The notes under the pieces were generated by a model. It was given only the letters and a program-made list of their open reading frames with translations. It did no database searches and was not told the DNA's origin. Made by a program: the position numbers and the translations under genes. 64,000 bases of DNA from an uncultured bacterium (lineage in GTDB: Bacteria > Fidelibacterota > Marinisomatia > Marinisomatales > JAHJCW01). This document shows, in pieces, positions 1-64,000 of this stretch; within the stretch, counting starts at the first letter, position 1; every line of letters begins with the position of its first letter. The stretch lies in assembly GCA_964634215.1 (NCBI GenBank), contig CAZWKR010000001.1, forward strand, positions 128,603 through 192,602, in the 5' to 3' direction.

Positions 1-2432
1 CCAACGCGACCTCTAATTTGATATAATTGAGAAAGGCCAAAGTTCTGTGCATTGTTGATAATAATTGTATTGGCATTTCCCACATCTAGACCGGATTCGA
101 TTATTGTTGTACAAAGTAAAATATCAATATCTCCTGCAAAAAAAGAAAGGACAGTATTTTCCAAACTCTTTGTGTTCATTTTACTATGTGCTACACCTAT
201 TGTATAATTAGGAAAAAGGTCAGTCAGTTTTTTAAAAATAAACGGAATTGATGCAATATCATTATGTAAAAAATATACCTGACCGTTACGCATAAGTTCA
301 TTATTTACAACACTATTGATACTGTTCCAAGTGAAATATTGTACGAATGTTTTAATTGGGCGCCGTGTTTTTGGTGGTGTATTAATCTTGCTTATGTCTC
401 GTATACCAAGTAACGATTGTTGTAAGGTCCTCGGTATAGGAGTTGCAGTAAGCGTTAATACGTCAACAACAGAACGCATTTGGCGTAATTTTTCCTTATG
501 TTTCACTCCAAATCGATGTTCTTCATCAATTATTAACAATCCCAAATCTGGAAAGTGAACATCTTGTGATAGAAGCCTGTGGGTGCCGATTACTAGATCG
601 GTTTTACCGGTTAACATTTTTTCTAATATTTCTTGCTGCTGTTTTTTGGTTTTAAATCGGGATAGCAATTCAACTTGTACGCCTAGTGGGTCTAACCGCC
701 CCTTGGTTGACATAAAATGTTGATCGGCTAGAATTGTAGTGGGTGTTAAGAAAAGAACCTTTTTACCTGAAATAACCGCTTTTAGGGCTGCCCTTAGAGC
801 AACTTCTGTTTTTCCAAAACCGACATCCCCGCAAATAAGCCTGTCAACAGGAAATTCCTTTTCCATGTCGGATAAAACAGCACCAATTGCGTCTTTTTGT
901 CCGGGTGTTTCTTCGTAGGGGAACGAGGCTTCGAGCTCTCGCATGAAACTATTGTTTATATTGTACTTAAATCCACGTCTAATATTGCGAGAACTGTATA
1001 AGTTTACCAAATCTTGGATAACTGTTTTGGCTGAATCTTTTGCTGTTTGTTTCTGTCTTTTCCATTTTGGACTATTTAAGGTAGAGAGGGTCGGGTTTTT
1101 ATCACCGGTGACCATCATTCTGTGTACACGGTTGAATTTGTCTATTGGGACGTAAACATTTGCATTGTCTGCATATTCAATTTTTATACATTCCTGATTT
1201 ACATTGTCTCGTGTAAGAAGTGTATTAAGACCGCGATATAAACCAATTCCAAAATCCTGATGTACGAGATAATCGCCCCAGTCCAGGTCTTCTAATGAGG
1301 AAAATTCTTTTTGAGGTGTCTCAGCAACCGAACCAACAGTCCACCGTGAACGATGTGCCGGTTTTTGACGATTTAATTCAGAGAGCGACAAACAACAAAG
1401 ATTCAAATATTTTGAGAAAAAGCCGGTTTCTAAGACATTGTTTATTGTGGCAATCTTTTCAAGTTTATGTTTATCTATAATGCTTTTATGGTTGATGTTG
1501 TCCGAAAATAGAAAGACATTCTCCCTCTTTGCAGTCTTTAATGCAACACTTAAAGAAAGGGCCTGGTCTGAAATATCACTGTCGGATAAGTTTATGTTTT
1601 TACAATTCAGATTGATTTCATCACCAGAGTTTTTATTAAAATGTAAGCGATACAGCCCCGAATCTTCATAAAGATGAATAACATTAAAAGTGTTTTCAAA
1701 AAAACGCACTAGTGAAACCTGACCGGGTGAAGAAATGTCTTTATTGGGAGGTGGAAGGATCTCTACCTGATCAATGTTTTTTATAGTTCGCTGAGATCTT
1801 GGGTTAAACATGCGAATGGAATCAATTGTATTTCCAAAAAATTCTATTCGGGTTGGATTGGCGGCATAGGGTAAAAATATATCTAATATTCCACCGCGCG
1901 TAGAAAAAGTTTTAGGTGTTTCGGTGTGATCTGTTTGTTCATAACCCCAATCAACCAGGGCAGATAACAGTGCCTGACGATCTGGGGTTTCGCCTACTTT
2001 AAGAATAAATGATATTTCTTCTTCAACTATTTTGTCAATCGCAGGTTCGTGAGCGGCGGCAGAGGATGCAAAAACTAAACATGATTTGTTTTTTCTTAAG
2101 AAGTTGATTGACTCAGCTCTATAGCGTTCATTTTCGAGATTAAACCCCGGAATATCAAGACCGCTTTTTACCGATTCGGGAAAAAAGGTTGTTTTATTAG
2201 GAAGTAAATTATAAGATGTTCTATATAATTTTTCTGATATTATGTTGTTGTCTGCTACAATAAGTGTTGGCAAACATTGGACATTATTGATTGAAAGCAA
2301 TATTAAACTTGCCGCAGATTGTGTGAGCCCTAAAAAAACAGGATTTGTGTCAAAATCATCCTTGTTGATATTTAAATTATTTGTTATACGCGACAATAAG
2401 TCCGGCAAAGATGTTTCACGTGAAACATTCAT
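1..2432 (-). CDS. mfd: Transcription-repair coupling factor Mfd (N-terminal ~810 aa; C-terminus runs off the window)
   Basis: Hand translation of the minus strand gives an uninterrupted frame from ATG at 2432 (MNVSRETSLPDLL...). It contains the helicase motifs GDVGFGKTEVA (Walker A), IIDEEHRFG, TATPIPRT and QLYQIRGRVG at the window edge. It is absent from the ORF track because no stop lies in the window. The ATG overlaps the mnmG stop (ATGA). Confidence 0.9.
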   Translation of the reverse strand, partial: MNVSRETSLPDLLSRITNNLNINKDDFDTNPVFLGLTQSAASLILLSINNVQCLPTLIVADNNIISEKLYRTSYNLLPNKTTFFPESVKSGLDIPGFNLENERYRAESINFLRKNKSCLVFASSAAAHEPAIDKIVEEEISFILKVGETPDRQALLSALVDWGYEQTDHTETPKTFSTRGGILDIFLPYAANPTRIEFFGNTIDSIRMFNPRSQRTIKNIDQVEILPPPNKDISSPGQVSLVRFFENTFNVIHLYEDSGLYRLHFNKNSGDEINLNCKNINLSDSDISDQALSLSVALKTAKRENVFLFSDNINHKSIIDKHKLEKIATINNVLETGFFSKYLNLCCLSLSELNRQKPAHRSRWTVGSVAETPQKEFSSLEDLDWGDYLVHQDFGIGLYRGLNTLLTRDNVNQECIKIEYADNANVYVPIDKFNRVHRMMVTGDKNPTLSTLNSPKWKRQKQTAKDSAKTVIQDLVNLYSSRNIRRGFKYNINNSFMRELEASFPYEETPGQKDAIGAVLSDMEKEFPVDRLICGDVGFGKTEVALRAALKAVISGKKVLFLTPTTILADQHFMSTKGRLDPLGVQVELLSRFKTKKQQQEILEKMLTGKTDLVIGTHRLLSQDVHFPDLGLLIIDEEHRFGVKHKEKLRQMRSVVDVLTLTATPIPRTLQQSLLGIRDISKINTPPKTRRPIKTFVQYFTWNSINSVVNNELMRNGQVYFLHNDIASIPFIFKKLTDLFPNYTIGVAHSKMNTKSLENTVLSFFAGDIDILLCTTIIESGLDVGNANTIIINNAQNFGLSQLYQIRGRV

Positions 2433-4312
2433 TTTGATTTATAGAGAAGGACGGACAACACACCAACATCAGCGGGGGTAACACCCGAAACCCGCATTGC
2501 CTGACCTAGCGTCTCAGGCTTGACAAAGTTGAGTTTTTCACGCGCTTCGTTTGACAGGCTGTTAATTGAAAGATAATCAAAATCAACGGGAATAGTAAGT
2601 TTTTCCTGTGATCGTAATCGTTCAATTTGTTCATTTTGACGAACGATATATCCTGCATATTTAATTATTGTTTCAGCCTCCGAAATTATTTCATCGGTAA
2701 TATGTTTGTCGAAATTATATGGAAGGTTGATTGCCCTAAAACGTTCTGGTAAATATAAAAGTTTGATTCCGGGTCTTTTGAGGATTTGCCTTGCGGGTTG
2801 AGAGTGTTTAATAACGGCTCCGTCAAGTGCTGACAGCTTATTGTTTATTTCATCCGGCGTGATACTTTTGTCCAGGCTTTCTACGAGCCGTTCGGTTGCT
2901 TGTATCTTGTTAAAAAGAAAATCATAAAAGCTATCATTTATCAAACCATTGTGTTTCGCTATCTCTGCAAGGCGTTGATCGGCATTGGAGTATCGCAAAA
3001 GCAAACGGTGTTCAGCTCTTGATGTGAACATGCGGTATGGCTCCATCGTATCTTTGGTTATAAGATCGTCTATTAAAACGCCAATATAAGCTTCGTCGCG
3101 GCGCAGGGTAAGTGGCTCTTGGTTTAAGGCAAGTTTTGCAGCATTAATACCTGCGATAAGCCCCTGTCCGGAGGCTTCTTCATATCCCGATGTTCCGTTT
3201 ATCTGGCCAGCAAAGTATAATCCATTTATAAATTTTGATTCAAGCGTGGCTTTCAACTGAGCGGGTGGAAAAAAATCATATTCTATTGCATAACCCGGTC
3301 GTAAAAACTCTGTGCTCTCTAGTCCAGGAACTTGGCGTAGAGCTTTTTTTTGGACGTCTTCGGGTAAGCTAGAAGAAAATCCGTTCACATAGATTTGATC
3401 TGAATCGCGCCACTCAGGCTCTAAAAACAGCGTATGTGAAGTATGGTGTGAAAAACGATGAATTTTATCCTCTATTGAAGGACAGTAGCGCGGGCCTTCG
3501 CCAAAGATATCACCTGAAAACAGTGGTGATCTTTCGATATCTTTAAAAATAATATCGTGACATGGGGTGTTAGTTTTTGTTGTGTGGCACGGAATGTTGG
3601 GCGGATTAAAGTTCTTTGTTTTATACGAAAACGGTACGGGGTTTTCGTCTCCTTCCACGATGTCTAATTTGTCCCAATTAATAGAGTTTTTAAATAATCG
3701 TGGCGGCGTCCCCGTTTTAAGACGTTCCGCTTTAAAACCCCGACTGATTAGAGATTCTGTAATTCCGATAGAATTTGATTCTCCCATACGTCCGGCGTGA
3801 ATTTTTCTGTTGCCAATATGAATTAGACCATTAAGAAAAGTGCCACACGTTAAAACCACAGAATTGCACGCAAGGCGATCGCCGCTGCGCATAATTACAC
3901 CCCCGATTGAATTGTTAACATCAACAATGTCTACAACCTCACCTTCGATAACAACAAGTTTTTCAGAATTTTCAATTAAATTAAAAATATAACGTTCGTA
4001 TACGCGTTTATCTGTTTGGGCGCGTGGTGACCATACGGAGCGGCCCTTTGAGCGATTTAACAACTTAAATTGCAAGCCAGCAGAATCAGCCGCAAGACCT
4101 ACGATACCGCCAAGAACATCTATTTCACGCACAATTTGCCCTTTTGCCAAGCCTCCGATTGCTGGATTGCATGACATGCGCGCAATGGCACGTATGTCTT
4201 GAGTTATAAGTGCGGTATTAACACCGAGGCGAGCACTTGCAAGAGCAGCCTCCGCTCCAGCGTGTCCCCCGCCAACGACAATTACATCAAATTTAGTGGA
4301 CTTACGTTTCAC
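2429..4312 (-). CDS. mnmG: tRNA uridine 5-carboxymethylaminomethyl modification enzyme MnmG (GidA)
   Basis: 627 aa. N-terminal FAD fold FDVIVVGGGHAGAEAA and conserved GidA blocks (MSCNPAIGG, GPRYCPSIEDK). Sits next to mnmE near dnaA. Confidence 0.95.
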   Translation of the reverse strand: MKRKSTKFDVIVVGGGHAGAEAALASARLGVNTALITQDIRAIARMSCNPAIGGLAKGQIVREIDVLGGIVGLAADSAGLQFKLLNRSKGRSVWSPRAQTDKRVYERYIFNLIENSEKLVVIEGEVVDIVDVNNSIGGVIMRSGDRLACNSVVLTCGTFLNGLIHIGNRKIHAGRMGESNSIGITESLISRGFKAERLKTGTPPRLFKNSINWDKLDIVEGDENPVPFSYKTKNFNPPNIPCHTTKTNTPCHDIIFKDIERSPLFSGDIFGEGPRYCPSIEDKIHRFSHHTSHTLFLEPEWRDSDQIYVNGFSSSLPEDVQKKALRQVPGLESTEFLRPGYAIEYDFFPPAQLKATLESKFINGLYFAGQINGTSGYEEASGQGLIAGINAAKLALNQEPLTLRRDEAYIGVLIDDLITKDTMEPYRMFTSRAEHRLLLRYSNADQRLAEIAKHNGLINDSFYDFLFNKIQATERLVESLDKSITPDEINNKLSALDGAVIKHSQPARQILKRPGIKLLYLPERFRAINLPYNFDKHITDEIISEAETIIKYAGYIVRQNEQIERLRSQEKLTIPVDFDYLSINSLSNEAREKLNFVKPETLGQAMRVSGVTPADVGVLSVLLYKSK

Positions 4313-4319
4313 GTGAAAC

Positions 4320-5675
4320 TTATTTACCTATGCAAAATTGGTTAAAAATATTATTTAAAATATCGTCTGGTGTTGTTTTTCCCAAGATTGTGTCGAGAGC
4401 GCTCAGCGCTTCCCGCAGCTCAATTGATATGAGTTCGTAGGCACACCTTGGATTGTTTAAAAGTTCAATGGTTGTATTTAGTTTGTCAAAACAATGTTTT
4501 AATGCGCGTTGCTGCCTGCTAGTCGTTATAGTAATATTGTCCGATAGTGCAACGCTAATCCCAAGAGATGTTTTTATTTGTTGTTTTAATTGCGGGACAT
4601 TAAAACCAGTCTTGGCTGATAAAAGTATCTGTCCAGAGTGAGAGCGCTTAGTGGCTTCTAATTCTGTTTTTGTGAATAAGTCCACCTTGTTAATAAGTTC
4701 TATTATGGGGATGTTCTTTGGATATTTATGATAGGGTGTTTCGATTTGTCCCGAATCATGGACAAGGATAACGAGGTCAGCTTTTTTTAAATAATCGAAT
4801 GTTCTGCTTACACCTTCCATCTCAACTTCTTCCCGGGTCTGGCGAATTCCAGCCGTGTCAACCAAATTTATCGGCACGCCGCCTAAAATCAGCGGAACAT
4901 TTATAGCGTCGCGCGTTGTTCCTGGCAAATGACTTGTGATCGCCCTATTGGTTTCAGACAATATATTTAACAGGGTGGACTTACCAACGTTCGGTGGTCC
5001 CGCAATAACAACAAGGGCTCCACGATTAAGCATGCGAGTCTGCTTGTATGAACCAAGAAGTTCTTGGATTTGTTTGATTTGTTCGTTAACAACAGCTTGC
5101 ATTTGATTGTTTAAGTCCGGCATAAGCTCATCTTCAGAAATATCAAGTTCAAATTCAACCATTGAAATCGCATCTATTAATTTTTGCCGAAATATATTTA
5201 GCTTGTCTGACAACTCACCATGCAATAAACGTAAATTTAAATGACTGCTTTCAACTGATTGTGAATGGATTAAAGAGGCAACTGCCTCGGCCTGTACAAG
5301 ATCCATTTTTCCATTAATAAAAGCACGTTTTGTAAACTCACCAGGTTCAGCAATCCGTGCACCAAAATAACAACAGGCAGATATTGTTTTATCCACAACA
5401 ACAGGACTGCCGTGGCACGATATTTCAATTAAGTCCTCGCCAGTATAAGAGTTAGGTGCCTTGAAAAACGTTGCGATCGACTCATCTATTGCAATACCGC
5501 TCTCATCTTGAAGATTAATCAGAGTTGCATGCCGCACTTTAAGTTTTGATTGCAAATCATTGTTATTAATGAGCTTGTGGAAAACTAAGGTTGCTTGCGG
5601 GCCGCTTAGGCGAACAACCGCAATTCCGCCAATACCATAAGGTGTCGCCGGAGCAACGATTGTGTCAGAGGTCAT
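4320..5675 (-). CDS. mnmE: tRNA modification GTPase MnmE (TrmE)
   Basis: 451 aa. G-domain GPPNVGKSTLLN and DTAG, with the characteristic C-terminal CIGK. Confidence 0.95.
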   Translation of the reverse strand: MTSDTIVAPATPYGIGGIAVVRLSGPQATLVFHKLINNNDLQSKLKVRHATLINLQDESGIAIDESIATFFKAPNSYTGEDLIEISCHGSPVVVDKTISACCYFGARIAEPGEFTKRAFINGKMDLVQAEAVASLIHSQSVESSHLNLRLLHGELSDKLNIFRQKLIDAISMVEFELDISEDELMPDLNNQMQAVVNEQIKQIQELLGSYKQTRMLNRGALVVIAGPPNVGKSTLLNILSETNRAITSHLPGTTRDAINVPLILGGVPINLVDTAGIRQTREEVEMEGVSRTFDYLKKADLVILVHDSGQIETPYHKYPKNIPIIELINKVDLFTKTELEATKRSHSGQILLSAKTGFNVPQLKQQIKTSLGISVALSDNITITTSRQQRALKHCFDKLNTTIELLNNPRCAYELISIELREALSALDTILGKTTPDDILNNIFNQFCIGK

Positions 5676-7351
5676 TTTTTCGCGGTTTTTACCGGCTGAA
5701 TAGCTGGTTGCTGATGTGGTGTTAGGTATTTTTGTTGAAGAATGGTAAGAACATTAAACAATGTATAATACAGATTTAAACCAGATGGGAATTTATAAAA
5801 AATGAAAATGAAGAAGATATTCATAAAATACATCATTTGTTTTTGTTGTCCAGCCTGTCCCGTTGTTGGGGTCATGCGCTGTTGTAGCAACATAGAAATG
5901 CCCATTAAGAGCGGTAGAATGTTTATCGGAAACCCGCCGATTTCGAACAGAGTGTCAGGAGCAGAAAGGTCAGTTATCCATAACATGAATGGCTCGCCGC
6001 GCAATTCAATTGTAGAGCGGAATACCTGAAATAGTGCAAACAATAACGGCATTTGAATTAACATTGGCAGACAGCCGCCCATAGGATTAACGCCCTCTTC
6101 TTTATAAAGTGCCATAGTTGCCTTGTTTAGCTTTTGGGGGTCTTTGGCGTATTTTTCTTTTAAAGCTTTAAGTTTTGGCTGAACGGTGCTCATTTGCCGC
6201 ATAGATTGATAACTTTTTTTCGTTAGCGGATACACAATTATTTTAACAAGAATTGAAAATATTATTAATACAACACCATAGTTTGGTATAAATTTGTGCA
6301 TTGCAACAAGAGCAGCTAAAACTCCCCTGCTTATGGGGCGAATCAAAGAAAAGCCCATCGACATAGTTTGTTCCAGGTTAACGCCAAGAGATGACACGTT
6401 TTTATACTCCAAAGGCCCTAGGTATAAAGTGAAAGAATTACTAGAATTTATTTGTTGACTTATTGATATGTCGAATTGAGGGGCTTCAGATTCGTATGTA
6501 CCACGAAGAGAGGCACCTACAGCATTATCAACGGGTATAATCGCTGTTAAAAAGTACTTATTTCGTGTTCCAACCCAATTTGTTTGTCCACGGTACTTTT
6601 CATCAAGCGTTTTTTGTTTGCGTAATTTTTCAGAACTGAGCTCATCTCCTTGATAAACATATGTTTTGTAGTAAAACAATTCATCTTTCAAGTTTTTTTC
6701 AGTAGCGGGTAAGCCGCCATTCCATGATAACGAATAAAGTCCCTGGGAAAGATGTTCTTTTATCTCAGACAAGTCAAAAGAAACATCAATGTTATATGAA
6801 TTCGGGGTAAAAGAAAGAGTTTTTGAAAGGGTTTTTCCTAATACATTGGTGGTGAATGTTAAAGATTCGGATCTATCAGTAACATTAAAGATTTTCTTTG
6901 AACTACTTAGAGCCCAGGGCTCGCTTAAAATTAAAGGAAGGCCATCAACAGAAATTGCCTCAAACAATAAATTGTTTTTATTATAGTTATCCACAAGTTG
7001 TACAGATGTTGAGTCAGTGGCTTTATAGTTTTTTAGAATAAAGGAAGTAAAGGATCCCCCGTTTTTGTTACTTATGGTTGCTGTGTAAAGCGATGATTCA
7101 ACGGTTACCATTTCCTCCGCAACGTATTGCTGTACGTTTTCAAAGGAAGGGGTGCTGGCTATATTTCTTGTAGGCGGTGTGGCAATATTTAGCTTTGTTG
7201 AACTGGGTTCAGTTTGTCGAGCAATTACTGTTGCTGTAGAATCGTTTGGCGATTCTGATTGAACTTGTGGAGCCACAATTTTCATATAATATGGCATTAA
7301 TATCAGAACTACAGCAATAAGAAAAAAAGCGAGAAGTGTTTTTTTGTCCAT
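5672..7351 (-). CDS. yidC: Membrane protein insertase YidC
   Basis: 559 aa. N-terminal TM segment, large periplasmic domain, and a C-terminal 5-TM insertase core (GCLPMLIQMP). Canonical position between yidD and mnmE, with a 4-bp overlap onto mnmE. Confidence 0.93.
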   Translation of the reverse strand: MDKKTLLAFFLIAVVLILMPYYMKIVAPQVQSESPNDSTATVIARQTEPSSTKLNIATPPTRNIASTPSFENVQQYVAEEMVTVESSLYTATISNKNGGSFTSFILKNYKATDSTSVQLVDNYNKNNLLFEAISVDGLPLILSEPWALSSSKKIFNVTDRSESLTFTTNVLGKTLSKTLSFTPNSYNIDVSFDLSEIKEHLSQGLYSLSWNGGLPATEKNLKDELFYYKTYVYQGDELSSEKLRKQKTLDEKYRGQTNWVGTRNKYFLTAIIPVDNAVGASLRGTYESEAPQFDISISQQINSSNSFTLYLGPLEYKNVSSLGVNLEQTMSMGFSLIRPISRGVLAALVAMHKFIPNYGVVLIIFSILVKIIVYPLTKKSYQSMRQMSTVQPKLKALKEKYAKDPQKLNKATMALYKEEGVNPMGGCLPMLIQMPLLFALFQVFRSTIELRGEPFMLWITDLSAPDTLFEIGGFPINILPLLMGISMLLQQRMTPTTGQAGQQKQMMYFMNIFFIFIFYKFPSGLNLYYTLFNVLTILQQKYLTPHQQPAIQPVKTAKK

Positions 7352-7357
7352 TATTTT

Positions 7358-7600
7358 TTATTTTACGGGATCATATCCGCCACCATGAAAAGGATGGCAT
7401 TTTGACACCCTTATAATTATAAGCGGCAGGGCTTTAAAAAGGTTTTTTTTATTTAATGCGTCGAGCGCATACTGAGAACAGGTTGGGTGAAACCGACAAT
7501 TGTTCCCAAGAAGCGGTGAAAGAAAAAAGCGATATAGTTTAATAATCGCTTTTAATATATTTCTAAATGTAAAATCAATTATATTAATGACGGGACGCAT
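7358..7600 (-). CDS. yidD: Membrane protein insertion efficiency factor YidD
   Basis: 80 aa with the YidD signature CRFHPTCSQYA ... CHPFHGGGYDPV. Confidence 0.9.
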   Translation of the reverse strand: MRPVINIIDFTFRNILKAIIKLYRFFLSPLLGNNCRFHPTCSQYALDALNKKNLFKALPLIIIRVSKCHPFHGGGYDPVK

Positions 7601-7609
7601 TCAATTGAC

Positions 7610-7744
7610 TTAAGCAGATAGTTTTTTTCTGCCCTTTTTGCGTCGGCGACTAATAACATTGCGTCCGCCCACACTAGCCATGCGAGATCGGAAACCATGT
7701 TTGTTTTTTCTTTTACGTTTACTTGGTTGATAGGTTCTCTTCAT
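7610..7744 (-). CDS. rpmH: 50S ribosomal protein L34
   Basis: [22 protein letters not shown]... is a canonical 44-aa L34. The 17-aa N-terminal extension in the ORF track is rejected in favour of the internal ATG at 7744. Confidence 0.93.
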
Positions 7745-7919
7745 TTCATCTCCAAATTTAGACCCGGAAAATACGTTTATTGAACAAAAAATCAAAAAGA
7801 AATAGAAAAACTAATTAAATCAACATTATTCGAGGAAAACAACAGGAAGTTTTTATTAAAAACCAAAAAGGGTTTTGTATTATATGTATAACGCTTGGTA
7901 ATTTTTATTGACACACTGC

Positions 7920-7939
7920 TGTGGATAACCTGTGGATAA
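7920..7939. promoter_or_regulatory. Two tandem perfect DnaA boxes (TGTGGATAA x2, 11 bp start-to-start)
   Basis: tgtggataa at 7920-7928 and again at 7931-7939 is the reverse complement of the consensus TTATCCACA. They lie at or overlap the 5' end of dnaA, downstream of an AT-rich rpmH-dnaA spacer. Confidence 0.75.
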
Positions 7940-9299
7940 TATTAAAACAAATCACATAAATGTTTGGATGGAAGTAAAAGAAAGCCTCTCGCGGGACTTA
8001 CCTTCTCATGCCTATAGTACGTGGTTTGAACCAATTTTACCGATCGCATTAAATGACAATGAGTTGGTTTTAGAAGTTCCGAATCAATTCTTTTTTGAGT
8101 GGATTGAAAGCCATTATCATGACACAATTGATTCAGCGGTGAAAGAAAAATTTCAGGACGGTTTTTCTGTTAAATATACAATTGCACCTACTGGTGCAAG
8201 CGGCCCACAAAGTAATTTAGAAAATAGAGAAAGTGACCAGACACCGAAAAAGAAGAGATTTAAACTACCTGTTTTAAACGAGCACTATACATTTTCAACA
8301 TATATTGAGGGGGCAAATAATCAATTTGCCAAGGCAGCTGCACTGTCTGTTGCAGAAGCGCCCGGAGAAAAAACATTTAACCCCTTAATTGTTTACGGCG
8401 GTGTTGGTCTCGGAAAAACGCATTTATTACATGCGATTGGTAATAAGTTGCTAACAAGGGATGAAAAATTTAATATAATTTGTGCCTCCAGTGAAAAGTT
8501 TATGTTAGACTTTATTTCAGGAATTCAAAAATCGAAAACTATTGAATTCTCTCGTTTCTATCGACAAGCCGATGTGTTATTGATAGACGATATTCAGTTT
8601 TTTCAAGGAAAAGAACAAACACAAGAACAATTTTTCCATACCTTTAACGAATTATATCAATCCGGAAAACAAATAGTACTTACTGCAGATCGATATCCTG
8701 GCGATATGAAAGGTTTAGACGACCGGTTATTGTCACGTTTTAATTCTGGCCTTGCTGTTGATATTCAACCGCCTGATTTTGAAACAAGAGTGGCAATATT
8801 GTTAGAGAAGGCAGAACAGAACGGATTAAATCTCCCTTACGCACTAACGGAGTTTATGGCGACACATATAAAAAACAATATTCGCGAATTAGAAAGTACT
8901 ATTATCCGAATTTTGGCGTATTCGTCCCTATCAAATAAAGAAATTGATGAGAAGTTGGTAAAAAAAGTTGTGAAAGAACGGCTGGGAAAACGATTTTTAG
9001 CTGAAATCACACTTGAAGATGTAGTACGTAGAGTCTCGGAGGTAACATCAATTACAGAAAAAGACATTGTTGGACAAAGTAGAAAAAAAGAATTGGTCGA
9101 AGCAAGACAGATTACAGCCTATCTCAGCAGAGAAATATTGGGAGCATCACTTTCTAGCATAGGTATATACTTAGGAGGTAGGGATCATACAACAATTTTG
9201 CATGCTTGTAAAAATATTGAAGAAAAATTAAAATCTGAAAAAAGAATGAAACATCAGGTGGAATCCATAAAAAGTGAGCTTTCGGCTGCAACGTTGTAA
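7932..9299 (+). CDS. dnaA: Chromosomal replication initiator protein DnaA
   Basis: AAA+ motifs GGVGLGKTHLLHAIG and LLIDDIQF, plus a C-terminal DNA-binding domain (ARQITAYLSRE...GGRDHTTILHA). The track start is a GTG at 7932 inside DnaA box 2. The in-frame ATG at 7968 (MEVKESL...) is an equally plausible true start. Confidence 0.93.
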   Translation: MDNIKTNHINVWMEVKESLSRDLPSHAYSTWFEPILPIALNDNELVLEVPNQFFFEWIESHYHDTIDSAVKEKFQDGFSVKYTIAPTGASGPQSNLENRESDQTPKKKRFKLPVLNEHYTFSTYIEGANNQFAKAAALSVAEAPGEKTFNPLIVYGGVGLGKTHLLHAIGNKLLTRDEKFNIICASSEKFMLDFISGIQKSKTIEFSRFYRQADVLLIDDIQFFQGKEQTQEQFFHTFNELYQSGKQIVLTADRYPGDMKGLDDRLLSRFNSGLAVDIQPPDFETRVAILLEKAEQNGLNLPYALTEFMATHIKNNIRELESTIIRILAYSSLSNKEIDEKLVKKVVKERLGKRFLAEITLEDVVRRVSEVTSITEKDIVGQSRKKELVEARQITAYLSREILGASLSSIGIYLGGRDHTTILHACKNIEEKLKSEKRMKHQVESIKSELSAATL

Positions 9300-9377
9300 T
9301 ATTAAATTTTGTAAGGATAACAGTACTAAAAAGAGTTAAATTTTATAGAATGGAAATTTTATTAATAGGAGAGAAAT

Positions 9378-9779
9378 ATGCAAAAAGGTAGTTTAAATAA
9401 GGTACAGTTAATCGGACACCTGGGAGCAGATCCGGAAAGTCGATTTACAACATCGGGTAGCGCAGTTACAAACTTTAATTTAGCCACAAACGAATCTTGG
9501 AGATCGGCAGAAGGTGAAACAAAGGAAAAAACAGAATGGCATCGTGTTGTACTGTTTGGAAAAATGGCAGAAACAGCTGCAGAATATATGAAAAAAGGTC
9601 AATTAATATATATTGAGGGACGATTGCAGACAAGATCTTGGGAGGATAAAGATAACGTCAAAAGATATACCACCGAAATTTTATGTGATAATTTTACGAT
9701 GTTAGGTCGTAAGAGTGAGGATGCAAGCACCAGTTCGCCTGCAAAGACATCTGAGCAAGACGACGACCTTCCTTTTTAA
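9378..9779 (+). CDS. ssb: Single-stranded DNA-binding protein
   Basis: 133 aa. OB-fold N-terminus ([15 protein letters not shown]..., TEWHRVV.FGK) and an acidic C-terminal tip DDDLPF. SD aggag lies upstream. Confidence 0.93.
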
Positions 9780-9794
9780 ATTATAATTTAATGA

Positions 9795-9826
9795 AAAGAG
9801 GGGCTATAAAAGCCCCTCTTTTTTTA
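9795..9826 (+). terminator. Rho-independent terminator after ssb
   Basis: aaagaggggc / tataaaa / gcccctcttt stem-loop followed by a T-run. Confidence 0.8.
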
Positions 9827-9844
9827 TCAAAACCGAAACAATCA

Positions 9845-10564
9845 ATGACAAAAAAACAAGATCTAAATAAATATACCGTAAGACCAAAGGCAGTCAGGTA
9901 TTTACTGGGATATTTAGCTATGATTTTGGGAGGTCTTGTTACAAAAACGAAGGTTAAGGGAAGTGAAAATATTCCGAAAAAAGGACCATTTATCGTAGTA
10001 TGCAACCATTTTAATAGACTGGACCCACCATTTGTTATTTTTGCAATCAAAAAACCAATTAATTTTTTAATGGCAAGCGATCAAGCTGTGGAAGCTCAAT
10101 TTATGTGGGCTCCTTGGTTATACGGTTTTATACCAACAAATAGGCAAAACATTGCCCCAAAGACCATAAAAGATTCCTTGGCTGCCATTAAAAAAGGCGA
10201 GGTTGTCGGTATCTTTCCAGAAGGCACCGCAACAGAACATTTTATTAGACCAGCTAAGAACGGTGCCGCATATTTAGCAATGAGAACAGGTGTACAAATA
10301 TTGCCTATGAGTTTGATTGGAATGGAAAATGTTTGGAACAATTTACTAAAGGGTGTAAGACAAAAATTGCAAATAAATATTGGAAAACCATTTCTTCCAA
10401 AACAATTACCAAAAGATCGGGCAGAGAGAAACAAATTAATAAAAATAACCGGAGAGGAAATAATGTGTAGAATAGCAGCCCTAATGTCCGATGAATATCA
10501 TGGCATTTATACCGGGGATAAAAGAATTAAGAATTTTCGGTTAAAGTTGCCCTCGAAGAATTAG
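9845..10564 (+). CDS. 1-acyl-sn-glycerol-3-phosphate acyltransferase family protein (PlsC-like)
   Basis: HX4D motif (CNHFNRLD) and FPEGT motif. Start moved to the ATG at 9845 because the track start at 9791 lies inside the ssb terminator hairpin. Confidence 0.8.
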   Translation: MTKKQDLNKYTVRPKAVRYLLGYLAMILGGLVTKTKVKGSENIPKKGPFIVVCNHFNRLDPPFVIFAIKKPINFLMASDQAVEAQFMWAPWLYGFIPTNRQNIAPKTIKDSLAAIKKGEVVGIFPEGTATEHFIRPAKNGAAYLAMRTGVQILPMSLIGMENVWNNLLKGVRQKLQINIGKPFLPKQLPKDRAERNKLIKITGEEIMCRIAALMSDEYHGIYTGDKRIKNFRLKLPSKN

Positions 10565-11405
10565 CAATTATAAAGTAAACACCGCACAGTATTAGAATTC
10601 CCCCAGTTAAAGTAATAATAGGAACATTCTCTATAAAGATTATCCACGCAAGGATAGATGCAATTATTGGCTCTCCAAGCGGTACAGAAGCGATAATCGT
10701 TGGCGAAGTATATTTAATGGCAAAGTAGAACAGGCTGTGTCCCAAAATTGTAGGAATAATGCCGAGGGTAGCCAGCCAAACCATATCAATTGTTTGTATC
10801 GCAAAAACATTTTCTCTACTTAAAATAGAGATTATTAATAAGAAAAAAGCCCCTATTGTATATAACATTCTTGTGTATGCAACTGTGTTTGAATTTACGC
10901 GCAATTTATCAGCTAAAATGTAAACCATGGCAATGAAGAGGGCTGCTAACAGCCCAAATAATTTCCCCAATAAGGAACTGTCGTTTAGAACAAAACCCGA
11001 GCCGGCAATGATTATAGTTCCACATAAAGCGAAAACAAATCCTAGTAGCACAAGAGGCCTTAGTGCCCTTTTCAGAAATAATCGCTCGAATAATATTGTA
11101 AACATAGGCGCTGTTATTCCCAATAAGGTAGCATTAGCAATGCTTGTTAGTTTTACTGCTGCATAAAAGCATGAAAAATGTAGCGCTAGAAAAAGACCGG
11201 AAAATACATATAGTATATAATTTTTTTTCTCTATTCGTACCTGATGGTAGAAAGCGGTATATGCCCACATCAAAATACTTGCAATCGCCAATCGCCAGAA
11301 TGAAATAACAACAGCTGAAATATCTGGAAGAAAGCGGGCAATGATTGATGAAGTGCTTACGGCCAACAAGGCGATTATCAATACTAAATTAATTTTTATA
11401 TTCAT
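10527..11405 (-). CDS. DMT superfamily (EamA-like) transporter
   Basis: 292 aa and about 10 hydrophobic helices in two similar halves, typical of EamA. Its 3' end overlaps the convergent acyltransferase gene by 38 bp. Confidence 0.75.
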   Translation of the reverse strand: MNIKINLVLIIALLAVSTSSIIARFLPDISAVVISFWRLAIASILMWAYTAFYHQVRIEKKNYILYVFSGLFLALHFSCFYAAVKLTSIANATLLGITAPMFTILFERLFLKRALRPLVLLGFVFALCGTIIIAGSGFVLNDSSLLGKLFGLLAALFIAMVYILADKLRVNSNTVAYTRMLYTIGAFFLLIISILSRENVFAIQTIDMVWLATLGIIPTILGHSLFYFAIKYTSPTIIASVPLGEPIIASILAWIIFIENVPIITLTGGILILCGVYFIIANSSRATLTENS

Positions 11406-11509
11406 ATATGAAATTTTCTACTAAATAATGATATTTATCCTAATTAGGGTAGACAAATATAGTTAAATAGTATTTATTAGGTTCCTGATATTATTAACGA
11501 GGATATGAT

Positions 11510-11980
11510 ATGAAAAACTCACAATTTTATTCATCGTTGGTTGTAATTGTTGTAATGTTCTTATTATTGCTAAGTATCTTTTCATTTTTTCCAATAAATC
11601 ACGTTTTTATTAAGGAGGCAGATTGCATTAACGGTGCTGATAATCATTTTATAGGATATTCAGACACTGAATATTATAAAATCAGCTATCAAGAGAAAGT
11701 GATAGAATTATTATCAAATAGAACACCAGCCGACTACCGCTATTTTTTTCAGAACTTTATTGACGAAGATCCAAACACTTATATGTATGTAAAATTTATC
11801 GGACAAACGGGTTGTTTTACAGTAAAAATGACTGTAGATATATGGGATATATTAGAAGGAATGAAAAGAACCAACGGTGTTTCATGGCCATCAGAATTGC
11901 GTGAACTAAAATGGGTAGTGGAAATAAGAGACGGAACCGAAGAATTAATTTATGTTGATATGTACAAAATCATTGATTGA
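11510..11980 (+). CDS. Hypothetical membrane-anchored protein
   Basis: 156-aa ORF with an N-terminal hydrophobic helix. I recognise no family. It fills an otherwise empty interval. Confidence 0.45.
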   Translation: MKNSQFYSSLVVIVVMFLLLLSIFSFFPINHVFIKEADCINGADNHFIGYSDTEYYKISYQEKVIELLSNRTPADYRYFFQNFIDEDPNTYMYVKFIGQTGCFTVKMTVDIWDILEGMKRTNGVSWPSELRELKWVVEIRDGTEELIYVDMYKIID

Positions 11981-12010
11981 CAGATATTTTATTTCAACAA
12001 AAGCAGATTA

Positions 12011-12451
12011 TTATTTTCCTAATCCTTCGTTACCAGAATCTAGAACAAATTTCCACATACCGTTCTTGTTTTTCTTCCATATAGAAACATATGTACCTTT
12101 TTGTATCGCCCCACCTGTATTAAGTTTGTAGGTACCATAGGTATATCCAAGGTCGCCTGATTTGGCAACATCTGCATAAATTGGCTCCCATGTAAATTCG
12201 GTTTCAGTGTCATCATTTTGAAACAAAGATCCAATTTCAGTTTTCCCCACGACGGGCATTCTATTGGGGCTCAACATTACACCACCTTCTGCAACATAAG
12301 ATAAGAAGGCAAAGTTCATACCTTTTTCTTTGCTCAAAGCAGAGAAAGCTTTATCGACAGCTATTAATTCCTTGTTCATATCTAAGTCCATATGTTCACT
12401 ACATCCTGTTAATAGCAACAACAATATAAAAGTAGTTAATAATATTTTCAA
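12011..12451 (-). CDS. Lipoprotein, NTF2-like / DUF4440-like fold
   Basis: Lipobox LLLTGC. The C-terminal pattern GTYVSIWKKNKNGMWKFVLDSGN is typical of SnoaL/DUF4440-type proteins. Confidence 0.6.
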   Translation of the reverse strand: MKILLTTFILLLLLTGCSEHMDLDMNKELIAVDKAFSALSKEKGMNFAFLSYVAEGGVMLSPNRMPVVGKTEIGSLFQNDDTETEFTWEPIYADVAKSGDLGYTYGTYKLNTGGAIQKGTYVSIWKKNKNGMWKFVLDSGNEGLGK

Positions 12452-12475
12452 GTCATCTGCTTTTAAAAAGTTTTG

Positions 12476-14845
12476 TTAAATATTGTTTTCTTCGGGCTCT
12501 ATTGACTCAACAGCCTCCTCGTCTACTTTTTTCTTTAAATCTTCCGCTTCTTTTTGTATTTGCATCGGGTTGGGAGATGGTTTGCGCTGAGTTGTCAGTT
12601 CAATCTTATCAAAGGTCATAGGACCATATAGAAAGTTATTCTCATAGTTTGCATCTACCAATTCTTGATATGGATCTAGAACAACTCTTTTTACTGTTTT
12701 ATTAAACACAAAAATTTTAGATATCTTTTTTGTATTTTTTCGCCAAATTTCAGCAGGTATGCGCGCTATTTTTTTTACACCATCTTCAAACTCAAATTCA
12801 ATTACTAATGGCATAACAATTCCGCCAATATTTTTAAATGTTAATTGATAATAATTATCATTAGAATTCAAGAGATCAAGTTGATAGGGCTCGAGCTTTC
12901 CAAGGTATTTTTCATAATCAGAAGTGTCCTTAGTTGTGATTTCTAAAGGATTAAATTTATTATAAAAATCGATAAGTGCAGTATCGGCATCTATAGCACG
13001 AATTGGTAAATCAACTTCGTCGCGCTGATGTAAAATATGAGTAGGTTCAGAGTCTTTCATCTCTTTTTTATATGGTTTTTCAATATCGGGATTTTTAGAA
13101 TCAAGCTTAAACCACTTTATATCGGCGAGTTCAATGTCAACATGGTCAATTGAATAAAACCACCCCCTCCAAAACCAATCTAAATCTATACCAGAAGCAT
13201 CTTCCATGGTTCGGAAAAAATCGGCAGGAGATGGATTTTTAAACATCCAACGGTTAGAATAGGTTTTAAATGCATAATCAAACAAATCTCTACCAAGCAC
13301 TGATTCCCTTAGAACAATTAACGCATGGGTAACTTTTGCATAGGCATTATCACCAAAATGAGTTAAAGATTCAGAGTTTGTCATAATCGGGACTTGTGTA
13401 TCCTTGTTACCACTCATATATGTAGCCATGTGTTTAAAGTCCCTGCGATGGGGATAATCTCTCTCCCAGGCATTTTGAGCAAGTGTTTGAAGAAAGGTGT
13501 TTAAACCCTCATCCATCCATGTCCACTGCCTCTCATCGCTATTTACAATCATTGGAAAATAGTTGTGACCAACCTCATGAACGATTACGCCAATCATACC
13601 ATATTTTGTACCCTTAGAATATGTTCCATCGTCTTCAGGGCGACCGCCGTTGAAACAAATCATAGGATATTCCATTCCAATCCACTTTGAATGAATTGAT
13701 GTAGCGTGGGGATAGGGATAGTCAAAAGTAAATTTCGAGTAATTTTTAATTGTATGGGCAACAACTTTTGTAGAATATTTTTCCCAAAGTGGATTGCCCT
13801 CTTTTGGATAATAAGACATTGCCATTACCGTTCGATTTCCAAACTTAACTCCCATAGCATCCCAAATGAATTTGCGAGAAGAGGCGAATGCAAAATCTCG
13901 CACATTCTTCGCTTTAAAATTCCAGGTTTTTGTTCCTGAAGTCTTTTCAGATTCATTTTCAACAGCTTCTTCTTCGGTTACAATAAAAACGGGCTCAACG
14001 GAGGTGCGTGCTTTTTTAAATCGTTTTTGTTGTTTAGAAGTAAGTATGCGGGATGCATTTTGCAACTCGCCTGTGGCGGCGACAACATGATCAGAAGGAA
14101 CGGTTATTTTTACATCGAAATCGCCAAAAGTTAATGTGAATTCACCAGCACCTAGAAACTGTTTATTTTGCCAGCCCTCGATGTCATTGTAAAGAGCCAT
14201 GCGAGGATAAAATTGAGCAATAGTGTAAATATAATTACTATCTTCTTTAAAGAATTCCATCCCTGAACGTCCACCAACTTTCATTCTATCATTAATATTA
14301 TACCACCACTTCAAATTAATTGTAGTAGAGCTTCCTGTTTTTAGAGGTTTTGGTAATTCGATGCGCATCATTGTTTCTACGACGGTAGATGACAGTGTTT
14401 TGCCAGCCTCGTCTTTTACGTATTCAATTTTAAAACCACCATCAAAGTCAGAATTAAGGCGCCTTATTGAGTGAAAACTTTCTTTATCGTTAAAAATGTG
14501 GGTATGTGTTTTGTGAGAAGCAGAATGCTGTTTTCTTATGTTTTGATCAAGCTGTATCCATAAATAGTCTAGCCTGTCGGGAGAGTTATTGTGATATGTG
14601 ATAGTTTCAGTCCCAGAGAGTGTTTGATTTTCATCGTCGAGGACGACGTTAATAACATAATCTGCTCTTTGTTGCCAATATTCATGTCCCGGAGCGCCGG
14701 AGGCGATACGGTATGTGTTAGGTGTTGGTAGTTCCTCTTTTAATTGGCTGAATTTTTCAGCAGCAGTAATACTTTCATTTTGCGAAAACACAGTTGATAC
14801 TGTACTGAAAATAAAAATTAATAATAATGAGCTAGTTTTATTCAT
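12476..14845 (-). CDS. Secreted M1-family zinc metallopeptidase
   Basis: 789 aa with a signal peptide. HEVGH followed 18 residues later by E (WMDEGLNTF) is a gluzincin signature. GMEYP occupies the GxMEN exopeptidase position. Confidence 0.8.
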   Translation of the reverse strand: MNKTSSLLLIFIFSTVSTVFSQNESITAAEKFSQLKEELPTPNTYRIASGAPGHEYWQQRADYVINVVLDDENQTLSGTETITYHNNSPDRLDYLWIQLDQNIRKQHSASHKTHTHIFNDKESFHSIRRLNSDFDGGFKIEYVKDEAGKTLSSTVVETMMRIELPKPLKTGSSTTINLKWWYNINDRMKVGGRSGMEFFKEDSNYIYTIAQFYPRMALYNDIEGWQNKQFLGAGEFTLTFGDFDVKITVPSDHVVAATGELQNASRILTSKQQKRFKKARTSVEPVFIVTEEEAVENESEKTSGTKTWNFKAKNVRDFAFASSRKFIWDAMGVKFGNRTVMAMSYYPKEGNPLWEKYSTKVVAHTIKNYSKFTFDYPYPHATSIHSKWIGMEYPMICFNGGRPEDDGTYSKGTKYGMIGVIVHEVGHNYFPMIVNSDERQWTWMDEGLNTFLQTLAQNAWERDYPHRRDFKHMATYMSGNKDTQVPIMTNSESLTHFGDNAYAKVTHALIVLRESVLGRDLFDYAFKTYSNRWMFKNPSPADFFRTMEDASGIDLDWFWRGWFYSIDHVDIELADIKWFKLDSKNPDIEKPYKKEMKDSEPTHILHQRDEVDLPIRAIDADTALIDFYNKFNPLEITTKDTSDYEKYLGKLEPYQLDLLNSNDNYYQLTFKNIGGIVMPLVIEFEFEDGVKKIARIPAEIWRKNTKKISKIFVFNKTVKRVVLDPYQELVDANYENNFLYGPMTFDKIELTTQRKPSPNPMQIQKEAEDLKKKVDEEAVESIEPEENNI

Positions 14846-15022
14846 AATTCCCTCATTTGATTAAAAAATAGTATAAAATATAAAAAAATATAATATATAG
14901 TATGACAATAAATATTGAAGAACGTTGTCATAATAACAGGTTAAATTATTCTAAACGTCTTTAACCAATATGCTTAACGTGTGTAGCTTTTGATCCTATA
15001 ATAATATAAAATATCATAAACT

Positions 15023-16324
15023 ATGCGAATTGGAATTAGAAGAGAAGATAAAAACGAATGGGAAGCGCGGGTACCGCTAATTCCCAGTGATGTACAGAAA
15101 CTGGTGGATAAAGGGATAGAAGTATTTCTACAACCATCCACTATCCGAATATTTTCCGATCAAGAATATATTAAAGTTGGAGCAATAATATCAGAAGACT
15201 TGTCATCATGTTCTACAATCCTGGCCGTGAAGGAAATACCGATTGATTTTATTGGAAAAGGTAAAACATATGTTTTCTTTTCACATACCATAAAGGGACA
15301 AGATTACAATATGCCATTGTTGCAAAAAATGATGGATGAAAAAACACAGCTTATTGATTATGAACGTATTGTCAATAAAAAAGGACAGCGACTAATATTT
15401 TTTGGCAGACATGCCGGACTTGCAGGAATGATAGACTCGCTTAGGGCCTTGGGAAGACGAGTTGAATCTGAAAGCGTGAAAAATCCATTCAATAAAATTA
15501 AAAAGACCTTTGAATATCGAGGTCTAGAGAATGCTAAAAAGCAAATTGGTAAAATCGCAGATGATATTACTAAAAATGGAATTCCTAATGAAATGCGTCC
15601 GTTAGTTTGTGGATTCAGTGGGTACGGGAATGTATCGCAAGGGGCGCAGGAAATTTTTGATATTCTTCCACACAAAGAGATATCTCCTCAGGATTTATTA
15701 ACTAGCAAAAACTTATTTGATGATTCAAAACATATTTTATATAAGGTTGTTTTTAAAGAAAGCGATTTAGTTGAAACCAAAGATCCTAAGGATAAATTTG
15801 AATTACAGGATTATTACGATAATCCCGACAAGTATAAATCTAAATTTGAAAAGTATTTACCGAACCTGACGGTCTTAATGAATTGTATTTACTGGGATAC
15901 ACCATATCCTAGATTGATTACATTAGATTATTTGAAAAAAGTATGGACTGAAACGGAAAATCAAAAATTAAAAGTAATTGGTGATATAAGTTGTGATATC
16001 GATGGCGCAATACAATGTACTATGAAATCAACCGAGCCGGGTAATCCGGTTTATGTTGTCAATCCAATAGATTGTTCAGTAGTGGATGGGGTTGAGGGTT
16101 ATGGTCCAGTAATTATGGCGGTAGATAATCTTCCATGTGAATTGGCAGAAGAAGCATCTAAATCCTTCAGTAAGGTATTGGTAGATTTTATTCCACAGCT
16201 TATGCGAGCTGATTGTGGTGTCGATTTCAAAAGTTTAAAATTACCGGAAGAATTACGCAGAGGAATGATTTTGTATAGAGGAAAGCTTACACCAGAATAC
16301 AGAAATTTAGAAAAATATTTATAA
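15023..16324 (+). CDS. Lysine-ketoglutarate reductase (saccharopine dehydrogenase, L-lysine-forming), AASS N-domain-like
   Basis: 433 aa. RREDKNEWEARVPL, YVFFSHTIKGQ, LIDYERI and FFGRHAGLAGMID align block by block with the LKR half of animal and plant AASS as I recall it. Confidence 0.8.
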   Translation: MRIGIRREDKNEWEARVPLIPSDVQKLVDKGIEVFLQPSTIRIFSDQEYIKVGAIISEDLSSCSTILAVKEIPIDFIGKGKTYVFFSHTIKGQDYNMPLLQKMMDEKTQLIDYERIVNKKGQRLIFFGRHAGLAGMIDSLRALGRRVESESVKNPFNKIKKTFEYRGLENAKKQIGKIADDITKNGIPNEMRPLVCGFSGYGNVSQGAQEIFDILPHKEISPQDLLTSKNLFDDSKHILYKVVFKESDLVETKDPKDKFELQDYYDNPDKYKSKFEKYLPNLTVLMNCIYWDTPYPRLITLDYLKKVWTETENQKLKVIGDISCDIDGAIQCTMKSTEPGNPVYVVNPIDCSVVDGVEGYGPVIMAVDNLPCELAEEASKSFSKVLVDFIPQLMRADCGVDFKSLKLPEELRRGMILYRGKLTPEYRNLEKYL

Positions 16325-16342
16325 AAACATAAAGGAAGACAA

Positions 16343-17662
16343 ATGAAAACAGTATTAGTGCTTGGAGCAGGACTTGTAACGCGACCGTTGGTAGATTATT
16401 TATTAAAACACAATATTCGTGTCCGTGTTGCAAGTCGAACGGTTGCAAAGGCAGCACAGCTGATTGGCGACCACCCAAACGGAGAAGCAATCGAGTGGAC
16501 AGTTGACAAGCGGGACGAATTAAAAAAAATGATTGCGGATGCCGACTTGGTAGTGAGTTTGCTGCCGGCAAATTTCCATGCAGAAATCGCCAAATTGTGC
16601 ATAGAGTTGGATACAAACATGGCAACCACTTCTTACGTAAGTCCCGAAATGAAAGCTTTAGATAAACCTGCCAAAGAAAAAGGTATAGTAATATTAAATG
16701 AATGCGGAGTTGACCCGGGAATTGACCACATGTCTGCAATGAGAATTGTTCACGATGTTAAAAAGAAGGGTGGCAAAATCACAAGTTTTATGTCATATTG
16801 TGGAGGGTTGCCTGCTCCCGAAGCAAATACAAATCCGTACGGGTATAAATTTTCATGGAGTCCAAAGGGTGTCTTGCTTGCCGGAAAGAACAATGCTAAA
16901 TATCGAAAAGACGGCGAAGATATAAATATAGAGGGTAAAGACCTGTTTGCAAACCATTGGGGGGTTGACGTGCCTTCTTTTGGAAAGCTCGAGGGTTATC
17001 CAAATCGCAATTCACTAGACTATATTGAAACATATGGATTTGAAGGAATTGATACAATGTTTCGCGGAACGCTACGCAATCCAGGGTGGTGTGAGACTTT
17101 GAAGGCAATCGTAGATTTGAATTATGTTGATATTACCGAGCAAGATTGGTCAGGAAAAACATATACGGATATGGGGTGGAAAATTGTAGGACAGCAGCCG
17201 GATGGTGATCTCCGCAAAGCAATGGCAGAAAAGCTTGGTATTCAGCAAGACTCATTTATCTTGGATAATTTTGAGTGGCTCGGGCTCTTCTCATCGGAAA
17301 ACATACCGATTGAAAATGGCGGTGTAATTGATGTTTTAACAGCAACAATGTTGGACAAAATGTCGTATGAAGACGGTGAAAGAGACATGCTAGTTCTATA
17401 TCACAATTTCATCGCTGAATATGATAAGGGCAATAAAGAGGAAATTACCTCCACAATGATTGATTACGGCATCCCGAATGGAGATAGTTCAATGTCAAGG
17501 ACAGTAAGTTTACCGGTAGCAATTGGAGTCCGGATGATATTAGAAGGTGAGTTTTCTAAGCCGGGCGTTTGGGTTCCTGTAATTCCGGAACTTTATAATC
17601 CAATCTTGGATGAACTCGAGACATTAGATATTAAATGTATTGAAAAATCTAAACAGCTTTAA
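16343..17662 (+). CDS. Saccharopine dehydrogenase (L-glutamate-forming), AASS C-domain-like
   Basis: 439 aa. VLVLGAGLVTRP Rossmann fold, GVDPGIDHM, YCGGLPAPE, YKFSWSPKGVL and LEGYPNR match the SDH half of AASS. It lies 18 bp downstream of the LKR gene. Confidence 0.82.
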   Translation: MKTVLVLGAGLVTRPLVDYLLKHNIRVRVASRTVAKAAQLIGDHPNGEAIEWTVDKRDELKKMIADADLVVSLLPANFHAEIAKLCIELDTNMATTSYVSPEMKALDKPAKEKGIVILNECGVDPGIDHMSAMRIVHDVKKKGGKITSFMSYCGGLPAPEANTNPYGYKFSWSPKGVLLAGKNNAKYRKDGEDINIEGKDLFANHWGVDVPSFGKLEGYPNRNSLDYIETYGFEGIDTMFRGTLRNPGWCETLKAIVDLNYVDITEQDWSGKTYTDMGWKIVGQQPDGDLRKAMAEKLGIQQDSFILDNFEWLGLFSSENIPIENGGVIDVLTATMLDKMSYEDGERDMLVLYHNFIAEYDKGNKEEITSTMIDYGIPNGDSSMSRTVSLPVAIGVRMILEGEFSKPGVWVPVIPELYNPILDELETLDIKCIEKSKQL

Positions 17663-17676
17663 AATCGGAGAGAAAT

Positions 17677-18714
17677 ATGTATAAAAAATTTGCTGTAATA
17701 GGAGCTTTACTAATTCTGTCGCAAGTTATTTTTGGACAGATTACATACAAAACCAAAGTGACCAGTTATGGTTTTATGGGAATGGGAGCGTTTGAATCAA
17801 CAACGAAGACCTATTTACAAGGTGATGCTCAGCGAGCGGATGCTAAACTAAAATTCACCGGTGCGTTTATGAAGATGCTCAGCCCCAAAGGTACGGTTAC
17901 AAGCATAATTCGTCTTGATAAGAAACTGATTTGGAGTTTTGATGATAAGAAGAAAAAATATACAGAACAGACTTTCGACGAAATGAGAGAAGTCTTTGAG
18001 GAATATGAAGAAGCCGGATATTCACAAGACATGCAATCCGGCGCAAACGATGAAGATTATGAAGTAGAATATGAATGGTCAAAGCCAATTGTAAAAGTAA
18101 AAAACCTTGGTGATAAAAAAACGATTAACGGATTCAATTGCCAACACTATTTAGCATCGGTTACAACCGTTGGAACACATATAGAAACCGGCATTAAAGA
18201 CACCATGTTGTTTGTTTCGGATTTATGGAATGCGAATAATGTTTCAAAAAAGATGGATTTGGTAAATGATTTTAATAAAAGATATATGGAAGCAATTGGG
18301 TTTGATATCCCGGAAAACCAAGGTCTTGCGATGATAGCAGGAATGTATAAAGAACACATGCAAATGCTTGCTGACGAAGTAAGTAAATTGAAAGGTTATC
18401 CCATTGTAAACGACATGAAACTGACGATGACTAAAAATTTATCATCGGTGGAACAAGAAGAAACGGAAGAGGAAGAGCCCGAAGAAGAAAGTTTGTCTAT
18501 GCGGGATATCCAAAGAAATTTTGGTGGCTTGCTAGGCAAAAAGGTTATGAAAGATGTTTTCGAGAAAAAAGCAAATAAAAAAACAGAAGAACCACAAAAA
18601 AGTTCTGTTTCAGAATTGTTTCATATGAAATCCGAAGTTTTAAGTATTGATGATGATAATATTGCCGGAGAGAAATTTGAAATTAAAAAAGGTTATAAGC
18701 TCAAGAAGAATTAG
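17677..18714 (+). CDS. Hypothetical secreted protein with an acidic low-complexity segment
   Basis: 345 aa. Signal peptide (LILSQVIFGQ), SD ggaga, and the acidic run EQEETEEEEPEEE. A DUF4412-like impression only. It lies 14 bp after the SDH gene. Confidence 0.6.
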   Translation: MYKKFAVIGALLILSQVIFGQITYKTKVTSYGFMGMGAFESTTKTYLQGDAQRADAKLKFTGAFMKMLSPKGTVTSIIRLDKKLIWSFDDKKKKYTEQTFDEMREVFEEYEEAGYSQDMQSGANDEDYEVEYEWSKPIVKVKNLGDKKTINGFNCQHYLASVTTVGTHIETGIKDTMLFVSDLWNANNVSKKMDLVNDFNKRYMEAIGFDIPENQGLAMIAGMYKEHMQMLADEVSKLKGYPIVNDMKLTMTKNLSSVEQEETEEEEPEEESLSMRDIQRNFGGLLGKKVMKDVFEKKANKKTEEPQKSSVSELFHMKSEVLSIDDDNIAGEKFEIKKGYKLKKN

Positions 18715-20156
18715 AAATATTTCAATATAAAATCAACAATCTTCTTTACGCGTTTTGTGTAGGGTGGATACGTTAATTTTAATGGACTAAAGAGATCTTG
18801 TTTAACTACTGCTTTTTCATTTGAGAAGGTTTTAAATCCAAAGAAACCGTGCGTTCGACCCGTTCCACTTTCATTCACACCACCAAAAGGTAGATTTGTT
18901 TGCGAAAAATGAATTACCGTGTCATTGACGCAAACCCCGCCTGACGACGTGCCTGACAAAACACGGTCAACACCCTGCTGGTTTTTACTGAAAATGTATA
19001 ACGCAAGTGGTTTTGGTTTACGTCTAATTAGATTAATTGCATCATTAAGTTTAGAAAATGTTAGAACGGGTAATATTGGGCCAAAGACTTCCTCTCCCAT
19101 TATTGCAGAGTCCTCATTTACATCAATTAAAACTGTAGGAGAAATATATTTTTCCAATTCATTAAGATTCCCACCAAGCTCTATTTTTGCTCCAGACTGA
19201 ACCGTTTCATTTAATACTTGAGACAATCGATGGAAATGTTGACGATCAATTATCCGAGCATAATCGGAATTGGATTGCCACTCTGAATTATCAGCGCCAT
19301 AGAGTTTTATTATAAAGTGTTTTAATTGATTAATTAACTCTGGTAAAACAGTTTCGTCTACTAATAGATAATCCGGCGCCAGGCAGGTTTGTCCACAGTT
19401 CATAAACTTACTCCAGACAATTTTCTGAGCAGCATCACTTAAGTTGGCTGTTTTGTCAATAACAACAGGTGATTTTCCGCCTAATTCAAGAGTAACTGAT
19501 GATAGATTTTTGGATGCGGCCTCCATTACCTTTTTACCAACCACAGAACTGCCGGTGAAAAAGATGTGATCAAATGGTTTTTTTAATAATTCTATTGCTA
19601 CTTCTTTTTCGCCTTCAATAACAGCAACTTCATTTTCAGAAAAAAGCTCTCTGATCATTTTTGAAATTAAATTAGATGTGTTTTTTGCCAGTTCAGATGG
19701 TTTTAGAATAATACAGTTTCCTGCGGCAATTGCTGAGATTAATGGAGTAATGACCAAATTGAAGGGGTAATTCCACGGGGCAATTATCAGTACAACGCCA
19801 CGTGATTCGTATTGAATCCAGGAGCGGGTTGTGATTAACGCGATTGTTCGCCTAACCCGGTGAGGTTTTGTCCATTTATTAAGATGCTTAATAGCGTGAC
19901 GAAGCTCTGATAGCGATGTGAATATCTCAGTCAGATCAACGTCCGTTGCAGGCTTTTGGAAATCTTTGTAAATAGCATCCCGAATAGCTTGTTTATTGTT
20001 AACAATCCAATTTTCTAACTTGTTAAGCTTTGCAATTCGTTCTGTTGCAGAAGTCTGGCTTACGTTCCAACGATTGTTTACCTGCGCAGTAAATATAGAT
20101 TCAATATCTTTCTCATTTGTGAATATGGCTTGTTGATTATGTGTTTCATTTTCCAT
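18711..20156 (-). CDS. Aldehyde dehydrogenase, class-3 (ALDH3)-like
   Basis: 481 aa. APWNYPF, ELGGKSP and FMNCGQTCLAPDY (catalytic Cys), with an overall block order like ALDH3 fatty/aromatic aldehyde dehydrogenases. Confidence 0.85.
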   Translation of the reverse strand: MENETHNQQAIFTNEKDIESIFTAQVNNRWNVSQTSATERIAKLNKLENWIVNNKQAIRDAIYKDFQKPATDVDLTEIFTSLSELRHAIKHLNKWTKPHRVRRTIALITTRSWIQYESRGVVLIIAPWNYPFNLVITPLISAIAAGNCIILKPSELAKNTSNLISKMIRELFSENEVAVIEGEKEVAIELLKKPFDHIFFTGSSVVGKKVMEAASKNLSSVTLELGGKSPVVIDKTANLSDAAQKIVWSKFMNCGQTCLAPDYLLVDETVLPELINQLKHFIIKLYGADNSEWQSNSDYARIIDRQHFHRLSQVLNETVQSGAKIELGGNLNELEKYISPTVLIDVNEDSAIMGEEVFGPILPVLTFSKLNDAINLIRRKPKPLALYIFSKNQQGVDRVLSGTSSGGVCVNDTVIHFSQTNLPFGGVNESGTGRTHGFFGFKTFSNEKAVVKQDLFSPLKLTYPPYTKRVKKIVDFILKYF

Positions 20157-20168
20157 TGTTATTTGAGC

Positions 20169-21128
20169 CTATCTATCATATAGTTTTTTAATCCAAGCGG
20201 TATCAGCTTCAGTTAATGTTTCGCCAAGCTCTGCGGCTGCTTTCACTTGATTTTCATCCCTTTGTCCTAGTAAAACACAACCGGTGGGAGAATCTGCTAA
20301 AAGAGCACCAAGTAAGCCATGTAAAACAGGCTGAGGATGATCTGGGAACTTTTCTTCGAGTTTTACTTTATTTTCTTGTAGACGTTTAAGTAAATCTATG
20401 TCTTGGAACTCAGGAACGTTTAATCGAAAATCACCCTCCTTAAATACTGGCGGTTTATCATATTTGCCGGTCAGTAATCCATTTTTAATGGGAGAAAAAA
20501 ATGCGATACCGGCATTGTTTTTTTCTACCCAACCTTTTAATCCACTTGATTCGTATGGGTCGTCCATAACATTTCTATAGGGCTGTATCACATCAGGATT
20601 TACTCGATCAATATATTTCATAATTTTTACTGAGTCCCAATCTGATAAACCAATAAAACGGATTTTTCCTTCATCTTGAAACTTATGAAACAATGCTAGG
20701 GCATCTTCAAAAATAGTATCTGAATCAAAATTGCAATGATGGAAATAATATAAGTCAATTATATCTGTTTGTAGGTTTTTTAAGGACAAATCAACGTGTT
20801 CTTTAATCATCTTCGGATGATAGTAACAATCAAGATTGCCCATATCCCAACCGACCTTAGTTGCCAAAAAAATATCATTGCGCGGTACCGCGCCCCAAAT
20901 ATTACCAATAATTTTTTCAGAATGACCATTACCGTAAACATCGGCAGTATCCCAATGATTGATACCCGATTCCCATGCTTGAATCAATGCAGCTCGCGAG
21001 TCTCCATCAGACTGGTCTGCCCAACCCACTGAACGCCCGCCTGAAACATTGCCACTTCCGTACGACCACGTACCCAGACTAATCGTGGAAACTTTAACTT
21101 CGGTTCGGCCAAATGTTATTTTTTTCAT
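20169..21128 (-). CDS. Aldo/keto reductase
   Basis: 319 aa. An AKR (alpha/beta)8 pattern with DTADVYG and LATKVG, 12 bp upstream of the ALDH gene. Confidence 0.85.
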   Translation of the reverse strand: MKKITFGRTEVKVSTISLGTWSYGSGNVSGGRSVGWADQSDGDSRAALIQAWESGINHWDTADVYGNGHSEKIIGNIWGAVPRNDIFLATKVGWDMGNLDCYYHPKMIKEHVDLSLKNLQTDIIDLYYFHHCNFDSDTIFEDALALFHKFQDEGKIRFIGLSDWDSVKIMKYIDRVNPDVIQPYRNVMDDPYESSGLKGWVEKNNAGIAFFSPIKNGLLTGKYDKPPVFKEGDFRLNVPEFQDIDLLKRLQENKVKLEEKFPDHPQPVLHGLLGALLADSPTGCVLLGQRDENQVKAAAELGETLTEADTAWIKKLYDR

Positions 21129-21202
21129 AATTCCTCAATTTTAATATTCAGAAAATAAGACAGTATGTATGTAAACTCACCTGTTAAATTTTTAAAAATA
21201 TT

Positions 21203-21526
21203 ATGATGAAAACGCTAGACATCGGACACCGTAATTTGTTTTTGGATGATGCAATGACCTTACTTGAAACAGAAGTAAGCGATGCAATGTTTAGCGGCAA
21301 TATTCAGGCAGTGAAGATTATTCACGGTCATGGCTCGGGCGCTCTAAGAAGAGCTGTTAGAGAGTGGTGTAAAACGCAGCACGGTCGTTTCAAGGAGATT
21401 GTTTATGGTGAGGATTATGATATGTTCCATCCTGAAAGTGCAGCCATGCGCGCTGATTGTGGTTTACCATACGACCCTGATTTTGGAAAACGAAACAGAG
21501 CAGTAACATATATCTGGTTTTTGTAA
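21203..21526 (+). CDS. Stand-alone Smr domain protein
   Basis: 107 aa containing VKIIHGHGSGALRRAVREW, an Smr/MutS2 C-terminal nuclease-domain signature. Confidence 0.7.
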   Translation: MMKTLDIGHRNLFLDDAMTLLETEVSDAMFSGNIQAVKIIHGHGSGALRRAVREWCKTQHGRFKEIVYGEDYDMFHPESAAMRADCGLPYDPDFGKRNRAVTYIWFL

Positions 21527-21552
21527 AATTTATGTATCTTTAGGAGTACACA

Positions 21553-22944
21553 ATGACAATTGAAAAATCATACCGTACAGTAATAGAACCCTTCACTATT
21601 AAATCGGTTGAAACATTGCGCCTTACAACGCGCGAAGAGCGTGAGCAGTATTTAAAAGAAGCAGATTACAACTTATTTAAGATTAAATCACAGCACGTGT
21701 TAATTGATCTATTAACAGACAGCGGTACAGGTGCGATGAGTACCGAGCAATGGGCTGCGCTTATGCGCGGCGATGAATCCTATGCCGGAAGTCCAAGTTT
21801 CCAAAGATTTGAGGAATCAGTTAAAGATGTTTTTGGTTTTAAGTTCGTTATCCCAACACATCAAGGAAGAGCTGCTGAACGAATCCTGTTTTCTACGATG
21901 TGCAAAAAAGGTGATGTTGTGCCGAATAATACACACTTTGACACTACACGAGCCAATATCGAATATCGCGGCGCGATTGCGGAAGATTTAGTGATATCGG
22001 AAGGAAAAGATCCAAAAAAAATTCATCCGTTTAAAGGAAATATGGATGTACGAAAACTTCAACGCTTGATTGAAGAAGTTGGCAAAAATAAAATACCGCT
22101 TTGTATGTTAACTATTACCAACAATTCGGGTGGCGGACAGCCGGTTTCTATGGAAAATGTAAGGGAAGTAAAGAAAATACTCGACCAATATACAATCCCA
22201 CTTTATTTTGATGCAGCACGGTTTGCCGAGAATGCCTATTTCATAAAATTGCGTGAAGGTGGATATCAAGATAAATCCATTAAAGAAATAGTTCGTGAAA
22301 TGATGAGCTATGCCGACGGCTGTACTATGAGCGCCAAGAAAGATGGACTTGCAAATATTGGCGGATTCATTTGTACAAACAATGAATCACTTGCACAACA
22401 AGAAAAAGATCTTTTGATCCTAACTGAAGGTTTCCCAACATATGGTGGACTGGCAGGACGTGATTTGGAAGCAATTGCCGTTGGTTTAAGAGAAGTATTA
22501 GAAGAAGATTATTTACGATATCGTCTTGCCGAGGCAAAATATTTAGGTGAGCGATTATTAGCAATTGGTTATCCAATAGTTCAACCACCAGGTGGTCATG
22601 CAATTTATATTGATGCAAAAACAATGCTTCCACATATTCCACCAAGCCAATATCCCGGACAAGCGCTTTCTGCTGAATTATATCTAGCCGGTGGAATCCG
22701 CACGGTAGAGATTGGTTCGGTCATGTTCGGTAAAATTGATCCAAAGACAGGAGAAGAAACGCCGTCTGAAATGGAATTGGTACGCCTTGCCCTGCCCCGC
22801 CGTACACACACCCAAAGCCATATTGACTATGTTTTGGAAGTAGCAAAAGATGTTTATAAACATCGCGAAAATATAAAAGGAATGAAAATCACCGAACAGC
22901 CAAAGTTCTTACGGCATTTTACTGCCAAGTTTGAGTTTGTTTAG
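21553..22944 (+). CDS. tnaA: Beta-eliminating lyase, tryptophanase-like (tryptophanase / tyrosine phenol-lyase family)
   Basis: 463 aa. DLLTDSGTGAMS, IPTHQGRAAE, PLP-lysine block SAKKDGLANIGGF, ARFAENAYFIK, EGFPTYGGLAGRD and C-terminal LRHFTAKFEF. FDTT, FPTYGG and HFTAK resemble tryptophanase more than TPL (YFTTT, MPSYGG, FFTAR). Substrate is not proven. Confidence 0.8.
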   Translation: MTIEKSYRTVIEPFTIKSVETLRLTTREEREQYLKEADYNLFKIKSQHVLIDLLTDSGTGAMSTEQWAALMRGDESYAGSPSFQRFEESVKDVFGFKFVIPTHQGRAAERILFSTMCKKGDVVPNNTHFDTTRANIEYRGAIAEDLVISEGKDPKKIHPFKGNMDVRKLQRLIEEVGKNKIPLCMLTITNNSGGGQPVSMENVREVKKILDQYTIPLYFDAARFAENAYFIKLREGGYQDKSIKEIVREMMSYADGCTMSAKKDGLANIGGFICTNNESLAQQEKDLLILTEGFPTYGGLAGRDLEAIAVGLREVLEEDYLRYRLAEAKYLGERLLAIGYPIVQPPGGHAIYIDAKTMLPHIPPSQYPGQALSAELYLAGGIRTVEIGSVMFGKIDPKTGEETPSEMELVRLALPRRTHTQSHIDYVLEVAKDVYKHRENIKGMKITEQPKFLRHFTAKFEFV

Positions 22945-22971
22945 CCACAAATTGTTAAAACATTTATAAAC

Positions 22972-23000
22972 AAAGAAACCGCTATTTCAGCGGTTTCTTT
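22972..23000. terminator. Bidirectional rho-independent terminator between tnaA-like gene and ppdK
   Basis: aaagaaaccgc / tatttca / gcggtttcttt perfect 11-bp stem flanked by A/T runs, between convergent genes. Confidence 0.8.
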
Positions 23001-23025
23001 GTATCATTTAAATATTAATAATGAT

Positions 23026-25725
23026 TTAGTTTTTTAGCGTCGCCCTTGCAGCTGCCAATCTTGCCACAGGAACGCGGAAAGGCGAACAACTAACATAAGC
23101 CAATCCAACATTGTGGAAAAATTCAATACTGTCAGGATCACCACCGTGTTCTCCACAAATTCCAAGTTTAATGTCAGGATTTGTTGAGCGACCTTTTTGA
23201 ACCGCCATTTCCACTAATTGCCCCACACCGCTTTGGTCTATACTTTGGAATGGATCAACCGGTAATATGTTTTCTTCTAAATAAACCGGCAAAAACCCGC
23301 CAATATCATCACGGCTAAAGCCGTAAGTGGTTTGAGTTAAATCGTTTGTTCCAAAACTAAAAAACTCTGCTGCTTCAGCAATTTCATCGGCCACTAAGCA
23401 GGCACGTGGTAATTCGATCATTGTACCAACCATATATTCGAATTTGATGTTTTGTTCAGTCATCACTTTGTCGGCAATTGTGCGAACGATTGCTTCCTGA
23501 TTTTTATATTCAGCAAGAGAACCAATTAATGGAATCATTATTTCCGGATGAACAGATTTACCTTCTTTTGTTAATTCTGCTGCAGCTTCTAAAATTGCCC
23601 GCGCCTGCATTTCGGTTATTTCGGGATAGGCAATTCCCAAGCGGCATCCGCGATGCCCAAGCATTGGATTGAATTCGTGCAATTCGTCAACGCGTTTATG
23701 AATATCTTTGCTTGCAACATTCAGTTCGTTTGCAAGGTCCTTAAGTCCCTCTTCATCGAGTGTAATAAACTCGTGTAACGGTGGATCCAGCAAACGAATG
23801 GTCACCGGTAAATCGCGCATCGCATCCAAAATGCCTTTAAAATCAGCTTTTTGATATGGTAAAAGTTCCATTACTGCTTCACGCCTTTCTTTCTCTGTTT
23901 TAGCAAGAATCATTTTACGAATTGCTAAAATTCGTTCCGGATCAAAAAACATATGTTCTGTACGGCACAAACCGATACCTTTCGCACCAAACTTTCGTGC
24001 TAAAGCAGCATCTTCCGGACGATCAGCGTTTGTTCTAACTCCAAGTTTGCGTACTCCGTCGGCCCATTCCATTAATTCAGCATATTCTTGATTTGAATCA
24101 GGATTGGCGTCCTTAAGTGGGAGCTGTCCTTCGTAAACTTTACCGGCTGTTCCGTTAAGTGTAAGCCAATCACCTTCGGTATATTTTTTATCACCAACTT
24201 CAAGTGTTTTATTTGTTACAGAAATATGTAACGCCTCGCAACCAACGATACAGCATTTACCCCACCCGCGAGCGACTAATGCTGCGTGACTTGTCATACC
24301 GCCCTTGGAGGTTAAAATCGCAACTGCGGCATGCATTCCGTGTACGTCTTCCGGCGATGTTTCATCGCGCACTAAAATTACTTTTTTGCCTTGGCCTGCT
24401 TGTTCTTCAGCATCATCTGCTGTAAAAACGATTTGTCCGGTAGCGCCACCGGGACCAGCCGGCAATCCTTTTGCCAGGTGCGACTCTTTCCGTTCTGCTT
24501 CCGGATCAACCATTGGGTGTAAAAGTTCATCTAACTGATTTGGCAGAACACGCATTAATGCTTCGTTTTTGTCGATTAGTCCTTCATGTACCATATCAAC
24601 CGCCATTTTGATAGCAGATTGACCATTACGCTTACCATTGCGAGTTTGCAGCATCCATAAACGACCATCTTGAATTGTGAATTCAATATCTTGCATATCG
24701 GTATAATGTTTTTCAAGATCGGTACGAATTTTATCTAATTGTATGTATGCTTCAGAAAATGCTGTTTCAAGAGAATCGGAAGTGTCGTCTTTAGCTTTGG
24801 TTGATTCATTTAATTGTAATGGAGTCCGTATTCCGGCAACCACATCTTCGCCTTGCGCATTGCGTAACCACTCTCCGAAAAATTTATTTTCACCGGTTGC
24901 GGGATTTCGAGTAAAAGCAACGCCTGTAGCTGAATTATCGCCAAGATTGCCAAAGACCATTGCCTGAACGTTTACCGCTGTCCCCCACTCGCCGGGAATA
25001 TTTTCGATTTTACGATAACTAATAGCACGCTTTCCGTTCCAGCTTTTAAATACAGCGCCAATTCCGCCCCACAGTTGTTCCATGTGATCGTCGGGGAATT
25101 CTTTACCGAGAACAACATTAATTTCCTCTTTAAATTGTTCAGTAATATATTTCCAATCATCGGCGTTTAAATCTGTATCAGATTTATAATTATTTTCATC
25201 TTTATACTTATCTAAGATACCTTCCAAGCGGTGGCGTATTCCATGACCATCTTTTGGTTCAACGCCTTCAGATTTTTCCATAACCACATCGGCATACATT
25301 GTAATTAGTCGGCGATAAGCATCGTAAACAAAACGCGGATTATTTGTTTTAGCAATTAATCCGGGGATGGTTTTACTGGTTAAGCCAATATTCAGTACAG
25401 TTTCCATCATGCCGGGCATTGATTGTCGTGCGCCGGAACGAACGGATAGTAATAATGGATTATCAGCGTCGCCAAATCCTTGTTGCATAACTTCTTCTGT
25501 TTGTTGAATGGCTTGATTCGCCTGTTGATCTAATTCAGAAGGATACGCTAATTTATTATCATAATAATAATTACAAACATCGGTTGTAAGTGTAAAGCCG
25601 GGAGGGACGGGAATACCTAAGCTGGTCATTTCTGCCAAGTTAGCACCCTTACCACCTAATTCATTTTTCATTTTTGCATTTCCGTCGGCTTTTCCGCCAC
25701 CGAAAAAATATACATATTTAGACAT
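23026..25725 (-). CDS. ppdK: Pyruvate, phosphate dikinase
   Basis: 899 aa. N-terminus MSKYVYFFGGGKADGNAKMKNELGGKGANLAEM, phospho-His block GGMTSHAALVARG and a C-terminal PEP-utilising TIM barrel (GICGEHGGDP). Confidence 0.95.
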   Translation of the reverse strand: MSKYVYFFGGGKADGNAKMKNELGGKGANLAEMTSLGIPVPPGFTLTTDVCNYYYDNKLAYPSELDQQANQAIQQTEEVMQQGFGDADNPLLLSVRSGARQSMPGMMETVLNIGLTSKTIPGLIAKTNNPRFVYDAYRRLITMYADVVMEKSEGVEPKDGHGIRHRLEGILDKYKDENNYKSDTDLNADDWKYITEQFKEEINVVLGKEFPDDHMEQLWGGIGAVFKSWNGKRAISYRKIENIPGEWGTAVNVQAMVFGNLGDNSATGVAFTRNPATGENKFFGEWLRNAQGEDVVAGIRTPLQLNESTKAKDDTSDSLETAFSEAYIQLDKIRTDLEKHYTDMQDIEFTIQDGRLWMLQTRNGKRNGQSAIKMAVDMVHEGLIDKNEALMRVLPNQLDELLHPMVDPEAERKESHLAKGLPAGPGGATGQIVFTADDAEEQAGQGKKVILVRDETSPEDVHGMHAAVAILTSKGGMTSHAALVARGWGKCCIVGCEALHISVTNKTLEVGDKKYTEGDWLTLNGTAGKVYEGQLPLKDANPDSNQEYAELMEWADGVRKLGVRTNADRPEDAALARKFGAKGIGLCRTEHMFFDPERILAIRKMILAKTEKERREAVMELLPYQKADFKGILDAMRDLPVTIRLLDPPLHEFITLDEEGLKDLANELNVASKDIHKRVDELHEFNPMLGHRGCRLGIAYPEITEMQARAILEAAAELTKEGKSVHPEIMIPLIGSLAEYKNQEAIVRTIADKVMTEQNIKFEYMVGTMIELPRACLVADEIAEAAEFFSFGTNDLTQTTYGFSRDDIGGFLPVYLEENILPVDPFQSIDQSGVGQLVEMAVQKGRSTNPDIKLGICGEHGGDPDSIEFFHNVGLAYVSCSPFRVPVARLAAARATLKN

Positions 25726-25882
25726 CTAAATTCCTTTTTCTGTTTTAATAAAGACTATAAAGTTATCGTTAATTAACATCAAAATTCAATAGAATGTCAC
25801 GATACTGTATATACAAAATTGGACATCATTTTTAAAAATTAACTCGCAAAATGTAAAATAAATACCGTAACCTCTTATCGTA

Positions 25883-27181
25883 ATGAATCTCACAGAACGC
25901 ATAGAATCGGTAATATTATCAAATTTACTACCTTTTGCAGAACGAAAGATTGGTATTGAATGTGAATGTTATTTTTATGACAGCAACCTACAGCGCATTC
26001 CAACAAATCCAGCGGATAGATTTTCATCTACGGACTTAATGAATGAGATGATAGATTTTCAATCTGATGATGAATTAAGAGCAGGATACTCGCTTGAACC
26101 CGGCGGACAGCTAGAATGGGCATCACCGCCAATGAAATCGTTGCACGAGATCAACAAAATGTTTTTACAACATAAAGTTCGTGTTTCTGAAATTGCAAAG
26201 CGGGAAAATTTAAAAATTATTGATTACTCTCTAGAACCACTATACACACCATCTGAGATAGAATTAATTGATAATGAAAAATACCGCCTAATGGATCAAT
26301 TATTTAGCAAGACCGGTAATCTTGGTCAATGGATGATGCGTAACACGTCTAGTATTCAAATAAACATTGATTTTTCTTCACGAGAAGCAGCAGAAAGGAT
26401 GGCATATATAGCGGATTGCCTTTCACCGATAGCATCAGTTTTATTTGCAAATAGTCCTTTTTGGGAAGGGAGGCATAGCAGAAAAGAAAACCTTCGATAT
26501 AAGATTTGGAGCAATACCGACAATTCTCGATGTGGAAATTTATTAGATCACGAAATAGGTAGTCCTAACGGCCTTGTAAGTAAATATGCTCAATTTATTC
26601 AATCGGTACCCGCCATATTTATTGAAGACGAGAGGGGAGGTGTGATCTCCTACAAAAATACTCTCGGCGCATGGTTAAAAGAATTATTCTTTCAGGATAA
26701 ATTAACCGATAGACACATACAAACAGCACTGCATCAAATTTTTACTCATGTACGATTTAAAAATGTTTTGGAAATAAGAGGTTCTGATAGGCCACCCACC
26801 GGGTTTGAGCTAGCACCCGTCGCTTTTTGGACGGGTTTATTACTTGAAGATAAAACTCAAAATGAAATATTTAATGTTGTAAAAAAATGGACAATAGAAG
26901 ATCGCAAGAAATTAAATTTAAGTGCGTATAAATTAGACTTAGAACAAGTCGGACCTGACAACAAGTCTATTGGAGAATGGATAGAGGGGATAAGTGACTT
27001 AGCATTAAAGGGGCTTGGCAGAAGAAGTAAAAAATATTGTATTGAAAACGAACAATCCTTTCTGAAAAAATATATGGATATTTTTAATAAGATGGGAATA
27101 ATTGCTTTAAACGCACAAAAAGAAATGGAAAAAAGCGGTAAAACAGTTAGAGACTTCATCCAATGGTGTAAACCCTATTAA
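25883..27181 (+). CDS. Glutamate--cysteine ligase, plant-type (GCS2 family)
   Basis: 432 aa. IGIECE, LEPGGQLEWASPP and IRGSD blocks resemble plant/alphaproteobacterial gamma-glutamylcysteine synthetase. A related EgtA-like role is not excluded. Confidence 0.7.
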   Translation: MNLTERIESVILSNLLPFAERKIGIECECYFYDSNLQRIPTNPADRFSSTDLMNEMIDFQSDDELRAGYSLEPGGQLEWASPPMKSLHEINKMFLQHKVRVSEIAKRENLKIIDYSLEPLYTPSEIELIDNEKYRLMDQLFSKTGNLGQWMMRNTSSIQINIDFSSREAAERMAYIADCLSPIASVLFANSPFWEGRHSRKENLRYKIWSNTDNSRCGNLLDHEIGSPNGLVSKYAQFIQSVPAIFIEDERGGVISYKNTLGAWLKELFFQDKLTDRHIQTALHQIFTHVRFKNVLEIRGSDRPPTGFELAPVAFWTGLLLEDKTQNEIFNVVKKWTIEDRKKLNLSAYKLDLEQVGPDNKSIGEWIEGISDLALKGLGRRSKKYCIENEQSFLKKYMDIFNKMGIIALNAQKEMEKSGKTVRDFIQWCKPY

Positions 27182-27318
27182 GAAAATGGGAAAACACCTG
27201 ATTGCGCTAATAATAAAAATTAAATAGTTTTTACTCATATCAAACAATTGCTAATATTTATGTTGTGGTTTTCAATGTGAACGCATTAATTTGACTAAAA
27301 TTTAATAATTATTAAAAA

Positions 27319-29832
27319 ATGATTAAAAAAATTGCTTTATTAAGTAGCATAGTTCTAATTACACTTCTCTTTATTTATTGCACAACAGATGAATCAACAA
27401 TTATTGGTCCTTTTGGTAATTCCGATAAATATGTTTCTGTTGCAAGCGTTGTAGAAAAAGAAACGGTGTACTCCAAAGGAGACTCGTCCATTGTAACCAT
27501 TAGAGTCTTAGATGTTAATAATTCTCCAGCAATTGGATTAAGAGTTAGTTTTACAGCACAATTTGGAAGTATTACGGAATCTGTTTTAACAGATTCCAGT
27601 GGAATAGCAGTTGCTACTTTTATATCAGATGAAAATACCGGAGCAAACATTATTACCGTTGATACGGGTATAAAGAAATATACATTAGTCATTAATGTTG
27701 TTAACTACCATCCCAAATATATAGAGCTGTTTTCCGAATCACCGGTTTTGCTTGCAGACGGAATTTCGTCAACGATCATTACAGCAGTATTGAAAGACAG
27801 TGTTGGTAATCCGATGTCTGACATGACTGTAAATTTCACAACGACCCTTGGAGTACTAGAAAGTCAAATTGAATTAACCGATAATGACGGTATGGCTAAA
27901 ACAAAACTAACCAGCTCAGTTATCCAAGGAGAAGCTACCATTACAGCATCTGCGGGTATTGAAAAATCAATAGCTGTTATATTTCATATGGATGTACCAG
28001 CCCTTATTGAACTATCTGCAGAATATCCGGTTTTATTAGCTGATGGTTCCTCAAGTACAAAAGTTACAGCGACCGTAAGAGACGAATCAGGTGCGCGAAT
28101 GGCTTATGAAAAAGTTAGCTTTTTTACTAATCTAGGAGAAGTTGAACCGTCAGTAGAACAAACAGGATTAGATGGTATTGCAACAACAACGCTGATTAGC
28201 AGTACAACTCCAGGTACAGCTCGCGTAATTGCCACATCCTTCGTTTCTGATACTACTTATGTGGAGTTTAACATTAATATACCAACATACATGGAAGTGT
28301 ATTCAACACCCAATCAGATAATAGCTGATGGTCAATCAATTTCTATAATAACAGCCATTCCTAAGGACAGTAATTTTGCACCAATGGTAGGGGTTCCCGT
28401 ACAATTTACCACAACACTTGGTCTATTAAAAGAAGCGTCAAAAATTACAAATGGAGACGGAATCGCCGAAGTAGAGTTAGTTAGCGATGCCACGGCCGGA
28501 GAAGCAGAGGTAACAGCAACCTCTTCTATCAAGGGCAAAGCAATAGTAACATTTATAGCTTATAACCCAGCTTCAATTGAATTAATTGCGGAAGAAAACT
28601 CAATACTGGCAGATGGAATTTCTGAAGTCGATATTACTGCTAGAGTTATTAATTCCGCTGGAAGTATTATTCCGGGAGCTGTTGTTAATTTCTCAACAAA
28701 CTATGGTTCGTTCTATGGTTCATCAAATACAACTAGTGTTCGAGCCAACCAAGAAGGAAATGCAATTGTTACACTTCGAAGCGCCGGCAGTGTGACAGGT
28801 TTTGATACTGAAGTTACCGCTGAAGTTCAAGATACAGATATATCGGAGACTGTTATGGTGAGATTTCGCGGTATTACCATGACAACATATGTTGATTCTG
28901 CCCAGTTTGCTACCGGTGGATATTACAACGTATTTGTCCGCGCTGAACTGATAGATAACGACGAAGGTACAGCCGTAGTAAACGCAACAGTGGCTTTTGA
29001 GTCAACAATTGGAACAATGGTGCCGGAAGCTGACGGTACAGATGAATTCGGTAGGGCATTTTCAATGATGTACACCGGGGTAACAGGCACCTATCAGGGA
29101 GGCCTTATTGTTACACCGGAATTATTCCATGCATCTGAAGTGAGTGCCCCAACACCTAGTATGGAAATTCCTGGTGTTGAGACATTAATTTCTACTGTAG
29201 ACGATGAAGTAATGGGAGATGGGGAAGGATGGGCATTGGTTAAAGCAACTCTTAGGGAGGTTACCGGGGAAGCGATAATCAATACAGACATTGACTGGGA
29301 GACTACAGTGGGCACAATAATAGGACAATCAAGAACAAATACCAGTGGTCATACAATTGACACATTGAGAATTGAAAATTCAGTTAGCTCAGATACAGAT
29401 GTAACGATTACAGCCAATTATGGTGACAATGTTTCTATTAGTGATGTCATTACATTTATTGAACCAATCACTTCGAATCGAATAATTTTAGGTTTTGAAC
29501 CAGATACATCAGGACATGGTTTTATTCCGTGTGATATAGACACAGTAGAGATTGGAACAAGAGATATGGGCATAACCGCCCTATTTGTTAATGCTAATAG
29601 TAATCCTATTGGCGGTGAGTTAATAAGTTTCCGGATTGTACCGAATAATATGGCAGCCATTTGTGAATCAACATCTACTATTGGTGATGAAAATGGACGA
29701 TCAACGGTCATGGTTGCTTACCCTATTCAGAATAGTGGGGAAATAGTGCGCATTTGGGCTGAGGCACCCGATGAGACAACAGGGAGCATTGATGTTATTC
29801 TTCCAACAGTTATAGCAGAAGAAGGAGGATAA
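27319..29832 (+). CDS. Large lipoprotein with tandem bacterial Ig-like (Big_1/invasin-type) domains
   Basis: 837 aa. Signal peptide ending in Cys (LLFIYC TTDES). Five 95-aa repeats share the pattern ...ADG.S...ITA.V.D..G.P..G..V.F.T.LG.......T...G.A...L.S....G.A.VTA. The C-terminal half is more degenerate. Confidence 0.75.
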   Translation: MIKKIALLSSIVLITLLFIYCTTDESTIIGPFGNSDKYVSVASVVEKETVYSKGDSSIVTIRVLDVNNSPAIGLRVSFTAQFGSITESVLTDSSGIAVATFISDENTGANIITVDTGIKKYTLVINVVNYHPKYIELFSESPVLLADGISSTIITAVLKDSVGNPMSDMTVNFTTTLGVLESQIELTDNDGMAKTKLTSSVIQGEATITASAGIEKSIAVIFHMDVPALIELSAEYPVLLADGSSSTKVTATVRDESGARMAYEKVSFFTNLGEVEPSVEQTGLDGIATTTLISSTTPGTARVIATSFVSDTTYVEFNINIPTYMEVYSTPNQIIADGQSISIITAIPKDSNFAPMVGVPVQFTTTLGLLKEASKITNGDGIAEVELVSDATAGEAEVTATSSIKGKAIVTFIAYNPASIELIAEENSILADGISEVDITARVINSAGSIIPGAVVNFSTNYGSFYGSSNTTSVRANQEGNAIVTLRSAGSVTGFDTEVTAEVQDTDISETVMVRFRGITMTTYVDSAQFATGGYYNVFVRAELIDNDEGTAVVNATVAFESTIGTMVPEADGTDEFGRAFSMMYTGVTGTYQGGLIVTPELFHASEVSAPTPSMEIPGVETLISTVDDEVMGDGEGWALVKATLREVTGEAIINTDIDWETTVGTIIGQSRTNTSGHTIDTLRIENSVSSDTDVTITANYGDNVSISDVITFIEPITSNRIILGFEPDTSGHGFIPCDIDTVEIGTRDMGITALFVNANSNPIGGELISFRIVPNNMAAICESTSTIGDENGRSTVMVAYPIQNSGEIVRIWAEAPDETTGSIDVILPTVIAEEGG
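27436..28860 (+). repeat. Five in-frame tandem repeats of exactly 285 bp (95 aa) inside the Ig-like lipoprotein gene
   Basis: Repeat landmarks (Y)IEL / IEL / MEV / IEL fall at 27721, 28006, 28291 and 28576, each exactly 285 bp apart. The DNA has diverged, so the repeat is visible mainly at protein level. Confidence 0.75.
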
Positions 29833-29836
29833 CAAA

Positions 29837-30559
29837 ATGACCAAATTATTCACAAAAGCAATATTTTACACACTATTGATTATAGGTAGCTTGTTTGCTC
29901 AACATGAAACAGTTGGAGTTGAATACATTCAACACGACCGTAACATAGATTCCTTGAGAACAAAATCTAATATTTTGTCAATGAGTTATCGTAAAGAATT
30001 ACCCTCTGGAACACGGCTTGCTGCATCGTTAGGCTTAGATTATGTAAAGTTTTTCGAGAATGATTTAGCAACAAATCCAATGCTTAAAAGTACAAATCAA
30101 ATTTTTGTACAATTAGAAGGATTACAAAAATTTTATTATATGTATCTTAAAGGAGCAGTACAGTTTTATTCCATTAAGGGTAATGTAGTAGAAGTAACCG
30201 GTGGGTATAATGAGGTTTTGCACGACAATATTTATAGAATTTTTGAATTTCCACTAGGTGCAGGATTCACATTTCCTATTGATGATTTTGATTTTTATAT
30301 TGGATTAAATAAGGTGTATTTCTACGGAACCAACGAAAAAGAAATCATCGTTAACAATAGCGGAAATGAAACAAGTCTTGGTTCGACCGCCCGAAGAACC
30401 TTTCAAACGGAATTAGGATTGGGTGCGGAAGCCACAATTTTATATCATCTTTCTGATAAATTAGAATTTGAATTAAATTTCACAAAATATGAGAAAAAAG
30501 ATTTTTCAGTTCGCGTTTCTATTTGGGGACCTCTCAAGCGAATGCTATTAGTAAATTAG
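29837..30559 (+). CDS. Small outer-membrane beta-barrel-like protein
   Basis: 240 aa. Signal peptide (GSLFA QHE) and alternating hydrophobic/aromatic beta-strand pattern. It lies 4 bp after the Ig-like lipoprotein gene. Confidence 0.55.
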   Translation: MTKLFTKAIFYTLLIIGSLFAQHETVGVEYIQHDRNIDSLRTKSNILSMSYRKELPSGTRLAASLGLDYVKFFENDLATNPMLKSTNQIFVQLEGLQKFYYMYLKGAVQFYSIKGNVVEVTGGYNEVLHDNIYRIFEFPLGAGFTFPIDDFDFYIGLNKVYFYGTNEKEIIVNNSGNETSLGSTARRTFQTELGLGAEATILYHLSDKLEFELNFTKYEKKDFSVRVSIWGPLKRMLLVN

Positions 30560-30562
30560 TCT

Positions 30563-30591
30563 AAAAGCCCCGTTTATACGGGGCTTTTTTT
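30563..30591 (+). terminator. Rho-independent terminator
   Basis: aaaagccccg / tttata / cggggctttt followed by a T-run, directly after the OMP gene. Confidence 0.85.
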
Positions 30592-30689
30592 AAGTCTATT
30601 CCATACAAATTATATAGTAATACAAGACCTAAGGGTCATAAATTTTATAATTATTAAACCATGTTTTTAATTCATTTTGGAGTAAAATA

Positions 30690-31478
30690 ATGTCTCATAT
30701 AAAAACTGAATTATATCCGGAAGCTGCATCGCGGAAGAGCAAAACAAGCGAAGCATATCGCAAAGCAAAAAGAGCTACGAGAAATGAGTGGATTAGTGGC
30801 CTTACCGGCGCATTTCTTGCGATGTTTATTTGCGGTCATTTAATATTGGAAAGCAGTATCTTGTTAGGCAAGGAGGCATACCAATGGACCGTGCATTTAC
30901 TAGAAGTCACACTTCCGATTGCAAAACCCATTGTAATATTAATTACAATAGTCTTTTTTATTCATTTTGTATGGGCGAGTCGCAAAATACCTGGGAAATT
31001 AGAAGACAGAAAACGGATGATGGAACTTGGAAAAAAGATTAAAGGTTCAAAAAAATTGTGGAATCAGGATAAAAAATTAGAAACTAGCTTAACAGGACAT
31101 TTTGAAACATCTCTATGGATTTGGCAGGTTCGTACTGGAATGATCGTTCTTGCTACAGGAGCTTTCCATTTAATTTTGGTGGCCTGGAATATTTTTACAG
31201 ATATGGGCGTTATCGGTCAAGAGCCGGGATTATCAGTGGAGGTGGCTACGTCGCGCGTAGAAAGTGGATTGTGGATATTATATGCAGTGTTAATGTTTGC
31301 TGTCGTCGCCCACATGGCGATAGGAGTTTATAGATTATTAGTAAAATGGTTCGCTGATACTTGGTTTATTAGAAAGTATTCAAGGTTTATATTTTATTTT
31401 TTATTTTGGTTCTATATAATTCTAGGCATTGCTACAACCGTTGCTTTAGCCGGTCCTTGGGAGGGAATATTGTCATGA
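30690..31478 (+). CDS. sdhC: Succinate dehydrogenase / fumarate reductase cytochrome b subunit (single large membrane anchor)
   Basis: 262 aa and about 5 TM helices. Four TM-embedded His (FICGHLIL, FFIHFVW, GAFHLIL, VVAHMAI) are consistent with a diheme type-B anchor. ATGA overlap with sdhA. Confidence 0.75.
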   Translation: MSHIKTELYPEAASRKSKTSEAYRKAKRATRNEWISGLTGAFLAMFICGHLILESSILLGKEAYQWTVHLLEVTLPIAKPIVILITIVFFIHFVWASRKIPGKLEDRKRMMELGKKIKGSKKLWNQDKKLETSLTGHFETSLWIWQVRTGMIVLATGAFHLILVAWNIFTDMGVIGQEPGLSVEVATSRVESGLWILYAVLMFAVVAHMAIGVYRLLVKWFADTWFIRKYSRFIFYFLFWFYIILGIATTVALAGPWEGILS

Positions 31479-33418
31479 AAGTTATAACAAGCGATGTATT
31501 GGTAATTGGAGCAGGACTGGCTGGCGAAAGAGCAGCAATAGCATGTGCAAAAGAAGAACAAGAAGTAATCATTTTATCATTAGTCCCTCCACGCCGAAGC
31601 CATTCGTCGGCAGCACAAGGCGGAATGCAGGCATCTTTAGGAAACTCGATCAAAGGAAAGGGCGACAATCCAACGATTCATTGGTTAGATACTGTAAAAG
31701 GATCTGATTGGGGTGCAGATCAAGAAGTCGCTCGAATTTTTGCTGATAATGCACCAATCGCAATGCGCGAAATGGCACATTTTGGTGTTCCATGGAATCG
31801 AGTAGAAGCAGGTCCTAAGGATGTATTTATTAAAGGGAAAAAAGCAACAATTGTAGAAGAAAAAGAGAAGGAAGGACTTATTACTGCTCGTGCTTTTGGT
31901 GGTACTGCAAAATGGCGAACTTGTTATACCTCTGATGGAACGGGACATACAGTTTTATATACAATGGATAATATGGTCGTTCAGTTGGGGATTCCCGTTC
32001 ATGACCGTATGGAAGCATTACAGCTAATACATGCAGATGGACGTTGCTATGGTGCCGTTGTTCGTTCGTTACGGGATGGTGAAATCATAACATATTTAGC
32101 CAAATCAACCATTATTGCAACAGGCGGATACGGTAGGATTTATGGTGAATCAACCAATGCGGTCATTAATGAAGGAACAGGTTCTTGGCTGGCACTGCAA
32201 ACAGGTGTAGTTCCATTGGCAAATATGGAAGCAGTTCAATTTCATCCAACAGGTATCGTACCAACAGATATTTTAGTAACGGAAGGTTGCCGTGGAGATG
32301 GTGGAATATTATTAGATGTTGACGAGTATCGGTTTATGCCGGACTATGAACCAGATAAACAAGAATTGGCTTCGCGAGATGTTGTGTCTCGTAGAATGAA
32401 AGAACATATGCTAAAGGGTAAAGGTGTTAAATCTCCATATGGTGAGCATTTATGGATGGACTTGAGACATCTTGGAAAGGAACATCTTACAACCAAGCTC
32501 CGTGAAGTATTTGACATTTGTATGTATTTTATTGGGGTAAATCCAATAACGGAATTAATCCCCGTACGTCCAACTCAACACTATTCAATGGGCGGTATTC
32601 GGGTAAACAAGGATGGCCATGCATACAATTTAGAAGGTCTTTTTGCGCTTGGAGAAGTTGCCTGCTGGGATATGCATGGATTTAATAGGCTTGGCGGAAA
32701 TTCTTTGGCGGAAACAGTTGTAGCGGGTATGGTTGTTGGTAAGGAAGTGGCTGAATACACTAAAAAAGCGTCGCTTAAAGCTGATAAAACTTTAGCAGAA
32801 CAATTTGCAAAAAAGGAACAAGACAAAACCGCTAAGCTATTGAACAATCCCGAAGGAGAAAATGTTTATAAATTGCGTGATGAAATCGCAAATGTATTAA
32901 ACAAACATGTTCATATATTTAGGACTGAAGAGGGATTAACAAAAGGCGCAAAGGAATTATTAGATATTGTAAGACGAACAAAAAATGTTAAAGTACAATC
33001 TAGTGCACCCGGAATGAATCCCGAATTGTCTACGGCCTTACGAATTGAGGGAATGGCGAAACAAGCTTATTTGATTGCAAAAGGCGGCTTGGACAGGACA
33101 GAGTCGCGCGGAGCACATAGTCGTGAAGATTATCCTAAACGAGATGATGCTAAGTGGTTAAATCGAACATTAGCTCGTTGGCCCGATCACGAGGGAGAGC
33201 CGGAGTTTACGTATGAGCCGGTAGGCTTATTAGACTTACCACCTGGTTATCGAGGATATGGAGATGATCTTAGAGAAGATATGAAGATGTCTATTGATGA
33301 CTATAATAAAAAAATCCCTGGTGAACAAAAACAACATGGTAGGTTAGAAACATCAGAACCAATTGGAACAAAATTGCCAAAAGAAATGTGGAAAAGCGAA
33401 GTTAAGGAGGGGAAATAA
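31475..33418 (+). CDS. sdhA: Succinate dehydrogenase / fumarate reductase flavoprotein subunit
   Basis: VLVIGAGLAGERAA, covalent-FAD His block RSHSSAAQGG, FHPTG, and active-site TEGCRGDGG and ESRGAH. Start set to the ATG at 31475, since the track start at 31406 is inside sdhC. Confidence 0.93.
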   Translation: MKVITSDVLVIGAGLAGERAAIACAKEEQEVIILSLVPPRRSHSSAAQGGMQASLGNSIKGKGDNPTIHWLDTVKGSDWGADQEVARIFADNAPIAMREMAHFGVPWNRVEAGPKDVFIKGKKATIVEEKEKEGLITARAFGGTAKWRTCYTSDGTGHTVLYTMDNMVVQLGIPVHDRMEALQLIHADGRCYGAVVRSLRDGEIITYLAKSTIIATGGYGRIYGESTNAVINEGTGSWLALQTGVVPLANMEAVQFHPTGIVPTDILVTEGCRGDGGILLDVDEYRFMPDYEPDKQELASRDVVSRRMKEHMLKGKGVKSPYGEHLWMDLRHLGKEHLTTKLREVFDICMYFIGVNPITELIPVRPTQHYSMGGIRVNKDGHAYNLEGLFALGEVACWDMHGFNRLGGNSLAETVVAGMVVGKEVAEYTKKASLKADKTLAEQFAKKEQDKTAKLLNNPEGENVYKLRDEIANVLNKHVHIFRTEEGLTKGAKELLDIVRRTKNVKVQSSAPGMNPELSTALRIEGMAKQAYLIAKGGLDRTESRGAHSREDYPKRDDAKWLNRTLARWPDHEGEPEFTYEPVGLLDLPPGYRGYGDDLREDMKMSIDDYNKKIPGEQKQHGRLETSEPIGTKLPKEMWKSEVKEGK

Positions 33419-34143
33419 TGGAACGGACATTAAAGTTTAAAATATTTAGATATAATCCAAATATTGAAAATGACAAACCGCACGTTGAAACTTTTGAATT
33501 GAACGAAACACCGCGCCTTAACGTTTTTACTGCATTAAACCGAATTCGCGAAGAGCAAGCGCCTGACTTAATGTTTGATTTTGTATGCCGTGCCGGAATC
33601 TGTGGGTCTTGCGCCATGATGATAAATGGAAGACCTACATTGGGTTGTCGTACGCTTACATCCGATTTGCCTGAAAGAATTGAACTGTATCCACTACCCT
33701 TCTTTAAAATGTTAGGGGATTTATCGGTTGATACCGGTATATGGTTCAGGGGAATTGCCGAACAGTTGGAATCTTGGATTCACACAGAAAAAGTATTTGA
33801 TCCAGATGCCGTAGAAGAACGCATGGATAATTCACTTGCTAATACAATCTATGAATCTGAAAGATGCATCGAGTGTGGTTGTTGTTTGGCGGGTTGTGCC
33901 ACAGCACAGGTTTACCCGGATTTTTTAGGTGCGGCCGGATTAAATCGTATAGGACGTTTTCTATTAGACCCACGTGATCAGCGAACCGACCAGGAATGGT
34001 TCGAACTTGTTTCAACTGATGAAGGAGTATTTGGATGTATTGGAATGATGGCTTGTGACGATGTATGTCCAAAAGAGCTACCTTTGTTAGAGGTGTTTTC
34101 CTACATTAGAAGAAAAATGAGTGCGGTACCACTAAAAAGATAA
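33418..34143 (+). CDS. sdhB: Succinate dehydrogenase / fumarate reductase iron-sulfur subunit
   Basis: 241 aa. 2Fe-2S block CRAGICGSCAMMINGRPTLGC, plus CIECGCCLAGC and C...CDDVCPK cluster motifs. TAATG junction with sdhA. Confidence 0.93.
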   Translation: MERTLKFKIFRYNPNIENDKPHVETFELNETPRLNVFTALNRIREEQAPDLMFDFVCRAGICGSCAMMINGRPTLGCRTLTSDLPERIELYPLPFFKMLGDLSVDTGIWFRGIAEQLESWIHTEKVFDPDAVEERMDNSLANTIYESERCIECGCCLAGCATAQVYPDFLGAAGLNRIGRFLLDPRDQRTDQEWFELVSTDEGVFGCIGMMACDDVCPKELPLLEVFSYIRRKMSAVPLKR

Positions 34144-34166
34144 TATACTAATTAATAGCGGTTATA

Positions 34167-34197
34167 AAAAGCCCCTGTTGTTTTGACAGGGGCTTTT
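34167..34197. terminator. Bidirectional terminator between sdhB and sodN
   Basis: aaaagcccctg / ttgttttga / caggggctttt with A/T runs on both sides, between convergent genes. Confidence 0.8.
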
Positions 34198-34210
34198 ATT
34201 TAACAAATGC

Positions 34211-34687
34211 TTAATGTTGGTGAAAATAACTCTCTTCAAAGGAAGAAACAGTTTCATTTAATTTATCTATTATATCTAAATCTGTAGATTGTTTTGCTTT
34301 CATAGAGTAAACCAATATTTGATGAAGTAGAGTTAGGTTTGTTATGTATTTTTCATACATTTCGTTATTTGAATCAATTAATTTTATTCTTTGATGTAGA
34401 AAATATTGACTCACAATATCTTGAATCTTTTTAGCGTGTTCATCTTTGTTTGTAACCCACCTCACAATCTGATTATAATTAATAGAATTTTCTTGAGATA
34501 GTAATTTTATCTGTTTCATTGATTTTTCAACTGTGCCAATATGTTCTTTAATCATTGCAATGCGAAGTGAATCTCCATAAATACCACAAGGTATTTCACA
34601 ATGGCCATACACAGTATTGCTTAAAAACAAAGTAAACAATAAAGTGATTATAGCTTTATTATAAGATTTAAATATTGATTTTTCCAT
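34211..34687 (-). CDS. sodN: Nickel-containing superoxide dismutase (NiSOD) precursor
   Basis: The Ni-hook HCEIPCGIY (consensus HCxxPCGxY) follows a 28-aa leader MEKSIFKSYNKAIITLLFTLFLSNTVYG. The downstream four-helix region aligns with Streptomyces SodN as I recall it. Start set to the ATG at 34687 (SD aaaggag); the longer track ORF crosses the tonB terminator. Confidence 0.88.
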   Translation of the reverse strand: MEKSIFKSYNKAIITLLFTLFLSNTVYGHCEIPCGIYGDSLRIAMIKEHIGTVEKSMKQIKLLSQENSINYNQIVRWVTNKDEHAKKIQDIVSQYFLHQRIKLIDSNNEMYEKYITNLTLLHQILVYSMKAKQSTDLDIIDKLNETVSSFEESYFHQH

Positions 34688-34741
34688 TTTAGGCTCCTTT
34701 GGTTGATAATAATTATATATAGTGTTAATTTTATTAAAAAC

Positions 34742-34769
34742 AAAAACCCTCACAAGTGTAAGGGTTTTT
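34742..34769 (-). terminator. Rho-independent terminator after tonB
   Basis: aaaaaccct / 10-nt loop / agggttttt. On the minus strand the hairpin is followed by gttttt. Confidence 0.7.
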
Positions 34770-34791
34770 GTTTTAGTTGTTTTTAATTTAA

Positions 34792-35418
34792 TTAGTTCTT
34801 CAAAGTGAAGTGAACTGGTATCGAAATCCAAACACCAACCGGACGATCACGTTGTTTGGCGGGTTTAAACCGTGTACGCATAATAGCCTCAGCCGCCGCT
34901 TCATCTAAGCCAGTGTTAGGAACACCTTTTAGGATTATTGTTTCCTCAACAATACCTTTGTCATTTATAAATGCCTGAACAATTACTGTTCCTTCAATAC
35001 CGGCTTCTTGAGCGATTTCTGGATACACAGGGTTAATTCCAGATCTTGCAACAGGCGGATCATCGTAAGGAATAAATCTTACACGCGGACCTGTATTGGT
35101 CGGTGGTGGTGGAGCATCACCCCATGCTTCAAAATCCTCAAGCTCTGTTTCAGCAATAGTAATGTCATCATCAAGATCTTCACTTTCAGATTCAATTGGA
35201 ACTGAAGGGCGCGATGGCGGTGGCGGGCTATCGGCCTGCCGTGTTTGAGGAATGTCTATTTGTTCAATCACAATTTCCTGATGTTGAAGAAATCCATCTT
35301 CCGCAATGAAGCGAGGGAATATCAAGAATGCAGCAATAAGAATAAGAACACCCACAAGCCCCATTATTCTAACAGTTAAGGGATATTGATCCTTCAAAAT
35401 ATGTATATGTTCAACCAT
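34792..35418 (-). CDS. tonB: Energy transducer TonB
   Basis: 208 aa. N-terminal TM anchor, Pro-rich spacer (PPPPSRPSVP, PPPPTNTGP), and a C-terminal TonB domain (YPEIAQEAGIEGTVIVQAFI...). Confidence 0.85.
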   Translation of the reverse strand: MVEHIHILKDQYPLTVRIMGLVGVLILIAAFLIFPRFIAEDGFLQHQEIVIEQIDIPQTRQADSPPPPSRPSVPIESESEDLDDDITIAETELEDFEAWGDAPPPPTNTGPRVRFIPYDDPPVARSGINPVYPEIAQEAGIEGTVIVQAFINDKGIVEETIILKGVPNTGLDEAAAEAIMRTRFKPAKQRDRPVGVWISIPVHFTLKN

Positions 35419-35420
35419 AA

Positions 35421-35831
35421 TTAATCCGTTGCTTGTAATGTTGCATAATTTAAAGCAAGAGCATCAGCCTTTCGCAATTCATTATGTATCCCAGAGATCA
35501 GCTTCATGCGAGATTGCTCATCCGCCTTAAGAGAAACAACAAGTTGAGGGTCTGCTGAACGTCTTTCATACATAATATGGCGTATATCATCAGTTTTAAA
35601 TAGCTTATCCTCAATCGAAACCAAACCCTCTTTTGATACCCAAACGTGCGTAGTGTGATTTTTAGATTTCAACTTTTCGATACGTACAGCTTTAGGCAGA
35701 TTTACAGGCAAACCGCTGAATTCTCTTAATACCGTAGTTACCATAAAGAAAATTAACAGCATAAATATAATATCCGGCATTGAGGCCGTTGGAATATCAC
35801 TTGACAGCTTAGTCCTTTTCTCAAACTTCAT
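35421..35831 (-). CDS. exbD: Biopolymer transport protein ExbD/TolR
   Basis: 136 aa. N-terminal IPTASMPDIIFMLLIFFMVTT helix typical of ExbD. Confidence 0.85.
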   Translation of the reverse strand: MKFEKRTKLSSDIPTASMPDIIFMLLIFFMVTTVLREFSGLPVNLPKAVRIEKLKSKNHTTHVWVSKEGLVSIEDKLFKTDDIRHIMYERRSADPQLVVSLKADEQSRMKLISGIHNELRKADALALNYATLQATD

Positions 35832-36229
35832 AATTGAGTCTCCGCAATTGAAATACGAGTAGCATTTGCCATTTTTAGTTGATCTATTACAGCAATATAA
35901 TCTTTATATTTAGTTTTTTCGTGAGATTTTACTGAAATAATCAATTTATTATTCTCTTGTATCTTTTGTCGAATAACGCGATTAATATCACTGATTTTAG
36001 TCGGTTCATCACCAAGCAATACTTGCCCTGTTGAATTGATCAAGCAGTTCAAGATATTCTTAGAACTAACTTCAACTTGCTCACCCTCTGCTGGCAAAAC
36101 TATTCCCAGACCCTTATCCATATCAATTGTTGTGGTGACCAGGAAAAAGATTAACAACAGGAAGGCAATGTCTGCCATTGAAGCCGTCGGGATTTCCCCG
36201 CCCTTAAACCTGCGTTTTTTCTTTGCCAT
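35828..36229 (-). CDS. exbD: Biopolymer transport protein ExbD/TolR (second copy)
   Basis: 133 aa. IPTASMADIAFLLLIFFLVTT. 4-bp overlap with the downstream exbD. Confidence 0.85.
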   Translation of the reverse strand: MAKKKRRFKGGEIPTASMADIAFLLLIFFLVTTTIDMDKGLGIVLPAEGEQVEVSSKNILNCLINSTGQVLLGDEPTKISDINRVIRQKIQENNKLIISVKSHEKTKYKDYIAVIDQLKMANATRISIAETQL

Positions 36230-36235
36230 AATATA

Positions 36236-36859
36236 TTACTTGGTTTTTGTCTTCATCTCCATTTCATAGAGATGGTCTACTAGTTGCATGGAGTTTTCTT
36301 CCATGTCTAACACTAGACGATCAATTCTTGAAACAAAGAAATTTTGCAATAATTGTATGATAATAGCAACAATTAGTCCGAATGCAGTAGTCAACAATGC
36401 TTGGGAGATACCACCGGCAACAACTGCTGGTGAAATGTTATTGGCAGCTTCGATTGAGTCGAAAGCTGTGATCATACCTGCAACCGTTCCGGTAAATCCT
36501 AACATAGGTGCAACGGTAACTACCAGGTTCAACCAAATCATATTCTTTTCCAAGAATGACATTTCAACAGTACCTGCATTCTGAATTGCTTTTTCAACTT
36601 CACCTAAGCCGCGATGACTTCGTGATAAACCGGCATGAAACACCTCAGAAACCGGCCCCCGTGTTTTATTACATAAATCGATAGCACCGTTAACTCCATC
36701 TGAATCTAATGTATCCCTTACCTCAGCAAAGAATTTTTTTGAATTAATTGATGACATCATCAAAGAATAGAATCTTTCAAGAGCAAACATGAGCCCAAAA
36801 ATAAGTAAGATCAAAATTGGCCACATAAATGCGCCACCGTCTACAAAGTATTCAACCAT
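36236..36859 (-). CDS. exbB: MotA/TolQ/ExbB proton channel protein
   Basis: 207 aa and 3 TM helices, with the conserved C-terminal block GISQALLTTAFGL. Confidence 0.85.
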   Translation of the reverse strand: MVEYFVDGGAFMWPILILLIFGLMFALERFYSLMMSSINSKKFFAEVRDTLDSDGVNGAIDLCNKTRGPVSEVFHAGLSRSHRGLGEVEKAIQNAGTVEMSFLEKNMIWLNLVVTVAPMLGFTGTVAGMITAFDSIEAANNISPAVVAGGISQALLTTAFGLIVAIIIQLLQNFFVSRIDRLVLDMEENSMQLVDHLYEMEMKTKTK

Positions 36860-36931
36860 TTATTCCTCCAGTATTAATAGAAATTGTCTGAAAAGTTAGT
36901 AAAATTAACAAAAAATTGTCAATGAATCTAA

Positions 36932-38542
36932 TTAATATTTTTTTAATTCCACAGTTTCTTTAAAACTATTGATAGCAGTTATAACTTGATTATCAGTTGG
37001 AAGCGTTATTTGATAATATTCATCACGCCCCCAAAGCGACGCAGCTACTTGTGCCTTAATACGTATTTTTATGTAATTGCTATCTTCAGTAATAGTCGGA
37101 CGATCAAATTCAATTTTTTCAGAAATTAAAAAAGACAAAAATTCTTCATATAATTTATCGGATAAAAACCAGGATGCAGTAAAATCTTCAAATGAAGAGA
37201 AATTATTTTTTATAGATTGTGAGTATTTTAATGCCCAGTTGAAAATAGGTCGGTTTGGATTAGTAATCAATGCTCGTGTTTCAGTAGAAATGCCGGATAT
37301 CCATGCAGACAATATGTCAGGTGTGATGCCTCCACCGCCATATACAACACGTCCATTTCTTGTAAAATGTTTTGGCCGAAGTTTCTTTAGCGAATCAACA
37401 ACCGCTTCACGATTCTCTATAAACATATCACTGTAATATTCGTAATCATGACCATTTTCATATTTTCTTTGTATAAGTCTACCGCTTGGAGTATAATATT
37501 GTGCGATAGTAATTCTTATCGCTGATCCGTCAATTAGTGAAATTTGTCTTTGGACAAGTCCCTTTCCAAAGGTTGTTTCGCCGACAATTATTCCACGATC
37601 TAAATCCTGTACTGCGCCTGCAACAATTTCACTAGCACTTGCTGAACCGCGATTAACTAAAACCACTAATGGAAATTCGCCGTTACCTTTTCTGGGATCG
37701 GCCATAAATACCTGCTCAAGTTCTTTTCGTTTTCCTTGGGTGTATACTAAGGTATCGCTTTTAGTGATGAATAAGTTGGAGATCTCGGCGGCTTGATTTA
37801 ACAACCCCCCACTATTATTTCGTAGATCCAATACTAAACGTTGCATTCCTTTTTGTGTTAATTCAGACATTGCAGACTTTACTTCGTATAGTGATGTAGC
37901 TGAGAAACGAGTAAGCCAAATATATCCGGTTTGACTATCAATCATAATGGCAGTTCTTACGCTGTATAAAGGTATATTATCTCGTACAATTATCACATCA
38001 AATGGTTCATTGATTCCAATGCGCTTAATTGTAACCGTGACACTGGTGCCTTTTTTACCACGCAAAGCTTTGAAGACACCCTCTTTGGTGATTCCAACTG
38101 CATCCTTGTCATTTATTTTTATGATTTGGTCGCCTGACAATAAGCCCACATGTTCTGAAGGACTATCTGCGACGGGTGCAATAACGGTTAAAACATCGTT
38201 AAGTATATCAAATTCAATCCCAATTCCCTGAAATTCACCTTTGAACTGTTCGTCAATTTCTTTTAACTCTTCTGCTGGAATATATACAGAATGAGGATCG
38301 AGTTCGTCTAAAACACCACTGATTGCACCATCCATTAGCTTTTCGAGCTCAACTGGTTCAAAATAGTCTTCGTCGATATAATTCAGTACATTTACAAGAA
38401 CATTAAGTTTGTTTTTTACTGCACTGTAGTCATCGTGTTTTTGCGAATAAATATTGTATAAAAAAACAACGCATATTAGCGAAACAATTATAACGCTTGT
38501 TGATATAATCGGTTTGCGGAGTGAAATTTGTTTAAAGTTCAT
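36932..38542 (-). CDS. ctpA: Carboxy-terminal processing peptidase (S41 family)
   Basis: 536 aa. N-terminal anchor, PDZ region (GLLSGDQIIKIND), catalytic Ser block GSASASEI and TFGKG. Confidence 0.88.
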   Translation of the reverse strand: MNFKQISLRKPIISTSVIIVSLICVVFLYNIYSQKHDDYSAVKNKLNVLVNVLNYIDEDYFEPVELEKLMDGAISGVLDELDPHSVYIPAEELKEIDEQFKGEFQGIGIEFDILNDVLTVIAPVADSPSEHVGLLSGDQIIKINDKDAVGITKEGVFKALRGKKGTSVTVTIKRIGINEPFDVIIVRDNIPLYSVRTAIMIDSQTGYIWLTRFSATSLYEVKSAMSELTQKGMQRLVLDLRNNSGGLLNQAAEISNLFITKSDTLVYTQGKRKELEQVFMADPRKGNGEFPLVVLVNRGSASASEIVAGAVQDLDRGIIVGETTFGKGLVQRQISLIDGSAIRITIAQYYTPSGRLIQRKYENGHDYEYYSDMFIENREAVVDSLKKLRPKHFTRNGRVVYGGGGITPDILSAWISGISTETRALITNPNRPIFNWALKYSQSIKNNFSSFEDFTASWFLSDKLYEEFLSFLISEKIEFDRPTITEDSNYIKIRIKAQVAASLWGRDEYYQITLPTDNQVITAINSFKETVELKKY

Positions 38543-38602
38543 AATATTTTAGTATTTAGTGGTAAAATGACAACATGAAATATAGCCACGCTTTATATCA
38601 TG

Positions 38603-39619
38603 CTAGTTTAAATGCTTTAGTATTTGTTTGAAGCCTTTTTTATCAACATTCATATTGATAGGAATTGAGTAAATTGGCAGATTGATTTCTGCAATTTTCA
38701 GAAAATCCTTTTCAGTGGTTAAAATCACATCAGCGCCTGTCATATTAAACTTATCTCTTATTTTTTGTATGTCTGATGGTGAATAATTTTTATGATCCCT
38801 GAAATTAATTGAATCAAGAATATGTATATTTAGACTTTGAACTGTTTTTTGAAATGATTCCGGGTCCCCCACTCCTGAAAACAACAACGCCTTCTTTCTA
38901 TTAAAATAATCAAGGCCGAGTTTATTGTTTTTATTATCCAAAAGATATGAAGAAGAAATTATATTCGCTTTAAACAATGGAAAGTCAACTGTATTTAGCC
39001 TTGCCATCAGTTTATTAGAGGGAGTAACAATATCACCTTTTGTAAGTAAAAGTAAATGCACACGTTTTAATGACCCCCAAGGTTCCCTAAAATTTCTGAA
39101 ACCAATTACTCGATTTTTAAATTTTGACATATTGCTGTTTACAAGTACTATATCAATATCTCTATAAATTTTACGATGTTGAAACCCATCATCTAGAATA
39201 ATGATTTCTGGATTAAATTTGTTTATTAAATATTTTCCACCACGTATACGATTTTCGTCAACTACGATAGGAATGCCTGAAAAACGTTTTGCCATGAGCA
39301 TAGGCTCATCACCAGAGATTTTCCAATCTGTCAAAATTGTTTTACCATCAGTAACAAGTTGAGTTCCGGTTGACTCCCTACCATACCCGCGGCTTAAAAC
39401 AGCCACAGTCTTATTTTGTTGCTGAAGAAACTTTGCGATTGCGATCACGGTAGGTGTTTTGCCGGTGCCACCAATTGTTATATTTCCAATACTAATAATC
39501 TTGCAAGGCAACTTTGTAGTTTTGAATAGTTTTATATCGTAAAGAAAATTTCTTATAGCGATAACCGATAGATAAATCATAAAAAGTGGAAATGAAATTA
39601 TATTTAGAATCATGTTCAT
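38603..39619 (-). CDS. lpxK: Tetraacyldisaccharide 4'-kinase
   Basis: 338 aa. P-loop GNITIGGTGKTP and DDGFQH motif. Confidence 0.9.
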   Translation of the reverse strand: MNMILNIISFPLFMIYLSVIAIRNFLYDIKLFKTTKLPCKIISIGNITIGGTGKTPTVIAIAKFLQQQNKTVAVLSRGYGRESTGTQLVTDGKTILTDWKISGDEPMLMAKRFSGIPIVVDENRIRGGKYLINKFNPEIIILDDGFQHRKIYRDIDIVLVNSNMSKFKNRVIGFRNFREPWGSLKRVHLLLLTKGDIVTPSNKLMARLNTVDFPLFKANIISSSYLLDNKNNKLGLDYFNRKKALLFSGVGDPESFQKTVQSLNIHILDSINFRDHKNYSPSDIQKIRDKFNMTGADVILTTEKDFLKIAEINLPIYSIPINMNVDKKGFKQILKHLN

Positions 39620-40263
39620 TAAACTAATTTCAAGCTTTTCGAAACTTTGTTATCTAAACTGTCAAGTTGGTTTTTTAATTTATTATTGCAGGCATTAAAA
39701 TCATCATTTATTGAAAAATACAGCGGCTTACCAAACGTTAATTCTATACGAGTAAACGGTTTTGTGACATAAAAAGTATCCCAGTTTGTAAAGCCCCAAC
39801 TACGGCGCGATCGACCCGCAACAGGTATAATCGGAATCCCGGTTTTTTGTGCTGCTCTCACTGTTCCTGGTTTCGGTATTTTAGCAGGACCCTTTGGACC
39901 GTCAGGCGTAATTGCAAAAACATTATTTGGTTTTGATAAAAATTCAACAATTTGCGGAAACACTTCACTGCCTCTTTGAGAGCTTGAGCCTCGTAAAAAT
40001 TTCCAACCTAATTTTTTTCCGACACTAACACCTAATTCCGCATCACGATGAAAACCTGCTAAAATATGGAAATGATATTTAGCCAATTTAAGATATGGAA
40101 TGAACATATTCCCATGCCAGTATGCAATGATAAATGAACTGTTTTTATTTAATAAATCTTCAACATGCTGAAATCCTGTGACTTTCCAACGACATGAACC
40201 GTATAGAAATCGAAGTAATAATGTTAATATAGAAATTTTAATATTATTTAAAAGATCGGTCAT
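39619..40263 (-). CDS. DUF374-type lysophospholipid acyltransferase-like protein
   Basis: 214 aa. The pattern AYWHG...ITPDGPKGP resembles the DUF374 family, which is commonly linked to Kdo-transferase and lipid A genes. 1-nt TAATG junction with lpxK. Confidence 0.65.
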   Translation of the reverse strand: MTDLLNNIKISILTLLLRFLYGSCRWKVTGFQHVEDLLNKNSSFIIAYWHGNMFIPYLKLAKYHFHILAGFHRDAELGVSVGKKLGWKFLRGSSSQRGSEVFPQIVEFLSKPNNVFAITPDGPKGPAKIPKPGTVRAAQKTGIPIIPVAGRSRRSWGFTNWDTFYVTKPFTRIELTFGKPLYFSINDDFNACNNKLKNQLDSLDNKVSKSLKLV

Positions 40264-40267
40264 TTTT

Positions 40268-41416
40268 CTAAGTCATAAAAGTTTTTTCTACAATTAATTT
40301 GGCAACACGTGAATAAACACCAGGAGCCCCTAATTTTTTTGTTGCCAGCTCATATCCGTTAATCATTTTCTTGCGTTCCGGCGTATCAGAAAGTAACGGA
40401 ATAATTGCTTTAACAAGGATTTCAGGAGTCATTTTATGTTGGAGGAATTCCGGTACAATTTTACGATTTGCGATTAAGTTGATTAATGATAAATATTTCA
40501 CCTTAGCCAATTGTTTTCCAATCCAATAAGTAATGTCAGATGTTTTATAACAAACAACTGCCGGTAGTCCAAGTACAGCCGCTTCTAATGTTGCAGTTCC
40601 AGAAGCGATAAGCCCGGCATCTCCATAAGCCATTACCAATCTAACATTATCTTTTTCTATATGTACAAATTTTGGAGGATCGGGTATGCTAACATTCGGC
40701 GCCTTGCCTATAATGAATTGTAATTTTGGAAAAATGTCATGCAGGTAGTTGATGGCTTCTTTAAATATTGGCCAATGCCTATCTATCTCTTGTTGGCGAC
40801 TGCCGGGTAGTAGAGTTAATAAAGGGTCACTTATTTCAAGTGAATGTTTCGAAAAGAAATCATCTTTGTTAACTTGTAGTTTTTCAATATCAACAAAAGG
40901 ATGTCCAACAAAGTCTATGTCTAATCCACGTTCATTAAACCACGCTTTCTCAAACGGAACAATACTAAGAGCTTGATCTGTGAAGCTTTTTATTTTGATG
41001 GCACGATTTTCTTTCCATGCCCACACTTGAGGTAAAATAAAATATGTTATTGGAATCTTTGACTTTTGAATTCTTTTTGCTAAACTGAGATTAAAACCGG
41101 GATAATCAATTAATATTATACGCGTTGGTTGCACATTTTTTATTTGACGAATTGTATTATTCATTATCCTGCGTATATATGGAAGATGTTTTATCACTTC
41201 TGTAAAACCAACAAAAGAAAGATTTGAAATGTGTTCAATAATTTCAACGCCTGCATCTTTCATTTTATCGCCACCATGACCGATAAATCTAATAGCGGGA
41301 TTTAGTTTCTCAATCTCTTGAACCAGCCTAGCGCCATGGATATCACCTGATTCCTCACCGGCGATAATAAATATTATTTTCTCAGGTTTGGTATTTGCCT
41401 GATTAGATGAAATCAT
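40268..41416 (-). CDS. lpxB: Lipid-A-disaccharide synthase
   Basis: 382 aa. N-terminal IIAGEESGDIHGARL matches the LpxB signature (AGEASGD). Confidence 0.9.
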   Translation of the reverse strand: MISSNQANTKPEKIIFIIAGEESGDIHGARLVQEIEKLNPAIRFIGHGGDKMKDAGVEIIEHISNLSFVGFTEVIKHLPYIRRIMNNTIRQIKNVQPTRIILIDYPGFNLSLAKRIQKSKIPITYFILPQVWAWKENRAIKIKSFTDQALSIVPFEKAWFNERGLDIDFVGHPFVDIEKLQVNKDDFFSKHSLEISDPLLTLLPGSRQQEIDRHWPIFKEAINYLHDIFPKLQFIIGKAPNVSIPDPPKFVHIEKDNVRLVMAYGDAGLIASGTATLEAAVLGLPAVVCYKTSDITYWIGKQLAKVKYLSLINLIANRKIVPEFLQHKMTPEILVKAIIPLLSDTPERKKMINGYELATKKLGAPGVYSRVAKLIVEKTFMT

Positions 41417-41440
41417 TGCTATTTATTGATAAAAGTATTG

Positions 41441-42022
41441 TTAAACTGTTGAAATTTGGGAGCGAATAAATATCAATATCAAGATTAACAATATATTTAA
41501 AAGAGTGCTTTTTTCGTGTCTTAATACTTTTTTAATACTTAACGGTTCTTGAATGGTACCGCCCTTCCATGGAGTTAATCGTGGTAAAAGTGCAGGAACA
41601 TTATTACAATATATTAGATACTCTTCATCAAACTTTTTACTCAAAGTTTCTTGTTCTAATGAGATAATCAATGAATATTGTATAATAAAAAATGTTAAAG
41701 TAAGAAATAATATAAGCCAAAGATTTGATCCTCCTGCGATAAAAACTATTCCGGAAAAATTTATCATATTTCCAAGGTAGAGGGGGTTGCGTAAATAAGC
41801 AAATGGTCCAGAAGAGCAAAGCTTTGGAGCGCCTACTTTTATTGTTCGAGTTCTTCCACCGGCATAACTCACAGCCCAAACTCTGATAGTTTCACCTATT
41901 GCTAATAATATAAAACCAAAATAAATAACAGGCTGATATGGGTTTGAAAAATATAACAGAATTAGAACTAATGGAATTGGAGTATAGCTACGATTTTTAA
42001 AAAAAAACTGTCGAATATCCAT
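41441..42022 (-). CDS. Isoprenylcysteine carboxyl methyltransferase (ICMT/Ste14)-family membrane methyltransferase
   Basis: 193 aa and multi-TM. SGPFAYLRNPLYLGN ... EQETLSKKFDEEYLIYCNNVP matches the ICMT/PEMT family pattern. 1-nt overlap with the upstream oxidoreductase gene. Confidence 0.7.
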   Translation of the reverse strand: MDIRQFFFKNRSYTPIPLVLILLYFSNPYQPVIYFGFILLAIGETIRVWAVSYAGGRTRTIKVGAPKLCSSGPFAYLRNPLYLGNMINFSGIVFIAGGSNLWLILFLTLTFFIIQYSLIISLEQETLSKKFDEEYLIYCNNVPALLPRLTPWKGGTIQEPLSIKKVLRHEKSTLLNILLILILIFIRSQISTV

Positions 42023-43014
42023 TAATGAACATCTTCTATTATCATTTTCTGAATTTTAGTAGCTACTTCCAAAGCATCTCTACCTGCTTTACCATCTACA
42101 ATTGGTTTAGACTTTCCTTGGATTGATTCAATGAAATTAGTCAGCTCAAGTCGAAGAGCGTCTATTTTTTCAATTTGGGGTTTCTCGTAAACTATAGCAC
42201 GATGTCCCCCATCATTATTTAAAGGAGCTGTAACCAATGCTTTGGAGACTTTAGTATCAGAATCGATTGCACGATATACTTCAGTGAGACCCTGTAGAAA
42301 ATCAATTGTAACGTACATATCTCGCTGAAAAAACTTGAGCTTTCTAACTTTATTTTGTGCAATTCGGCTTGAGGTTAGATTGGCAACGGTACCATTTTCA
42401 AAGCGAACTCGAGCATTGGCAATATCAACTGAGTTTGTCATGATTGAAACACCACTGGCGCGTATGTTTTTCACAGGACTGTTTACTAGAGATAGAATTA
42501 TATCAATATCATGAATCATCAGATCAAGAACAACCGGAACTTCGGTACCTCGAACTGTATATGGAGCAAGCCGTTGAACTTCAATAAATTTTGGTTTTAG
42601 CTCAAAATCTTTTAATGCTAGTAATGCAGGATTCAATCGCTCAATATGTCCAACTTGAATTACAGTTCCATTTTTTTGGGTAAGGGATAGTAAGTGATCA
42701 GCTTCGACAACTGTTTTTGTTATCGGTTTTTCAATGAAGACATGTTTGCCGGTCTTTATACAGAGTTCGGCAATTTTTGCATGCTGAGTTGTTGGAGTTA
42801 CTATTGATATGGCATCACAAGCAGAAAGTAAGTTGTCAATGCTGTTATAAGATTTTGAATTATGTTGTTTTGCTATTTCATTGGCGCGTGCAGTATCTAA
42901 GTCGTAAACCCCTACGAGGTCTGTGCCGGGCAATGATGCAAAATGCTTCACATGATGTTGACCTAAATGACCAACGCCTATTACTCCTACCTTTACCTGT
43001 TTTGATGTATTCAT
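42022..43014 (-). CDS. Gfo/Idh/MocA-family NAD(P)-dependent oxidoreductase (GnnA-like candidate)
   Basis: 330 aa. N-terminal Rossmann fold KVGVIGVGHLGQHH and the EKP motif (VFIEKPI). Located in the lipid A gene block. Confidence 0.75.
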   Translation of the reverse strand: MNTSKQVKVGVIGVGHLGQHHVKHFASLPGTDLVGVYDLDTARANEIAKQHNSKSYNSIDNLLSACDAISIVTPTTQHAKIAELCIKTGKHVFIEKPITKTVVEADHLLSLTQKNGTVIQVGHIERLNPALLALKDFELKPKFIEVQRLAPYTVRGTEVPVVLDLMIHDIDIILSLVNSPVKNIRASGVSIMTNSVDIANARVRFENGTVANLTSSRIAQNKVRKLKFFQRDMYVTIDFLQGLTEVYRAIDSDTKVSKALVTAPLNNDGGHRAIVYEKPQIEKIDALRLELTNFIESIQGKSKPIVDGKAGRDALEVATKIQKMIIEDVH

Positions 43015-43056
43015 TGACTATGTCAATTTACAATAAGAAGATGTACGGTGAAACAA

Positions 43057-44157
43057 TCAAACATTAAACTTAAAGAAAATACAATCCCCATCTTTAACAA
43101 TATACTCTTTACCTTCTTGGCGTACTAATCCGGCATCGCGTACTGCGATTTCAGACCCAAGCGAAACTAGGTCATTATATTTAAATATTTCTGCTTTAAT
43201 AAAGCCGCGTTGAAAATCAGTATGAATTTCACCCGCAGCTTCAGGGGCAGAAGCACCTTGTTTGATTGTCCAGGCGCGGACTTCTTTTGGTCCCCCGGTA
43301 AAAAACGTTTCTAAGTCAAGGAGCTTGAAACTAGCATGAATCAGTTTTTCTAAACCAGGTTCCGGCAGATTATATTCATCTAAAAAGATTTGCTTATCAT
43401 CGCCTTCAAGCGATGCAATATCTTGCTCCAATTTTCCGCATAGACGTATGGCAAGGTTTCCCTCTTTTTCAGCAAAATCAAAAAGGGTTTGTACATGTTC
43501 ATTGCGATCAGTGTTTTGTATCTCCTTTTCGTCAACATTTGCAACGTATAGGATTGGTTTACGTGACATTAAAAATAAAGATCTAATAAACGGAATGTCA
43601 TCGGTTTCGGCAGGAAAGGTTCTAGCTCGACGCCCATTGTTTAAATGGTCTAATAATTGTTCAAGCACTTTGATTTTACGGACGGCTGATTTGTCACCAC
43701 CTCTAGCCGCTTTAGCTATTTTGATTAAGCGCCTTTCAAGTGTGGCAATATCTGCTAATAGAAGCTCTGTCTCAATTAGTTCGGCGTCGCGAACAGGGTC
43801 AACACCTCCCTCAACATGAACTACCTTACTGTCATCAAAACATCTAACTACATGGACAATAGCCCCTACCTGTTTGATTTGACCTAAAAATTTATTGCCA
43901 AGTCCTTCGCCAGTGCTAGCGCCTTTAACCAGACCGGCAATGTCAGTAAACTCGACCGTTGCGGGTATTGCTTTTTCTGGTTTGTAAATTTTTTCAAGCT
44001 CAAACAGTCTCGAGTCGGGAAGTGGAACAATTCCGACGTGCGGATCAATAGTGCAAAAAGGATAGTTTTCAGCAGGCACGCTGGACGCAGTTAACGCGTT
44101 AAAGATGGTTGACTTTCCGACATTCGGTAAGCCTACAATACCACACTGAAGAGACAT
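43057..44157 (-). CDS. ychF: Ribosome-binding ATPase YchF
   Basis: 366 aa. GIVGLPNVGKSTIFNALT, with a TGS-like C-terminus (GKEYIVKDGD). Confidence 0.93.
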   Translation of the reverse strand: MSLQCGIVGLPNVGKSTIFNALTASSVPAENYPFCTIDPHVGIVPLPDSRLFELEKIYKPEKAIPATVEFTDIAGLVKGASTGEGLGNKFLGQIKQVGAIVHVVRCFDDSKVVHVEGGVDPVRDAELIETELLLADIATLERRLIKIAKAARGGDKSAVRKIKVLEQLLDHLNNGRRARTFPAETDDIPFIRSLFLMSRKPILYVANVDEKEIQNTDRNEHVQTLFDFAEKEGNLAIRLCGKLEQDIASLEGDDKQIFLDEYNLPEPGLEKLIHASFKLLDLETFFTGGPKEVRAWTIKQGASAPEAAGEIHTDFQRGFIKAEIFKYNDLVSLGSEIAVRDAGLVRQEGKEYIVKDGDCIFFKFNV

Positions 44158-44159
44158 GA

Positions 44160-44711
44160 CTAAAAAGTATCTAAAGCAGGGTCAGCCCCGAAATCCCAAG
44201 TTAAATTATCAAACAGACCAACTTGTAGGTCTTTTGCGAAATAGATTACTCTTTCCTTAACAGACAAGGCTGCATCACCCCACACCATAAATACTGGTTT
44301 TTTCATCACTTTTTTAATATCAATTTTATAAGTGATAAGATTATGATACGGTCGAACCTGTCCTTTGAATTTTAATTCTTTAACACCAAGGGCACGACCA
44401 CGACCTTGCCCTCCCGCCCAAGAGAGAAAAAATCCCAATAACTGCCAAAAGCCATCGAGCCCAAGACATCCGGGCATTACGGGATCTCCTTTAAAATGAC
44501 AGTCAAAAAACCAATTTTTTGGATTAATATTTAGTTCTGCTAAAATGGAACCTTTTCCATATTTTCCACCATCCTCGGTGATTTTTAAAATACGATCGAT
44601 CATTAACATTGGAGGCTTAGGTAGCTTACCGTTTTCCTGGCCAAAAACATTACCTTCGGCAATATCCAATAAGTCTTTTTTGGAATAACTTAATTTTTTT
44701 TGCATATGCAT
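44160..44711 (-). CDS. fabA: 3-hydroxyacyl-ACP dehydratase / trans-2-decenoyl-ACP isomerase FabA
   Basis: Aligns nearly end to end with E. coli FabA as I recall it: LPKPPMLMIDRI, FFDCHFKGDPVMPGCLGLDGFWQL, GRALGVKELKFKGQV. The start is ambiguous (ATG at 44711 or 44705; the track ORF extends to 44750). Confidence 0.88.
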   Translation of the reverse strand: MHMQKKLSYSKKDLLDIAEGNVFGQENGKLPKPPMLMIDRILKITEDGGKYGKGSILAELNINPKNWFFDCHFKGDPVMPGCLGLDGFWQLLGFFLSWAGGQGRGRALGVKELKFKGQVRPYHNLITYKIDIKKVMKKPVFMVWGDAALSVKERVIYFAKDLQVGLFDNLTWDFGADPALDTF

Positions 44712-44854
44712 AGATGATTTTTCCATAAATAGTATAATTTTCAGTGGCAAGATTATTGTTTACTACTGAAAGGAGCAAGTAATCTTTATGAAAACCTAAA
44801 CTTTGTAAAACTGTGATATTGTTCTAAATTCGCACCCTTAAAATTGGAGCAAGT

Positions 44855-45640
44855 ATGAAACAATGGGTTTTAATATTAGGATGTTCTACCGGTCACGGAG
44901 GTGCTACAGCAAAGCGTCTAGCTGAAGAAGGGTATGGCATTTTGGGATTTCATTTTGATCGCGCTGATATAAAAAAACAAGCGCTAAAATTTAAAGAAGA
45001 ATTATCTGAAATTAATGGCGGTCGAGTGCATTTTTGGAATAAAAATGCTGCCGATATTGATATTATGAATGAATATGTTCCAATTATCAAAGAAATTGTT
45101 GGTGACGGAACGTTAAAGCTGTTACTGCATTCCATTGCTTTTGGAACGACCATGAATCTGCTTGGCGAGAAACATGTTAGCAGAAAACAAATGGATATGA
45201 CGGTTCACGTTATGGGAATGTCAATGTTATATTGGACACAAAAACTGCATGATGCAAAATTGATTGGCGAAGGTTCCCGAGTGATGGGTTTTACAAGTGA
45301 AGGTAATTATGTTTCGATGGAAGGGTATGGTCCGGTAAGTGTCGCCAAAGTAGCAATGGAAGCAATCTTACGACAAATTGGCTGGGAATTAGGAAAGTTT
45401 GGTATTACGGCAAACATAATTCAGGCTGGCGTTACACCAACCCGTGCGCTCACAAAAATCTCTGATAGATGGGAAGAGTGGATAAAACGTACAGAATATC
45501 GAAATCCAATGCGCCGAACGACAACACCGGAAGATGTTGCGAATACAGTATCATTATTGTTACGACCTGAGGCTGATTTCATCAATTGTTCAACTATCCA
45601 TTGTGATGGCGGCGAACATCGTTCAGGAAGAATATATTAA
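44855..45640 (+). CDS. SDR-superfamily enoyl-ACP reductase-like protein (FabI/FabL-like, atypical N-terminus)
   Basis: 261 aa. Tyr-x6-Lys block YGPVSVAKVAMEA (compare FabI YNVMGLAKASLEA), LLHSIAFGT (FabI FVHSIGFAP), NIIQAGVTPT and HCDGG. The glycine-rich N-terminus GCSTGHGGA is unlike FabI. Divergent from fabA. Confidence 0.55.
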   Translation: MKQWVLILGCSTGHGGATAKRLAEEGYGILGFHFDRADIKKQALKFKEELSEINGGRVHFWNKNAADIDIMNEYVPIIKEIVGDGTLKLLLHSIAFGTTMNLLGEKHVSRKQMDMTVHVMGMSMLYWTQKLHDAKLIGEGSRVMGFTSEGNYVSMEGYGPVSVAKVAMEAILRQIGWELGKFGITANIIQAGVTPTRALTKISDRWEEWIKRTEYRNPMRRTTTPEDVANTVSLLLRPEADFINCSTIHCDGGEHRSGRIY

Positions 45641-45658
45641 TTTGAATTTCTATTTTAT

Positions 45659-45724
45659 TACCCCCTCTTTAATTCTCCCCCTAATTTAGGGGGAGGCGAT
45701 TTGTACAGCAAAACGGTGGGGGTA
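45659..45724. terminator. Nested GC-run hairpin between convergent genes (probable bidirectional terminator)
   Basis: Inner perfect stem ctcccccta/att/tagggggag (45675-45695). Outer complementary arms taccccc (45659-45665) and gggggta (45718-45724). Confidence 0.55.
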
Positions 45725-45730
45725 TATCAA

Positions 45731-47434
45731 TTAAATAATAATCTCTTTATGATTATCAACGATATTTCTATTTTCGCTAATTACAAATTCTGAATTTTCT
45801 TTGATTCTGAGCCTTACCTCAGCAATCCAAATTTCTGCTAATTTAGCTTTTCTATCATTTTTCGTAGCAGCGTCTAAAAACAGTGTTGATATATAAATAT
45901 CCAAACCCATTTTTACAATTCGTTCAGATATAAATTCTGTATATTCACGATCTTTTTGATTTCTAACAACTTCAACTGCTTTATCAAAAGATGTGATCAA
46001 TGATTTTATGGAATCGGATAGCGGTTGTAGTGTAGAATTAAAGGATAGTTCTTTAAATTTATCAAATTCTTTATCCAACACACCGGCTAATACACCACCA
46101 ACTGATGCAACCACCTGTAACTGCGATGTTCCTTCGTAAATATTTGTTATGCGCGCATCGCGATAATAGCGTTCCATGTCGTAATCTTTCATATACCCAT
46201 TACCGGCCATTACTTGTAAACCATCATACGCAGTTTTATTCGCCATTTCGGCGTTAAAATATTTTGAAAATGGTGTCAAGATACCTGCGAGCCGCTCAAG
46301 ATATTTAGTTTCTTTTCGATCAATATTAGGGTCTTTGGATGAGGCTTTAAGCCGGTCAACTATTTTTCCGGTTTCATAAAGCAGCAATCTTCCGGCTTCG
46401 ATGTTTAAGCGCATATCGGAAAGTATTTTGTAAACAGCCGGAATTTCAATAATTGGCTTGTCGAATTGAATGCGCGTATCGGCATAATCTTTTGCTAAAT
46501 TATATGCTGCTTCGGCGATACCTAAGCCCTGCGCTGCTACGGCAATACGTGCGCCGTTCATTAATGACATAATATATTTGATTAAACCAAATTTACGTTT
46601 TCCAACTAAATAAGCCGGAGTATTACTGAAGGTCATCTCACAAGTAGGAGAACCGTGAATACCAAGCTTGTTTTCGATGCGATCAATATTTATCGTTTTA
46701 TCTTTAGAACATACAAACATCGAAAGACCGCGACCATCTTTAGTACCTTCTTCGGAACGCGCTAAAACTAAAAGCGTTGTTCCATTTCCATTTGTAATAA
46801 ATCTTTTTGTTCCGTTTAGATGCCAAACACCACTATCATCGCCGTCTGGTGGAGGTGTTGCTTTAGTTTTCACAGATTGCAAGTCAGAGCCGAAATCAGG
46901 CTCAGTTAATACCATTGCTCCCGTCGCATCTCCTGTTGCTAATGACGGAATATATTTTACTTTCTGTTCATCGGTGCCAAACTCATCGATAGTTTCGGCG
47001 ATATCTTGTAATCCGACCAACGTCATTAATGATGCATCAGCTCTTGAAACCATTTCAATTATAGAAATTTTTACGGTTTGAGGCATATTAAGACCACCAT
47101 ATTCGTAAGGCAATGAAATCCCCATCAAATTCATTTCTTTAAAATCGTTAAGATTTTCTAAAACTAAAGAATTCATTATAACATCGCCGTTCTTACAAAC
47201 GTGTCCCTCTTCATCAATTTGTCGTGAACGTTCAAAAATCGGCCCAGCGCAAATATCACCAACCACTTCTAAAATATCTAGATAATTTTCTGCTGCTTCG
47301 TCACGGTCGGCAGGTGCAAAGTCATGTTCTTTGGAGTTTGAGTAATCTCCCTCCACAATATCGGCTAGCGCCTTTAAGTCCAAGCGCTCTAAGTTTAGCT
47401 TGATATCGGGATTATCAGTATAAAAATTTGGCAT
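45731..47434 (-). CDS. Acyl-CoA dehydrogenase (long form with C-terminal extension)
   Basis: 567 aa. ACAD middle and C-terminal blocks (FITNG, YRDARITNIYEGTSQLQ) with an additional C-terminal helical domain. Confidence 0.85.
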   Translation of the reverse strand: MPNFYTDNPDIKLNLERLDLKALADIVEGDYSNSKEHDFAPADRDEAAENYLDILEVVGDICAGPIFERSRQIDEEGHVCKNGDVIMNSLVLENLNDFKEMNLMGISLPYEYGGLNMPQTVKISIIEMVSRADASLMTLVGLQDIAETIDEFGTDEQKVKYIPSLATGDATGAMVLTEPDFGSDLQSVKTKATPPPDGDDSGVWHLNGTKRFITNGNGTTLLVLARSEEGTKDGRGLSMFVCSKDKTINIDRIENKLGIHGSPTCEMTFSNTPAYLVGKRKFGLIKYIMSLMNGARIAVAAQGLGIAEAAYNLAKDYADTRIQFDKPIIEIPAVYKILSDMRLNIEAGRLLLYETGKIVDRLKASSKDPNIDRKETKYLERLAGILTPFSKYFNAEMANKTAYDGLQVMAGNGYMKDYDMERYYRDARITNIYEGTSQLQVVASVGGVLAGVLDKEFDKFKELSFNSTLQPLSDSIKSLITSFDKAVEVVRNQKDREYTEFISERIVKMGLDIYISTLFLDAATKNDRKAKLAEIWIAEVRLRIKENSEFVISENRNIVDNHKEIII

Positions 47435-47516
47435 AGTTAGTCCTAGTATTTAAATGAATTAATAATGATAAATATAAAATATATATTAAGAAGATAAAAT
47501 TTTCTAACCGGTTTTA

Positions 47517-48782
47517 CTACACTAAAATCTGTTTTGTTTCCTTTTCGGCCAAACCAGGATCTTTTACGTAAAAGATCATTATTGCCAAACCAAGGCATAG
47601 CATTCCGGCAATTATCCAAAATAACTGCACAGTACCTAGAATTTCAGAAATAGATATTGCAGCGAAGATTGTAATTAGTATAAATGGGGCTAAAAAAGTA
47701 TCAACCAGAGCCATATATAATTTGCTATCATTCTTTCCGGCAAAACTGTAAACCATATTCATTGAAGCCGGCATAAATGAACCATAACCGAAACCCAAGA
47801 ATATGAATACAGCATAAACACCAAACATTGTTGTTGTGAATAATGCCGTAAGTACAGCAAAAAGATGTGCCGTGAAAGAAAATACTATTGCTGTTTTATG
47901 CCCGAAACGGTCACCGAGTTTACCAGACAAATAACTTGAAAAGCCATAAGCAGCTACATTCAGGATCGTAAAAATACCGGCAGTACTTATATCAAAGCCA
48001 AATTTATCCTGCATAAAAACCGCGTACAAACTAATAGCAGGGTATATTACCGTTAGGAAAGCACGGGCAGTCAAATAACGTCGGAAGTTATTGTGTGTTT
48101 TGATAATTCTTTTTGTTTCGGAAAAAAACTCAGCAACAGATTTATGCGGACGTTTTGCCACCGGGGATTTAATTCTGAGACCCAAGTATAAGATTGTAGC
48201 GATTATTATCATAATTAAATAAATAAAAAATCCATAACCAAAGTTTTTTGGGAAAGTAATTGAACTGCTAAATAATATTTTAACTAAAATACCACCTAAG
48301 AATCCACCAATACTATTGAAAGCAAAAGATACACCAAAAAATGCACCGCGCGAATCATCATTCACAGCATGACGTAAAAAATCTGTCCAAATTGGAATGA
48401 GGAATCCAATTGCCAATCCATATAAAATGAAACAAGAATAAAAATAAATCCAAGCAGTAGGTCCCGTTGGAGCGAAAAAGGCAAAGACGAAACCCATCAT
48501 AAAAACCGGAGGCCAAACCAATAGATGAACCCCAACTGCAACATTTTTAATATTATGTATATTTCGTCCTATTAATGCGGAAAGAAGTTGTGGTAGTGCC
48601 ATCAAAATGGCAAAAAGTCCTGCAACGGAGACTACAACTCCCGTTGGTGCTCCTAATTGCTTTAAAAACAGCGGTACAATTGCATAGATCGTATGGAATG
48701 CCATCCCAAAACCCCAGCAAAATTCATGAGCGCTATTTAGTGTTAAGTTATGACGCAGATCTCGTTTAGACAGTCTTTCCAT
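47517..48782 (-). CDS. MFS transporter
   Basis: 421 aa and about 12 TM helices with 6+6 organisation. Confidence 0.7.
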   Translation of the reverse strand: MERLSKRDLRHNLTLNSAHEFCWGFGMAFHTIYAIVPLFLKQLGAPTGVVVSVAGLFAILMALPQLLSALIGRNIHNIKNVAVGVHLLVWPPVFMMGFVFAFFAPTGPTAWIYFYSCFILYGLAIGFLIPIWTDFLRHAVNDDSRGAFFGVSFAFNSIGGFLGGILVKILFSSSITFPKNFGYGFFIYLIMIIIATILYLGLRIKSPVAKRPHKSVAEFFSETKRIIKTHNNFRRYLTARAFLTVIYPAISLYAVFMQDKFGFDISTAGIFTILNVAAYGFSSYLSGKLGDRFGHKTAIVFSFTAHLFAVLTALFTTTMFGVYAVFIFLGFGYGSFMPASMNMVYSFAGKNDSKLYMALVDTFLAPFILITIFAAISISEILGTVQLFWIIAGMLCLGLAIMIFYVKDPGLAEKETKQILV

Positions 48783-49677
48783 TTTGCTTCTTTTGATCTC
48801 TTGTTAGCAGGATTATAGAAATTATTAGTATGGCTCCACCGGCAAATTGTATAGGCGATAATACTCGTCCGCGGATAATCCAATCTATCGCAACAGCGGA
48901 AAGAGGCCAAAACAGTTCATATATTGAAGAATGCGATGCCTTAACATGTTTTAAGCCGTAATAATAGATGAACAAAGCAACAGAACCGGTAGTAAATACA
49001 ATTAACAGTATAATTTTCCATTGCAGGAATGTTATCACATTAATTTCTGAATAACCCCGTACTGCTAACAACACAACCATTGCAATTATTGCGGTAACAG
49101 ATAATCGCAATGCAGTAACAACCGGAAACGAAAGAGTTTTTAAGGTATGCTTTCCTAAAACAGTTGAGCTGCCCCAACAAAATGCTGCAAGTAACGCTAA
49201 AAGAGCAGCGATTATCATTTTATCATCGCCTCCCACAATTGGATTTAGTCCAAAAGTGACAAAATAGCCACCCACAAGAGCCATTATTGCTAACAGTAGA
49301 AATCTTTTCGTAATACGTTCTTTTAAAACTACCGCAGCAAGCGATATCGCAAATAGCGGTTGAAATTTTTGAAGTAAAACGACAACTGATAAATCGATAT
49401 AATTGATGTAACTAAGTGCTTTTGTATAGAAGAACAAACCAAGCAATCCGCCAAACACGCTTATCCAAAAAATTGACGACCAAGCCCTTTGCCCCATCGC
49501 AAAGATTTCTTTTTTACCTTTCAGCAAGAACGGTAGGAAAACGAGAGCACCGATTATATGCTCTATTGCAACGATCAAAAATGATGAAACGTTGTACAAC
49601 TCTTGACGAAGAAAACCGTCCAAGCTCCATAACAGTGCAGCAAAAATGATTGCAAAGATTGGCAAGTACTTTTTCAT
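48766..49677 (-). CDS. DMT superfamily (EamA-like) transporter
   Basis: 303 aa and about 10 TM helices in two EamA-like halves. 17-bp overlap with the downstream MFS gene. Confidence 0.72.
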   Translation of the reverse strand: MKKYLPIFAIIFAALLWSLDGFLRQELYNVSSFLIVAIEHIIGALVFLPFLLKGKKEIFAMGQRAWSSIFWISVFGGLLGLFFYTKALSYINYIDLSVVVLLQKFQPLFAISLAAVVLKERITKRFLLLAIMALVGGYFVTFGLNPIVGGDDKMIIAALLALLAAFCWGSSTVLGKHTLKTLSFPVVTALRLSVTAIIAMVVLLAVRGYSEINVITFLQWKIILLIVFTTGSVALFIYYYGLKHVKASHSSIYELFWPLSAVAIDWIIRGRVLSPIQFAGGAILIISIILLTRDQKKQNGKTV

Positions 49678-49721
49678 GGGCGGAAATTACGTAATAGAAA
49701 TTATGAATATAATAAATATGT

Positions 49722-50279
49722 TTAGGCGTGACCACCTATACTGGCAGAATCATTTGTTTCAACACCAAGGGTGCGAGCTGCTTGTCCCCACATATATTTT
49801 TCGGGAACATCAAATATAAAATCAGGGGTGGTATTTTGCAATAACCAGTCACCGCGCTCAATTTCTTTTTCGAGCTGTCCACTACTCCAACCGGAATGTC
49901 CTAAAAAAAGCTTAAAACTGGCTGGTCCTTTTTTCTTTGATATATCACCTAAAATATCTTTGTGGCTTGTCATTGCAATCGTATCGACAATCTTTACTGA
50001 CTCTGAGACAGTATGATCTGTGCTATGTAAAACAATACCACGTTCAATCATGATGGGACCACCAAAATGAACAGTTGGTACGATTTGTAGAATGTTCTCA
50101 TTGTCTTCATAAATTTCTGTAAAAAGTTTTTTGAGATCGGGTTCCATAAACGGTCGGTTAATAACGAGCCCCATTGCGCCATCTTTTGTGTGTTCACAAA
50201 TGTAGACAACTGCTTTACCAAAATATGGATCAATCATATGCGGCATGGCAATTAATATATGATTCTGCAGTGAGTTCAT
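49722..50279 (-). CDS. yqgE: YqgE/AlgH family protein (UPF0301)
   Basis: 185 aa. LIAMPHM.DPYFGKAVVYICEH..DGAMGLVINRP and LFLGHSGWSSGQLEKEI are typical of the family. Confidence 0.85.
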   Translation of the reverse strand: MNSLQNHILIAMPHMIDPYFGKAVVYICEHTKDGAMGLVINRPFMEPDLKKLFTEIYEDNENILQIVPTVHFGGPIMIERGIVLHSTDHTVSESVKIVDTIAMTSHKDILGDISKKKGPASFKLFLGHSGWSSGQLEKEIERGDWLLQNTTPDFIFDVPEKYMWGQAARTLGVETNDSASIGGHA

Positions 50280-50462
50280 ATTGGAAATTACATCAATTTG
50301 TGTTGTTCAGCATAATACTCCCTCATTTCAAAATAAAATATTTATAATGTCATCTAAAAAACATTCTATATAAAAATTGAGAATCGGTTTTTGAAAGAAT
50401 TGAGATAAAAGGTAAATTTCAGTTTACTTTTTGAGCGTAATAACAAAATACAATAATAATTT

Positions 50463-53288
50463 ATGAAAACCATTTCAGATAAAATCATTATTCGCGGTGC
50501 CCGGCAGCACAACCTAAAGAATATTGATTTAGACATTCCCCGCAATAAATTAGTTGTAATTACAGGATTGTCAGGTTCAGGCAAATCATCGTTAGCTTTT
50601 GATACAATTTATGCGGAAGGACAAAGGCGCTACGTTGAATCGCTCTCCTCCTATGCGCGACAATTTTTAGGTCTAATGGAAAAACCGGACATGGATTATA
50701 TAGAGGGTTTATCGCCGGCAATTTCAATAGAGCAGAAAACAGCCGCCCGCAATCCACGCTCTACAGTAGGAACAGTTACAGAAATCCATGATTATCTACG
50801 GTTACTTTTTGCACACATTGGAAAACCACATTGTTGGATTTGCGGTAGACCAATTCAGCGCCAAACCGTACAACAAATTGTAGATACGGTTAAAAAGTTC
50901 AAAAATGATTCACGAATTTATATTTTGGCACCGGTTGTCCGTGGCAGAAAAGGAGAACATCGTGGCGTATTTGAGGAAATCAAAAAAGAAGGTTTTTTGC
51001 GAGTTCGAGTTAATGGTCGGCTACGTAACCTTGATGAAAAAATAAAATTAACCAAGACAAAAAAACACACAATCGAAGTTGTGGTGGATCGCTTAGTTCT
51101 TGAAGGGGATTTTCATGAGAGGCTTACCGAATCGATTGAGTTAGCATTAAAGATTGGTCTAGGATTGATTTTGGTGCATGAATTGCCTGACAAAGACCAT
51201 CTATTTAGCGAACATTTTGCCTGCCCCCATTGCGAAGTATCGATGGAGGAATTAACTCCAAGGATGTTCTCATTTAATTCTCCGTATGGAGCATGCACAA
51301 CTTGTGATGGACTTGGTTCTAAAATGGAAATTGATCCCGAATTAGTAGTGCCGGATAAAAAGAAATCCTTAATTCAGGGCGCAATAGCGCCACTTGGCGA
51401 ACAGCCACGTGGTAATTGGTATGGAAGCATTTTAAAAAGCCTGGCGAAACATTATAAACTAAGTTTTACAACGCCGTGGTATAAGATTGATCCTGTTGTG
51501 CGTGAAATTTTGCTCTATGGTACAGGTAGCAATCAATTTGAAATGACTTACACCTCTGATAGATGGAGTGGCACATATCGCGGCGGATGGGAAGGTACAA
51601 TCAATAATCTTATGCGACGCTATAAGCAAACCCAATCATCTCATATTCAGACTTGGATTGAACAATATATGCGTATGCAGCCCTGTCCGGAATGTAACGG
51701 AGCCCGATTAAAAAAAGAAAGCGCTGCAGTTACTGTTGGCGGTAAGAATCTCGGTGAAATTTCGCATATGAGTATTCGAACTATTTTAACATATGTCCAG
51801 AATTTAGATTTAAACGAAACTGAAAAAATAATTTCTGAACAAATATTACAAGAAATTTCAGAAAGACTCGGATTTCTAGTTAATGTTGGATTGGATTATC
51901 TTACACTAGAAAGATCAGCAACAACATTATCAGGTGGCGAAAACCAACGTATTCGTCTTGCAACGCAAATTGGATCACAATTGGTTGGTGTGTTATACGT
52001 GTTGGATGAACCTTCCATAGGATTGCATCCACGCGACAACACAAGACTATTAAGTACTTTAAAAGCTTTAAGAGATTTGGGAAATTCAATTTTGATTGTG
52101 GAACACGATCAAGAAACGATGGAGGCTTCTGATCATATCGTTGATATTGGACCCGGAGCAGGGGAGCACGGCGGTAAAATTATTTTTTCCGGCAAACCCA
52201 ACAAACTACTGCAATGCGATAACTCAATTACAGCACAATTTTTAACGGGTAAAAAAGAAATCACTTTACCCAAAATACGTAGGCACGGGCTCAATAAAAA
52301 TCTAAAGATTGTAGGAGCCAAAGGCAATAATTTAAAGAGCATTGATGTTAATTTTCCGCTAGGTAAATTTATAGTTGTAACGGGGGTTTCTGGTAGCGGC
52401 AAAAGTACGCTAATAAACGAAACTTTATATCCAATTTTAGCACGCGACCTACACAAAGCAAGAAAATATCCGTTACAGTATAAATCTATTGAAGGTTTAG
52501 AGTTATTAGATAAGGTGGTTGACATAGATCAAAAACCAATCGGGCGTACACCACGCTCAAATCCTGCGACATATACAGGTGTTTTTACTTTCATCCGTGA
52601 TTTGTTTTCACAACTTCCCGAATCAAAATTAAGAGGATATAAACCGGGAAGATTTTCATTTAATGTAAAAGGTGGACGCTGTGAGGCATGTCAAGGTGAC
52701 GGAATAATAAAAATTGAGATGAATTTTCTCCCTGATGTTTATGTTACTTGTGAAGTGTGTAATGGGAAGAGGTATAACCGCGAAACACTCGAAGTAAAAT
52801 ATAAGAGAAAAAACATTGCTGAAGTACTTGATATGTCGGTTGAGGAAGCGCAACAGTTCTTTAAAAATATCCCCTCGGTATTTAGAAAATTGACTACTTT
52901 ATGTGGGGTTGGATTGGGTTATATTCGTCTTGGACAGCAAGCGACAACGCTATCAGGTGGTGAAGCACAACGAGTAAAGCTGGCAACGGAATTATCAAAA
53001 ACCAGTAGTGATAAAACGATATATATTTTGGATGAACCTACAACAGGATTGCATTTTGCAGACGTAAAAATGTTGTTAACCGTACTTCAGACATTGGTTG
53101 ATCGTGGTAACACGGTTATTGTAATCGAGCATAACTTGGATGTGATCAAATGTGCGGATTGGGTGATTGATTTAGGCCCCGAAGGCGGCGATGCAGGTGG
53201 AGAAATAATGTTTATGGGGGTACCTGAAGATTTGGTGAAACATTCTAAATCGTACACAGGGAAATTTTTAAAAGTGAAAATAGGATAA
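50463..53288 (+). CDS. uvrA: Excinuclease ABC subunit A
   Basis: 941 aa. [28 protein letters not shown], zinc-finger Cys pairs, two ABC modules (LSGGE..R), and a second P-loop [10 protein letters not shown]. Confidence 0.96.
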
Positions 53289-53294
53289 TATCAA

Positions 53295-55340
53295 TTGAGT
53301 AAGGCAGTTTCAAATAGACTCGTTTGGTTTTGGGAAAAAGGTTATTTCTATCATTTCGCAGCGCTAATTCTATTTTTGTACTATGCCCTTAATGATAGAA
53401 TTGGAGTCATGGATTGGTTCAAAGACCCGGCATATTTACACTATATAACATCTGCCCTAAATGATTTTGATACTTTACCGTATTTTTGGTGGAATAAATT
53501 AGAACGTATTTCGTGGATACCTCCGGTAGCGGCAACTTCTTCGTTTATTTCAATACCTGAAACAACATTGTTTTCACCATTAACACCACTAATATATTTT
53601 TTGAAAGACATTGTTTTCCTTAAACTTTATCTATTCATACATGGCTTGGTTGGAATATTGGGTACAATAGCTTTGCGTAAGCGGTTGAATTGGAATGATA
53701 TTCAATTTCGAACTTTTTCTGCACTATTTCTATTTTCACCTATAATTTTTCAACATATTGCCATCGGCTATTTACCGTGGTACAATATATTTTTCTTCCC
53801 GTGGCTAATTTATTTTTTAACCTCCCAAAAGTCAATTAAAAGAATAATAGGTATTTCTGCCGTACTATCACTGGTATTATTGCAGGGTGGGGTTTATGTT
53901 TTTGTATGGTTTTTTATGTTGATAGGTTTATATACCTTGTTTCAGGGTATATTTGAGAAAAAATGGATTCGATTTGTTGAACTAGTCATGGTCTTAGGTT
54001 TGGTTTTTTTACTTGCTTACGTACGCATTTACGCTACTAGTTTAGTATATTCTGATTTTGATAGAGTGTGGTTTGAACCGGCTGGATATAACCCAATTAA
54101 TTTCTTAATCTACGCACTAATACCAACAGTAATGATTTCACCGTTTGATCTGTTTTTTTGGACAACCCTTGTTAAATTAGGAATTCCAGCTCATGATTCA
54201 GGGATTTTTTGGGGACTGGCAGTTTTTATGGTGGCAATTTTATTTATTAAATATAAAAATATATTTTACTCAAACCCTAATCCAAGAAGTCAACATTTAA
54301 ACTATAAAGCTGTGTTTTTCTCTGCTGGTATTATTTTTGCTTTCTCATTTTTTTACAATTGGTACTGGTTAATGAAGGGAATTAGTTCAATTATGACATT
54401 CCCGTTTTTTGAAAGCATAAAAAACTATGGACATCGACTGGCTATTCCCGCATATTTAGGCTTTTCTTTAGTCATGGCAAATTATGCCGATGAAATTTGG
54501 CAAGTAATGCACAAATTTACATTAGCTAAATCTTGGATTGGTGTAAAGAAATTTTTTAAAACCATTCTTGTGCTGGGCATATTTGGATTGGGCTCATTGT
54601 ATTTAGTATTAAAATTGTTTACTAAAATAATAATTGAAAAACTTTTAGAATGGATGACCGAAGCCTATAACGATTCAGGTAGTTTTTGGTTAAGAGAGAG
54701 GATGGAGGGTATAAATGAAAACAAGTTGGAGTTTTATTTAGAGCGCATTGAAAACATTTTTCACGTTTTTCAATATTGGTTATTTATGGTTTTAATGTTT
54801 TTCGCAATAATTTTTGTTTTTTTATATTTATTGAAGAGGTTTAAATATTTATTGGTTGGTGTTGTAATGCGTTTTCCTAACCTGAAATTTGAACTGCTGT
54901 TAGCATTACCACTATTCTTTGCAACGTCTAATTGGGTTGCTTTAGGGACTTCGGTTCCATTTAGCGAGCGTCCGCGACAAGAAGTGTTACCACCAAAAAT
55001 AACCATTATTAATCAGAAGGCTGATTCTGAAATTGAGACGATTGCAACTCCGCAATCATTAAAGATAATACAAGCTCAAGATGGAATACCAAATACCTAT
55101 ATATTCCCGGAATTACTTGCCAATGACCGCATATGCTTGTCGGTAGGTACAAATAATGCTACGCTTAAAGATAGTGCTGATATATTAATATTAGAAGCGA
55201 CGGATGACAGGACAATCGAAATTATTTATAAGACAAAAAAAATTAAGCAAGCACTTTGGCTCACAATTTTATCATGGATAGGTGTGATTGTGTTCTTTAT
55301 GGTGTGCAGTTTACGCTCTAGAAAACTTAGAGATGATTAA
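53295..55340 (+). CDS. Large polytopic membrane protein, GT-C-like glycosyltransferase candidate
   Basis: 681 aa with at least 14 hydrophobic helices across the N-terminal ~540 aa. An Asp-containing first loop (YALNDRIGVMDW), a soluble ~110-aa C-terminal segment and a final TM helix. TTG start 6 bp after the uvrA stop. The family is not recognised directly; the function is inferred from context. Confidence 0.5.
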   Translation: MSKAVSNRLVWFWEKGYFYHFAALILFLYYALNDRIGVMDWFKDPAYLHYITSALNDFDTLPYFWWNKLERISWIPPVAATSSFISIPETTLFSPLTPLIYFLKDIVFLKLYLFIHGLVGILGTIALRKRLNWNDIQFRTFSALFLFSPIIFQHIAIGYLPWYNIFFFPWLIYFLTSQKSIKRIIGISAVLSLVLLQGGVYVFVWFFMLIGLYTLFQGIFEKKWIRFVELVMVLGLVFLLAYVRIYATSLVYSDFDRVWFEPAGYNPINFLIYALIPTVMISPFDLFFWTTLVKLGIPAHDSGIFWGLAVFMVAILFIKYKNIFYSNPNPRSQHLNYKAVFFSAGIIFAFSFFYNWYWLMKGISSIMTFPFFESIKNYGHRLAIPAYLGFSLVMANYADEIWQVMHKFTLAKSWIGVKKFFKTILVLGIFGLGSLYLVLKLFTKIIIEKLLEWMTEAYNDSGSFWLRERMEGINENKLEFYLERIENIFHVFQYWLFMVLMFFAIIFVFLYLLKRFKYLLVGVVMRFPNLKFELLLALPLFFATSNWVALGTSVPFSERPRQEVLPPKITIINQKADSEIETIATPQSLKIIQAQDGIPNTYIFPELLANDRICLSVGTNNATLKDSADILILEATDDRTIEIIYKTKKIKQALWLTILSWIGVIVFFMVCSLRSRKLRDD

Positions 55341-55383
55341 ATAATAAGAAATATTTTCTTTTCTTGTCCTTAAATTTCAATAT

Positions 55384-56865
55384 ATGTCTATTAATAAATC
55401 TAAACAAATAGCACTTTTTGTCGATTTAGATGGCACATTAATTGCCACCGACACTTTATTAGAATCAATTGTTTTATTGTTAAAAACGTATCCACTAAAA
55501 ATATTTTTGTTAATATTGTGGGTCTTTAAAGGTAAGTCATATTTCAAAAGTAAGATTACTCAGTTTAATACAGTCCGGGCAGATTTACTCCCGTATAATG
55601 AAGAGGTATTGAATTATATAAAGGAAGAAAAAGGAAAAGGTCGCAAGATATATTTATTAACTGCGGCAAATCAAATGATTGCTGATGATGTTGCTGATTA
55701 TCTTGGCATATTTTCCGGTACTTTTGGTTCAACCGATAAGGTCAATCTATCAGGAGACCGAAAATTAAAAACAATTTTTCAAACAATTAATAATACACAA
55801 TTTGACTACATTGGTAACTCTAAAGCAGACATACCAATTTGGGAAAAATCCAACAAAATAATAATGGTAAATCCTAAGACGGGCATAAAAAACAAATTTT
55901 TAAAAAACGACAATGTTCAATTAATTAGAGTAAGTAGAAAAATAACAAAGACTAAGATTTTAGTTAAAGAAATACGTGTTTATCAGTGGGCGAAAAACTT
56001 ATTACTCTTTTTACCAATTATAATGGCACATCAGTTTAATAATGCAAATTTGTTGGCTGCAGCTTTGTGGGCATTTGTATCGTTCAGTTTTTGTGCTTCA
56101 GCAGTTTATATATTGAACGATTTATTGGACTTAGAAACTGACAGGAAGCATCCAACCAAGAAAAACAGACCACTGGCCTCAGGTTTAATGTCTGTAACAA
56201 CAGGTGTGTTGTTAATTTTTTTACTTTTATTTACAAGTGTTTTCATATCAGTTAAGATGCTTTCCACAGCATTTTTATTAATTTTAATAATTTATATGAT
56301 TTTTACTACCGCTTACTCGATTATACTTAAACAAATAATGCTGATTGATGTGATAGTATTGGGTGGATTATATACTTTACGAATTGCTGCTGGATCATTT
56401 GCTACTGGTGTAGAAGTATCTTCGTGGTTGTTAGTGTTTTCAATGTTTTTCTTCTTAAGCCTTGCTTTTATGAAAAGATATGCTGATTTAATTCTAATGA
56501 AACAGAACAACCAGAACGAAATAGCGGGAAGGGGTTACCATATTGACGATATAGATCTTGTACAAAAGTCTGGTATTACAAGTGGGTTTATGGCGATGTT
56601 AGTCTTGGCGTTATACATTAACAGTGATAATGTGATTGAGCTATACAAATCGCCGATGCTTATTTGGTTTATGATACCGGTACTATTTTATTGGTTAATG
56701 AGGATGTGGATGGTTACAAATCGAGGAGAGATGGCAGACGATCCCATTATTTACGCCATACGCGACAGGACAACATATGTTGTGATGACAATCATAGGTA
56801 TAATAATGATATTAGCGGCTACTTTAGATGGTTCTATTTTTAATAATCTTAATATAATTCAATGA
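55384..56865 (+). CDS. HAD-like phosphatase domain fused to UbiA-family polyprenyl-phosphate phosphoribosyltransferase-like domain
   Basis: 493 aa. N-terminal HAD motifs (FVDLDGTL, LLTAAN, GNSKAD). C-terminal 8-9 TM UbiA domain with NDLLDLETDRKHPTKKNRPLASG, resembling decaprenyl-phosphate phosphoribosyltransferase (Rv3806c-type HPTK..RP.A.G). Confidence 0.75.
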   Translation: MSINKSKQIALFVDLDGTLIATDTLLESIVLLLKTYPLKIFLLILWVFKGKSYFKSKITQFNTVRADLLPYNEEVLNYIKEEKGKGRKIYLLTAANQMIADDVADYLGIFSGTFGSTDKVNLSGDRKLKTIFQTINNTQFDYIGNSKADIPIWEKSNKIIMVNPKTGIKNKFLKNDNVQLIRVSRKITKTKILVKEIRVYQWAKNLLLFLPIIMAHQFNNANLLAAALWAFVSFSFCASAVYILNDLLDLETDRKHPTKKNRPLASGLMSVTTGVLLIFLLLFTSVFISVKMLSTAFLLILIIYMIFTTAYSIILKQIMLIDVIVLGGLYTLRIAAGSFATGVEVSSWLLVFSMFFFLSLAFMKRYADLILMKQNNQNEIAGRGYHIDDIDLVQKSGITSGFMAMLVLALYINSDNVIELYKSPMLIWFMIPVLFYWLMRMWMVTNRGEMADDPIIYAIRDRTTYVVMTIIGIIMILAATLDGSIFNNLNIIQ

Positions 56866-58187
56866 AACAATACTATACATCATGGGGGTTTTATCCTCCG
56901 GCAAAGCACAAAACAGCCATAAAATTAAATTGGATAGGCAATATTCCTGAAATAAGTAAAATCGAAACTTCCGTACTACCATATGGTTTGGGTCGCAGTT
57001 ATGGCGACAACTGTTTGAACAATGATAACACGTTATTAGATACATCGGGACTTTCAAGATTTATTGAATTTGATAAGGAGTCAGGAATAATCAAATGTGA
57101 AGCTGGTTTATCATTTGCAGAAATATTGCGGATAATTGTACCGAACGGATGGTTTTTTCCGGTTACCCCCGGCACAAAATTTATTACTATCGGTGGCGCA
57201 ATCGCAAACGATGTTCACGGAAAAAACCACCACATAGCAGGCACTTTTGGCAAACATGTAATCAGTTTTGAATTATTGAGATCCAATGGTAAAAAATATA
57301 TATGTTCAGCAACTGAAAACACCGAATTATATAAAACGACAATTGGCGGAATGGGCTTAACAGGACTGATCCTGTGGGCACAATTTAGACTGAAACCCAT
57401 TAAAAATTCTTATATTGATGCCGAAACAATTAAATTTAATAATTTAGATGAATTCTTTGAGCTTTCGGAAAAATCTTCAAATGATTATGAATATATTGTA
57501 TCATGGATAGATTGCACAAGTAAGGGCAAGAAATTTGGGAGGGGATTGTTTTTTCGGGGTAATCATTCTAATCTTGATAAAGCAGAATTACCACAACCAA
57601 AATCACCGAAAAGAATCCCATTTCCATTTACGGCACCGTCTATTTTATTAAATAAGCTCACGCTAAAAATTGTCAATGGAATAATTTATCATTCACAGTT
57701 TAAGAAACATAAAACGGGCATAAAACACTATGACCCGTTTTTCTATCCTTTGGATTCAATATTGAACTGGAACCGAATGTATGGCAAGAGAGGATTTTTT
57801 CAATATCAATGTGTTGTTCCATATACCGATGGTGGTGTTGCAATCAGACAGATCCTGCAGCAAATATCAAAGTCGGGAAAAGGATCGTTTTTAGCTGTGT
57901 TGAAAACAATGGGCAATGTTGAATCTCCCGGAGTGCTATCTTTTCCAAGGGAAGGAGTTACTTTAGCATTAGATTTCGCCAATCATGGTGATAAAACAAA
58001 TATATTATTTACTGAATTGGATGAAATCGTTAAATCTGTGGGCGGTGCTTTATATCTCTGCAAAGACGCACGTATGTCTCCAGAAATGTTTCGTTTCAGT
58101 TATGCCGAATGGGAAAATTTTAAAAAATATATAGATCCAAAATTTTCATCTAGTCAGTGGCGTAGAGTAAACAGAGAAAAGGAGTAG
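56862..58187 (+). CDS. FAD-dependent oxidase, DprE1-like (polyprenylphosphoryl-beta-D-ribofuranose 2'-oxidase candidate)
   Basis: 441 aa. YGLGRSYGDN, PGTKFITIGGAIANDVHGKNHH.AGTFG, GGMGLTGLI, FFYPLD..NWNRMYGKRGFFQYQCVVP and LYLCKDAR parallel M. tuberculosis DprE1 block by block (from memory). ATGA overlap with the upstream gene. Confidence 0.8.
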   Translation: MKQYYTSWGFYPPAKHKTAIKLNWIGNIPEISKIETSVLPYGLGRSYGDNCLNNDNTLLDTSGLSRFIEFDKESGIIKCEAGLSFAEILRIIVPNGWFFPVTPGTKFITIGGAIANDVHGKNHHIAGTFGKHVISFELLRSNGKKYICSATENTELYKTTIGGMGLTGLILWAQFRLKPIKNSYIDAETIKFNNLDEFFELSEKSSNDYEYIVSWIDCTSKGKKFGRGLFFRGNHSNLDKAELPQPKSPKRIPFPFTAPSILLNKLTLKIVNGIIYHSQFKKHKTGIKHYDPFFYPLDSILNWNRMYGKRGFFQYQCVVPYTDGGVAIRQILQQISKSGKGSFLAVLKTMGNVESPGVLSFPREGVTLALDFANHGDKTNILFTELDEIVKSVGGALYLCKDARMSPEMFRFSYAEWENFKKYIDPKFSSSQWRRVNREKE

Positions 58188-58190
58188 ATA

Positions 58191-58931
58191 GTGAATAATA
58201 TTTTAGTGATAGGTGCAACTTCCGCAATAGCGCAAGCATTTATAGAAATCATGGCTATTGGTGACAACAAACTATTTTTGGTCGCTCGCGATAAAGAAAA
58301 GCTAAGTGCAATAAAAAATGACCTTAGAGTAAGAAATAATACAAATTTAACCACTTTTGTTTTGGATGTAAGCTTTCGTGATGATTATGATAGTATGTTT
58401 ACTGCTGCTAAATCATATTTAGGTAAAATTGATATTATTTTAATAGCCCATGGAACTTTGCCGGATCAGTTAGAATGTGAAGCTAATATTAGTAAAGCCA
58501 TATTCGAATTTGAGATCAACACCTTAAGTACTATAGCGTTATGTTTACAATCTGCCAAAATATTTGAAATACAAAAATCTGGACTATTAGCAGTAATAAC
58601 GTCCGTTGCTGGTGACCGTGGACGCCAAAGTAATTATATTTATGGTTCAGCAAAAGGTGCGGTCAATATTTTTTTACAGGGTTTACGCAACCGGCTTACC
58701 AAATATGGTGTAAGTGTTTTGACAGTAAAACCGGGTTTTGTTGATACGCCAATGACTGCTCACATTTCAAAAACCCCACTTTTTTCTAGTCCGAAAACTG
58801 TGGCGAATGGAATCGTAAGGGCTGTTAACAAAAACAAATCAAAAGGAATTTACCTACCGGGATATTGGCGAATCATTATGCTCATTGTTAAAGCAATCCC
58901 GAGAAGAATCTTTAATAAGCTATCTTTATAG
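58191..58931 (+). CDS. Short-chain dehydrogenase, DprE2-like (2'-keto reductase candidate)
   Basis: 246 aa. VIGATSAIA Rossmann fold, YGSAKGAV (YxxxK), and a C-terminus AIPRRIFNKLSL resembling the DprE2 C-terminus HIPRSIFRKLPI. GTG start preceded by SD aaggag. Confidence 0.75.
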   Translation: MNNILVIGATSAIAQAFIEIMAIGDNKLFLVARDKEKLSAIKNDLRVRNNTNLTTFVLDVSFRDDYDSMFTAAKSYLGKIDIILIAHGTLPDQLECEANISKAIFEFEINTLSTIALCLQSAKIFEIQKSGLLAVITSVAGDRGRQSNYIYGSAKGAVNIFLQGLRNRLTKYGVSVLTVKPGFVDTPMTAHISKTPLFSSPKTVANGIVRAVNKNKSKGIYLPGYWRIIMLIVKAIPRRIFNKLSL

Positions 58932-59047
58932 TAATAGATTCACGCTTTATATGGCATAAATAAGTTTTTTGCACTCAATATTTGGAAAACCTTGAAACCA
59001 AGTAGTATTTTCACGCCCTCAATATATACGTTTTTTAATTATTTCGC

Positions 59048-60076
59048 ATGATTAACGAATTACACATGACCGATCCTGTTCCAACCGATGATGATTTAAC
59101 GGTTGAAAAAACATTAAGACCGTCACATTTTGATGATTTTATTGGGCAAAGAGAGTTGGTTGAAAGCTTAATGGTCTATATCGAAGCTGCAAATAAAAGA
59201 GAGGGGGCGCTCGATCATGTATTATTATTTGGACCACCGGGACTCGGAAAAACGACCTTAGCTAACATTGTTGCCAAGGAATTAAACGTAAATGTTCGAC
59301 CCTCTTCCGGTCCGGTTTTGGATCGTGCAGGAGATTTAGCAGGGATGCTTACTAATCTAGAACACCGTGATGTGTTTTTTATCGATGAAATACATCGGTT
59401 AAATAGTATTGTCGAAGAATATTTATATTCAGCGATGGAAGATTTCCGTATCGATATTATGATTGACAAAGGACCGGGCGCTCGTAGTGTACAATTAAAT
59501 TTAGAACCGTTCACTCTTGTTGGAGCAACGACCCGCTTAGGAAATCTAACCTCACCATTACGTGATCGTTTTGGTGTAGTGTTAAGAGTTGATTATTATA
59601 GCGATGAAGATTTGTTTCATATTGTGCAACGCTCTGCAGAAATTTTGGGGATTGAAATTGACGATGATGGCACTTGGGAAATCGCACGTCGCTCACGCGG
59701 GACACCACGAATTGCTAATCGAATATTACGCCGTACAAGAGATTATGCAGAGGTTAAAGCCGGTGGTAAGATAAATAAAGATATAGCAAAAAAGTCACTT
59801 ACAACACTTGGAATCGACAAAACGGGACTGGATGAAATGGACAGACGTATATTAACTACTTTAATTGATAAGTTTGATGGCGGACCCGTGGGCATAGGTT
59901 CGTTAGCGGTCGCCATCAGTGAGGATTCAACAACTATCGAAGATGTATATGAACCGTTTTTAATAAAAGAAGGTTTTCTCCAACGGACATCTAGGGGGCG
60001 AATAGCTCAGGAAAAAGCATTTAAATTGTTAGGAAAAAAACAAAAACTACTACAACGAGGTTTGTTTAATGATTGA
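59048..60076 (+). CDS. ruvB: Holliday junction branch migration DNA helicase RuvB
   Basis: 342 aa. [35 protein letters not shown]. Confidence 0.95.
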
Positions 60077-61121
60077 AAAAAAGAAAAAATATAAATTAGC
60101 AGATTTTAATTATTCACTACCGAATAAATTTATCGCAGAATATCCTGCGACACGCCGTGACCAGTCTAAATTATTAGTGCTTCATCGTGATACCGGGGAA
60201 ATAGAGCATAAAAAATTCCATGAAGTAACCGATTATATGCGGAAAAATGATCTACTACTGTTAAATAATACAAAAGTATTTCCAGCACGTTTATTCGCTA
60301 CGAAAGATAGAACAGAAGCTAAAGTGGAAGTGTTTTTACTGCGTGAATTAAATGAGGACTTGTGGGAAGTTATGGTTCGCCCTGCCCGCAAAGTTCGCAT
60401 TGGTAATAAATTGGAATTGGCGCCAAATGTATTTTGTGATGTAATCGACAATACTGTGTCCGGCGGACGTGTAGTCAGATTTGAGCACGAAGGTGATGAT
60501 ATATATTCTATAATTGAGCGAATCGGTATTTCACCGTTGCCTCCTTATATAAAACGTGAGTCTGAGAAAAAAGACAAAGTTCGCTATCAAACAGTTTATG
60601 CTAATAGAAGGGGAGCCGTGGCAGCTCCGACGGCAGGATTGCATTTTACTCAGGGATTATTGGATAAAATTGACCGCAAGGGCGTAAAAATGGAGAAACT
60701 AACCCTACATATTGGATTAGGAACATTTCGTCCGGTGCAAGTTGAAGACTTAAACCGCCATCAGATGGATTCAGAATATTTTGAAGTATCACCGGAAGCA
60801 GCAATGGCAATAAATACAACGCGCAAGAAACGCCGTAAAGTAATCGGAGTAGGTACCTCAACTGTGCGTGCGATCGAAACAGTAGCAGTGTCAGGATTTC
60901 AAGTAAGTCCAAAGCGTGGGTGGACGGATAAGTTTATTTATCCACCATATAATTTTAAAATGATTGATGCTCTGGTCACCAACTTTCATCAGCCTCAGAG
61001 TACATTATTAATGATGGTGAGCGCATTTGCTGGTCGAGATCTAATATTAAAAGCCTATCAAGAAGCCAAGAAAAATGACTATCGCTTTTTAAGTTATGGT
61101 GACGCGATGTTAATTCTATAG
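60069..61121 (+). CDS. queA: S-adenosylmethionine:tRNA ribosyltransferase-isomerase
   Basis: 350 aa. LADFNYSLP...IA.YP...[25 protein letters not shown]. Confidence 0.93.
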
Positions 61122-61123
61122 GA

Positions 61124-61816
61124 ATGAATAAAGAATATCAAATTGGTGCTATTATTGTTGCAGCAGGTTCCGGGTTAAGGTTTGGCGAAAGAAAACAGTT
61201 CAAGAAACTAGGAATAAAACCATTATATTTATATTCTTTGCAAAAATTTATTGATTGTAATTCAGTTAGTGAAGTTGTTTTGGTAGTTCCGGGGGATTTG
61301 CAAAGCACAATTTCAAATGAAGTATCTACGTTAAGTTTTCAAATAAATGTAGTCGAGGGTGGAAAACTAAGGCAAGATTCTGTTTTGGCAGGAATGGAAG
61401 GACTGTCGGATAATTGTGATATAGTTTGCGTACATGATGCAGCTAGACCATTTGTTACCATTGATCTAATTCAAAAAGCAATTAACGCCTGTGAAAACAA
61501 TGATGGTGCTGTTGTTGCAATACCATCACACGATACTGTAAAAGAGGTTATTGCAAACAATTATCGCATTAAAAGAACAATTCCACGTGAAACAATTTGG
61601 CTAGCCCAAACACCACAAACATTTCATCGAAGTCAATTGAAGAAAGCGTTGCTTTATGCCAGAGATAGTGAAATCCAGGTTACAGATGAAGCAACATTGC
61701 TGGAATCGTTGGAATACTCAATTGTTGTTGTTGAGGGTAAAGAGGATAATTTCAAGATTACAACATCAAAGGATTGGAAGCTTGCAGAATTAATATTGGA
61801 GAGAAATAATGATTAG
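61124..61816 (+). CDS. ispD: 2-C-methyl-D-erythritol 4-phosphate cytidylyltransferase
   Basis: 230 aa. IIVAAGSGLRFG..KQF, VHDAARPF, QTPQTF. Confidence 0.9.
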   Translation: MNKEYQIGAIIVAAGSGLRFGERKQFKKLGIKPLYLYSLQKFIDCNSVSEVVLVVPGDLQSTISNEVSTLSFQINVVEGGKLRQDSVLAGMEGLSDNCDIVCVHDAARPFVTIDLIQKAINACENNDGAVVAIPSHDTVKEVIANNYRIKRTIPRETIWLAQTPQTFHRSQLKKALLYARDSEIQVTDEATLLESLEYSIVVVEGKEDNFKITTSKDWKLAELILERNND

Positions 61817-62282
61817 AACGGGAATCGGCTATGATGTGCATCAACTAGCTGAAGATAGAAAATTAATTATTGCCGGTATTGCAATTCCAGGTGAAAAAGG
61901 TTCTGTCGGCCATTCCGATGGAGACGCCCTTTCACATGCCATTATTGATGCCATATTAGGTGCAGCAAGCCTGGGTGACCTTGGCGATTATTTTCCAAGT
62001 GAGGATGATAAATGGAAAGACGCTAATAGTTTAGATCTGTTATCAGAATCCATTAAAAAAGTTATATCTGAAGGATATACAATTAATAATGTTGATAGTG
62101 TTGTTATCATTCAAGAACCTAAACTAAAGAAATATATTTTCCAAATACGTGAAAATTTAGCTAGGACTATCGGAGTTCCAATAGATTACATATCGGTAAA
62201 GGCGACAACAGTTGACCACTTGGGCGCCATTGGTGCTGGTGAAGGTTGGGCCTCTCAAGCAATCGCAACAATCTCCAAATAA
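61809..62282 (+). CDS. ispF: 2-C-methyl-D-erythritol 2,4-cyclodiphosphate synthase
   Basis: 157 aa. IGYDVH, GHSDGDAL.HAI.DA.LGA. 8-bp overlap with ispD. Confidence 0.93.
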   Translation: MIRTGIGYDVHQLAEDRKLIIAGIAIPGEKGSVGHSDGDALSHAIIDAILGAASLGDLGDYFPSEDDKWKDANSLDLLSESIKKVISEGYTINNVDSVVIIQEPKLKKYIFQIRENLARTIGVPIDYISVKATTVDHLGAIGAGEGWASQAIATISK

Positions 62283-62286
62283 CCAT

Positions 62287-63132
62287 ATGGATTCCATTGA
62301 TCTAAAAGCTCATGCCAAAGTCAATATTGGTTTACAAGTTAAAGATCAGCGTGAAGATGGGCTTCACAATATACATACCGTATTTCAAGAACTTGAACTG
62401 CATGATGAAATATTGCTTGAGAAACAACCAAGTGATTGGAACATTAAAATAAACGACTCAACAATCCCAACGGATGAAAGCAATACTTGTATTCAAGCTT
62501 ACTTGTCAATAAAAAAACAATTCCCTGAAATTGATGGAATTTCCATTGTATTAAAAAAAACGGTACCGTCCGGTGCCGGATTAGGCGGTGGTTCTAGTGA
62601 TGCTGCAACGGCATTAAGGGGATTGAGGCAACTGTATAACCTACCGCTGGATAACAGTCAACTTTCAGATATAGCTGTAAGTATAGGAGCAGATGTTTCG
62701 TTCTTCATTGCCGGTGGCACTCAAATAGGAAATGGTATCGGTGATATTCTTTCACCGGTAAGTAATTCTATTAAAGGATTTTATTTATTAATTATTCCCG
62801 ATATTTTTATTAGCACAGCGTGGGCATATAATGCATTGAAAAAAGACTTGAAGGATGACATAGACAGACCTAACTTTGCGCACTTTTTAGAGAGTAATAA
62901 TATCTCTAATGTGATATTTGATAATGATTTTGAACGAATTGTGATTCCAACATATCCAAAAATTGGTGATATTAAGAAAGGTCTTTTGGAGGCCGGTGCA
63001 AGTTATGCCAGTTTGTCGGGAAGTGGCTCGACTGTGTTTGGTATATTTGACAAGGAAGCTAAAGCAAAACAAGCTGAGTCTCATTTCCAAAAACAGTATC
63101 AAACCTTCCTTACCAGACCAACCAATATTTAA
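62287..63132 (+). CDS. ispE: 4-diphosphocytidyl-2-C-methyl-D-erythritol kinase
   Basis: AHAKVNIGLQV, GHMP-kinase motif PSGAGLGGGSSDAA. Start set to the ATG at 62287, since the track start at 62212 lies inside ispF. Confidence 0.9.
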   Translation: MDSIDLKAHAKVNIGLQVKDQREDGLHNIHTVFQELELHDEILLEKQPSDWNIKINDSTIPTDESNTCIQAYLSIKKQFPEIDGISIVLKKTVPSGAGLGGGSSDAATALRGLRQLYNLPLDNSQLSDIAVSIGADVSFFIAGGTQIGNGIGDILSPVSNSIKGFYLLIIPDIFISTAWAYNALKKDLKDDIDRPNFAHFLESNNISNVIFDNDFERIVIPTYPKIGDIKKGLLEAGASYASLSGSGSTVFGIFDKEAKAKQAESHFQKQYQTFLTRPTNI

Positions 63133-63162
63133 TGTTGTTATTATAATACCCAAAAATAATTT

Positions 63163-63233
63163 TGGGGCGTCGTCTAATGGTAGGACACCTGGTTTTGGTC
63201 CAGGCAGTTGGGGTTCGACTCCCTACGCCCCAG
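63163..63233 (+). tRNA. tRNA-Gln (anticodon UUG)
   Basis: A 71-nt cloverleaf folded by hand. Acceptor tggggcg/cgcccca, D-stem gtct/ggac, anticodon stem cctgg/ccagg with loop ttTTGgt, and T-arm tgggg-ttcgact-cccta. No encoded CCA. Confidence 0.88.
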
Positions 63234-63240
63234 CATAATT

Positions 63241-64000
63241 ATGAAGAATAAAAAATTAAAAATATTTGCCGGTCGAAGTAATCCGGAACTAGCAAAAAAA
63301 ATTGCTGATAACCTTGGGAAACCATTAGGCGATATGTCCATCAAGACATTTGCCGATGGTGAAATATGGGTTAAATATGAAGAAAATATTCGTGGTCGTG
63401 ATGTTTATCTTATTCAGTCGACAAACAGCCCTGCTGAAAATATAATCGAGCTATCGTTAATGATTGATGCGGCAGTTAGAGCTTCTGCAGAGCGCGTAAC
63501 AGTTGTTATACCATATTTTGGATACAGTAGACAGGATCGAAAAGATAAACCGCGCGTTCCTATTTCATCTCGTGTAATGATCGATATAATTTCTGTGATG
63601 GGAGTGGATAGAATTATTTCTATGGATTTGCACTCAACTCAGATTCAGGGTTTTGCTAAAGTTCCGTTTGATGCATTATATAGCAGATTAGTTCTATTGG
63701 AAGAAATTAAAGCGATTGGTTTAGATTCTGAAAATACGGTAGTGTTATCCCCGGATGTAGGATCGGCAGCAATGAGTCAAGCATATGCCAAACGACTAGG
63801 TATGGATTTTGCATTAATTGAAAAAAGACGTACGGGTCATAACCGCTCAAAAGCAGTACATTTGATCGGTGAACTAAATAACCAGCATGTCTTAATAATA
63901 GATGACATAATTGATACTGCAGGAACAGCTATAAATGCCGCTGAAAAGGCGGTGGAAAATGGAGCTCTTTCGGTGACTATGATAGGTACACACGCCTTAC
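63241..64000 (+). CDS. prs: Ribose-phosphate pyrophosphokinase (PRPP synthetase), N-terminal ~253 aa; runs off the window
   Basis: Hand translation from ATG at 63241: MKNKKLKIFAGRSNPELAKKIADNLG...FADGEIWVKYEENIRGRDVYLIQST...ITVVIPYFGYSRQDRK, the canonical Prs. It is absent from the ORF track because no stop lies in the window. Confidence 0.92.
   Translation, partial: MKNKKLKIFAGRSNPELAKKIADNLGKPLGDMSIKTFADGEIWVKYEENIRGRDVYLIQSTNSPAENIIELSLMIDAAVRASAERVTVVIPYFGYSRQDRKDKPRVPISSRVMIDIISVMGVDRIISMDLHSTQIQGFAKVPFDALYSRLVLLEEIKAIGLDSENTVVLSPDVGSAAMSQAYAKRLGMDFALIEKRRTGHNRSKAVHLIGELNNQHVLIIDDIIDTAGTAINAAEKAVENGALSVTMIGTHAL

Follow-up and report, generated by a model that had tools for sequence, protein, structure and literature searches.

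A lipid A assembly operon of SAR406/Marinimicrobia with a predicted UDP-GlcNAc 3-dehydrogenase gene and an lpxB-linked membrane methyltransferase gene

Introduction

Lipid A chemistry sets how charged and how permeable the outer membrane is, how well the cell resists cationic peptides and how animal immune receptors recognise it. In an uncultured bacterium of SAR406/Marinimicrobia, an abundant ocean phylum, genes for a sugar oxidoreductase and a membrane methyltransferase lie directly upstream of lpxB (GenBank assembly GCA_964634215.1). One member of the phylum, Fidelibacter multiformis, is in culture (PMC11652737). The question raised by this locus is what kind of lipid A its products would build. 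Both proteins have characterized relatives: GnnA of Acidithiobacillus ferrooxidans is UDP-GlcNAc 3-dehydrogenase, with structures PDB 7bvj and 7bvk (Sweet et al., 2004, as cited in PMC8036547), and LmtA of Leptospira interrogans is lipid A Kdo2 1-phosphate O-methyltransferase (Boon Hinckley et al., 2005, as cited in PMC10248169 and PMC4402001). The original prediction read the pair as GnnA-like and LmtA/ICMT-like and proposed a Leptospira-like modified lipid A. Below we follow this proposal through the locus, the rest of the genome and relatives within and beyond the phylum.

Locus organization

The window is the whole stretch of DNA analysed, 64,000 nucleotides of contig CAZWKR010000001.1 (positions 128,603 to 192,602). 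Its features at this locus are listed in the direction of transcription, with flanking genes identified by Pfam and NCBIfam profile searches.

44160..44750, minus strand: fabA, upstream neighbour (TIGR01749, 244 bits)
43057..44157, minus strand: ychF, the next gene upstream of gnnA at a distance of 42 nt (TIGR00092, 466 bits)
42022..43014, minus strand: gnnA orthologue, 330 aa, predicted UDP-GlcNAc 3-dehydrogenase of the Gfo/Idh/MocA family (PDB 7bvj, 213 bits)
41441..42022, minus strand: membrane methyltransferase of predicted ICMT/PEMT fold, 193 aa, LmtA-like and lpxB-linked (TIGR04571, 71 bits)
40268..41416, minus strand: lpxB, lipid A disaccharide synthase (Pfam LpxB, 322 bits; TIGR00215, 284 bits, above cut-off)
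39619..40263, minus strand: late acyltransferase of the DUF374/LpxJ family (Pfam DUF374, 54 bits)
38603..39619, minus strand: lpxK, tetraacyldisaccharide 4'-kinase (Pfam LpxK, 275 bits; TIGR00682, 205 bits, above cut-off)

Open reading frames and both profile libraries agree with the arrangement first described, an oxidoreductase and a methyltransferase gene between ychF and lpxB on the same strand as lpxB-DUF374-lpxK. The 1-nt overlap claimed between the two genes was also seen: the plus strand reads CATTA at 42020-42024 (TAATG in coding direction), and the TAA of gnnA shares one base with the ATG of the methyltransferase gene. DUF374 corresponds to the LpxJ family (PMC6148475), and the operon members from gnnA to lpxK that flank the methyltransferase gene are all lipid A genes. 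A gnnA gene heads lpxB-DUF374-lpxK in all 20 loci fetched from relatives within the same taxonomic order, several of which also have ychF in synteny. Because this gene order recurs in relatives and the window gene order is also seen in metagenome contigs, the arrangement is not due to chance. A scan for promoters and terminators returned counts not above those of shuffled sequence. We conclude that the locus is a lipid A assembly operon of SAR406/Marinimicrobia, comprising gnnA, the methyltransferase gene, lpxB, lpxJ and lpxK.

The GnnA orthologue

The 330-aa protein aligns along its full length (residues 7-322) with PDB 7bvj, the solved Acidithiobacillus GnnA, at an E-value of 3.8e-62, while the runner-up PDB match scores 65 bits. 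The structure is tied to the lpxA-gnnA-DegT-lpxB slot of Acidithiobacillus by its 664-bit match to the gene between lpxA and DegT-lpxB. Identity between the window protein and 7bvj is approximately 45% over the first 240 residues, as counted by eye, and the window protein has an insertion of 15-20 residues near residue 255. The Pfam family GFO_IDH_MocA (PF01408) is matched at 102 bits. Residues G13/G15/G18 (GxGxxG), E95-K96-P97 and D164...H168-D169 (DLMIHD) are invariant in 15 orthologues; we take the Rossmann GxGxxG, EKP and Asp/His motifs to have a catalytic role in the Gfo/Idh/MocA family. NF040723, an equivalog model for archaeal UDP-GlcNAc 3-dehydrogenase, scores the window protein at 205 bits, below its cut-off of 450. 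This shortfall says little, since the model is archaeal and gives no more than 162 bits to a true GnnA from Acidithiobacillus.

In a quick maximum-likelihood tree with a small outgroup sample, the window protein falls with lpx-linked GnnAs in an 18-row GnnA group (SH-aLRT 96), and five paralogues from its own genome fall outside. Orthologues are present in 107 of the 121 genomes sampled from the phylum. As had been claimed, gnnA stands beside lpx genes in Acidithiobacillus, where the order is lpxA-gnnA-DegT-lpxB. The pair lpxA-gnnA occurs in Aminicenantes, Acidobacteriota and Chrysiogenales, and in five or more phyla besides this one gnnA adjoins lpxA or lpxB. The window protein and A. ferrooxidans GnnA share the Gfo/Idh/MocA fold, motifs, lpx-operon setting and tree group. 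They differ in position, the window gene following ychF and preceding lpxB-lpxJ-lpxK and the Acidithiobacillus gene lying between lpxA and gnnB; unlike the latter, the window gene has no adjacent aminotransferase gene. Homology to the solved Acidithiobacillus enzyme, the tree and the lpx linkage together give good support to the assignment of the 330-aa protein as a GnnA orthologue, which is predicted to oxidise UDP-GlcNAc at C3.

The lpxB-linked methyltransferase

The best curated match of the 193-aa protein is LmtA, which was compared through the NCBIfam model TIGR04571. The match spans residues 5-184 and takes in the N-terminal membrane helices. Its score is far below the model cut-off of 325 bits, and the protein is shorter than the 252 positions of the profile; the paralogues in the same genome reach at most 19 bits. 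Among 150 family representatives none comes near the cut-off (best E-value 4.5e-36), and some relatives that lack lpxB linkage match the model as strongly as the window protein does. Pfam PEMT (PF04191) is matched over residues 33-133, above its gathering cut-off of 25 bits; PEMT is a broad domain family, and a match does not indicate the substrate. Pfam ICMT (PF04140) scores 23.6 bits, just below its cut-off of 24, and the isoprenylcysteine model NF040696 scores 20.9 bits against a cut-off of 160.

An AlphaFold2 model of the protein is all-helical (pLDDT 94, pTM 0.89). Among named folds it matches Ma-ICMT best (PDB 4a2n; TM 0.55, Foldseek probability 1.00), and 4a2n and 5v7p are both among the top matches. 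The model thus gives the protein a predicted ICMT/Ste14-type membrane fold, the type to which LmtA also belongs. The C-terminal cofactor-binding region (residues 66-149) aligns with Ma-ICMT and with eukaryotic ICMT/Ste14p, whereas identity is only about 20% and the ICMT profiles stay below their cut-offs. We know of no prenylated protein substrates in bacteria of the SAR406 kind.

Linkage to lpxB was assessed in metagenome contigs. At 37% identity or more, the next gene downstream is lpxB in 38 of the 43 informative loci (16/17 at 45% or above and 22/26 at 37-45%), as against 1 of 26 below 37%. In a quick tree, a set of 39 rows holds the window protein and 36 of the 37 lpxB-linked rows. A second lineage has the order HAD-phosphatase, methyltransferase, lpxB, DUF374, lpxK, with gnnA absent. 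In some relatives the protein is fused to a GT19 domain related to LpxB; this domain is of the TIGR03492 type and is 22% identical to the window LpxB, and these proteins were rejected as fusions to LpxB proper. The methyltransferase clade keeps its link to lpxB through deep divergence. The label LmtA/ICMT-like holds as far as the best curated match and the tie to lpxB go. It fails as a claim of equivalence: by its score and its place in a separate lpxB-linked clade, the window protein is judged not to be an LmtA equivalog.

These data bear on what the enzyme would methylate. The ICMT-fold superfamily acts on carboxylates, amines and thiols, and the methyltransferase might serve envelope lipid synthesis with a target other than a lipid A phosphate: a Kdo or uronic acid carboxyl group in lipid A or the core, the head group of a phospholipid, or a polyprenyl-phosphate carrier. 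This would agree with a best Pfam match to PEMT (43 bits) rather than ICMT, with an LmtA score that is low and is shared by members away from lpxB, and with the fusion partner in some relatives being a domain of no assigned function and not LpxB. The model for MddA, a methanethiol methyltransferase, touches 40 of the 150 relatives. The window protein itself has no match to that model, and MddA was rejected as its identity; it also scores 71 bits with LmtA as opposed to 21 with the isoprenylcysteine model. Moreover, the linkage is specific to lpxB-lpxJ-lpxK, the steps that create or handle the 1- and 4'-phosphates. We regard a target other than a lipid A phosphate as unlikely, although it is the alternative that we take most seriously, and we prefer phosphate O-methylation of lipid A.

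Aminotransferase candidates and the lipid A backbone

A 2,3-diamino sugar backbone calls for an aminotransferase to follow GnnA, and GnnB had been reported missing from the window, as we also find. The genome at large does contain four DegT-family genes, and the possibility raised with the original prediction, that it would hold no such aminotransferase, does not apply. None of the four is linked to gnnA, and none is a clear orthologue of GnnB when compared with the Acidithiobacillus protein. In BLAST comparisons with Acidithiobacillus GnnB, the DegT gene on contig C11 (74323-75453) scores highest (34-36% identity; 207 bits at 36%); it is part of a genus-specific, O-antigen-like cluster. The gene on C27 (13886-15109) scores lower (160-187 bits) and is stand-alone and order-wide; it did not turn up in three families that carry gnnA, and one genome (G014) has it with no gnnA. 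Reciprocal searches did not tell the two apart as GnnB. Our first guess for the aminotransferase would be the C27 gene and our second the C11 gene.

Other candidates were set aside. The DegT genes on C26 and C21 are the poorest matches to Acidithiobacillus GnnB, and the former lies in a dTDP-deoxysugar cluster. A class-V aminotransferase gene adjoins gnnA and the methyltransferase gene at one metagenome locus (L158); this adjacency was seen once, and the homologues in the genome look to be of the SufS/IscS type.

The remaining lipid A genes lie elsewhere, with lpxD-lpxC-fabZ-lpxA on contig C17 and an LpxH-like gene on C3. LpxA scores 191 bits to the Leptospira structure and 205 bits to that of Escherichia coli, with the Bacteroides structure about equal, and these scores carry no sign of sugar selectivity. 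To our knowledge, there is no validated sequence signature for the sugar selectivity of LpxA. A useful comparison is Capnocytophaga canimorsus, an FCB-group relative that also carries gnnA and has a proven GlcN3N-GlcN hybrid lipid A (PMC3342949). That species has an identified gnnB and two lpxA genes, whereas the window genome has one lpxA above cut-off.

The GnnA orthologue could instead feed a 3-keto or 3-amino sugar to another glycan, or lack coupling to a transaminase, and the backbone would then stay GlcN-GlcN. A single lpxA with no selectivity signal and the want of a linked or clearly orthologous GnnB in the genome would fit this, as would a genome 98% complete (G035) that has gnnA and no DegT match above 19 bits. 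Against it, gnnA invariably leads the lpxB operon throughout the order and keeps company with lpxA or lpxB in other phyla, it is nearly phylum-wide, unlike variable glycan clusters, and Acidithiobacillus, in which the GlcN3N pathway is proven, has gnnA in the same lpx context. An ordinary backbone appears improbable to us, and a backbone containing GlcN3N is the likely one on the genes present. Since none of the four DegT genes can be assigned as GnnB, the proposed Leptospira-like lipid A stays a prediction.

A variant cofactor motif and patchy distribution

The motif RxPxY ... EE is presumably the cofactor motif of Ste14p-type methyltransferases. The window protein has R78-N79-P80-L81-Y82 and E123, with Q124 at the second Glu of the EE pair, where 102 of 104 family representatives have Glu; in this it is also unlike LmtA. 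E125 follows directly, and all other conserved residues are intact. The E124Q change is conserved in the genus-level clade of the window organism, and 40 sequence clusters, with 63-87% identity to the window protein, retain the E-Q-E variant, all full length and free of stops. Within the phylum, the methyltransferase gene is present in 47 of the 121 genomes, patchily and cleanly missing from sister species; in two species of the same genus (G004 and G005), gnnA is followed directly by lpxB. That sister species either have the gene or lack it cleanly is what would be expected of a decoration enzyme. That the enzyme is weakened or being lost in this genus, and leaves lipid A unaltered here whatever other family members do, draws on this substitution and these two species and is very unlikely, as the persistence of E-Q-E across so many intact clusters argues for purifying selection and E125 could substitute at position 124.

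Proposed pathway and implications

In the pathway we propose, GnnA would oxidise UDP-GlcNAc at C3 with NAD+, and a DegT-type aminotransferase encoded elsewhere would convert the product to UDP-GlcNAc3N. LpxA, LpxC, LpxD, the LpxH-like protein, LpxB and LpxK would then carry UDP-GlcNAc3N to a lipid A with amide-linked acyl chains at position 3, 3' or both. The 193-aa protein, presumably co-translated with GnnA and LpxB, would be an integral-membrane enzyme of the ICMT fold that transfers methyl groups from SAM, acting at the inner membrane on lipid A or a late precursor. Its predicted role on lipid A would be the same as that of LmtA in Leptospira, with phosphate O-methylation the most likely reaction. 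A methylated lipid A phosphate is plausible on this evidence. The reading as a whole, with amide-linked lipid A made through GnnA and a DegT enzyme and a methyltransferase acting on lipid A, most likely at a phosphate, we consider somewhat probable. A broader proposal is more tentative, and we would put it at rather less than even: that the ICMT-fold clade linked to lpxB is a widespread family of lipid A methyltransferases that has escaped recognition, joined in SAR406 to a phylum-wide diamino-sugar backbone made by way of a non-orthologous or still unknown aminotransferase.

The phylum-wide occurrence of gnnA predicts that amide-linked lipid A characterises the lineage, and the gap where GnnB should be marks a pathway step yet to be assigned. 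Methylated lipid A is documented for Leptospira; a partial methyl phosphate has also been reported from Mesorhizobium loti, in which no lmtA-like gene was found (PMC4103559). The methyltransferase clade that adjoins lpxB across deep divergence offers a concrete candidate gene. If its members are lipid A methyltransferases, SAR406 and further uncultured lineages, among them some of the dark ocean's most abundant bacteria, would commonly have methylated lipid A.

Gene arrangement

The genome holding the window comprises 2.34 Mb at 34% G+C in 39 contigs, with the window on contig C1. Judged by the source labels of close homologues, it belongs to SAR406/Marinimicrobia (other names: Neomarinimicrobiota, Fidelibacterota). 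The original prediction placed a Gfo/Idh/MocA oxidoreductase gene and a membrane methyltransferase gene between ychF and lpxB, joined by a TAATG overlap, and the open reading frames and their Pfam and NCBIfam matches bear this out.

Genes of the lipid A operon and its surroundings (window coordinates)
44750-44160, minus strand: fabA
44157-43057, minus strand: ychF
43014-42022, minus strand: Gfo/Idh/MocA gene (gnnA), 330 aa
42022-41441, minus strand: PEMT/ICMT-fold methyltransferase gene, 193 aa
41416-40268, minus strand: lpxB
40263-39619, minus strand: DUF374
39619-38603, minus strand: lpxK
after lpxK, minus strand: S41 protease, then exbB and exbD

The oxidoreductase stop and the methyltransferase start have one base in common; a 1-nt overlap also joins DUF374 to lpxK. 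The remaining gaps are 42 nt (ychF-gnnA), 24 nt (methyltransferase-lpxB) and 4 nt (lpxB-DUF374). DUF374 corresponds to LpxJ, a family of late acyltransferases in lipid A synthesis (PMC6148475); with the exception of the methyltransferase, the genes running from gnnA through lpxK are therefore all lipid A genes. In the relative G004 (locus L076, contig C15), the S41 protease and lpxK are each split into two adjacent ORFs, probably frameshifts or assembly errors of that genome.

Identity of the oxidoreductase

Searched against all PDB sequences, the 330-aa protein matches 7bvj best (E 3.8e-62, 213 bits, residues 7-322 of 330), with the second-best match at only 65 bits. Acidithiobacillus loci retrieved with a motif derived from the 7bvj alignment have the order lpxA, Gfo/Idh/MocA gene, DegT gene, lpxB. 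The A. ferruginosus protein in this slot, between lpxA and the DegT gene, matches 7bvj at 664 bits, so 7bvj is Acidithiobacillus GnnA, an enzyme of a proven pathway to GlcN3N, the diamino sugar of the lipid A backbone (Sweet et al., 2004, as cited in PMC8036547). The NCBIfam model for archaeal UDP-GlcNAc 3-dehydrogenase gives the window protein 205 bits, below its cut-off of 450; true Acidithiobacillus GnnA scores just 162, and the cut-off is therefore uninformative for bacterial GnnA.

A quick maximum-likelihood tree groups the window protein with seven SAR406 orthologues, three Acidithiobacillus GnnAs and seven homologues from other phyla, the majority of which adjoin lpxA (SH-aLRT 96, long stem). 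Five Gfo/Idh/MocA paralogues from the same genome fall outside this group. The nucleotide-binding glycines, EKP and DLMIHD are invariant across 15 orthologues. An orthologue was found in 40 of the order's 41 genomes and in 107 of the 121 sampled phylum-wide, and gnnA heads lpxB-DUF374-lpxK in all 20 relatives' loci fetched. The GnnA-like reading is thus upheld by the 7bvj match, the lpx context and the separation from the genome's own paralogues, which together support assignment as a GnnA orthologue; GnnA activity is quite likely.

Family and fold of the methyltransferase

The 193-aa protein matches PEMT (43 bits) and ICMT (23.6 bits) in Pfam. Its best NCBIfam match is Leptospira LmtA at 71 bits (residues 5-184 on profile positions 12-199); the model's cut-off is 325 bits, so the protein is not an LmtA equivalog. 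The genome's two other PEMT-type genes reach at most 19 bits on this model. The predicted likeness to LmtA is accordingly retained as a supported analogy and lead, on the best NCBIfam match, and dropped as family membership. A confident AlphaFold model (pLDDT 94, pTM 0.89) is all-helical; among named structures its fold comes closest to Ma-ICMT (4a2n, TM 0.55) and eukaryotic ICMT.

An exhaustive search returned 988 clusters at E <=1e-10; LmtA is an NCBIfam match in 147 of the best 150, none near cut-off. In some relatives (P0237, P0256 and P0306; 461-619 aa) the methyltransferase domain is fused to an LpxB-related GT19 domain. This GT19 domain is of the TIGR03492 type, function unknown, and the proteins were rejected as fusions to LpxB proper. 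Others (P0133, P0140, P0147 and P0198) carry two tandem methyltransferase domains.

Codon 124 (window 41651-41653) encodes Gln where a near-invariant EE pair has its second Glu (Glu in 102/104 family representatives). The change is a caveat specific to this genus. Forty sequence clusters with 63-87% identity to the window methyltransferase share the E-Q-E form, which speaks for a variant conserved in this lineage and against a decaying gene.

Linkage to lpxB and distribution

Metagenome contigs were scanned with a small alignment and 80 loci were kept.

Neighbors of methyltransferase homologues by identity to the window protein (loci with flank sufficient to judge)
At least 45% identity: lpxB directly downstream 16/17; gnnA directly upstream 12/15
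37-45% identity: lpxB directly downstream 22/26; gnnA directly upstream 0/24
Below 37% identity: lpxB directly downstream 1/26; gnnA directly upstream 1/24

In a methyltransferase tree (supports by a quick method), a 39-row set holds the window protein and 36 of 37 lpxB-linked rows (SH-aLRT 86). It contains a SAR406 type with gnnA (SH-aLRT 96) and a 23-row subclade without gnnA (SH-aLRT 98). In eight low-G+C contigs of the latter with upstream order read, a gene of ~240 aa precedes methyltransferase-lpxB-DUF374-lpxK; Pfam identifies it as a HAD phosphatase in both contigs scanned (one low-G+C, one 59% G+C). Nine metagenome contigs (L164, L166, L172, L175, L177, L178, L182, L184 and L187; eight of them 30-37% G+C) carry a fixed module without gnnA: SMC, ~240-aa gene, methyltransferase, lpxB, DUF374, lpxK, pyruvate phosphate dikinase. 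Nearby proteins with T9SS sorting tails suggest that its carrier is an FCB-group organism. Against the LmtA model, lpxB-linked members mostly align at full length (41-74 bits), whereas unlinked members mostly align over the catalytic half only (37-77 bits), a modest difference and not a decisive one.

Within the phylum the methyltransferase is patchy, with 47 of the 121 sampled genomes carrying it. Most families of the order have it, as do several other classes, where it again adjoins gnnA; among these 121 genomes it was not found in the class's other orders or in a 1-Mb streamlined family. gnnA is followed directly by lpxB, without it, in two species of the same genus (G004, L076; G005, L077) and at four loci from two other families (L071, L079, L073 and L078). 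Such clean presence and absence among close species and families is what one would expect if the operon were fixed and the methyltransferase an optional decoration enzyme.

Candidate aminotransferase partners

The absence of an aminotransferase from the genome had been named as evidence against the pathway. Four strong DegT genes are present, none near gnnA; a clear GnnB orthologue does not stand out among them.

DegT genes and their matches to Acidithiobacillus GnnB
C26: dTDP-deoxysugar cluster (rmlA, rmlB, 2,3-dehydratase); 115-142 bits
C21: adjoins glycosyltransferases; 147-152 bits
C11: O-antigen-like cluster; 34-36% identity, 188-207 bits, best of four
C27: alone, beside TldD/PmbA; 160-187 bits

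Neighbors of the C11 gene are two GT2 genes, a sulfotransferase, a methyltransferase, a GT4 and a Wzy-like gene. The C11 gene itself tends towards LegC (337 bits) and is conserved within the genus only. Relatives over most of the order carry the C27 gene at 56-81% identity, and its NCBIfam scores (PseC 224, LegC 220) are similar to those that true GnnB obtains (PseC 233, ArnB 212, LegC 209). It was not found in three gnnA-bearing families, and one genome (G014) has the C27 type and lacks gnnA. Reciprocal searches in Acidithiobacillus did not separate C11 from C27.

Two relatives have gnnA in the lpxB operon and no detected DegT-family aminotransferase: G035 (0.9 Mb, rated 98% complete; no match above 19 bits) and G033 (best 34 bits). 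Either their assemblies lack the gene or transamination falls to a different class of enzyme. On one metagenome contig (L158:3875-5308), the place after gnnA and the methyltransferase that lpxB usually occupies is taken by a 477-aa class-V aminotransferase, whose homologues in the window's genome look SufS/IscS-type. The C26 cluster (8000-19460; L042) encodes rmlB, rmlA, a flippase, an NDP-hexose 2,3-dehydratase, a Gfo/Idh/MocA protein and the DegT protein, which points to a surface glycan containing a 2,6-dideoxy or 3-amino deoxysugar.

Proposed pathway

GnnA would oxidize UDP-GlcNAc at C3 to UDP-3-keto-GlcNAc, which an unlinked DegT enzyme, at first guess the C27 gene product, would aminate. 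The Raetz enzymes would then build lipid A with amide-linked 3/3' chains. Their genes are lpxB, lpxJ and lpxK in the window, lpxD-lpxC-fabZ-lpxA on C17 and an LpxH-like gene on C3. Within the C17 string, which continues to dxr, lpxA is directly followed by a 239-aa ORF (L041:8042-8761; C17:17041-17760) for which Pfam gives no match at E <=1e-5. The target of the SAM-dependent membrane methyltransferase would be lipid A or one of its late precursors, and a phosphate is the likeliest site.

Our literature search found no paper on SAR406 lipid A; the phylum now has one cultured member (PMC11652737). Capnocytophaga, an FCB-group relative, combines a GlcN3N-GlcN backbone with gnnA and gnnB (PMC3342949). 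In Mesorhizobium loti the 4'-phosphate is reported to be partly methylated, and no lmtA-like gene was found (2012 paper, PMC4103559). We consider GlcN3N in the host's lipid A probable, and we lean, slightly less firmly, towards a lipid A-directed role for the 193-aa protein; phosphate methylation specifically is a tentative proposal. As predicted throughout from sequence, the operon would represent lipid A tailoring of a known type in a new form.

Follow-up and report, generated by a model that had tools for sequence, protein, structure and literature searches.

In mycobacteria, PRPP is converted to polyprenyl-P-arabinofuranose (Araf) by way of polyprenyl-P-ribose-5-P, polyprenyl-P-ribose, and a 2'-keto intermediate. 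This pathway (Rv3806c/DprE1/DprE2, together with Emb/Aft GT-C enzymes) uses decaprenyl-P as carrier and a separate phosphatase, Rv3807c. The latter is unrelated to HAD-family phosphatases (PMC11127046). In the Gram-negative Pseudomonas aeruginosa, DprE1/DprE2 homologues take part in group IV pilin arabinosylation (PsPA7_6245-6251 plus TfpW). The GT-C enzyme TfpW has a TPR C-terminal domain and a pilA neighbour; its nearest template is ArnT, and no dedicated flippase is known to be essential. A third system, Citrobacter youngae O1/O2 ORF15-ORF14-ORF12, combines a HAD::UbiA polyprenyl-phosphoribose synthase (PPPRS) with a GT-C enzyme and has been characterised experimentally (Kelly et al. 2024; PMC11127046). 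The HAD::UbiA architecture was shown biochemically to produce polyprenyl-P-Ribf, was called widespread, and is accompanied by DprE1/E2 homologues in bacteria with Araf glycans (PMC11127046).

We analysed a 64-kb stretch of DNA (the window) from an uncultured marine SAR406/Fidelibacterota-like bacterium, in which a four-gene cassette is probably a C. youngae-type system for polyprenyl-phosphate-linked pentofuranose glycosylation, with a DprE1/DprE2 epimerase pair added. Most likely, the four genes serve to make a lipid-linked D-arabinofuranose donor and to transfer the sugar to a cell-surface molecule. Like the C. youngae system, the cassette encodes a UbiA polyprenyl-phosphoribose synthase that has a HAD phosphoribose-phosphatase as its N-terminal fusion partner and shares the N/D-rich motif of ORF15, next to a GT-C-fold putative transferase that has a beta-rich, presumably extracytoplasmic C-terminal domain; auxiliary epimerases set the pentose in systems of this type, with DprE1/E2 serving Araf glycans (PMC11127046). 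However, the cassette lacks a linked gene for a small ArnE/F-like transporter, its GT-C protein carries an extra C-terminal TM helix, and it occupies the uvrA-ruvB interval instead of an O-antigen locus.

The chemistry is homologous to that of the mycobacterial pathway, among whose enzymes each of the three donor proteins finds its best PDB match, and Pfam links the GT-C family weakly to the AftD GT-C domain. Unlike in mycobacteria, a fused HAD domain stands in for the separate phosphatase and the carrier is presumably undecaprenyl-P; among the window ORFs scanned there are no Emb or Aft genes (AftA-C included) and no pilin gene, in line with the initial annotation. The P. aeruginosa PPPRS differs in having no fused HAD domain (PMC11127046), and both the TPR domain and the pilA neighbour of TfpW are absent from the cassette.

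The initial annotation had taken TfpW pilin arabinosylation as the best-known use of this chemistry outside Corynebacterineae and the cassette as unusual and possibly new, a view made out of date by Kelly et al. 2024 (PMC11127046). Nor is the architecture rare: the fusion has more than 6500 homologues spread over many phyla, it is found on 105 plasmids and a DprE1-like gene on 65 (mostly in Rhizobium), and the same three-gene donor order occurs in Myxococcus. The cassette is thus most likely a fresh example of a system type described for Gram-negative bacteria in 2024, not a new kind; what is new here is the GT-C family, the absence of a linked flippase, and the hypervariable uvrA-ruvB slot.

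Gene Cluster and Predicted Donor Enzymes

The four tightly packed plus-strand genes were found exactly where they had been reported (53295-58931), with gaps of 43 bp and 3 bp and a single 4-bp ATGA overlap (Table 1). All of the motifs quoted earlier are present in their proteins, uvrA and ruvB are the flanking genes, and LpxB, LpxK, TonB, and ExbB are encoded within the same window. Each ORF has many full-length homologues, so these are genuine genes rather than chance ORFs, and homologues of the 681-aa protein align from residue 1, which supports its TTG start. The uvrA stop codon lies 6 bp upstream of this start, and no terminator-like site was found on the plus strand from uvrA through the end of the cassette.

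Table 1. Features of the cassette and its boundaries (window coordinates)
Feature	Position	Strand	Remarks
uvrA, conserved left boundary of variable cassette site	50463..53288	+	identity in relatives
GT-C-fold 681-aa polytopic membrane protein gene	53295..55340	+	TTG start
Beta-rich C-terminal domain of GT-C protein, residues 552-647	54948..55235	+	structure model
HAD::UbiA fusion gene, 493 aa	55384..56865	+	NCBIfam, Pfam, PDB matches
DprE1-like FAD-dependent oxidase gene, 441 aa	56862..58187	+	PDB, NCBIfam, Pfam matches
DprE2-like SDR gene, 246 aa	58191..58931	+	GTG start; PDB, NCBIfam matches
ruvB, conserved right boundary of variable cassette site	59048..60076	+	identity in relatives

All four donor activities are represented by homology and motif conservation; the proteins match the relevant families and structures strongly and specifically, and the catalytic motifs are intact. 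The fusion, in which Pfam recovers both HAD (approximately residues 12-151) and UbiA (approximately residues 193-479), scores 610 bits against NCBIfam NF006088 (PRK08238; cut-off 351). Its UbiA-type domain is a predicted polyprenyl-phosphate 5-phosphoribosyltransferase, scoring 117-153 bits against three NCBIfam decaprenyl-phosphate phosphoribosyltransferase models and at most 48 bits against other named UbiA subfamilies (heme O synthase, UbiA, chlorophyll synthase, and other prenyltransferases). The only PDB match of the fusion is Rv3806c (8j8j, E 5e-28), which agrees with the DPPR-type assignment made initially. HAD motif I (DLDGT, residue 14), the NDxxDxxxD motif (NDLLDLETDRKHPTKKNRPLASG, residue 245), and KRYADL (residue 364) are counterparts of residues mutated in C. 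youngae ORF15 (PMC11127046). The protein would form polyprenyl-P-ribofuranose out of PRPP.

The third gene encodes a predicted DprE1-like, FAD-dependent polyprenyl-P-ribose 2'-oxidase that aligns end to end with DprE1 structures (PDB 4aut, E 2.4e-75, residues 37-435). It scores 377 bits against the NCBIfam DprE1 model, short of the actinobacterial equivalog cut-off (500) but far above the next family and other FAD oxidases (at most 32 bits). It matches Pfam FAD_binding_4 and contains GLGRSYGDN (residue 42), HGKNHH (119), and FFQYQCVVP (312); unlike in mycobacterial DprE1, the active-site cysteine targeted by benzothiazinones (M. smegmatis C394) is replaced by Ala369. The fourth product is a predicted DprE2-like 2'-keto reductase yielding the arabino configuration. 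Its top PDB match, which includes the C-terminal tail, is DprE2 (21gq_C, E 2.6e-29; next SDR, 3.6e-14), and it scores 281 bits against NCBIfam PRK07102 (cut-off 267) and 166 bits against the NCBIfam DprE2 model, again under the cut-off (250). GATSAIA occurs at residue 8, YGSAK at residue 151, and IPRRIFNKLSL at the C-terminus.

The GT-C Protein and Its Variable Locus

The 681-aa protein has no match in Pfam, NCBIfam, or PDB sequences, and appears to belong to a previously undescribed, unannotated family. Its AlphaFold2 model (pLDDT 88.5, pTM 0.87) has a GT-C fold, as anticipated in the initial annotation: every one of the 20 best Foldseek matches in the PDB is a GT-C enzyme, with ArnT at the top (5f15, E 6e-5) and PglB, ALG9, AftD, and STT3 also among them, at low TM-scores of 0.3-0.4 against the solved structures. 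Thirteen of 45 family members weakly match PF11847 (GT-C_AftD; best 28.5 bits, cut-off 26), while remoter relatives match YfhO and PTPS_related. Within the family, D40 (just past TM1), E89, and H154 are nearly invariant, and Q153, R244, and R381 are invariant. We propose that this predicted GT-C protein is an arabinofuranosyltransferase.

The beta-rich C-terminal domain sits between the penultimate and last TM helices, with strands at residues 581-645 in the full model (separate domain model, pLDDT 85.9). A structural search with this domain gave nothing significant, the best matches being glycoside hydrolase beta-sandwich modules (E 0.35). Given the basic tail past the last TM helix (RSRKLRDD), the positive-inside rule puts the domain on the outside; it is therefore probably periplasmic and possibly involved in acceptor binding. 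Profile comparison of the family with HAD::UbiA-adjacent membrane proteins of three other loci detected no similarity.

Apart from the window, seven independent loci of the Fidelibacterota-like lineage have a UbiA-type synthase gene right beside the GT-C gene (L002/L009, L003, L006, L008, L010, L011, and L012). It adjoins HAD::UbiA-DprE1-DprE2 in the window, L002/L003/L009, and L010; L008 has the same order up to a contig end inside DprE1, and L006, L011, and L012 have a short UbiA. The cassette occupies a hypervariable slot: the flanks are highly conserved between the window and its relatives (uvrA 87-93%, ruvB 88-94% identical), whereas identity falls to 80-85% for DprE1, 78% for DprE2, 64-78% for HAD::UbiA, and 41-45% for GT-C. 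The GT-C proteins encoded at this site fall into at least three deep lineages and the cassettes into at least three types, and some relatives with ~90% identical flanks carry UbiA-alone cassettes without epimerase genes. L026 lacks the GT-C gene at the site; L002 has two, as well as a 3' fragment of uvrA that constitutes a recombination scar.

Proposed Pathway and Acceptor

On the cytoplasmic face, the UbiA domain would move ribofuranose-5-phosphate from PRPP onto polyprenyl phosphate, presumably undecaprenyl-P, and the fused HAD domain would remove the 5-phosphate. The DprE1-like flavoenzyme would then oxidise C2', and the DprE2-like SDR would reduce the 2'-keto intermediate to polyprenyl-P-D-arabinofuranose. 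A transporter encoded outside the cassette may flip the lipid-linked sugar to the periplasmic face, where the GT-C enzyme would transfer D-Araf to the acceptor. A search of the cassette and the whole window for small ArnE/F-, GtrA-, or SMR-type ORFs with four TM helices found none; the only flippase candidates are two full-length EamA transporters, which remain syntenic regardless of which cassette type is present.

Because glycan-assembly genes are absent from both flanks of the cassette, its surroundings give no direct pointer to the acceptor. It is unlikely that the same donor serves a protein (pilin, S-layer protein, or lipoprotein), with the GT-C enzyme acting as a TfpW-like O-oligosaccharyltransferase or polymerase. 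That TfpW likewise has ArnT as its closest structural template and functions without an essential dedicated flippase fits such a role, and the window encodes an 837-aa Big_1/invasin-repeat surface protein ~23 kb away (27319-29832). However, the C-terminal region of the GT-C protein folds as a small beta domain instead of TPRs, with no TPR match in Pfam, and two distant family members are located in Wzx-plus-glycosyltransferase polysaccharide loci (L004, L014).

ArnT-fashion modification of lipid A or LPS core, with Araf in place of L-Ara4N, is quite improbable. ArnT is the best structural match, lpxB and lpxK indicate that the organism makes lipid A, and the cassette lies among housekeeping genes; yet TM-scores to ArnT are 0.34-0.40 at 12% identity, and the protein has no sequence-level match to the ArnT or PMT_2 families. 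Moreover, the divergence of GT-C alleles (41-45% identity) between ~90% identical flanks and the variable GT-C number (L026, L002) fit poorly with a conserved acceptor such as lipid A.

It is very unlikely that the 681-aa protein is instead a Wzy- or ligase-like polymerase, a flippase, or another membrane enzyme, with the donor used by an enzyme encoded elsewhere: Anaerolineae members of the family have neither PPPRS nor DprE genes within 8 kb, and the family is therefore not tied to the Araf donor, some members are inside Wzx-type loci where a polymerase is expected, and Myxococcus and L026 have the donor module without an adjacent GT-C gene, but the seven synthase-linked loci, the near-invariant Asp past TM1, and the exclusively GT-C structural matches suit a lipid-phospho-sugar transferase.

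HAD::UbiA homologues on annotated plasmids are placed in EPS or O-antigen-type loci. The arabinofuranosyltransferase proposed here most likely uses a surface polysaccharide (O-antigen, capsule, or EPS) as its acceptor. If this is correct, the cassette would give rise to strain-specific surface variation.

The predicted arabinofuranose donor genes and their surroundings

The four plus-strand genes between uvrA and ruvB (see table) were confirmed from the ORFs, with positions and strand as in the initial annotation; every motif quoted there was found in the encoded proteins, and LpxB, LpxK, TonB, and ExbB are indeed encoded in the same window. The cassette has a G+C content of 31.5–35%, versus ~37–38% in its flanks. 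No plus-strand terminator-like sites were found inside it, promoter-like sites at the cassette were not above chance, and co-transcription of uvrA and the cassette is possible.

Features of the window and of related or comparison loci (coordinates are those of the locus named)
Locus	Feature	Coordinates	Strand	Remark
Window	mnmG	2429–4312	-	
Window	mnmE	4320–5675	-	
Window	yidC	5672–7351	-	
Window	Candidate origin stretch	7351–7932		Intergenic
Window	dnaA	7932–9299	+	
Window	EamA/DMT transporter	10527–11405		Full-length, 10-TM type
Window	ORF, 156 aa	11510–11980		No Pfam match
Window	ORF, 345 aa	17677–18714		No Pfam match
Window	Adhesin-like protein, 837 aa	27319–29832		Five Big_1 and four Invasin_D3 repeats
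Window	ORF, 240 aa	29837–30559		No Pfam match
Window	Nickel superoxide dismutase	34211–34831	-	TTG start as called
Window	TonB	34792–35418	-	
Window	Lipid A block	38603–43014	-	
Window	PEMT/ICMT-like membrane methyltransferase	41441–42022	-	In lipid A block
Window	Gfo/Idh/MocA oxidoreductase	42022–43014	-	In lipid A block
Window	EamA/DMT transporter	48766–49677	-	Full-length, 10-TM type
Window	uvrA	50463–53288	+	Left flank of cassette
Window	681-aa membrane protein	53295–55340	+	TTG start, 6 bp downstream of uvrA stop codon
Window	HAD::UbiA fusion, 493 aa	55384–56865	+	
Window	DprE1-like oxidase, 441 aa	56862–58187	+	ATGA overlap with preceding gene
Window	DprE2-like SDR, 246 aa	58191–58931	+	GTG start
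Window	ruvB	59048–60076	+	Right flank of cassette
Window	tRNA-Gln	63163–63234		
Window	prs	63241–64000		Runs off window end
L002	Junction ORF, 197 aa	7319–7912		Same in L009
L003	Junction ORF	697–1290		
L006	Short UbiA	3909–4829		~300 aa, no HAD
L026	HAD::UbiA alone	8001–9440		
L028	LPG_synthase_TM protein	6643–7926		MprF flippase-like
L028	Membrane protein, 569 aa	11547–13256		

The full length of the HAD::UbiA fusion is covered by a match to NCBIfam NF006088 (PRK08238; 610 bits, cut-off 351), and its sole PDB match is Rv3806c (8j8j, E 5e-28). Its UbiA domain scores 153, 147, and 117 bits on three decaprenyl-phosphate phosphoribosyltransferase (DPPR synthase) models, short of their equivalog cut-offs of 207–474, as should be the case for a fusion from outside the actinobacteria, versus at most 48 bits on the PRK12884, ubiA_other, heme O synthase, UbiA, and ChlG models. 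These subfamily scores place the domain with DPPR synthases, as initially proposed, and a menaquinone, heme O, or archaeal-lipid function was rejected. The protein has the HAD and UbiA domains, the motif I catalytic Asp, and the NDxxDxxxD motif of a polyprenyl-phosphoribose synthase, and DLDGT (residue 14), NDLLDLETD (245), and KRYADL (364) are all intact; the same positions were mutated in ORF15, the characterised HAD::UbiA synthase of Citrobacter youngae (Kelly et al. 2024, PMC11127046).

The oxidase aligns with DprE1 structures over residues 37–435 (E 2e-75), carries the GLGRSYGDN, HGKNHH, and QYQ motifs, and reaches 377 bits with the DprE1 model of NCBIfam versus at most 32 bits on other FAD oxidases, so that an unrelated FAD oxidase was rejected. 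Ala369 stands, in the structure-match alignment, at C394 of Mycobacterium smegmatis DprE1, the cysteine bound covalently by benzothiazinones, and with this replacement the enzyme is predicted to be intrinsically insensitive to these drugs. The protein is a DprE1 homologue, yet one outside the NCBIfam-defined equivalog (377 bits against an actinobacterial cut-off of 500, with the target Cys replaced); it most likely works like DprE1. The SDR has DprE2 as its best PDB match, C-terminal tail included (E 3e-29, versus 4e-14 for the next SDR), contains the cofactor and catalytic motifs GATSAIA and YGSAK, and scores 166 bits on the DprE2 model NF053786 (cut-off 250) and 281 on the generic NF005489 (cut-off 267). 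Neither enzyme groups with unrelated families, in line with the initial assignment. Together, the family and structure matches and the intact motifs indicate that the three donor genes would encode each of the four reactions leading from PRPP to polyprenyl-P-D-arabinofuranose (Araf), and their enzymes very probably make this donor.

The gene for PRPP synthetase, prs, whose product supplies the PRPP substrate, starts just past tRNA-Gln. As it belongs to an ispE-prs-rplY-pth arrangement kept in relatives, its closeness to the cassette is probably coincidental. Elsewhere, the grouping of mnmG, mnmE, yidC, and dnaA (2429–9299) indicates that the window probably includes the chromosomal replication origin region. 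As called, the nickel superoxide dismutase ORF shares 40 bp with the 3' end of the TonB ORF, and the start of the dismutase ORF may have been placed too far upstream.

The GT-C protein and the candidate flippases

Sequence comparison of the 681-aa protein with Pfam, NCBIfam, and the PDB gave no match, and PDB sequence searches with the protein, its family profile, and the family member P0035 returned nothing meaningful. An AlphaFold2 model built from a 45-sequence alignment (pLDDT 88.5, pTM 0.87) has GT-C glycosyltransferases as all of its best 20 Foldseek PDB matches, with ArnT first (E 6e-5), followed by PglB, ALG9, AftD, STT3, and PMT, at TM-scores of just 0.3–0.4. Conserved positions in the alignment include D40, directly after TM1 and kept in at least 90% of the 45 homologues, PET (88–90), SPxxxQH (148–154), R244, and R381. 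GT-C enzymes usually have their catalytic position at an acidic residue near the start of the first extracytoplasmic loop (PMC11127046), and the protein agrees with the GT-C superfamily in its polytopic core, in the acidic residue that follows TM1, and in its fold. PF11847, the GT-C domain of the arabinofuranosyltransferase AftD, is the sole Pfam family recurrently matched, by 13 of the 45 members (best match 28.5 bits against a cut-off of 26, profile positions 76–207). We consider it likely that the protein uses the polyprenyl-P-D-Araf donor.

An exhaustive profile search recovered 1192 cluster representatives at E ≤1e-3, 79 of them at ≤1e-30, and some more distant relatives match the GT-C-type families YfhO and PTPS_related. 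In Anaerolineae, neither a polyprenyl-phosphoribose synthase nor a DprE gene lies within 8 kb of the GT-C members, so the family is not, taken overall, restricted to this donor. No relatives were found in IMG/VR; one weak match to the UbiA domain occurs in an unannotated 6.6-kb phage contig.

In the model, the last two TM helices are separated by a beta-rich domain (residues 552–647), and the basic C-terminal tail implies that it would be periplasmic. The domain resembles the C-terminal carbohydrate-binding module (CBM) of C. youngae ORF12 (GT136) in position. Modelled separately and with confidence, it had no significant match in a structural search for a CBM, and such a role is a guess.

Membership in two known transferase groups was not supported. 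The protein is not ArnT (GT83) by sequence, having no PMT_2/ArnT Pfam or NCBIfam match and a likeness that is structural only (TM-score 0.34–0.40, 12% identity). Nor is it an orthologue of the pilin arabinosyltransferase TfpW: the C-terminal domain is beta-rich with no TPR Pfam match, and its neighbors are uvrA and the donor genes rather than a pilin gene.

The C. youngae system includes a small ArnE/F-like transporter, ORF14, that flips the lipid-linked sugar (PMC11127046). No small multi-TM transporter of this kind (70–220 aa, at least 3 TM helices) is present in the cassette or the 64-kb window, and none was found in related cassettes. The two EamA/DMT transporters are the sole flippase candidates within the window, without a specific tie to the cassette; the one nearer to it is syntenic in relatives whatever their cassette type. 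Pseudomonas aeruginosa likewise has no known Araf flippase that is both dedicated and essential. The gap weakens membership in a strict three-component system, not the mechanism.

The GT-C family profile was also compared (hhalign) with membrane proteins adjoining HAD::UbiA in three other loci, L028 (from an unrelated 3.6-Mb genome), L029 (Vibrio plasmid), and L030 (Jannaschia plasmid); no similarity was detected, and those proteins are not verified GT136 members. In L028, the HAD::UbiA-DprE1-DprE2 genes are flanked by an MprF flippase-like LPG_synthase_TM protein and a 569-aa membrane protein with neither a Pfam match nor similarity to the window GT-C, and this pair may represent an alternative pairing of flippase and transferase.

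Variation at the uvrA–ruvB site

The taxon is inferred from close homologues, which are named as Candidatus Neomarinimicrobiota, a phylum called SAR406 or Marinimicrobia in earlier work and Fidelibacterota today. All relatives with uvrA 87–93% and ruvB 88–94% identical hold a cassette at this site, and its contents vary. Type i (GT-C, HAD::UbiA, DprE1, and DprE2) is found in the window and in the related loci L002, L003, L009, and L010; L008 has the same gene order, with its contig ending within DprE1. Type ii, in L006, L011, and L012, pairs a GT-C with a short UbiA, and type iii (L026) has HAD::UbiA alone. With a UbiA that lacks the HAD domain and with no epimerase genes, type ii cassettes are predicted to make a ribofuranose (Ribf) rather than an arabinofuranose donor.

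Besides the window, seven related loci have the GT-C gene next to the synthase. Divergence from relatives climbs steeply toward the GT-C gene, identities being 80–85% for DprE1, 78% for DprE2, 64–78% for HAD::UbiA, and 41–45% for the GT-C, with the exception of L008, whose GT-C is 84% identical to that of the window. At least three deep GT-C lineages can be told apart: the window type, L010/L002B (90% mutually identical), and the type ii group (54–68% within the group).

L002 and L009 hold a type ii remnant and a type i cassette in tandem. Their junction, between two GT-C paralogues, is an ORF in which a truncated UbiA (corresponding to residues ~214–385 of the window fusion) and 46 aa from the C-terminus of uvrA (59% identity) are joined in one reading frame. 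This ORF is a recombination scar, and it shows that the uvrA 3' end moves along when cassettes are exchanged. The differing cassette contents, the GT-C divergence, and the scar are the signature of a putative hypervariable surface-glycan modification island, and the variation is analogous to the Ribf/xylofuranose difference between C. youngae O1 and O2.

Acceptor, precedent, and significance

No pilin, Emb/Aft-type, or O-antigen/capsule assembly genes are present among the window ORFs scanned against Pfam, which bears out the reported absence of nearby pilin and Emb/Aft-type genes. Distant GT-C members occur in a polysaccharide locus with a Wzx-type flippase, a GT2, and heptose-pathway genes (L004), and beside a Wzx-type flippase, GT2, GT4, and a methyltransferase in Ignavibacteriota (L014). 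On annotated plasmids, HAD::UbiA homologues lie in an XrtA exopolysaccharide locus of Vibrio alfacsensis, which also encodes a 122-aa EamA transporter, and in an O-antigen-type locus of Jannaschia. A surface polysaccharide is on balance the likeliest acceptor, with about an even chance of being the right one; the alternatives are a protein and the lipid A/core.

Two further features of the window concern the envelope. The 837-aa repeat protein looks like a surface adhesin. The lipid A block encodes LpxK, a DUF374 protein, LpxB, a methyltransferase, and an oxidoreductase; modification of lipid A or its precursors is a possible role for the latter pair.

Kelly et al. (2024, PMC11127046) characterised a system of HAD::UbiA synthase and GT-C and reported DprE1/DprE2 homologues in loci for Araf-containing glycans. 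The cassette shares with their three-component system the synthase, a GT-C encoded alongside, and DprE1/DprE2 as for Araf, and unlike it lacks a linked ORF14-like small transporter. Homologues of the fusion number more than 6500, and their source names range over Planctomycetia, Acidobacteriota, Aminicenantes, Ignavibacteria, and Myxococcus; the order HAD::UbiA-DprE1-DprE2 recurs in Myxococcus landrumensis and another genome, and 105 plasmids carry the fusion and 65 a DprE1-like gene. That study and these searches supersede the initial view that the pathway outside Corynebacterineae is essentially TfpW pilin glycosylation: the function was read correctly and its novelty overstated. The pathway itself is already described and its understanding is unchanged. 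What is new is an unannotated GT-C family, the lack of a linked flippase, and a hypervariable site flanked by housekeeping genes in an uncultured marine phylum.

We tentatively propose, at somewhat less than even confidence, that the 681-aa protein founds an undescribed family of GT-C pentofuranosyltransferases and that the site is a serotype-like hypervariable island of Fidelibacterota (SAR406), an abundant marine lineage without cultured members, at which swaps of cassette (Araf, Ribf-type, or synthase-only) and of deeply divergent GT-C alleles diversify the cell surface, plausibly under phage pressure, with no dedicated flippase needed.

D-arabinofuranose is usually regarded as a mycobacterial cell-wall sugar. 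If our reading is correct, it would also decorate the surfaces of SAR406/Fidelibacterota-like marine bacteria, and an unannotated GT-C family would join the enzymes using polyprenyl-P-pentofuranose donors. For marine ecology, the locus would then be one chromosomal site where close strains differ in surface-glycan chemistry, and variation of this sort controls grazing and susceptibility to phages.

Follow-up and report, generated by a model that had tools for sequence, protein, structure and literature searches.

A probable bifunctional polyprenyl-phosphoribofuranose synthase of the ORF15 type in a proposed arabinofuranose-donor pathway of an uncultured bacterium

The window, a stretch of 64,000 nucleotides corresponding to contig C1:128603-192602 of an uncultured Marinisomatales genome (2.34 Mb, 34% GC, 93% complete), carries between uvrA and ruvB a cassette of four genes, which encode a GT-C protein, a fusion of a HAD-like phosphatase domain to a UbiA-type transferase, and homologues of DprE1 and DprE2 (Table 1). 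This locus raises the question of whether the fused HAD domain performs the 5′-dephosphorylation that is assigned to Rv3807c in mycobacteria, and whether such a fusion is a new candidate replacement for that enzyme, as was proposed in a preliminary description of the sequence. The analysis presented here indicates with high confidence that the fusion gene encodes a bifunctional polyprenyl-phosphoribofuranose synthase of the C. youngae ORF15 type, acting in a proposed pathway to an arabinofuranose (Araf) donor. The proposed dephosphorylating role is supported by analogy with ORF15, a protein of the same architecture, while the function of such a fusion had already been published for ORF15 and is not new (Kelly et al., 2024; PMC11127046).

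The fused gene and its family

The fusion gene is a single open frame starting at an ATG, with zero internal stops, and its domains, its motifs and the order of the surrounding genes are established directly. The HAD domain fused to UbiA, with DLDGTL, the threonine of LLTAAN and GNSKAD, was recovered at the positions given in the preliminary description. A frameshift or a misjoined reading frame as the source of the fusion was ruled out by the open frame together with full-length matches in 81 plasmid records, each covering at least 80% of the query, and in 78 genome loci. The UbiA part is matched by Pfam at residues 216-445 (E 1.9e-21) and the HAD part at residues 12-151 (E 1.9e-5), where the score of 25.6 bits lies just below the 27-bit cut-off. 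Over residues 5-479, aligned to model positions 8-480, the protein scores 609.9 bits against a cut-off of 351 on NCBIfam NF006088 (PRK08238), an equivalog of which it is a full-length member above the curated cut-off; no difference was found from this family, designated “UbiA family prenyltransferase”, a name that omits the phosphatase. Among solved structures, the best sequence match of the UbiA part is M. tuberculosis Rv3806c (8j8j, E 5e-28).

Table 1. Features of the cassette in the window (all on the forward strand; conservation counted in 110 aligned homologues of the fusion protein)
Feature	Coordinates	Strand	Remarks
681-aa membrane protein, GT-C fold	53295..55340	+	Predicted from model and Foldseek; upstream of the fusion gene
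HAD-UbiA fusion gene, PRP-PPPRS type (NCBIfam NF006088/PRK08238)	55384..56865	+	493 aa
N-terminal HAD phosphatase domain, approximately residues 9-181	55408..55926	+	Pfam HAD, secondary structure of the model, Foldseek SerB/HAD matches
HAD motif I, DLDGTL, residues 14-19 (D14, D16)	55423..55440	+	D14 in 109/110, D16 in 108/110
HAD motif II, T93, within LLTAAN (91-96)	55660..55662	+	T or S in 110/110
HAD motif III, K127	55762..55764	+	Invariant in 110/110; absent from the preliminary description
HAD motif IV, GNSKAD, residues 144-149 (N145, D149)	55813..55830	+	D149 in 108/110
UbiA-fold polyprenyl-phosphate phosphoribosyltransferase domain, residues 189-480	55948..56823	+	Nine predicted membrane helices
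UbiA Asp-rich motif, N245 D246 x x D249 x x x D253	56116..56142	+	All four invariant, 110/110
Loop IV motif, KRYAD (R365, D368)	56473..56487	+	K364 and R365 invariant
DprE1-like FAD oxidoreductase, 441 aa	56862..58187	+	4-nt overlap with the fusion gene
DprE2-like short-chain reductase, 246 aa	58191..58931	+	NF005489/PRK07102, 281 bits, above the cut-off of 267

A protein search that scored 8000 candidates returned 6511 matches; of the best 120, most contain both Pfam domains. A genome scan confirmed at least 591 stretches. The domain architecture of homologues, which the preliminary description had recommended checking, was uniform among the best 80 of these at least 591 stretches: all 78 new loci match both domains and are thus fused, although the ranking of this sample by full-length similarity to the query means that it provides no measure of the frequency of unfused forms. 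The 78 loci are distributed among Pseudomonadota, Acidobacteriota, Bacteroidota, Myxococcota, Bdellovibrionota, Nitrospirota and Planctomycetota. Within 6 kb of these fused loci from the best 80, DprE1 was found in 53 cases and DprE2 in 44, and a low-sensitivity tblastn search with the three PAP2 domains of the source genome detected no PAP2 gene beside any of the 78. Named homologues of both the fusion protein and the upstream GT-C protein belong mostly to Candidatus Neomarinimicrobiota, as do named sequences closely related to the nearby queA, and among 40 relatives examined, matches above the family cut-off were found in the same genus only. The fusion is a curated family that is common in bacteria and has thousands of members, of which the window protein is an ordinary new one.

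Catalytic residues, predicted topology and proposed pathway

The preliminary description regarded degenerate HAD motifs in orthologues as evidence that would count against its proposal; instead, the full catalytic set (D14, D16, T93, K127, position 145 and D149) is retained in 104 of the 110 homologues. Motif IV has the form GNxxxD here, as opposed to GDxxxD, position 145 being occupied by D in 58 homologues and by N in 50. In the transferase domain, position 368 is E in 63 homologues and D, as in the window protein, in 47.

An AlphaFold2 model of the fusion protein (mean pLDDT 93, pTM 0.89) predicts a HAD domain with a Rossmannoid core and a helical cap (residues 24-61) containing a pair of hydrophobic helices, then a linker and nine membrane helices (199-214, 221-248, 271-292, 295-313, 321-341, 347-374, 387-412, 424-446 and 462-480). 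The top Foldseek match is Rv3806c (8j8j, TM-score 0.82 by target), followed by other UbiA enzymes, and the HAD part matches SerB-like HAD folds (3fvv, 4eze and 1l7p). Residues 29-47 (hydropathy 2.05) were considered as a membrane-spanning helix and rejected, because such a helix would leave motif I and motifs II-IV on opposite sides of the membrane; the model places this segment in the HAD cap. In the model, the HAD domain stands ahead of helix 1, the Asp loop (245-253) comes after helix 2, and KRYAD lies at the end of helix 6; by the parity of the helices between them, all three are predicted to be on one face. The HAD domain is accordingly predicted to share the side of the transferase active site, whereas the preliminary description had named a position on the opposite side as contrary to its proposal.

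The biochemistry of this architecture is known from C. youngae O1, for which Kelly et al. (2024, PNAS; PMC11127046) report that ORF15 (AWU66546.1) is a polyprenyl phosphoribofuranose synthase, termed PRP-PPPRS, composed of an N-terminal HAD phosphoribose phosphatase and a nine-helix UbiA domain that is 31% identical to Rv3806c. In their account, ORF15 membranes supplied with PRPP and farnesyl-P produced farnesylP-Ribf (Ribf, ribofuranose), which was confirmed by MS and NMR, and the D18A mutant yielded mainly the Ribf-5-P product but was leaky, giving a little dephosphorylated product in vitro and in vivo and allowing some Ribf addition (PMC11127046). The assay suggested in the preliminary description, in which membranes are supplied with PRPP and polyprenyl phosphate and an Asp-to-Ala mutant is compared, corresponds to the one already published on ORF15 with farnesyl-P (PMC11127046). 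The same authors describe Rv3807c, in an explicit contrast, as unrelated to HAD-family enzymes, state that a separate phosphatase is required by the mycobacterial and P. aeruginosa transferases, note that split and C-terminal phosphatase arrangements also exist, and describe Araf-adding systems that contain homologues of DprE1/E2 (PMC11127046).

By analogy with ORF15, the UbiA domain of the window protein would load a lipid carrier with ribose phosphate; the HAD domain, facing the same side, would then cleave the 5′-phosphate via an Asp-phosphate intermediate to give polyprenyl-P-Ribf. The neighboring DprE1 and DprE2 homologues would then presumably invert C2 to form polyprenyl-P-Araf, which a flippase would move across the membrane for the upstream GT-C protein to add Araf to a surface glycan or protein. 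The product of the cassette is most likely polyprenyl-P-arabinofuranose, with a presumed carrier lipid and a presumed acceptor. The DprE1-like protein matches DprE1 in the PDB over residues 37-435 (E 2.4e-75); on the actinobacterial models it scores 377 bits (NF053785, cut-off 500), and the DprE2-like protein scores 166 bits (NF053786 DprE2, cut-off 250), both below the cut-offs. After the cassette, ruvB, queA, ispD, ispF and ispE occupy window positions 59048-63132, followed in relatives by a gene for PRPP synthetase; the genes of this region supply isoprenoid and PRPP precursors, but they keep the same order also at loci with a reduced cassette.

The 681-aa GT-C protein has no Pfam or NCBIfam match, and 7 of 55 homologues match PF11847 (GT-C_AftD). 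Its model (pLDDT 89) finds ArnT as the best Foldseek match (E 3.7e-5), followed by PglB, AglB, ALG9 and AftD, and on this predicted fold it is likely to be a transferase that uses a lipid-linked pentose and may represent an unclassified GT-C family. It has 58 homologues, and those of congeners are just 40-50% identical although the flanking genes are approximately 90% identical; this divergence between conserved flanks suggests changing acceptor specificity. The small flippase gene expected in or near a three-component pentofuranose glycosylation cluster is of the GtrA or SMR type, or of the kind that Kelly et al. call MATE (PMC11127046); a search of the 93%-complete genome for a flippase of the GtrA (PF04138) or SMR (PF00893) type gave no match. 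An EamA gene (48766-49677) and an MFS gene (47517-48782) lie nearby, both of which also flank loci that have no GT-C gene.

Variation of the cassette and the phosphatase step

The content of the cassette at the uvrA-ruvB site varies among congeners. The cassettes of G001 and G002 resemble that of the window, whereas in G005 the fusion gene stands alone (L035:8940-10379), as it does at L121:5001-6443, with neither GT-C nor DprE genes adjoining. G003, G004 and G007 carry a GT-C gene and a transferase of 303-307 aa that has no HAD domain (L030:8167-9090, L031:8900-9823 and L032:8415-9326, respectively), and DprE genes are absent from the cassette. In these three genomes, which are 78-86% complete, no stand-alone copy of the HAD domain was found with the window domain as the query, nor was DprE1 found; their product could be Ribf or Ribf-5-P. 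In the closer relatives P0066 and P0111 (74% and 69% identical), the genes ahead of ruvB are, in order, GT-C, HAD-less transferase, and full-length DprE1 and DprE2; a gap of 26 nt or an overlap takes the place of the HAD-coding region, and the cluster contains no phosphatase gene. The HAD-less transferase of P0066 (L119:2081-2992 and L120:1682-2593) has an identical junction in two independent assemblies.

In a tree with a fused outgroup, the HAD-less copies are nested among the fused ones, and their grouping in a single clade, with a single origin, is rejected (p-AU 9.6e-12); the simplest explanation is two or more losses of the HAD domain, the one in G003, G004 and G007 being separate from that in P0066 and P0111. 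The arrangement in P0066 and P0111 indicates that DprE1/E2 can be maintained in a cassette that encodes no phosphatase, and that the HAD domain is not obligatory for the cassette. Such HAD-less cassettes fit both the leaky D18A mutant of ORF15 as described by Kelly et al. (PMC11127046) and the finding that Rv3807c is non-essential in knockdowns (PMC5964476).

Several further rearrangements were observed at these loci. G001 has two divergent GT-C copies in a row (L033:4636-9504) with a broken transferase fragment between them, the 3′ end of which resembles the end of uvrA, and this region looks like a scar of cassette replacement or duplication. The GT-C gene of G004 is split into ORFs of 408 and 172 aa (L031:6854-8629), either as a pseudogene or through an assembly frameshift. 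In G002, ispD and ispF are separated by an inserted TMEM260/PMT-like GT-C gene (L034:16690-18138), and at L122:1990-2913 the cassette has an insertion upstream of its GT-C gene, which encodes an FkbM-type methyltransferase (PF05050). G007 additionally contains a second, distant HAD-less UbiA transferase, whose neighbors are a diacylglycerol-kinase-like gene and a small HAD gene that stands alone (L036:538-2829); their contig measures 3.4 kb and may have been binned with this genome as a contaminant.

The preliminary description had argued that the cluster lacks a PAP2 phosphatase and that the fusion fills the resulting gap in the pathway. No PAP2 gene is present in the cluster, nor elsewhere on contig C1, but three are located on C4, C6 and C13, and congeners have two to five. 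The absence of PAP2 from the cluster does not alone show that the fusion fills a gap, and the gap argument is weakened by these PAP2 genes elsewhere in the genome, by the dispensability of Rv3807c (PMC5964476), by the leakiness reported for ORF15 D18A (PMC11127046) and by the cassettes of close relatives that contain DprE1/E2 yet neither HAD nor PAP2.

These observations bear on several other readings of the fused protein. Some automatic annotations would make it a prenyltransferase of quinone synthesis joined to a phosphoserine phosphatase, for example in JGI names on homologues such as [quoted passage not shown], to which the SerB structures among the Foldseek matches would correspond; this is scarcely credible, given 26 bits on the NCBIfam model of 4-hydroxybenzoate octaprenyltransferase against 147-153 bits on two phosphoribosyltransferase models, the separate UbiA-family genes in the genome and the operon shared with DprE1/E2 and the GT-C gene. 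For a polyprenyl-phosphoribofuranose synthase, the preferred reading, it may still be asked how much the fused phosphatase contributes. Housekeeping PAP2 enzymes might perform most of the 5′-dephosphorylation, leaving a largely redundant HAD domain that is heading to loss, and this possibility draws on the PAP2 genes of the genome and its congeners, on close relatives whose cassettes retain intact DprE1/E2 but no HAD domain, on the Ribf addition that ORF15 D18A is reported to support in vivo (PMC11127046) and on the non-essential Rv3807c (PMC5964476). It is nevertheless unlikely, as the catalytic residues are all intact here and conserved across the 110 homologues, and the fusion is kept in all 78 further loci from the best 80, a sample selected for full-length similarity. 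The second step probably proceeds mainly, though not solely, through the fused phosphatase, for which host phosphatases are likely to be able to substitute.

As the preliminary description proposed, the fusion might also act by channelling, with the 5′-phosphorylated lipid passing from the UbiA site to the HAD site and never being released into the membrane pool. A covalent link, a shared membrane face and a confident two-domain model would accommodate such transfer, and the hydrophobic cap helices (24-48) could sit at the membrane; however, conservation of the linker is low (mean column identity 0.28 in the 110-homologue alignment, versus 0.57 and 0.62 for the two domains), the HAD domain was lost repeatedly in close relatives, split and C-terminal arrangements are reported (PMC11127046), and with a membrane-anchored intermediate proximity alone would explain a benefit, all of which make channelling distinctly unlikely. 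A further reading concerns the relatives and the Marinimicrobia uvrA-ruvB cassette more than the window gene: the HAD domain would decide the product, neutral Araf or Ribf being made where it is present and, where it is absent, a 5-phosphorylated pentose being placed on a surface glycan by a GT-C protein of an as yet unclassified family, possibly with no recognizable flippase. We regard this as very improbable. That otherwise intact cassettes have lost the HAD domain more than once suggests that other enzymes easily cover the 5′-phosphatase step, in keeping with the dispensability of Rv3807c (PMC5964476).

Comparison with known systems

With the fusion and its function already published, the window gene alone matters little; the cassette adds an uncultured marine lineage to the likely producers of lipid-linked arabinofuranose, and in this lineage an arabinosylated surface structure is predicted. 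The closest counterpart is C. youngae ORF15, which likewise combines an N-terminal HAD phosphatase and a nine-helix UbiA domain in one polypeptide (PMC11127046). The spacing of N247, D248, D251 and D255 in ORF15 equals that of the window Asp-rich motif, and R366/E369 corresponds to R365/D368 in an R-x-x-[ED] motif at nearly equal positions (PMC11127046); as this mapping uses motif spacing only, D18 of ORF15 could be either D14 or D16. The ORF15 cluster also has a GT-C gene, the window protein being placed by fold in GT-C at large and not specifically in GT136. It includes, in addition, a small flippase gene, whereas GtrA and SMR were not found in the window genome (PMC11127046). According to the same report, the ORF15 locus leads to Ribf (O1) or, via a single SDR epimerase, to Xylf (O2), while DprE1/E2 in the window point to Araf. 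Rhizobium CCGE531 plasmid CP032687, listed by Kelly et al. as a carrier of an ORF15 system (PMC11127046), contains a single match to the fusion protein (residues 7-477, 36%), adjoining SMR transporter and epimerase genes.

M. tuberculosis shares the homologous transferase domain of Rv3806c, the DPPR synthase (PDB 8j8j and 8j8k; 25% identity), and DprE1/E2-like genes. Rv3806c has no HAD domain, and the mycobacterial phosphatase Rv3807c is separate and, as described by Kelly et al., unrelated to HAD enzymes (PMC11127046); the fusion protein gives no PAP2 hit, so that its HAD domain is an analogue of the Rv3807c-like PAP2 phosphatases and not a member of that group. Outside mycobacteria, the three-component Araf systems (PMC11127046, Fig. 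S11/S12) and the arabinosylation of type IV pilin in Pseudomonas also combine a PPPRS, DprE1/E2 and a GT-C protein. In the reported Pseudomonas systems, the phosphatase is a separate protein in P. aeruginosa and a C-terminal PRP domain in P. syringae B728a, whereas the window protein has its HAD domain at the N-terminus.
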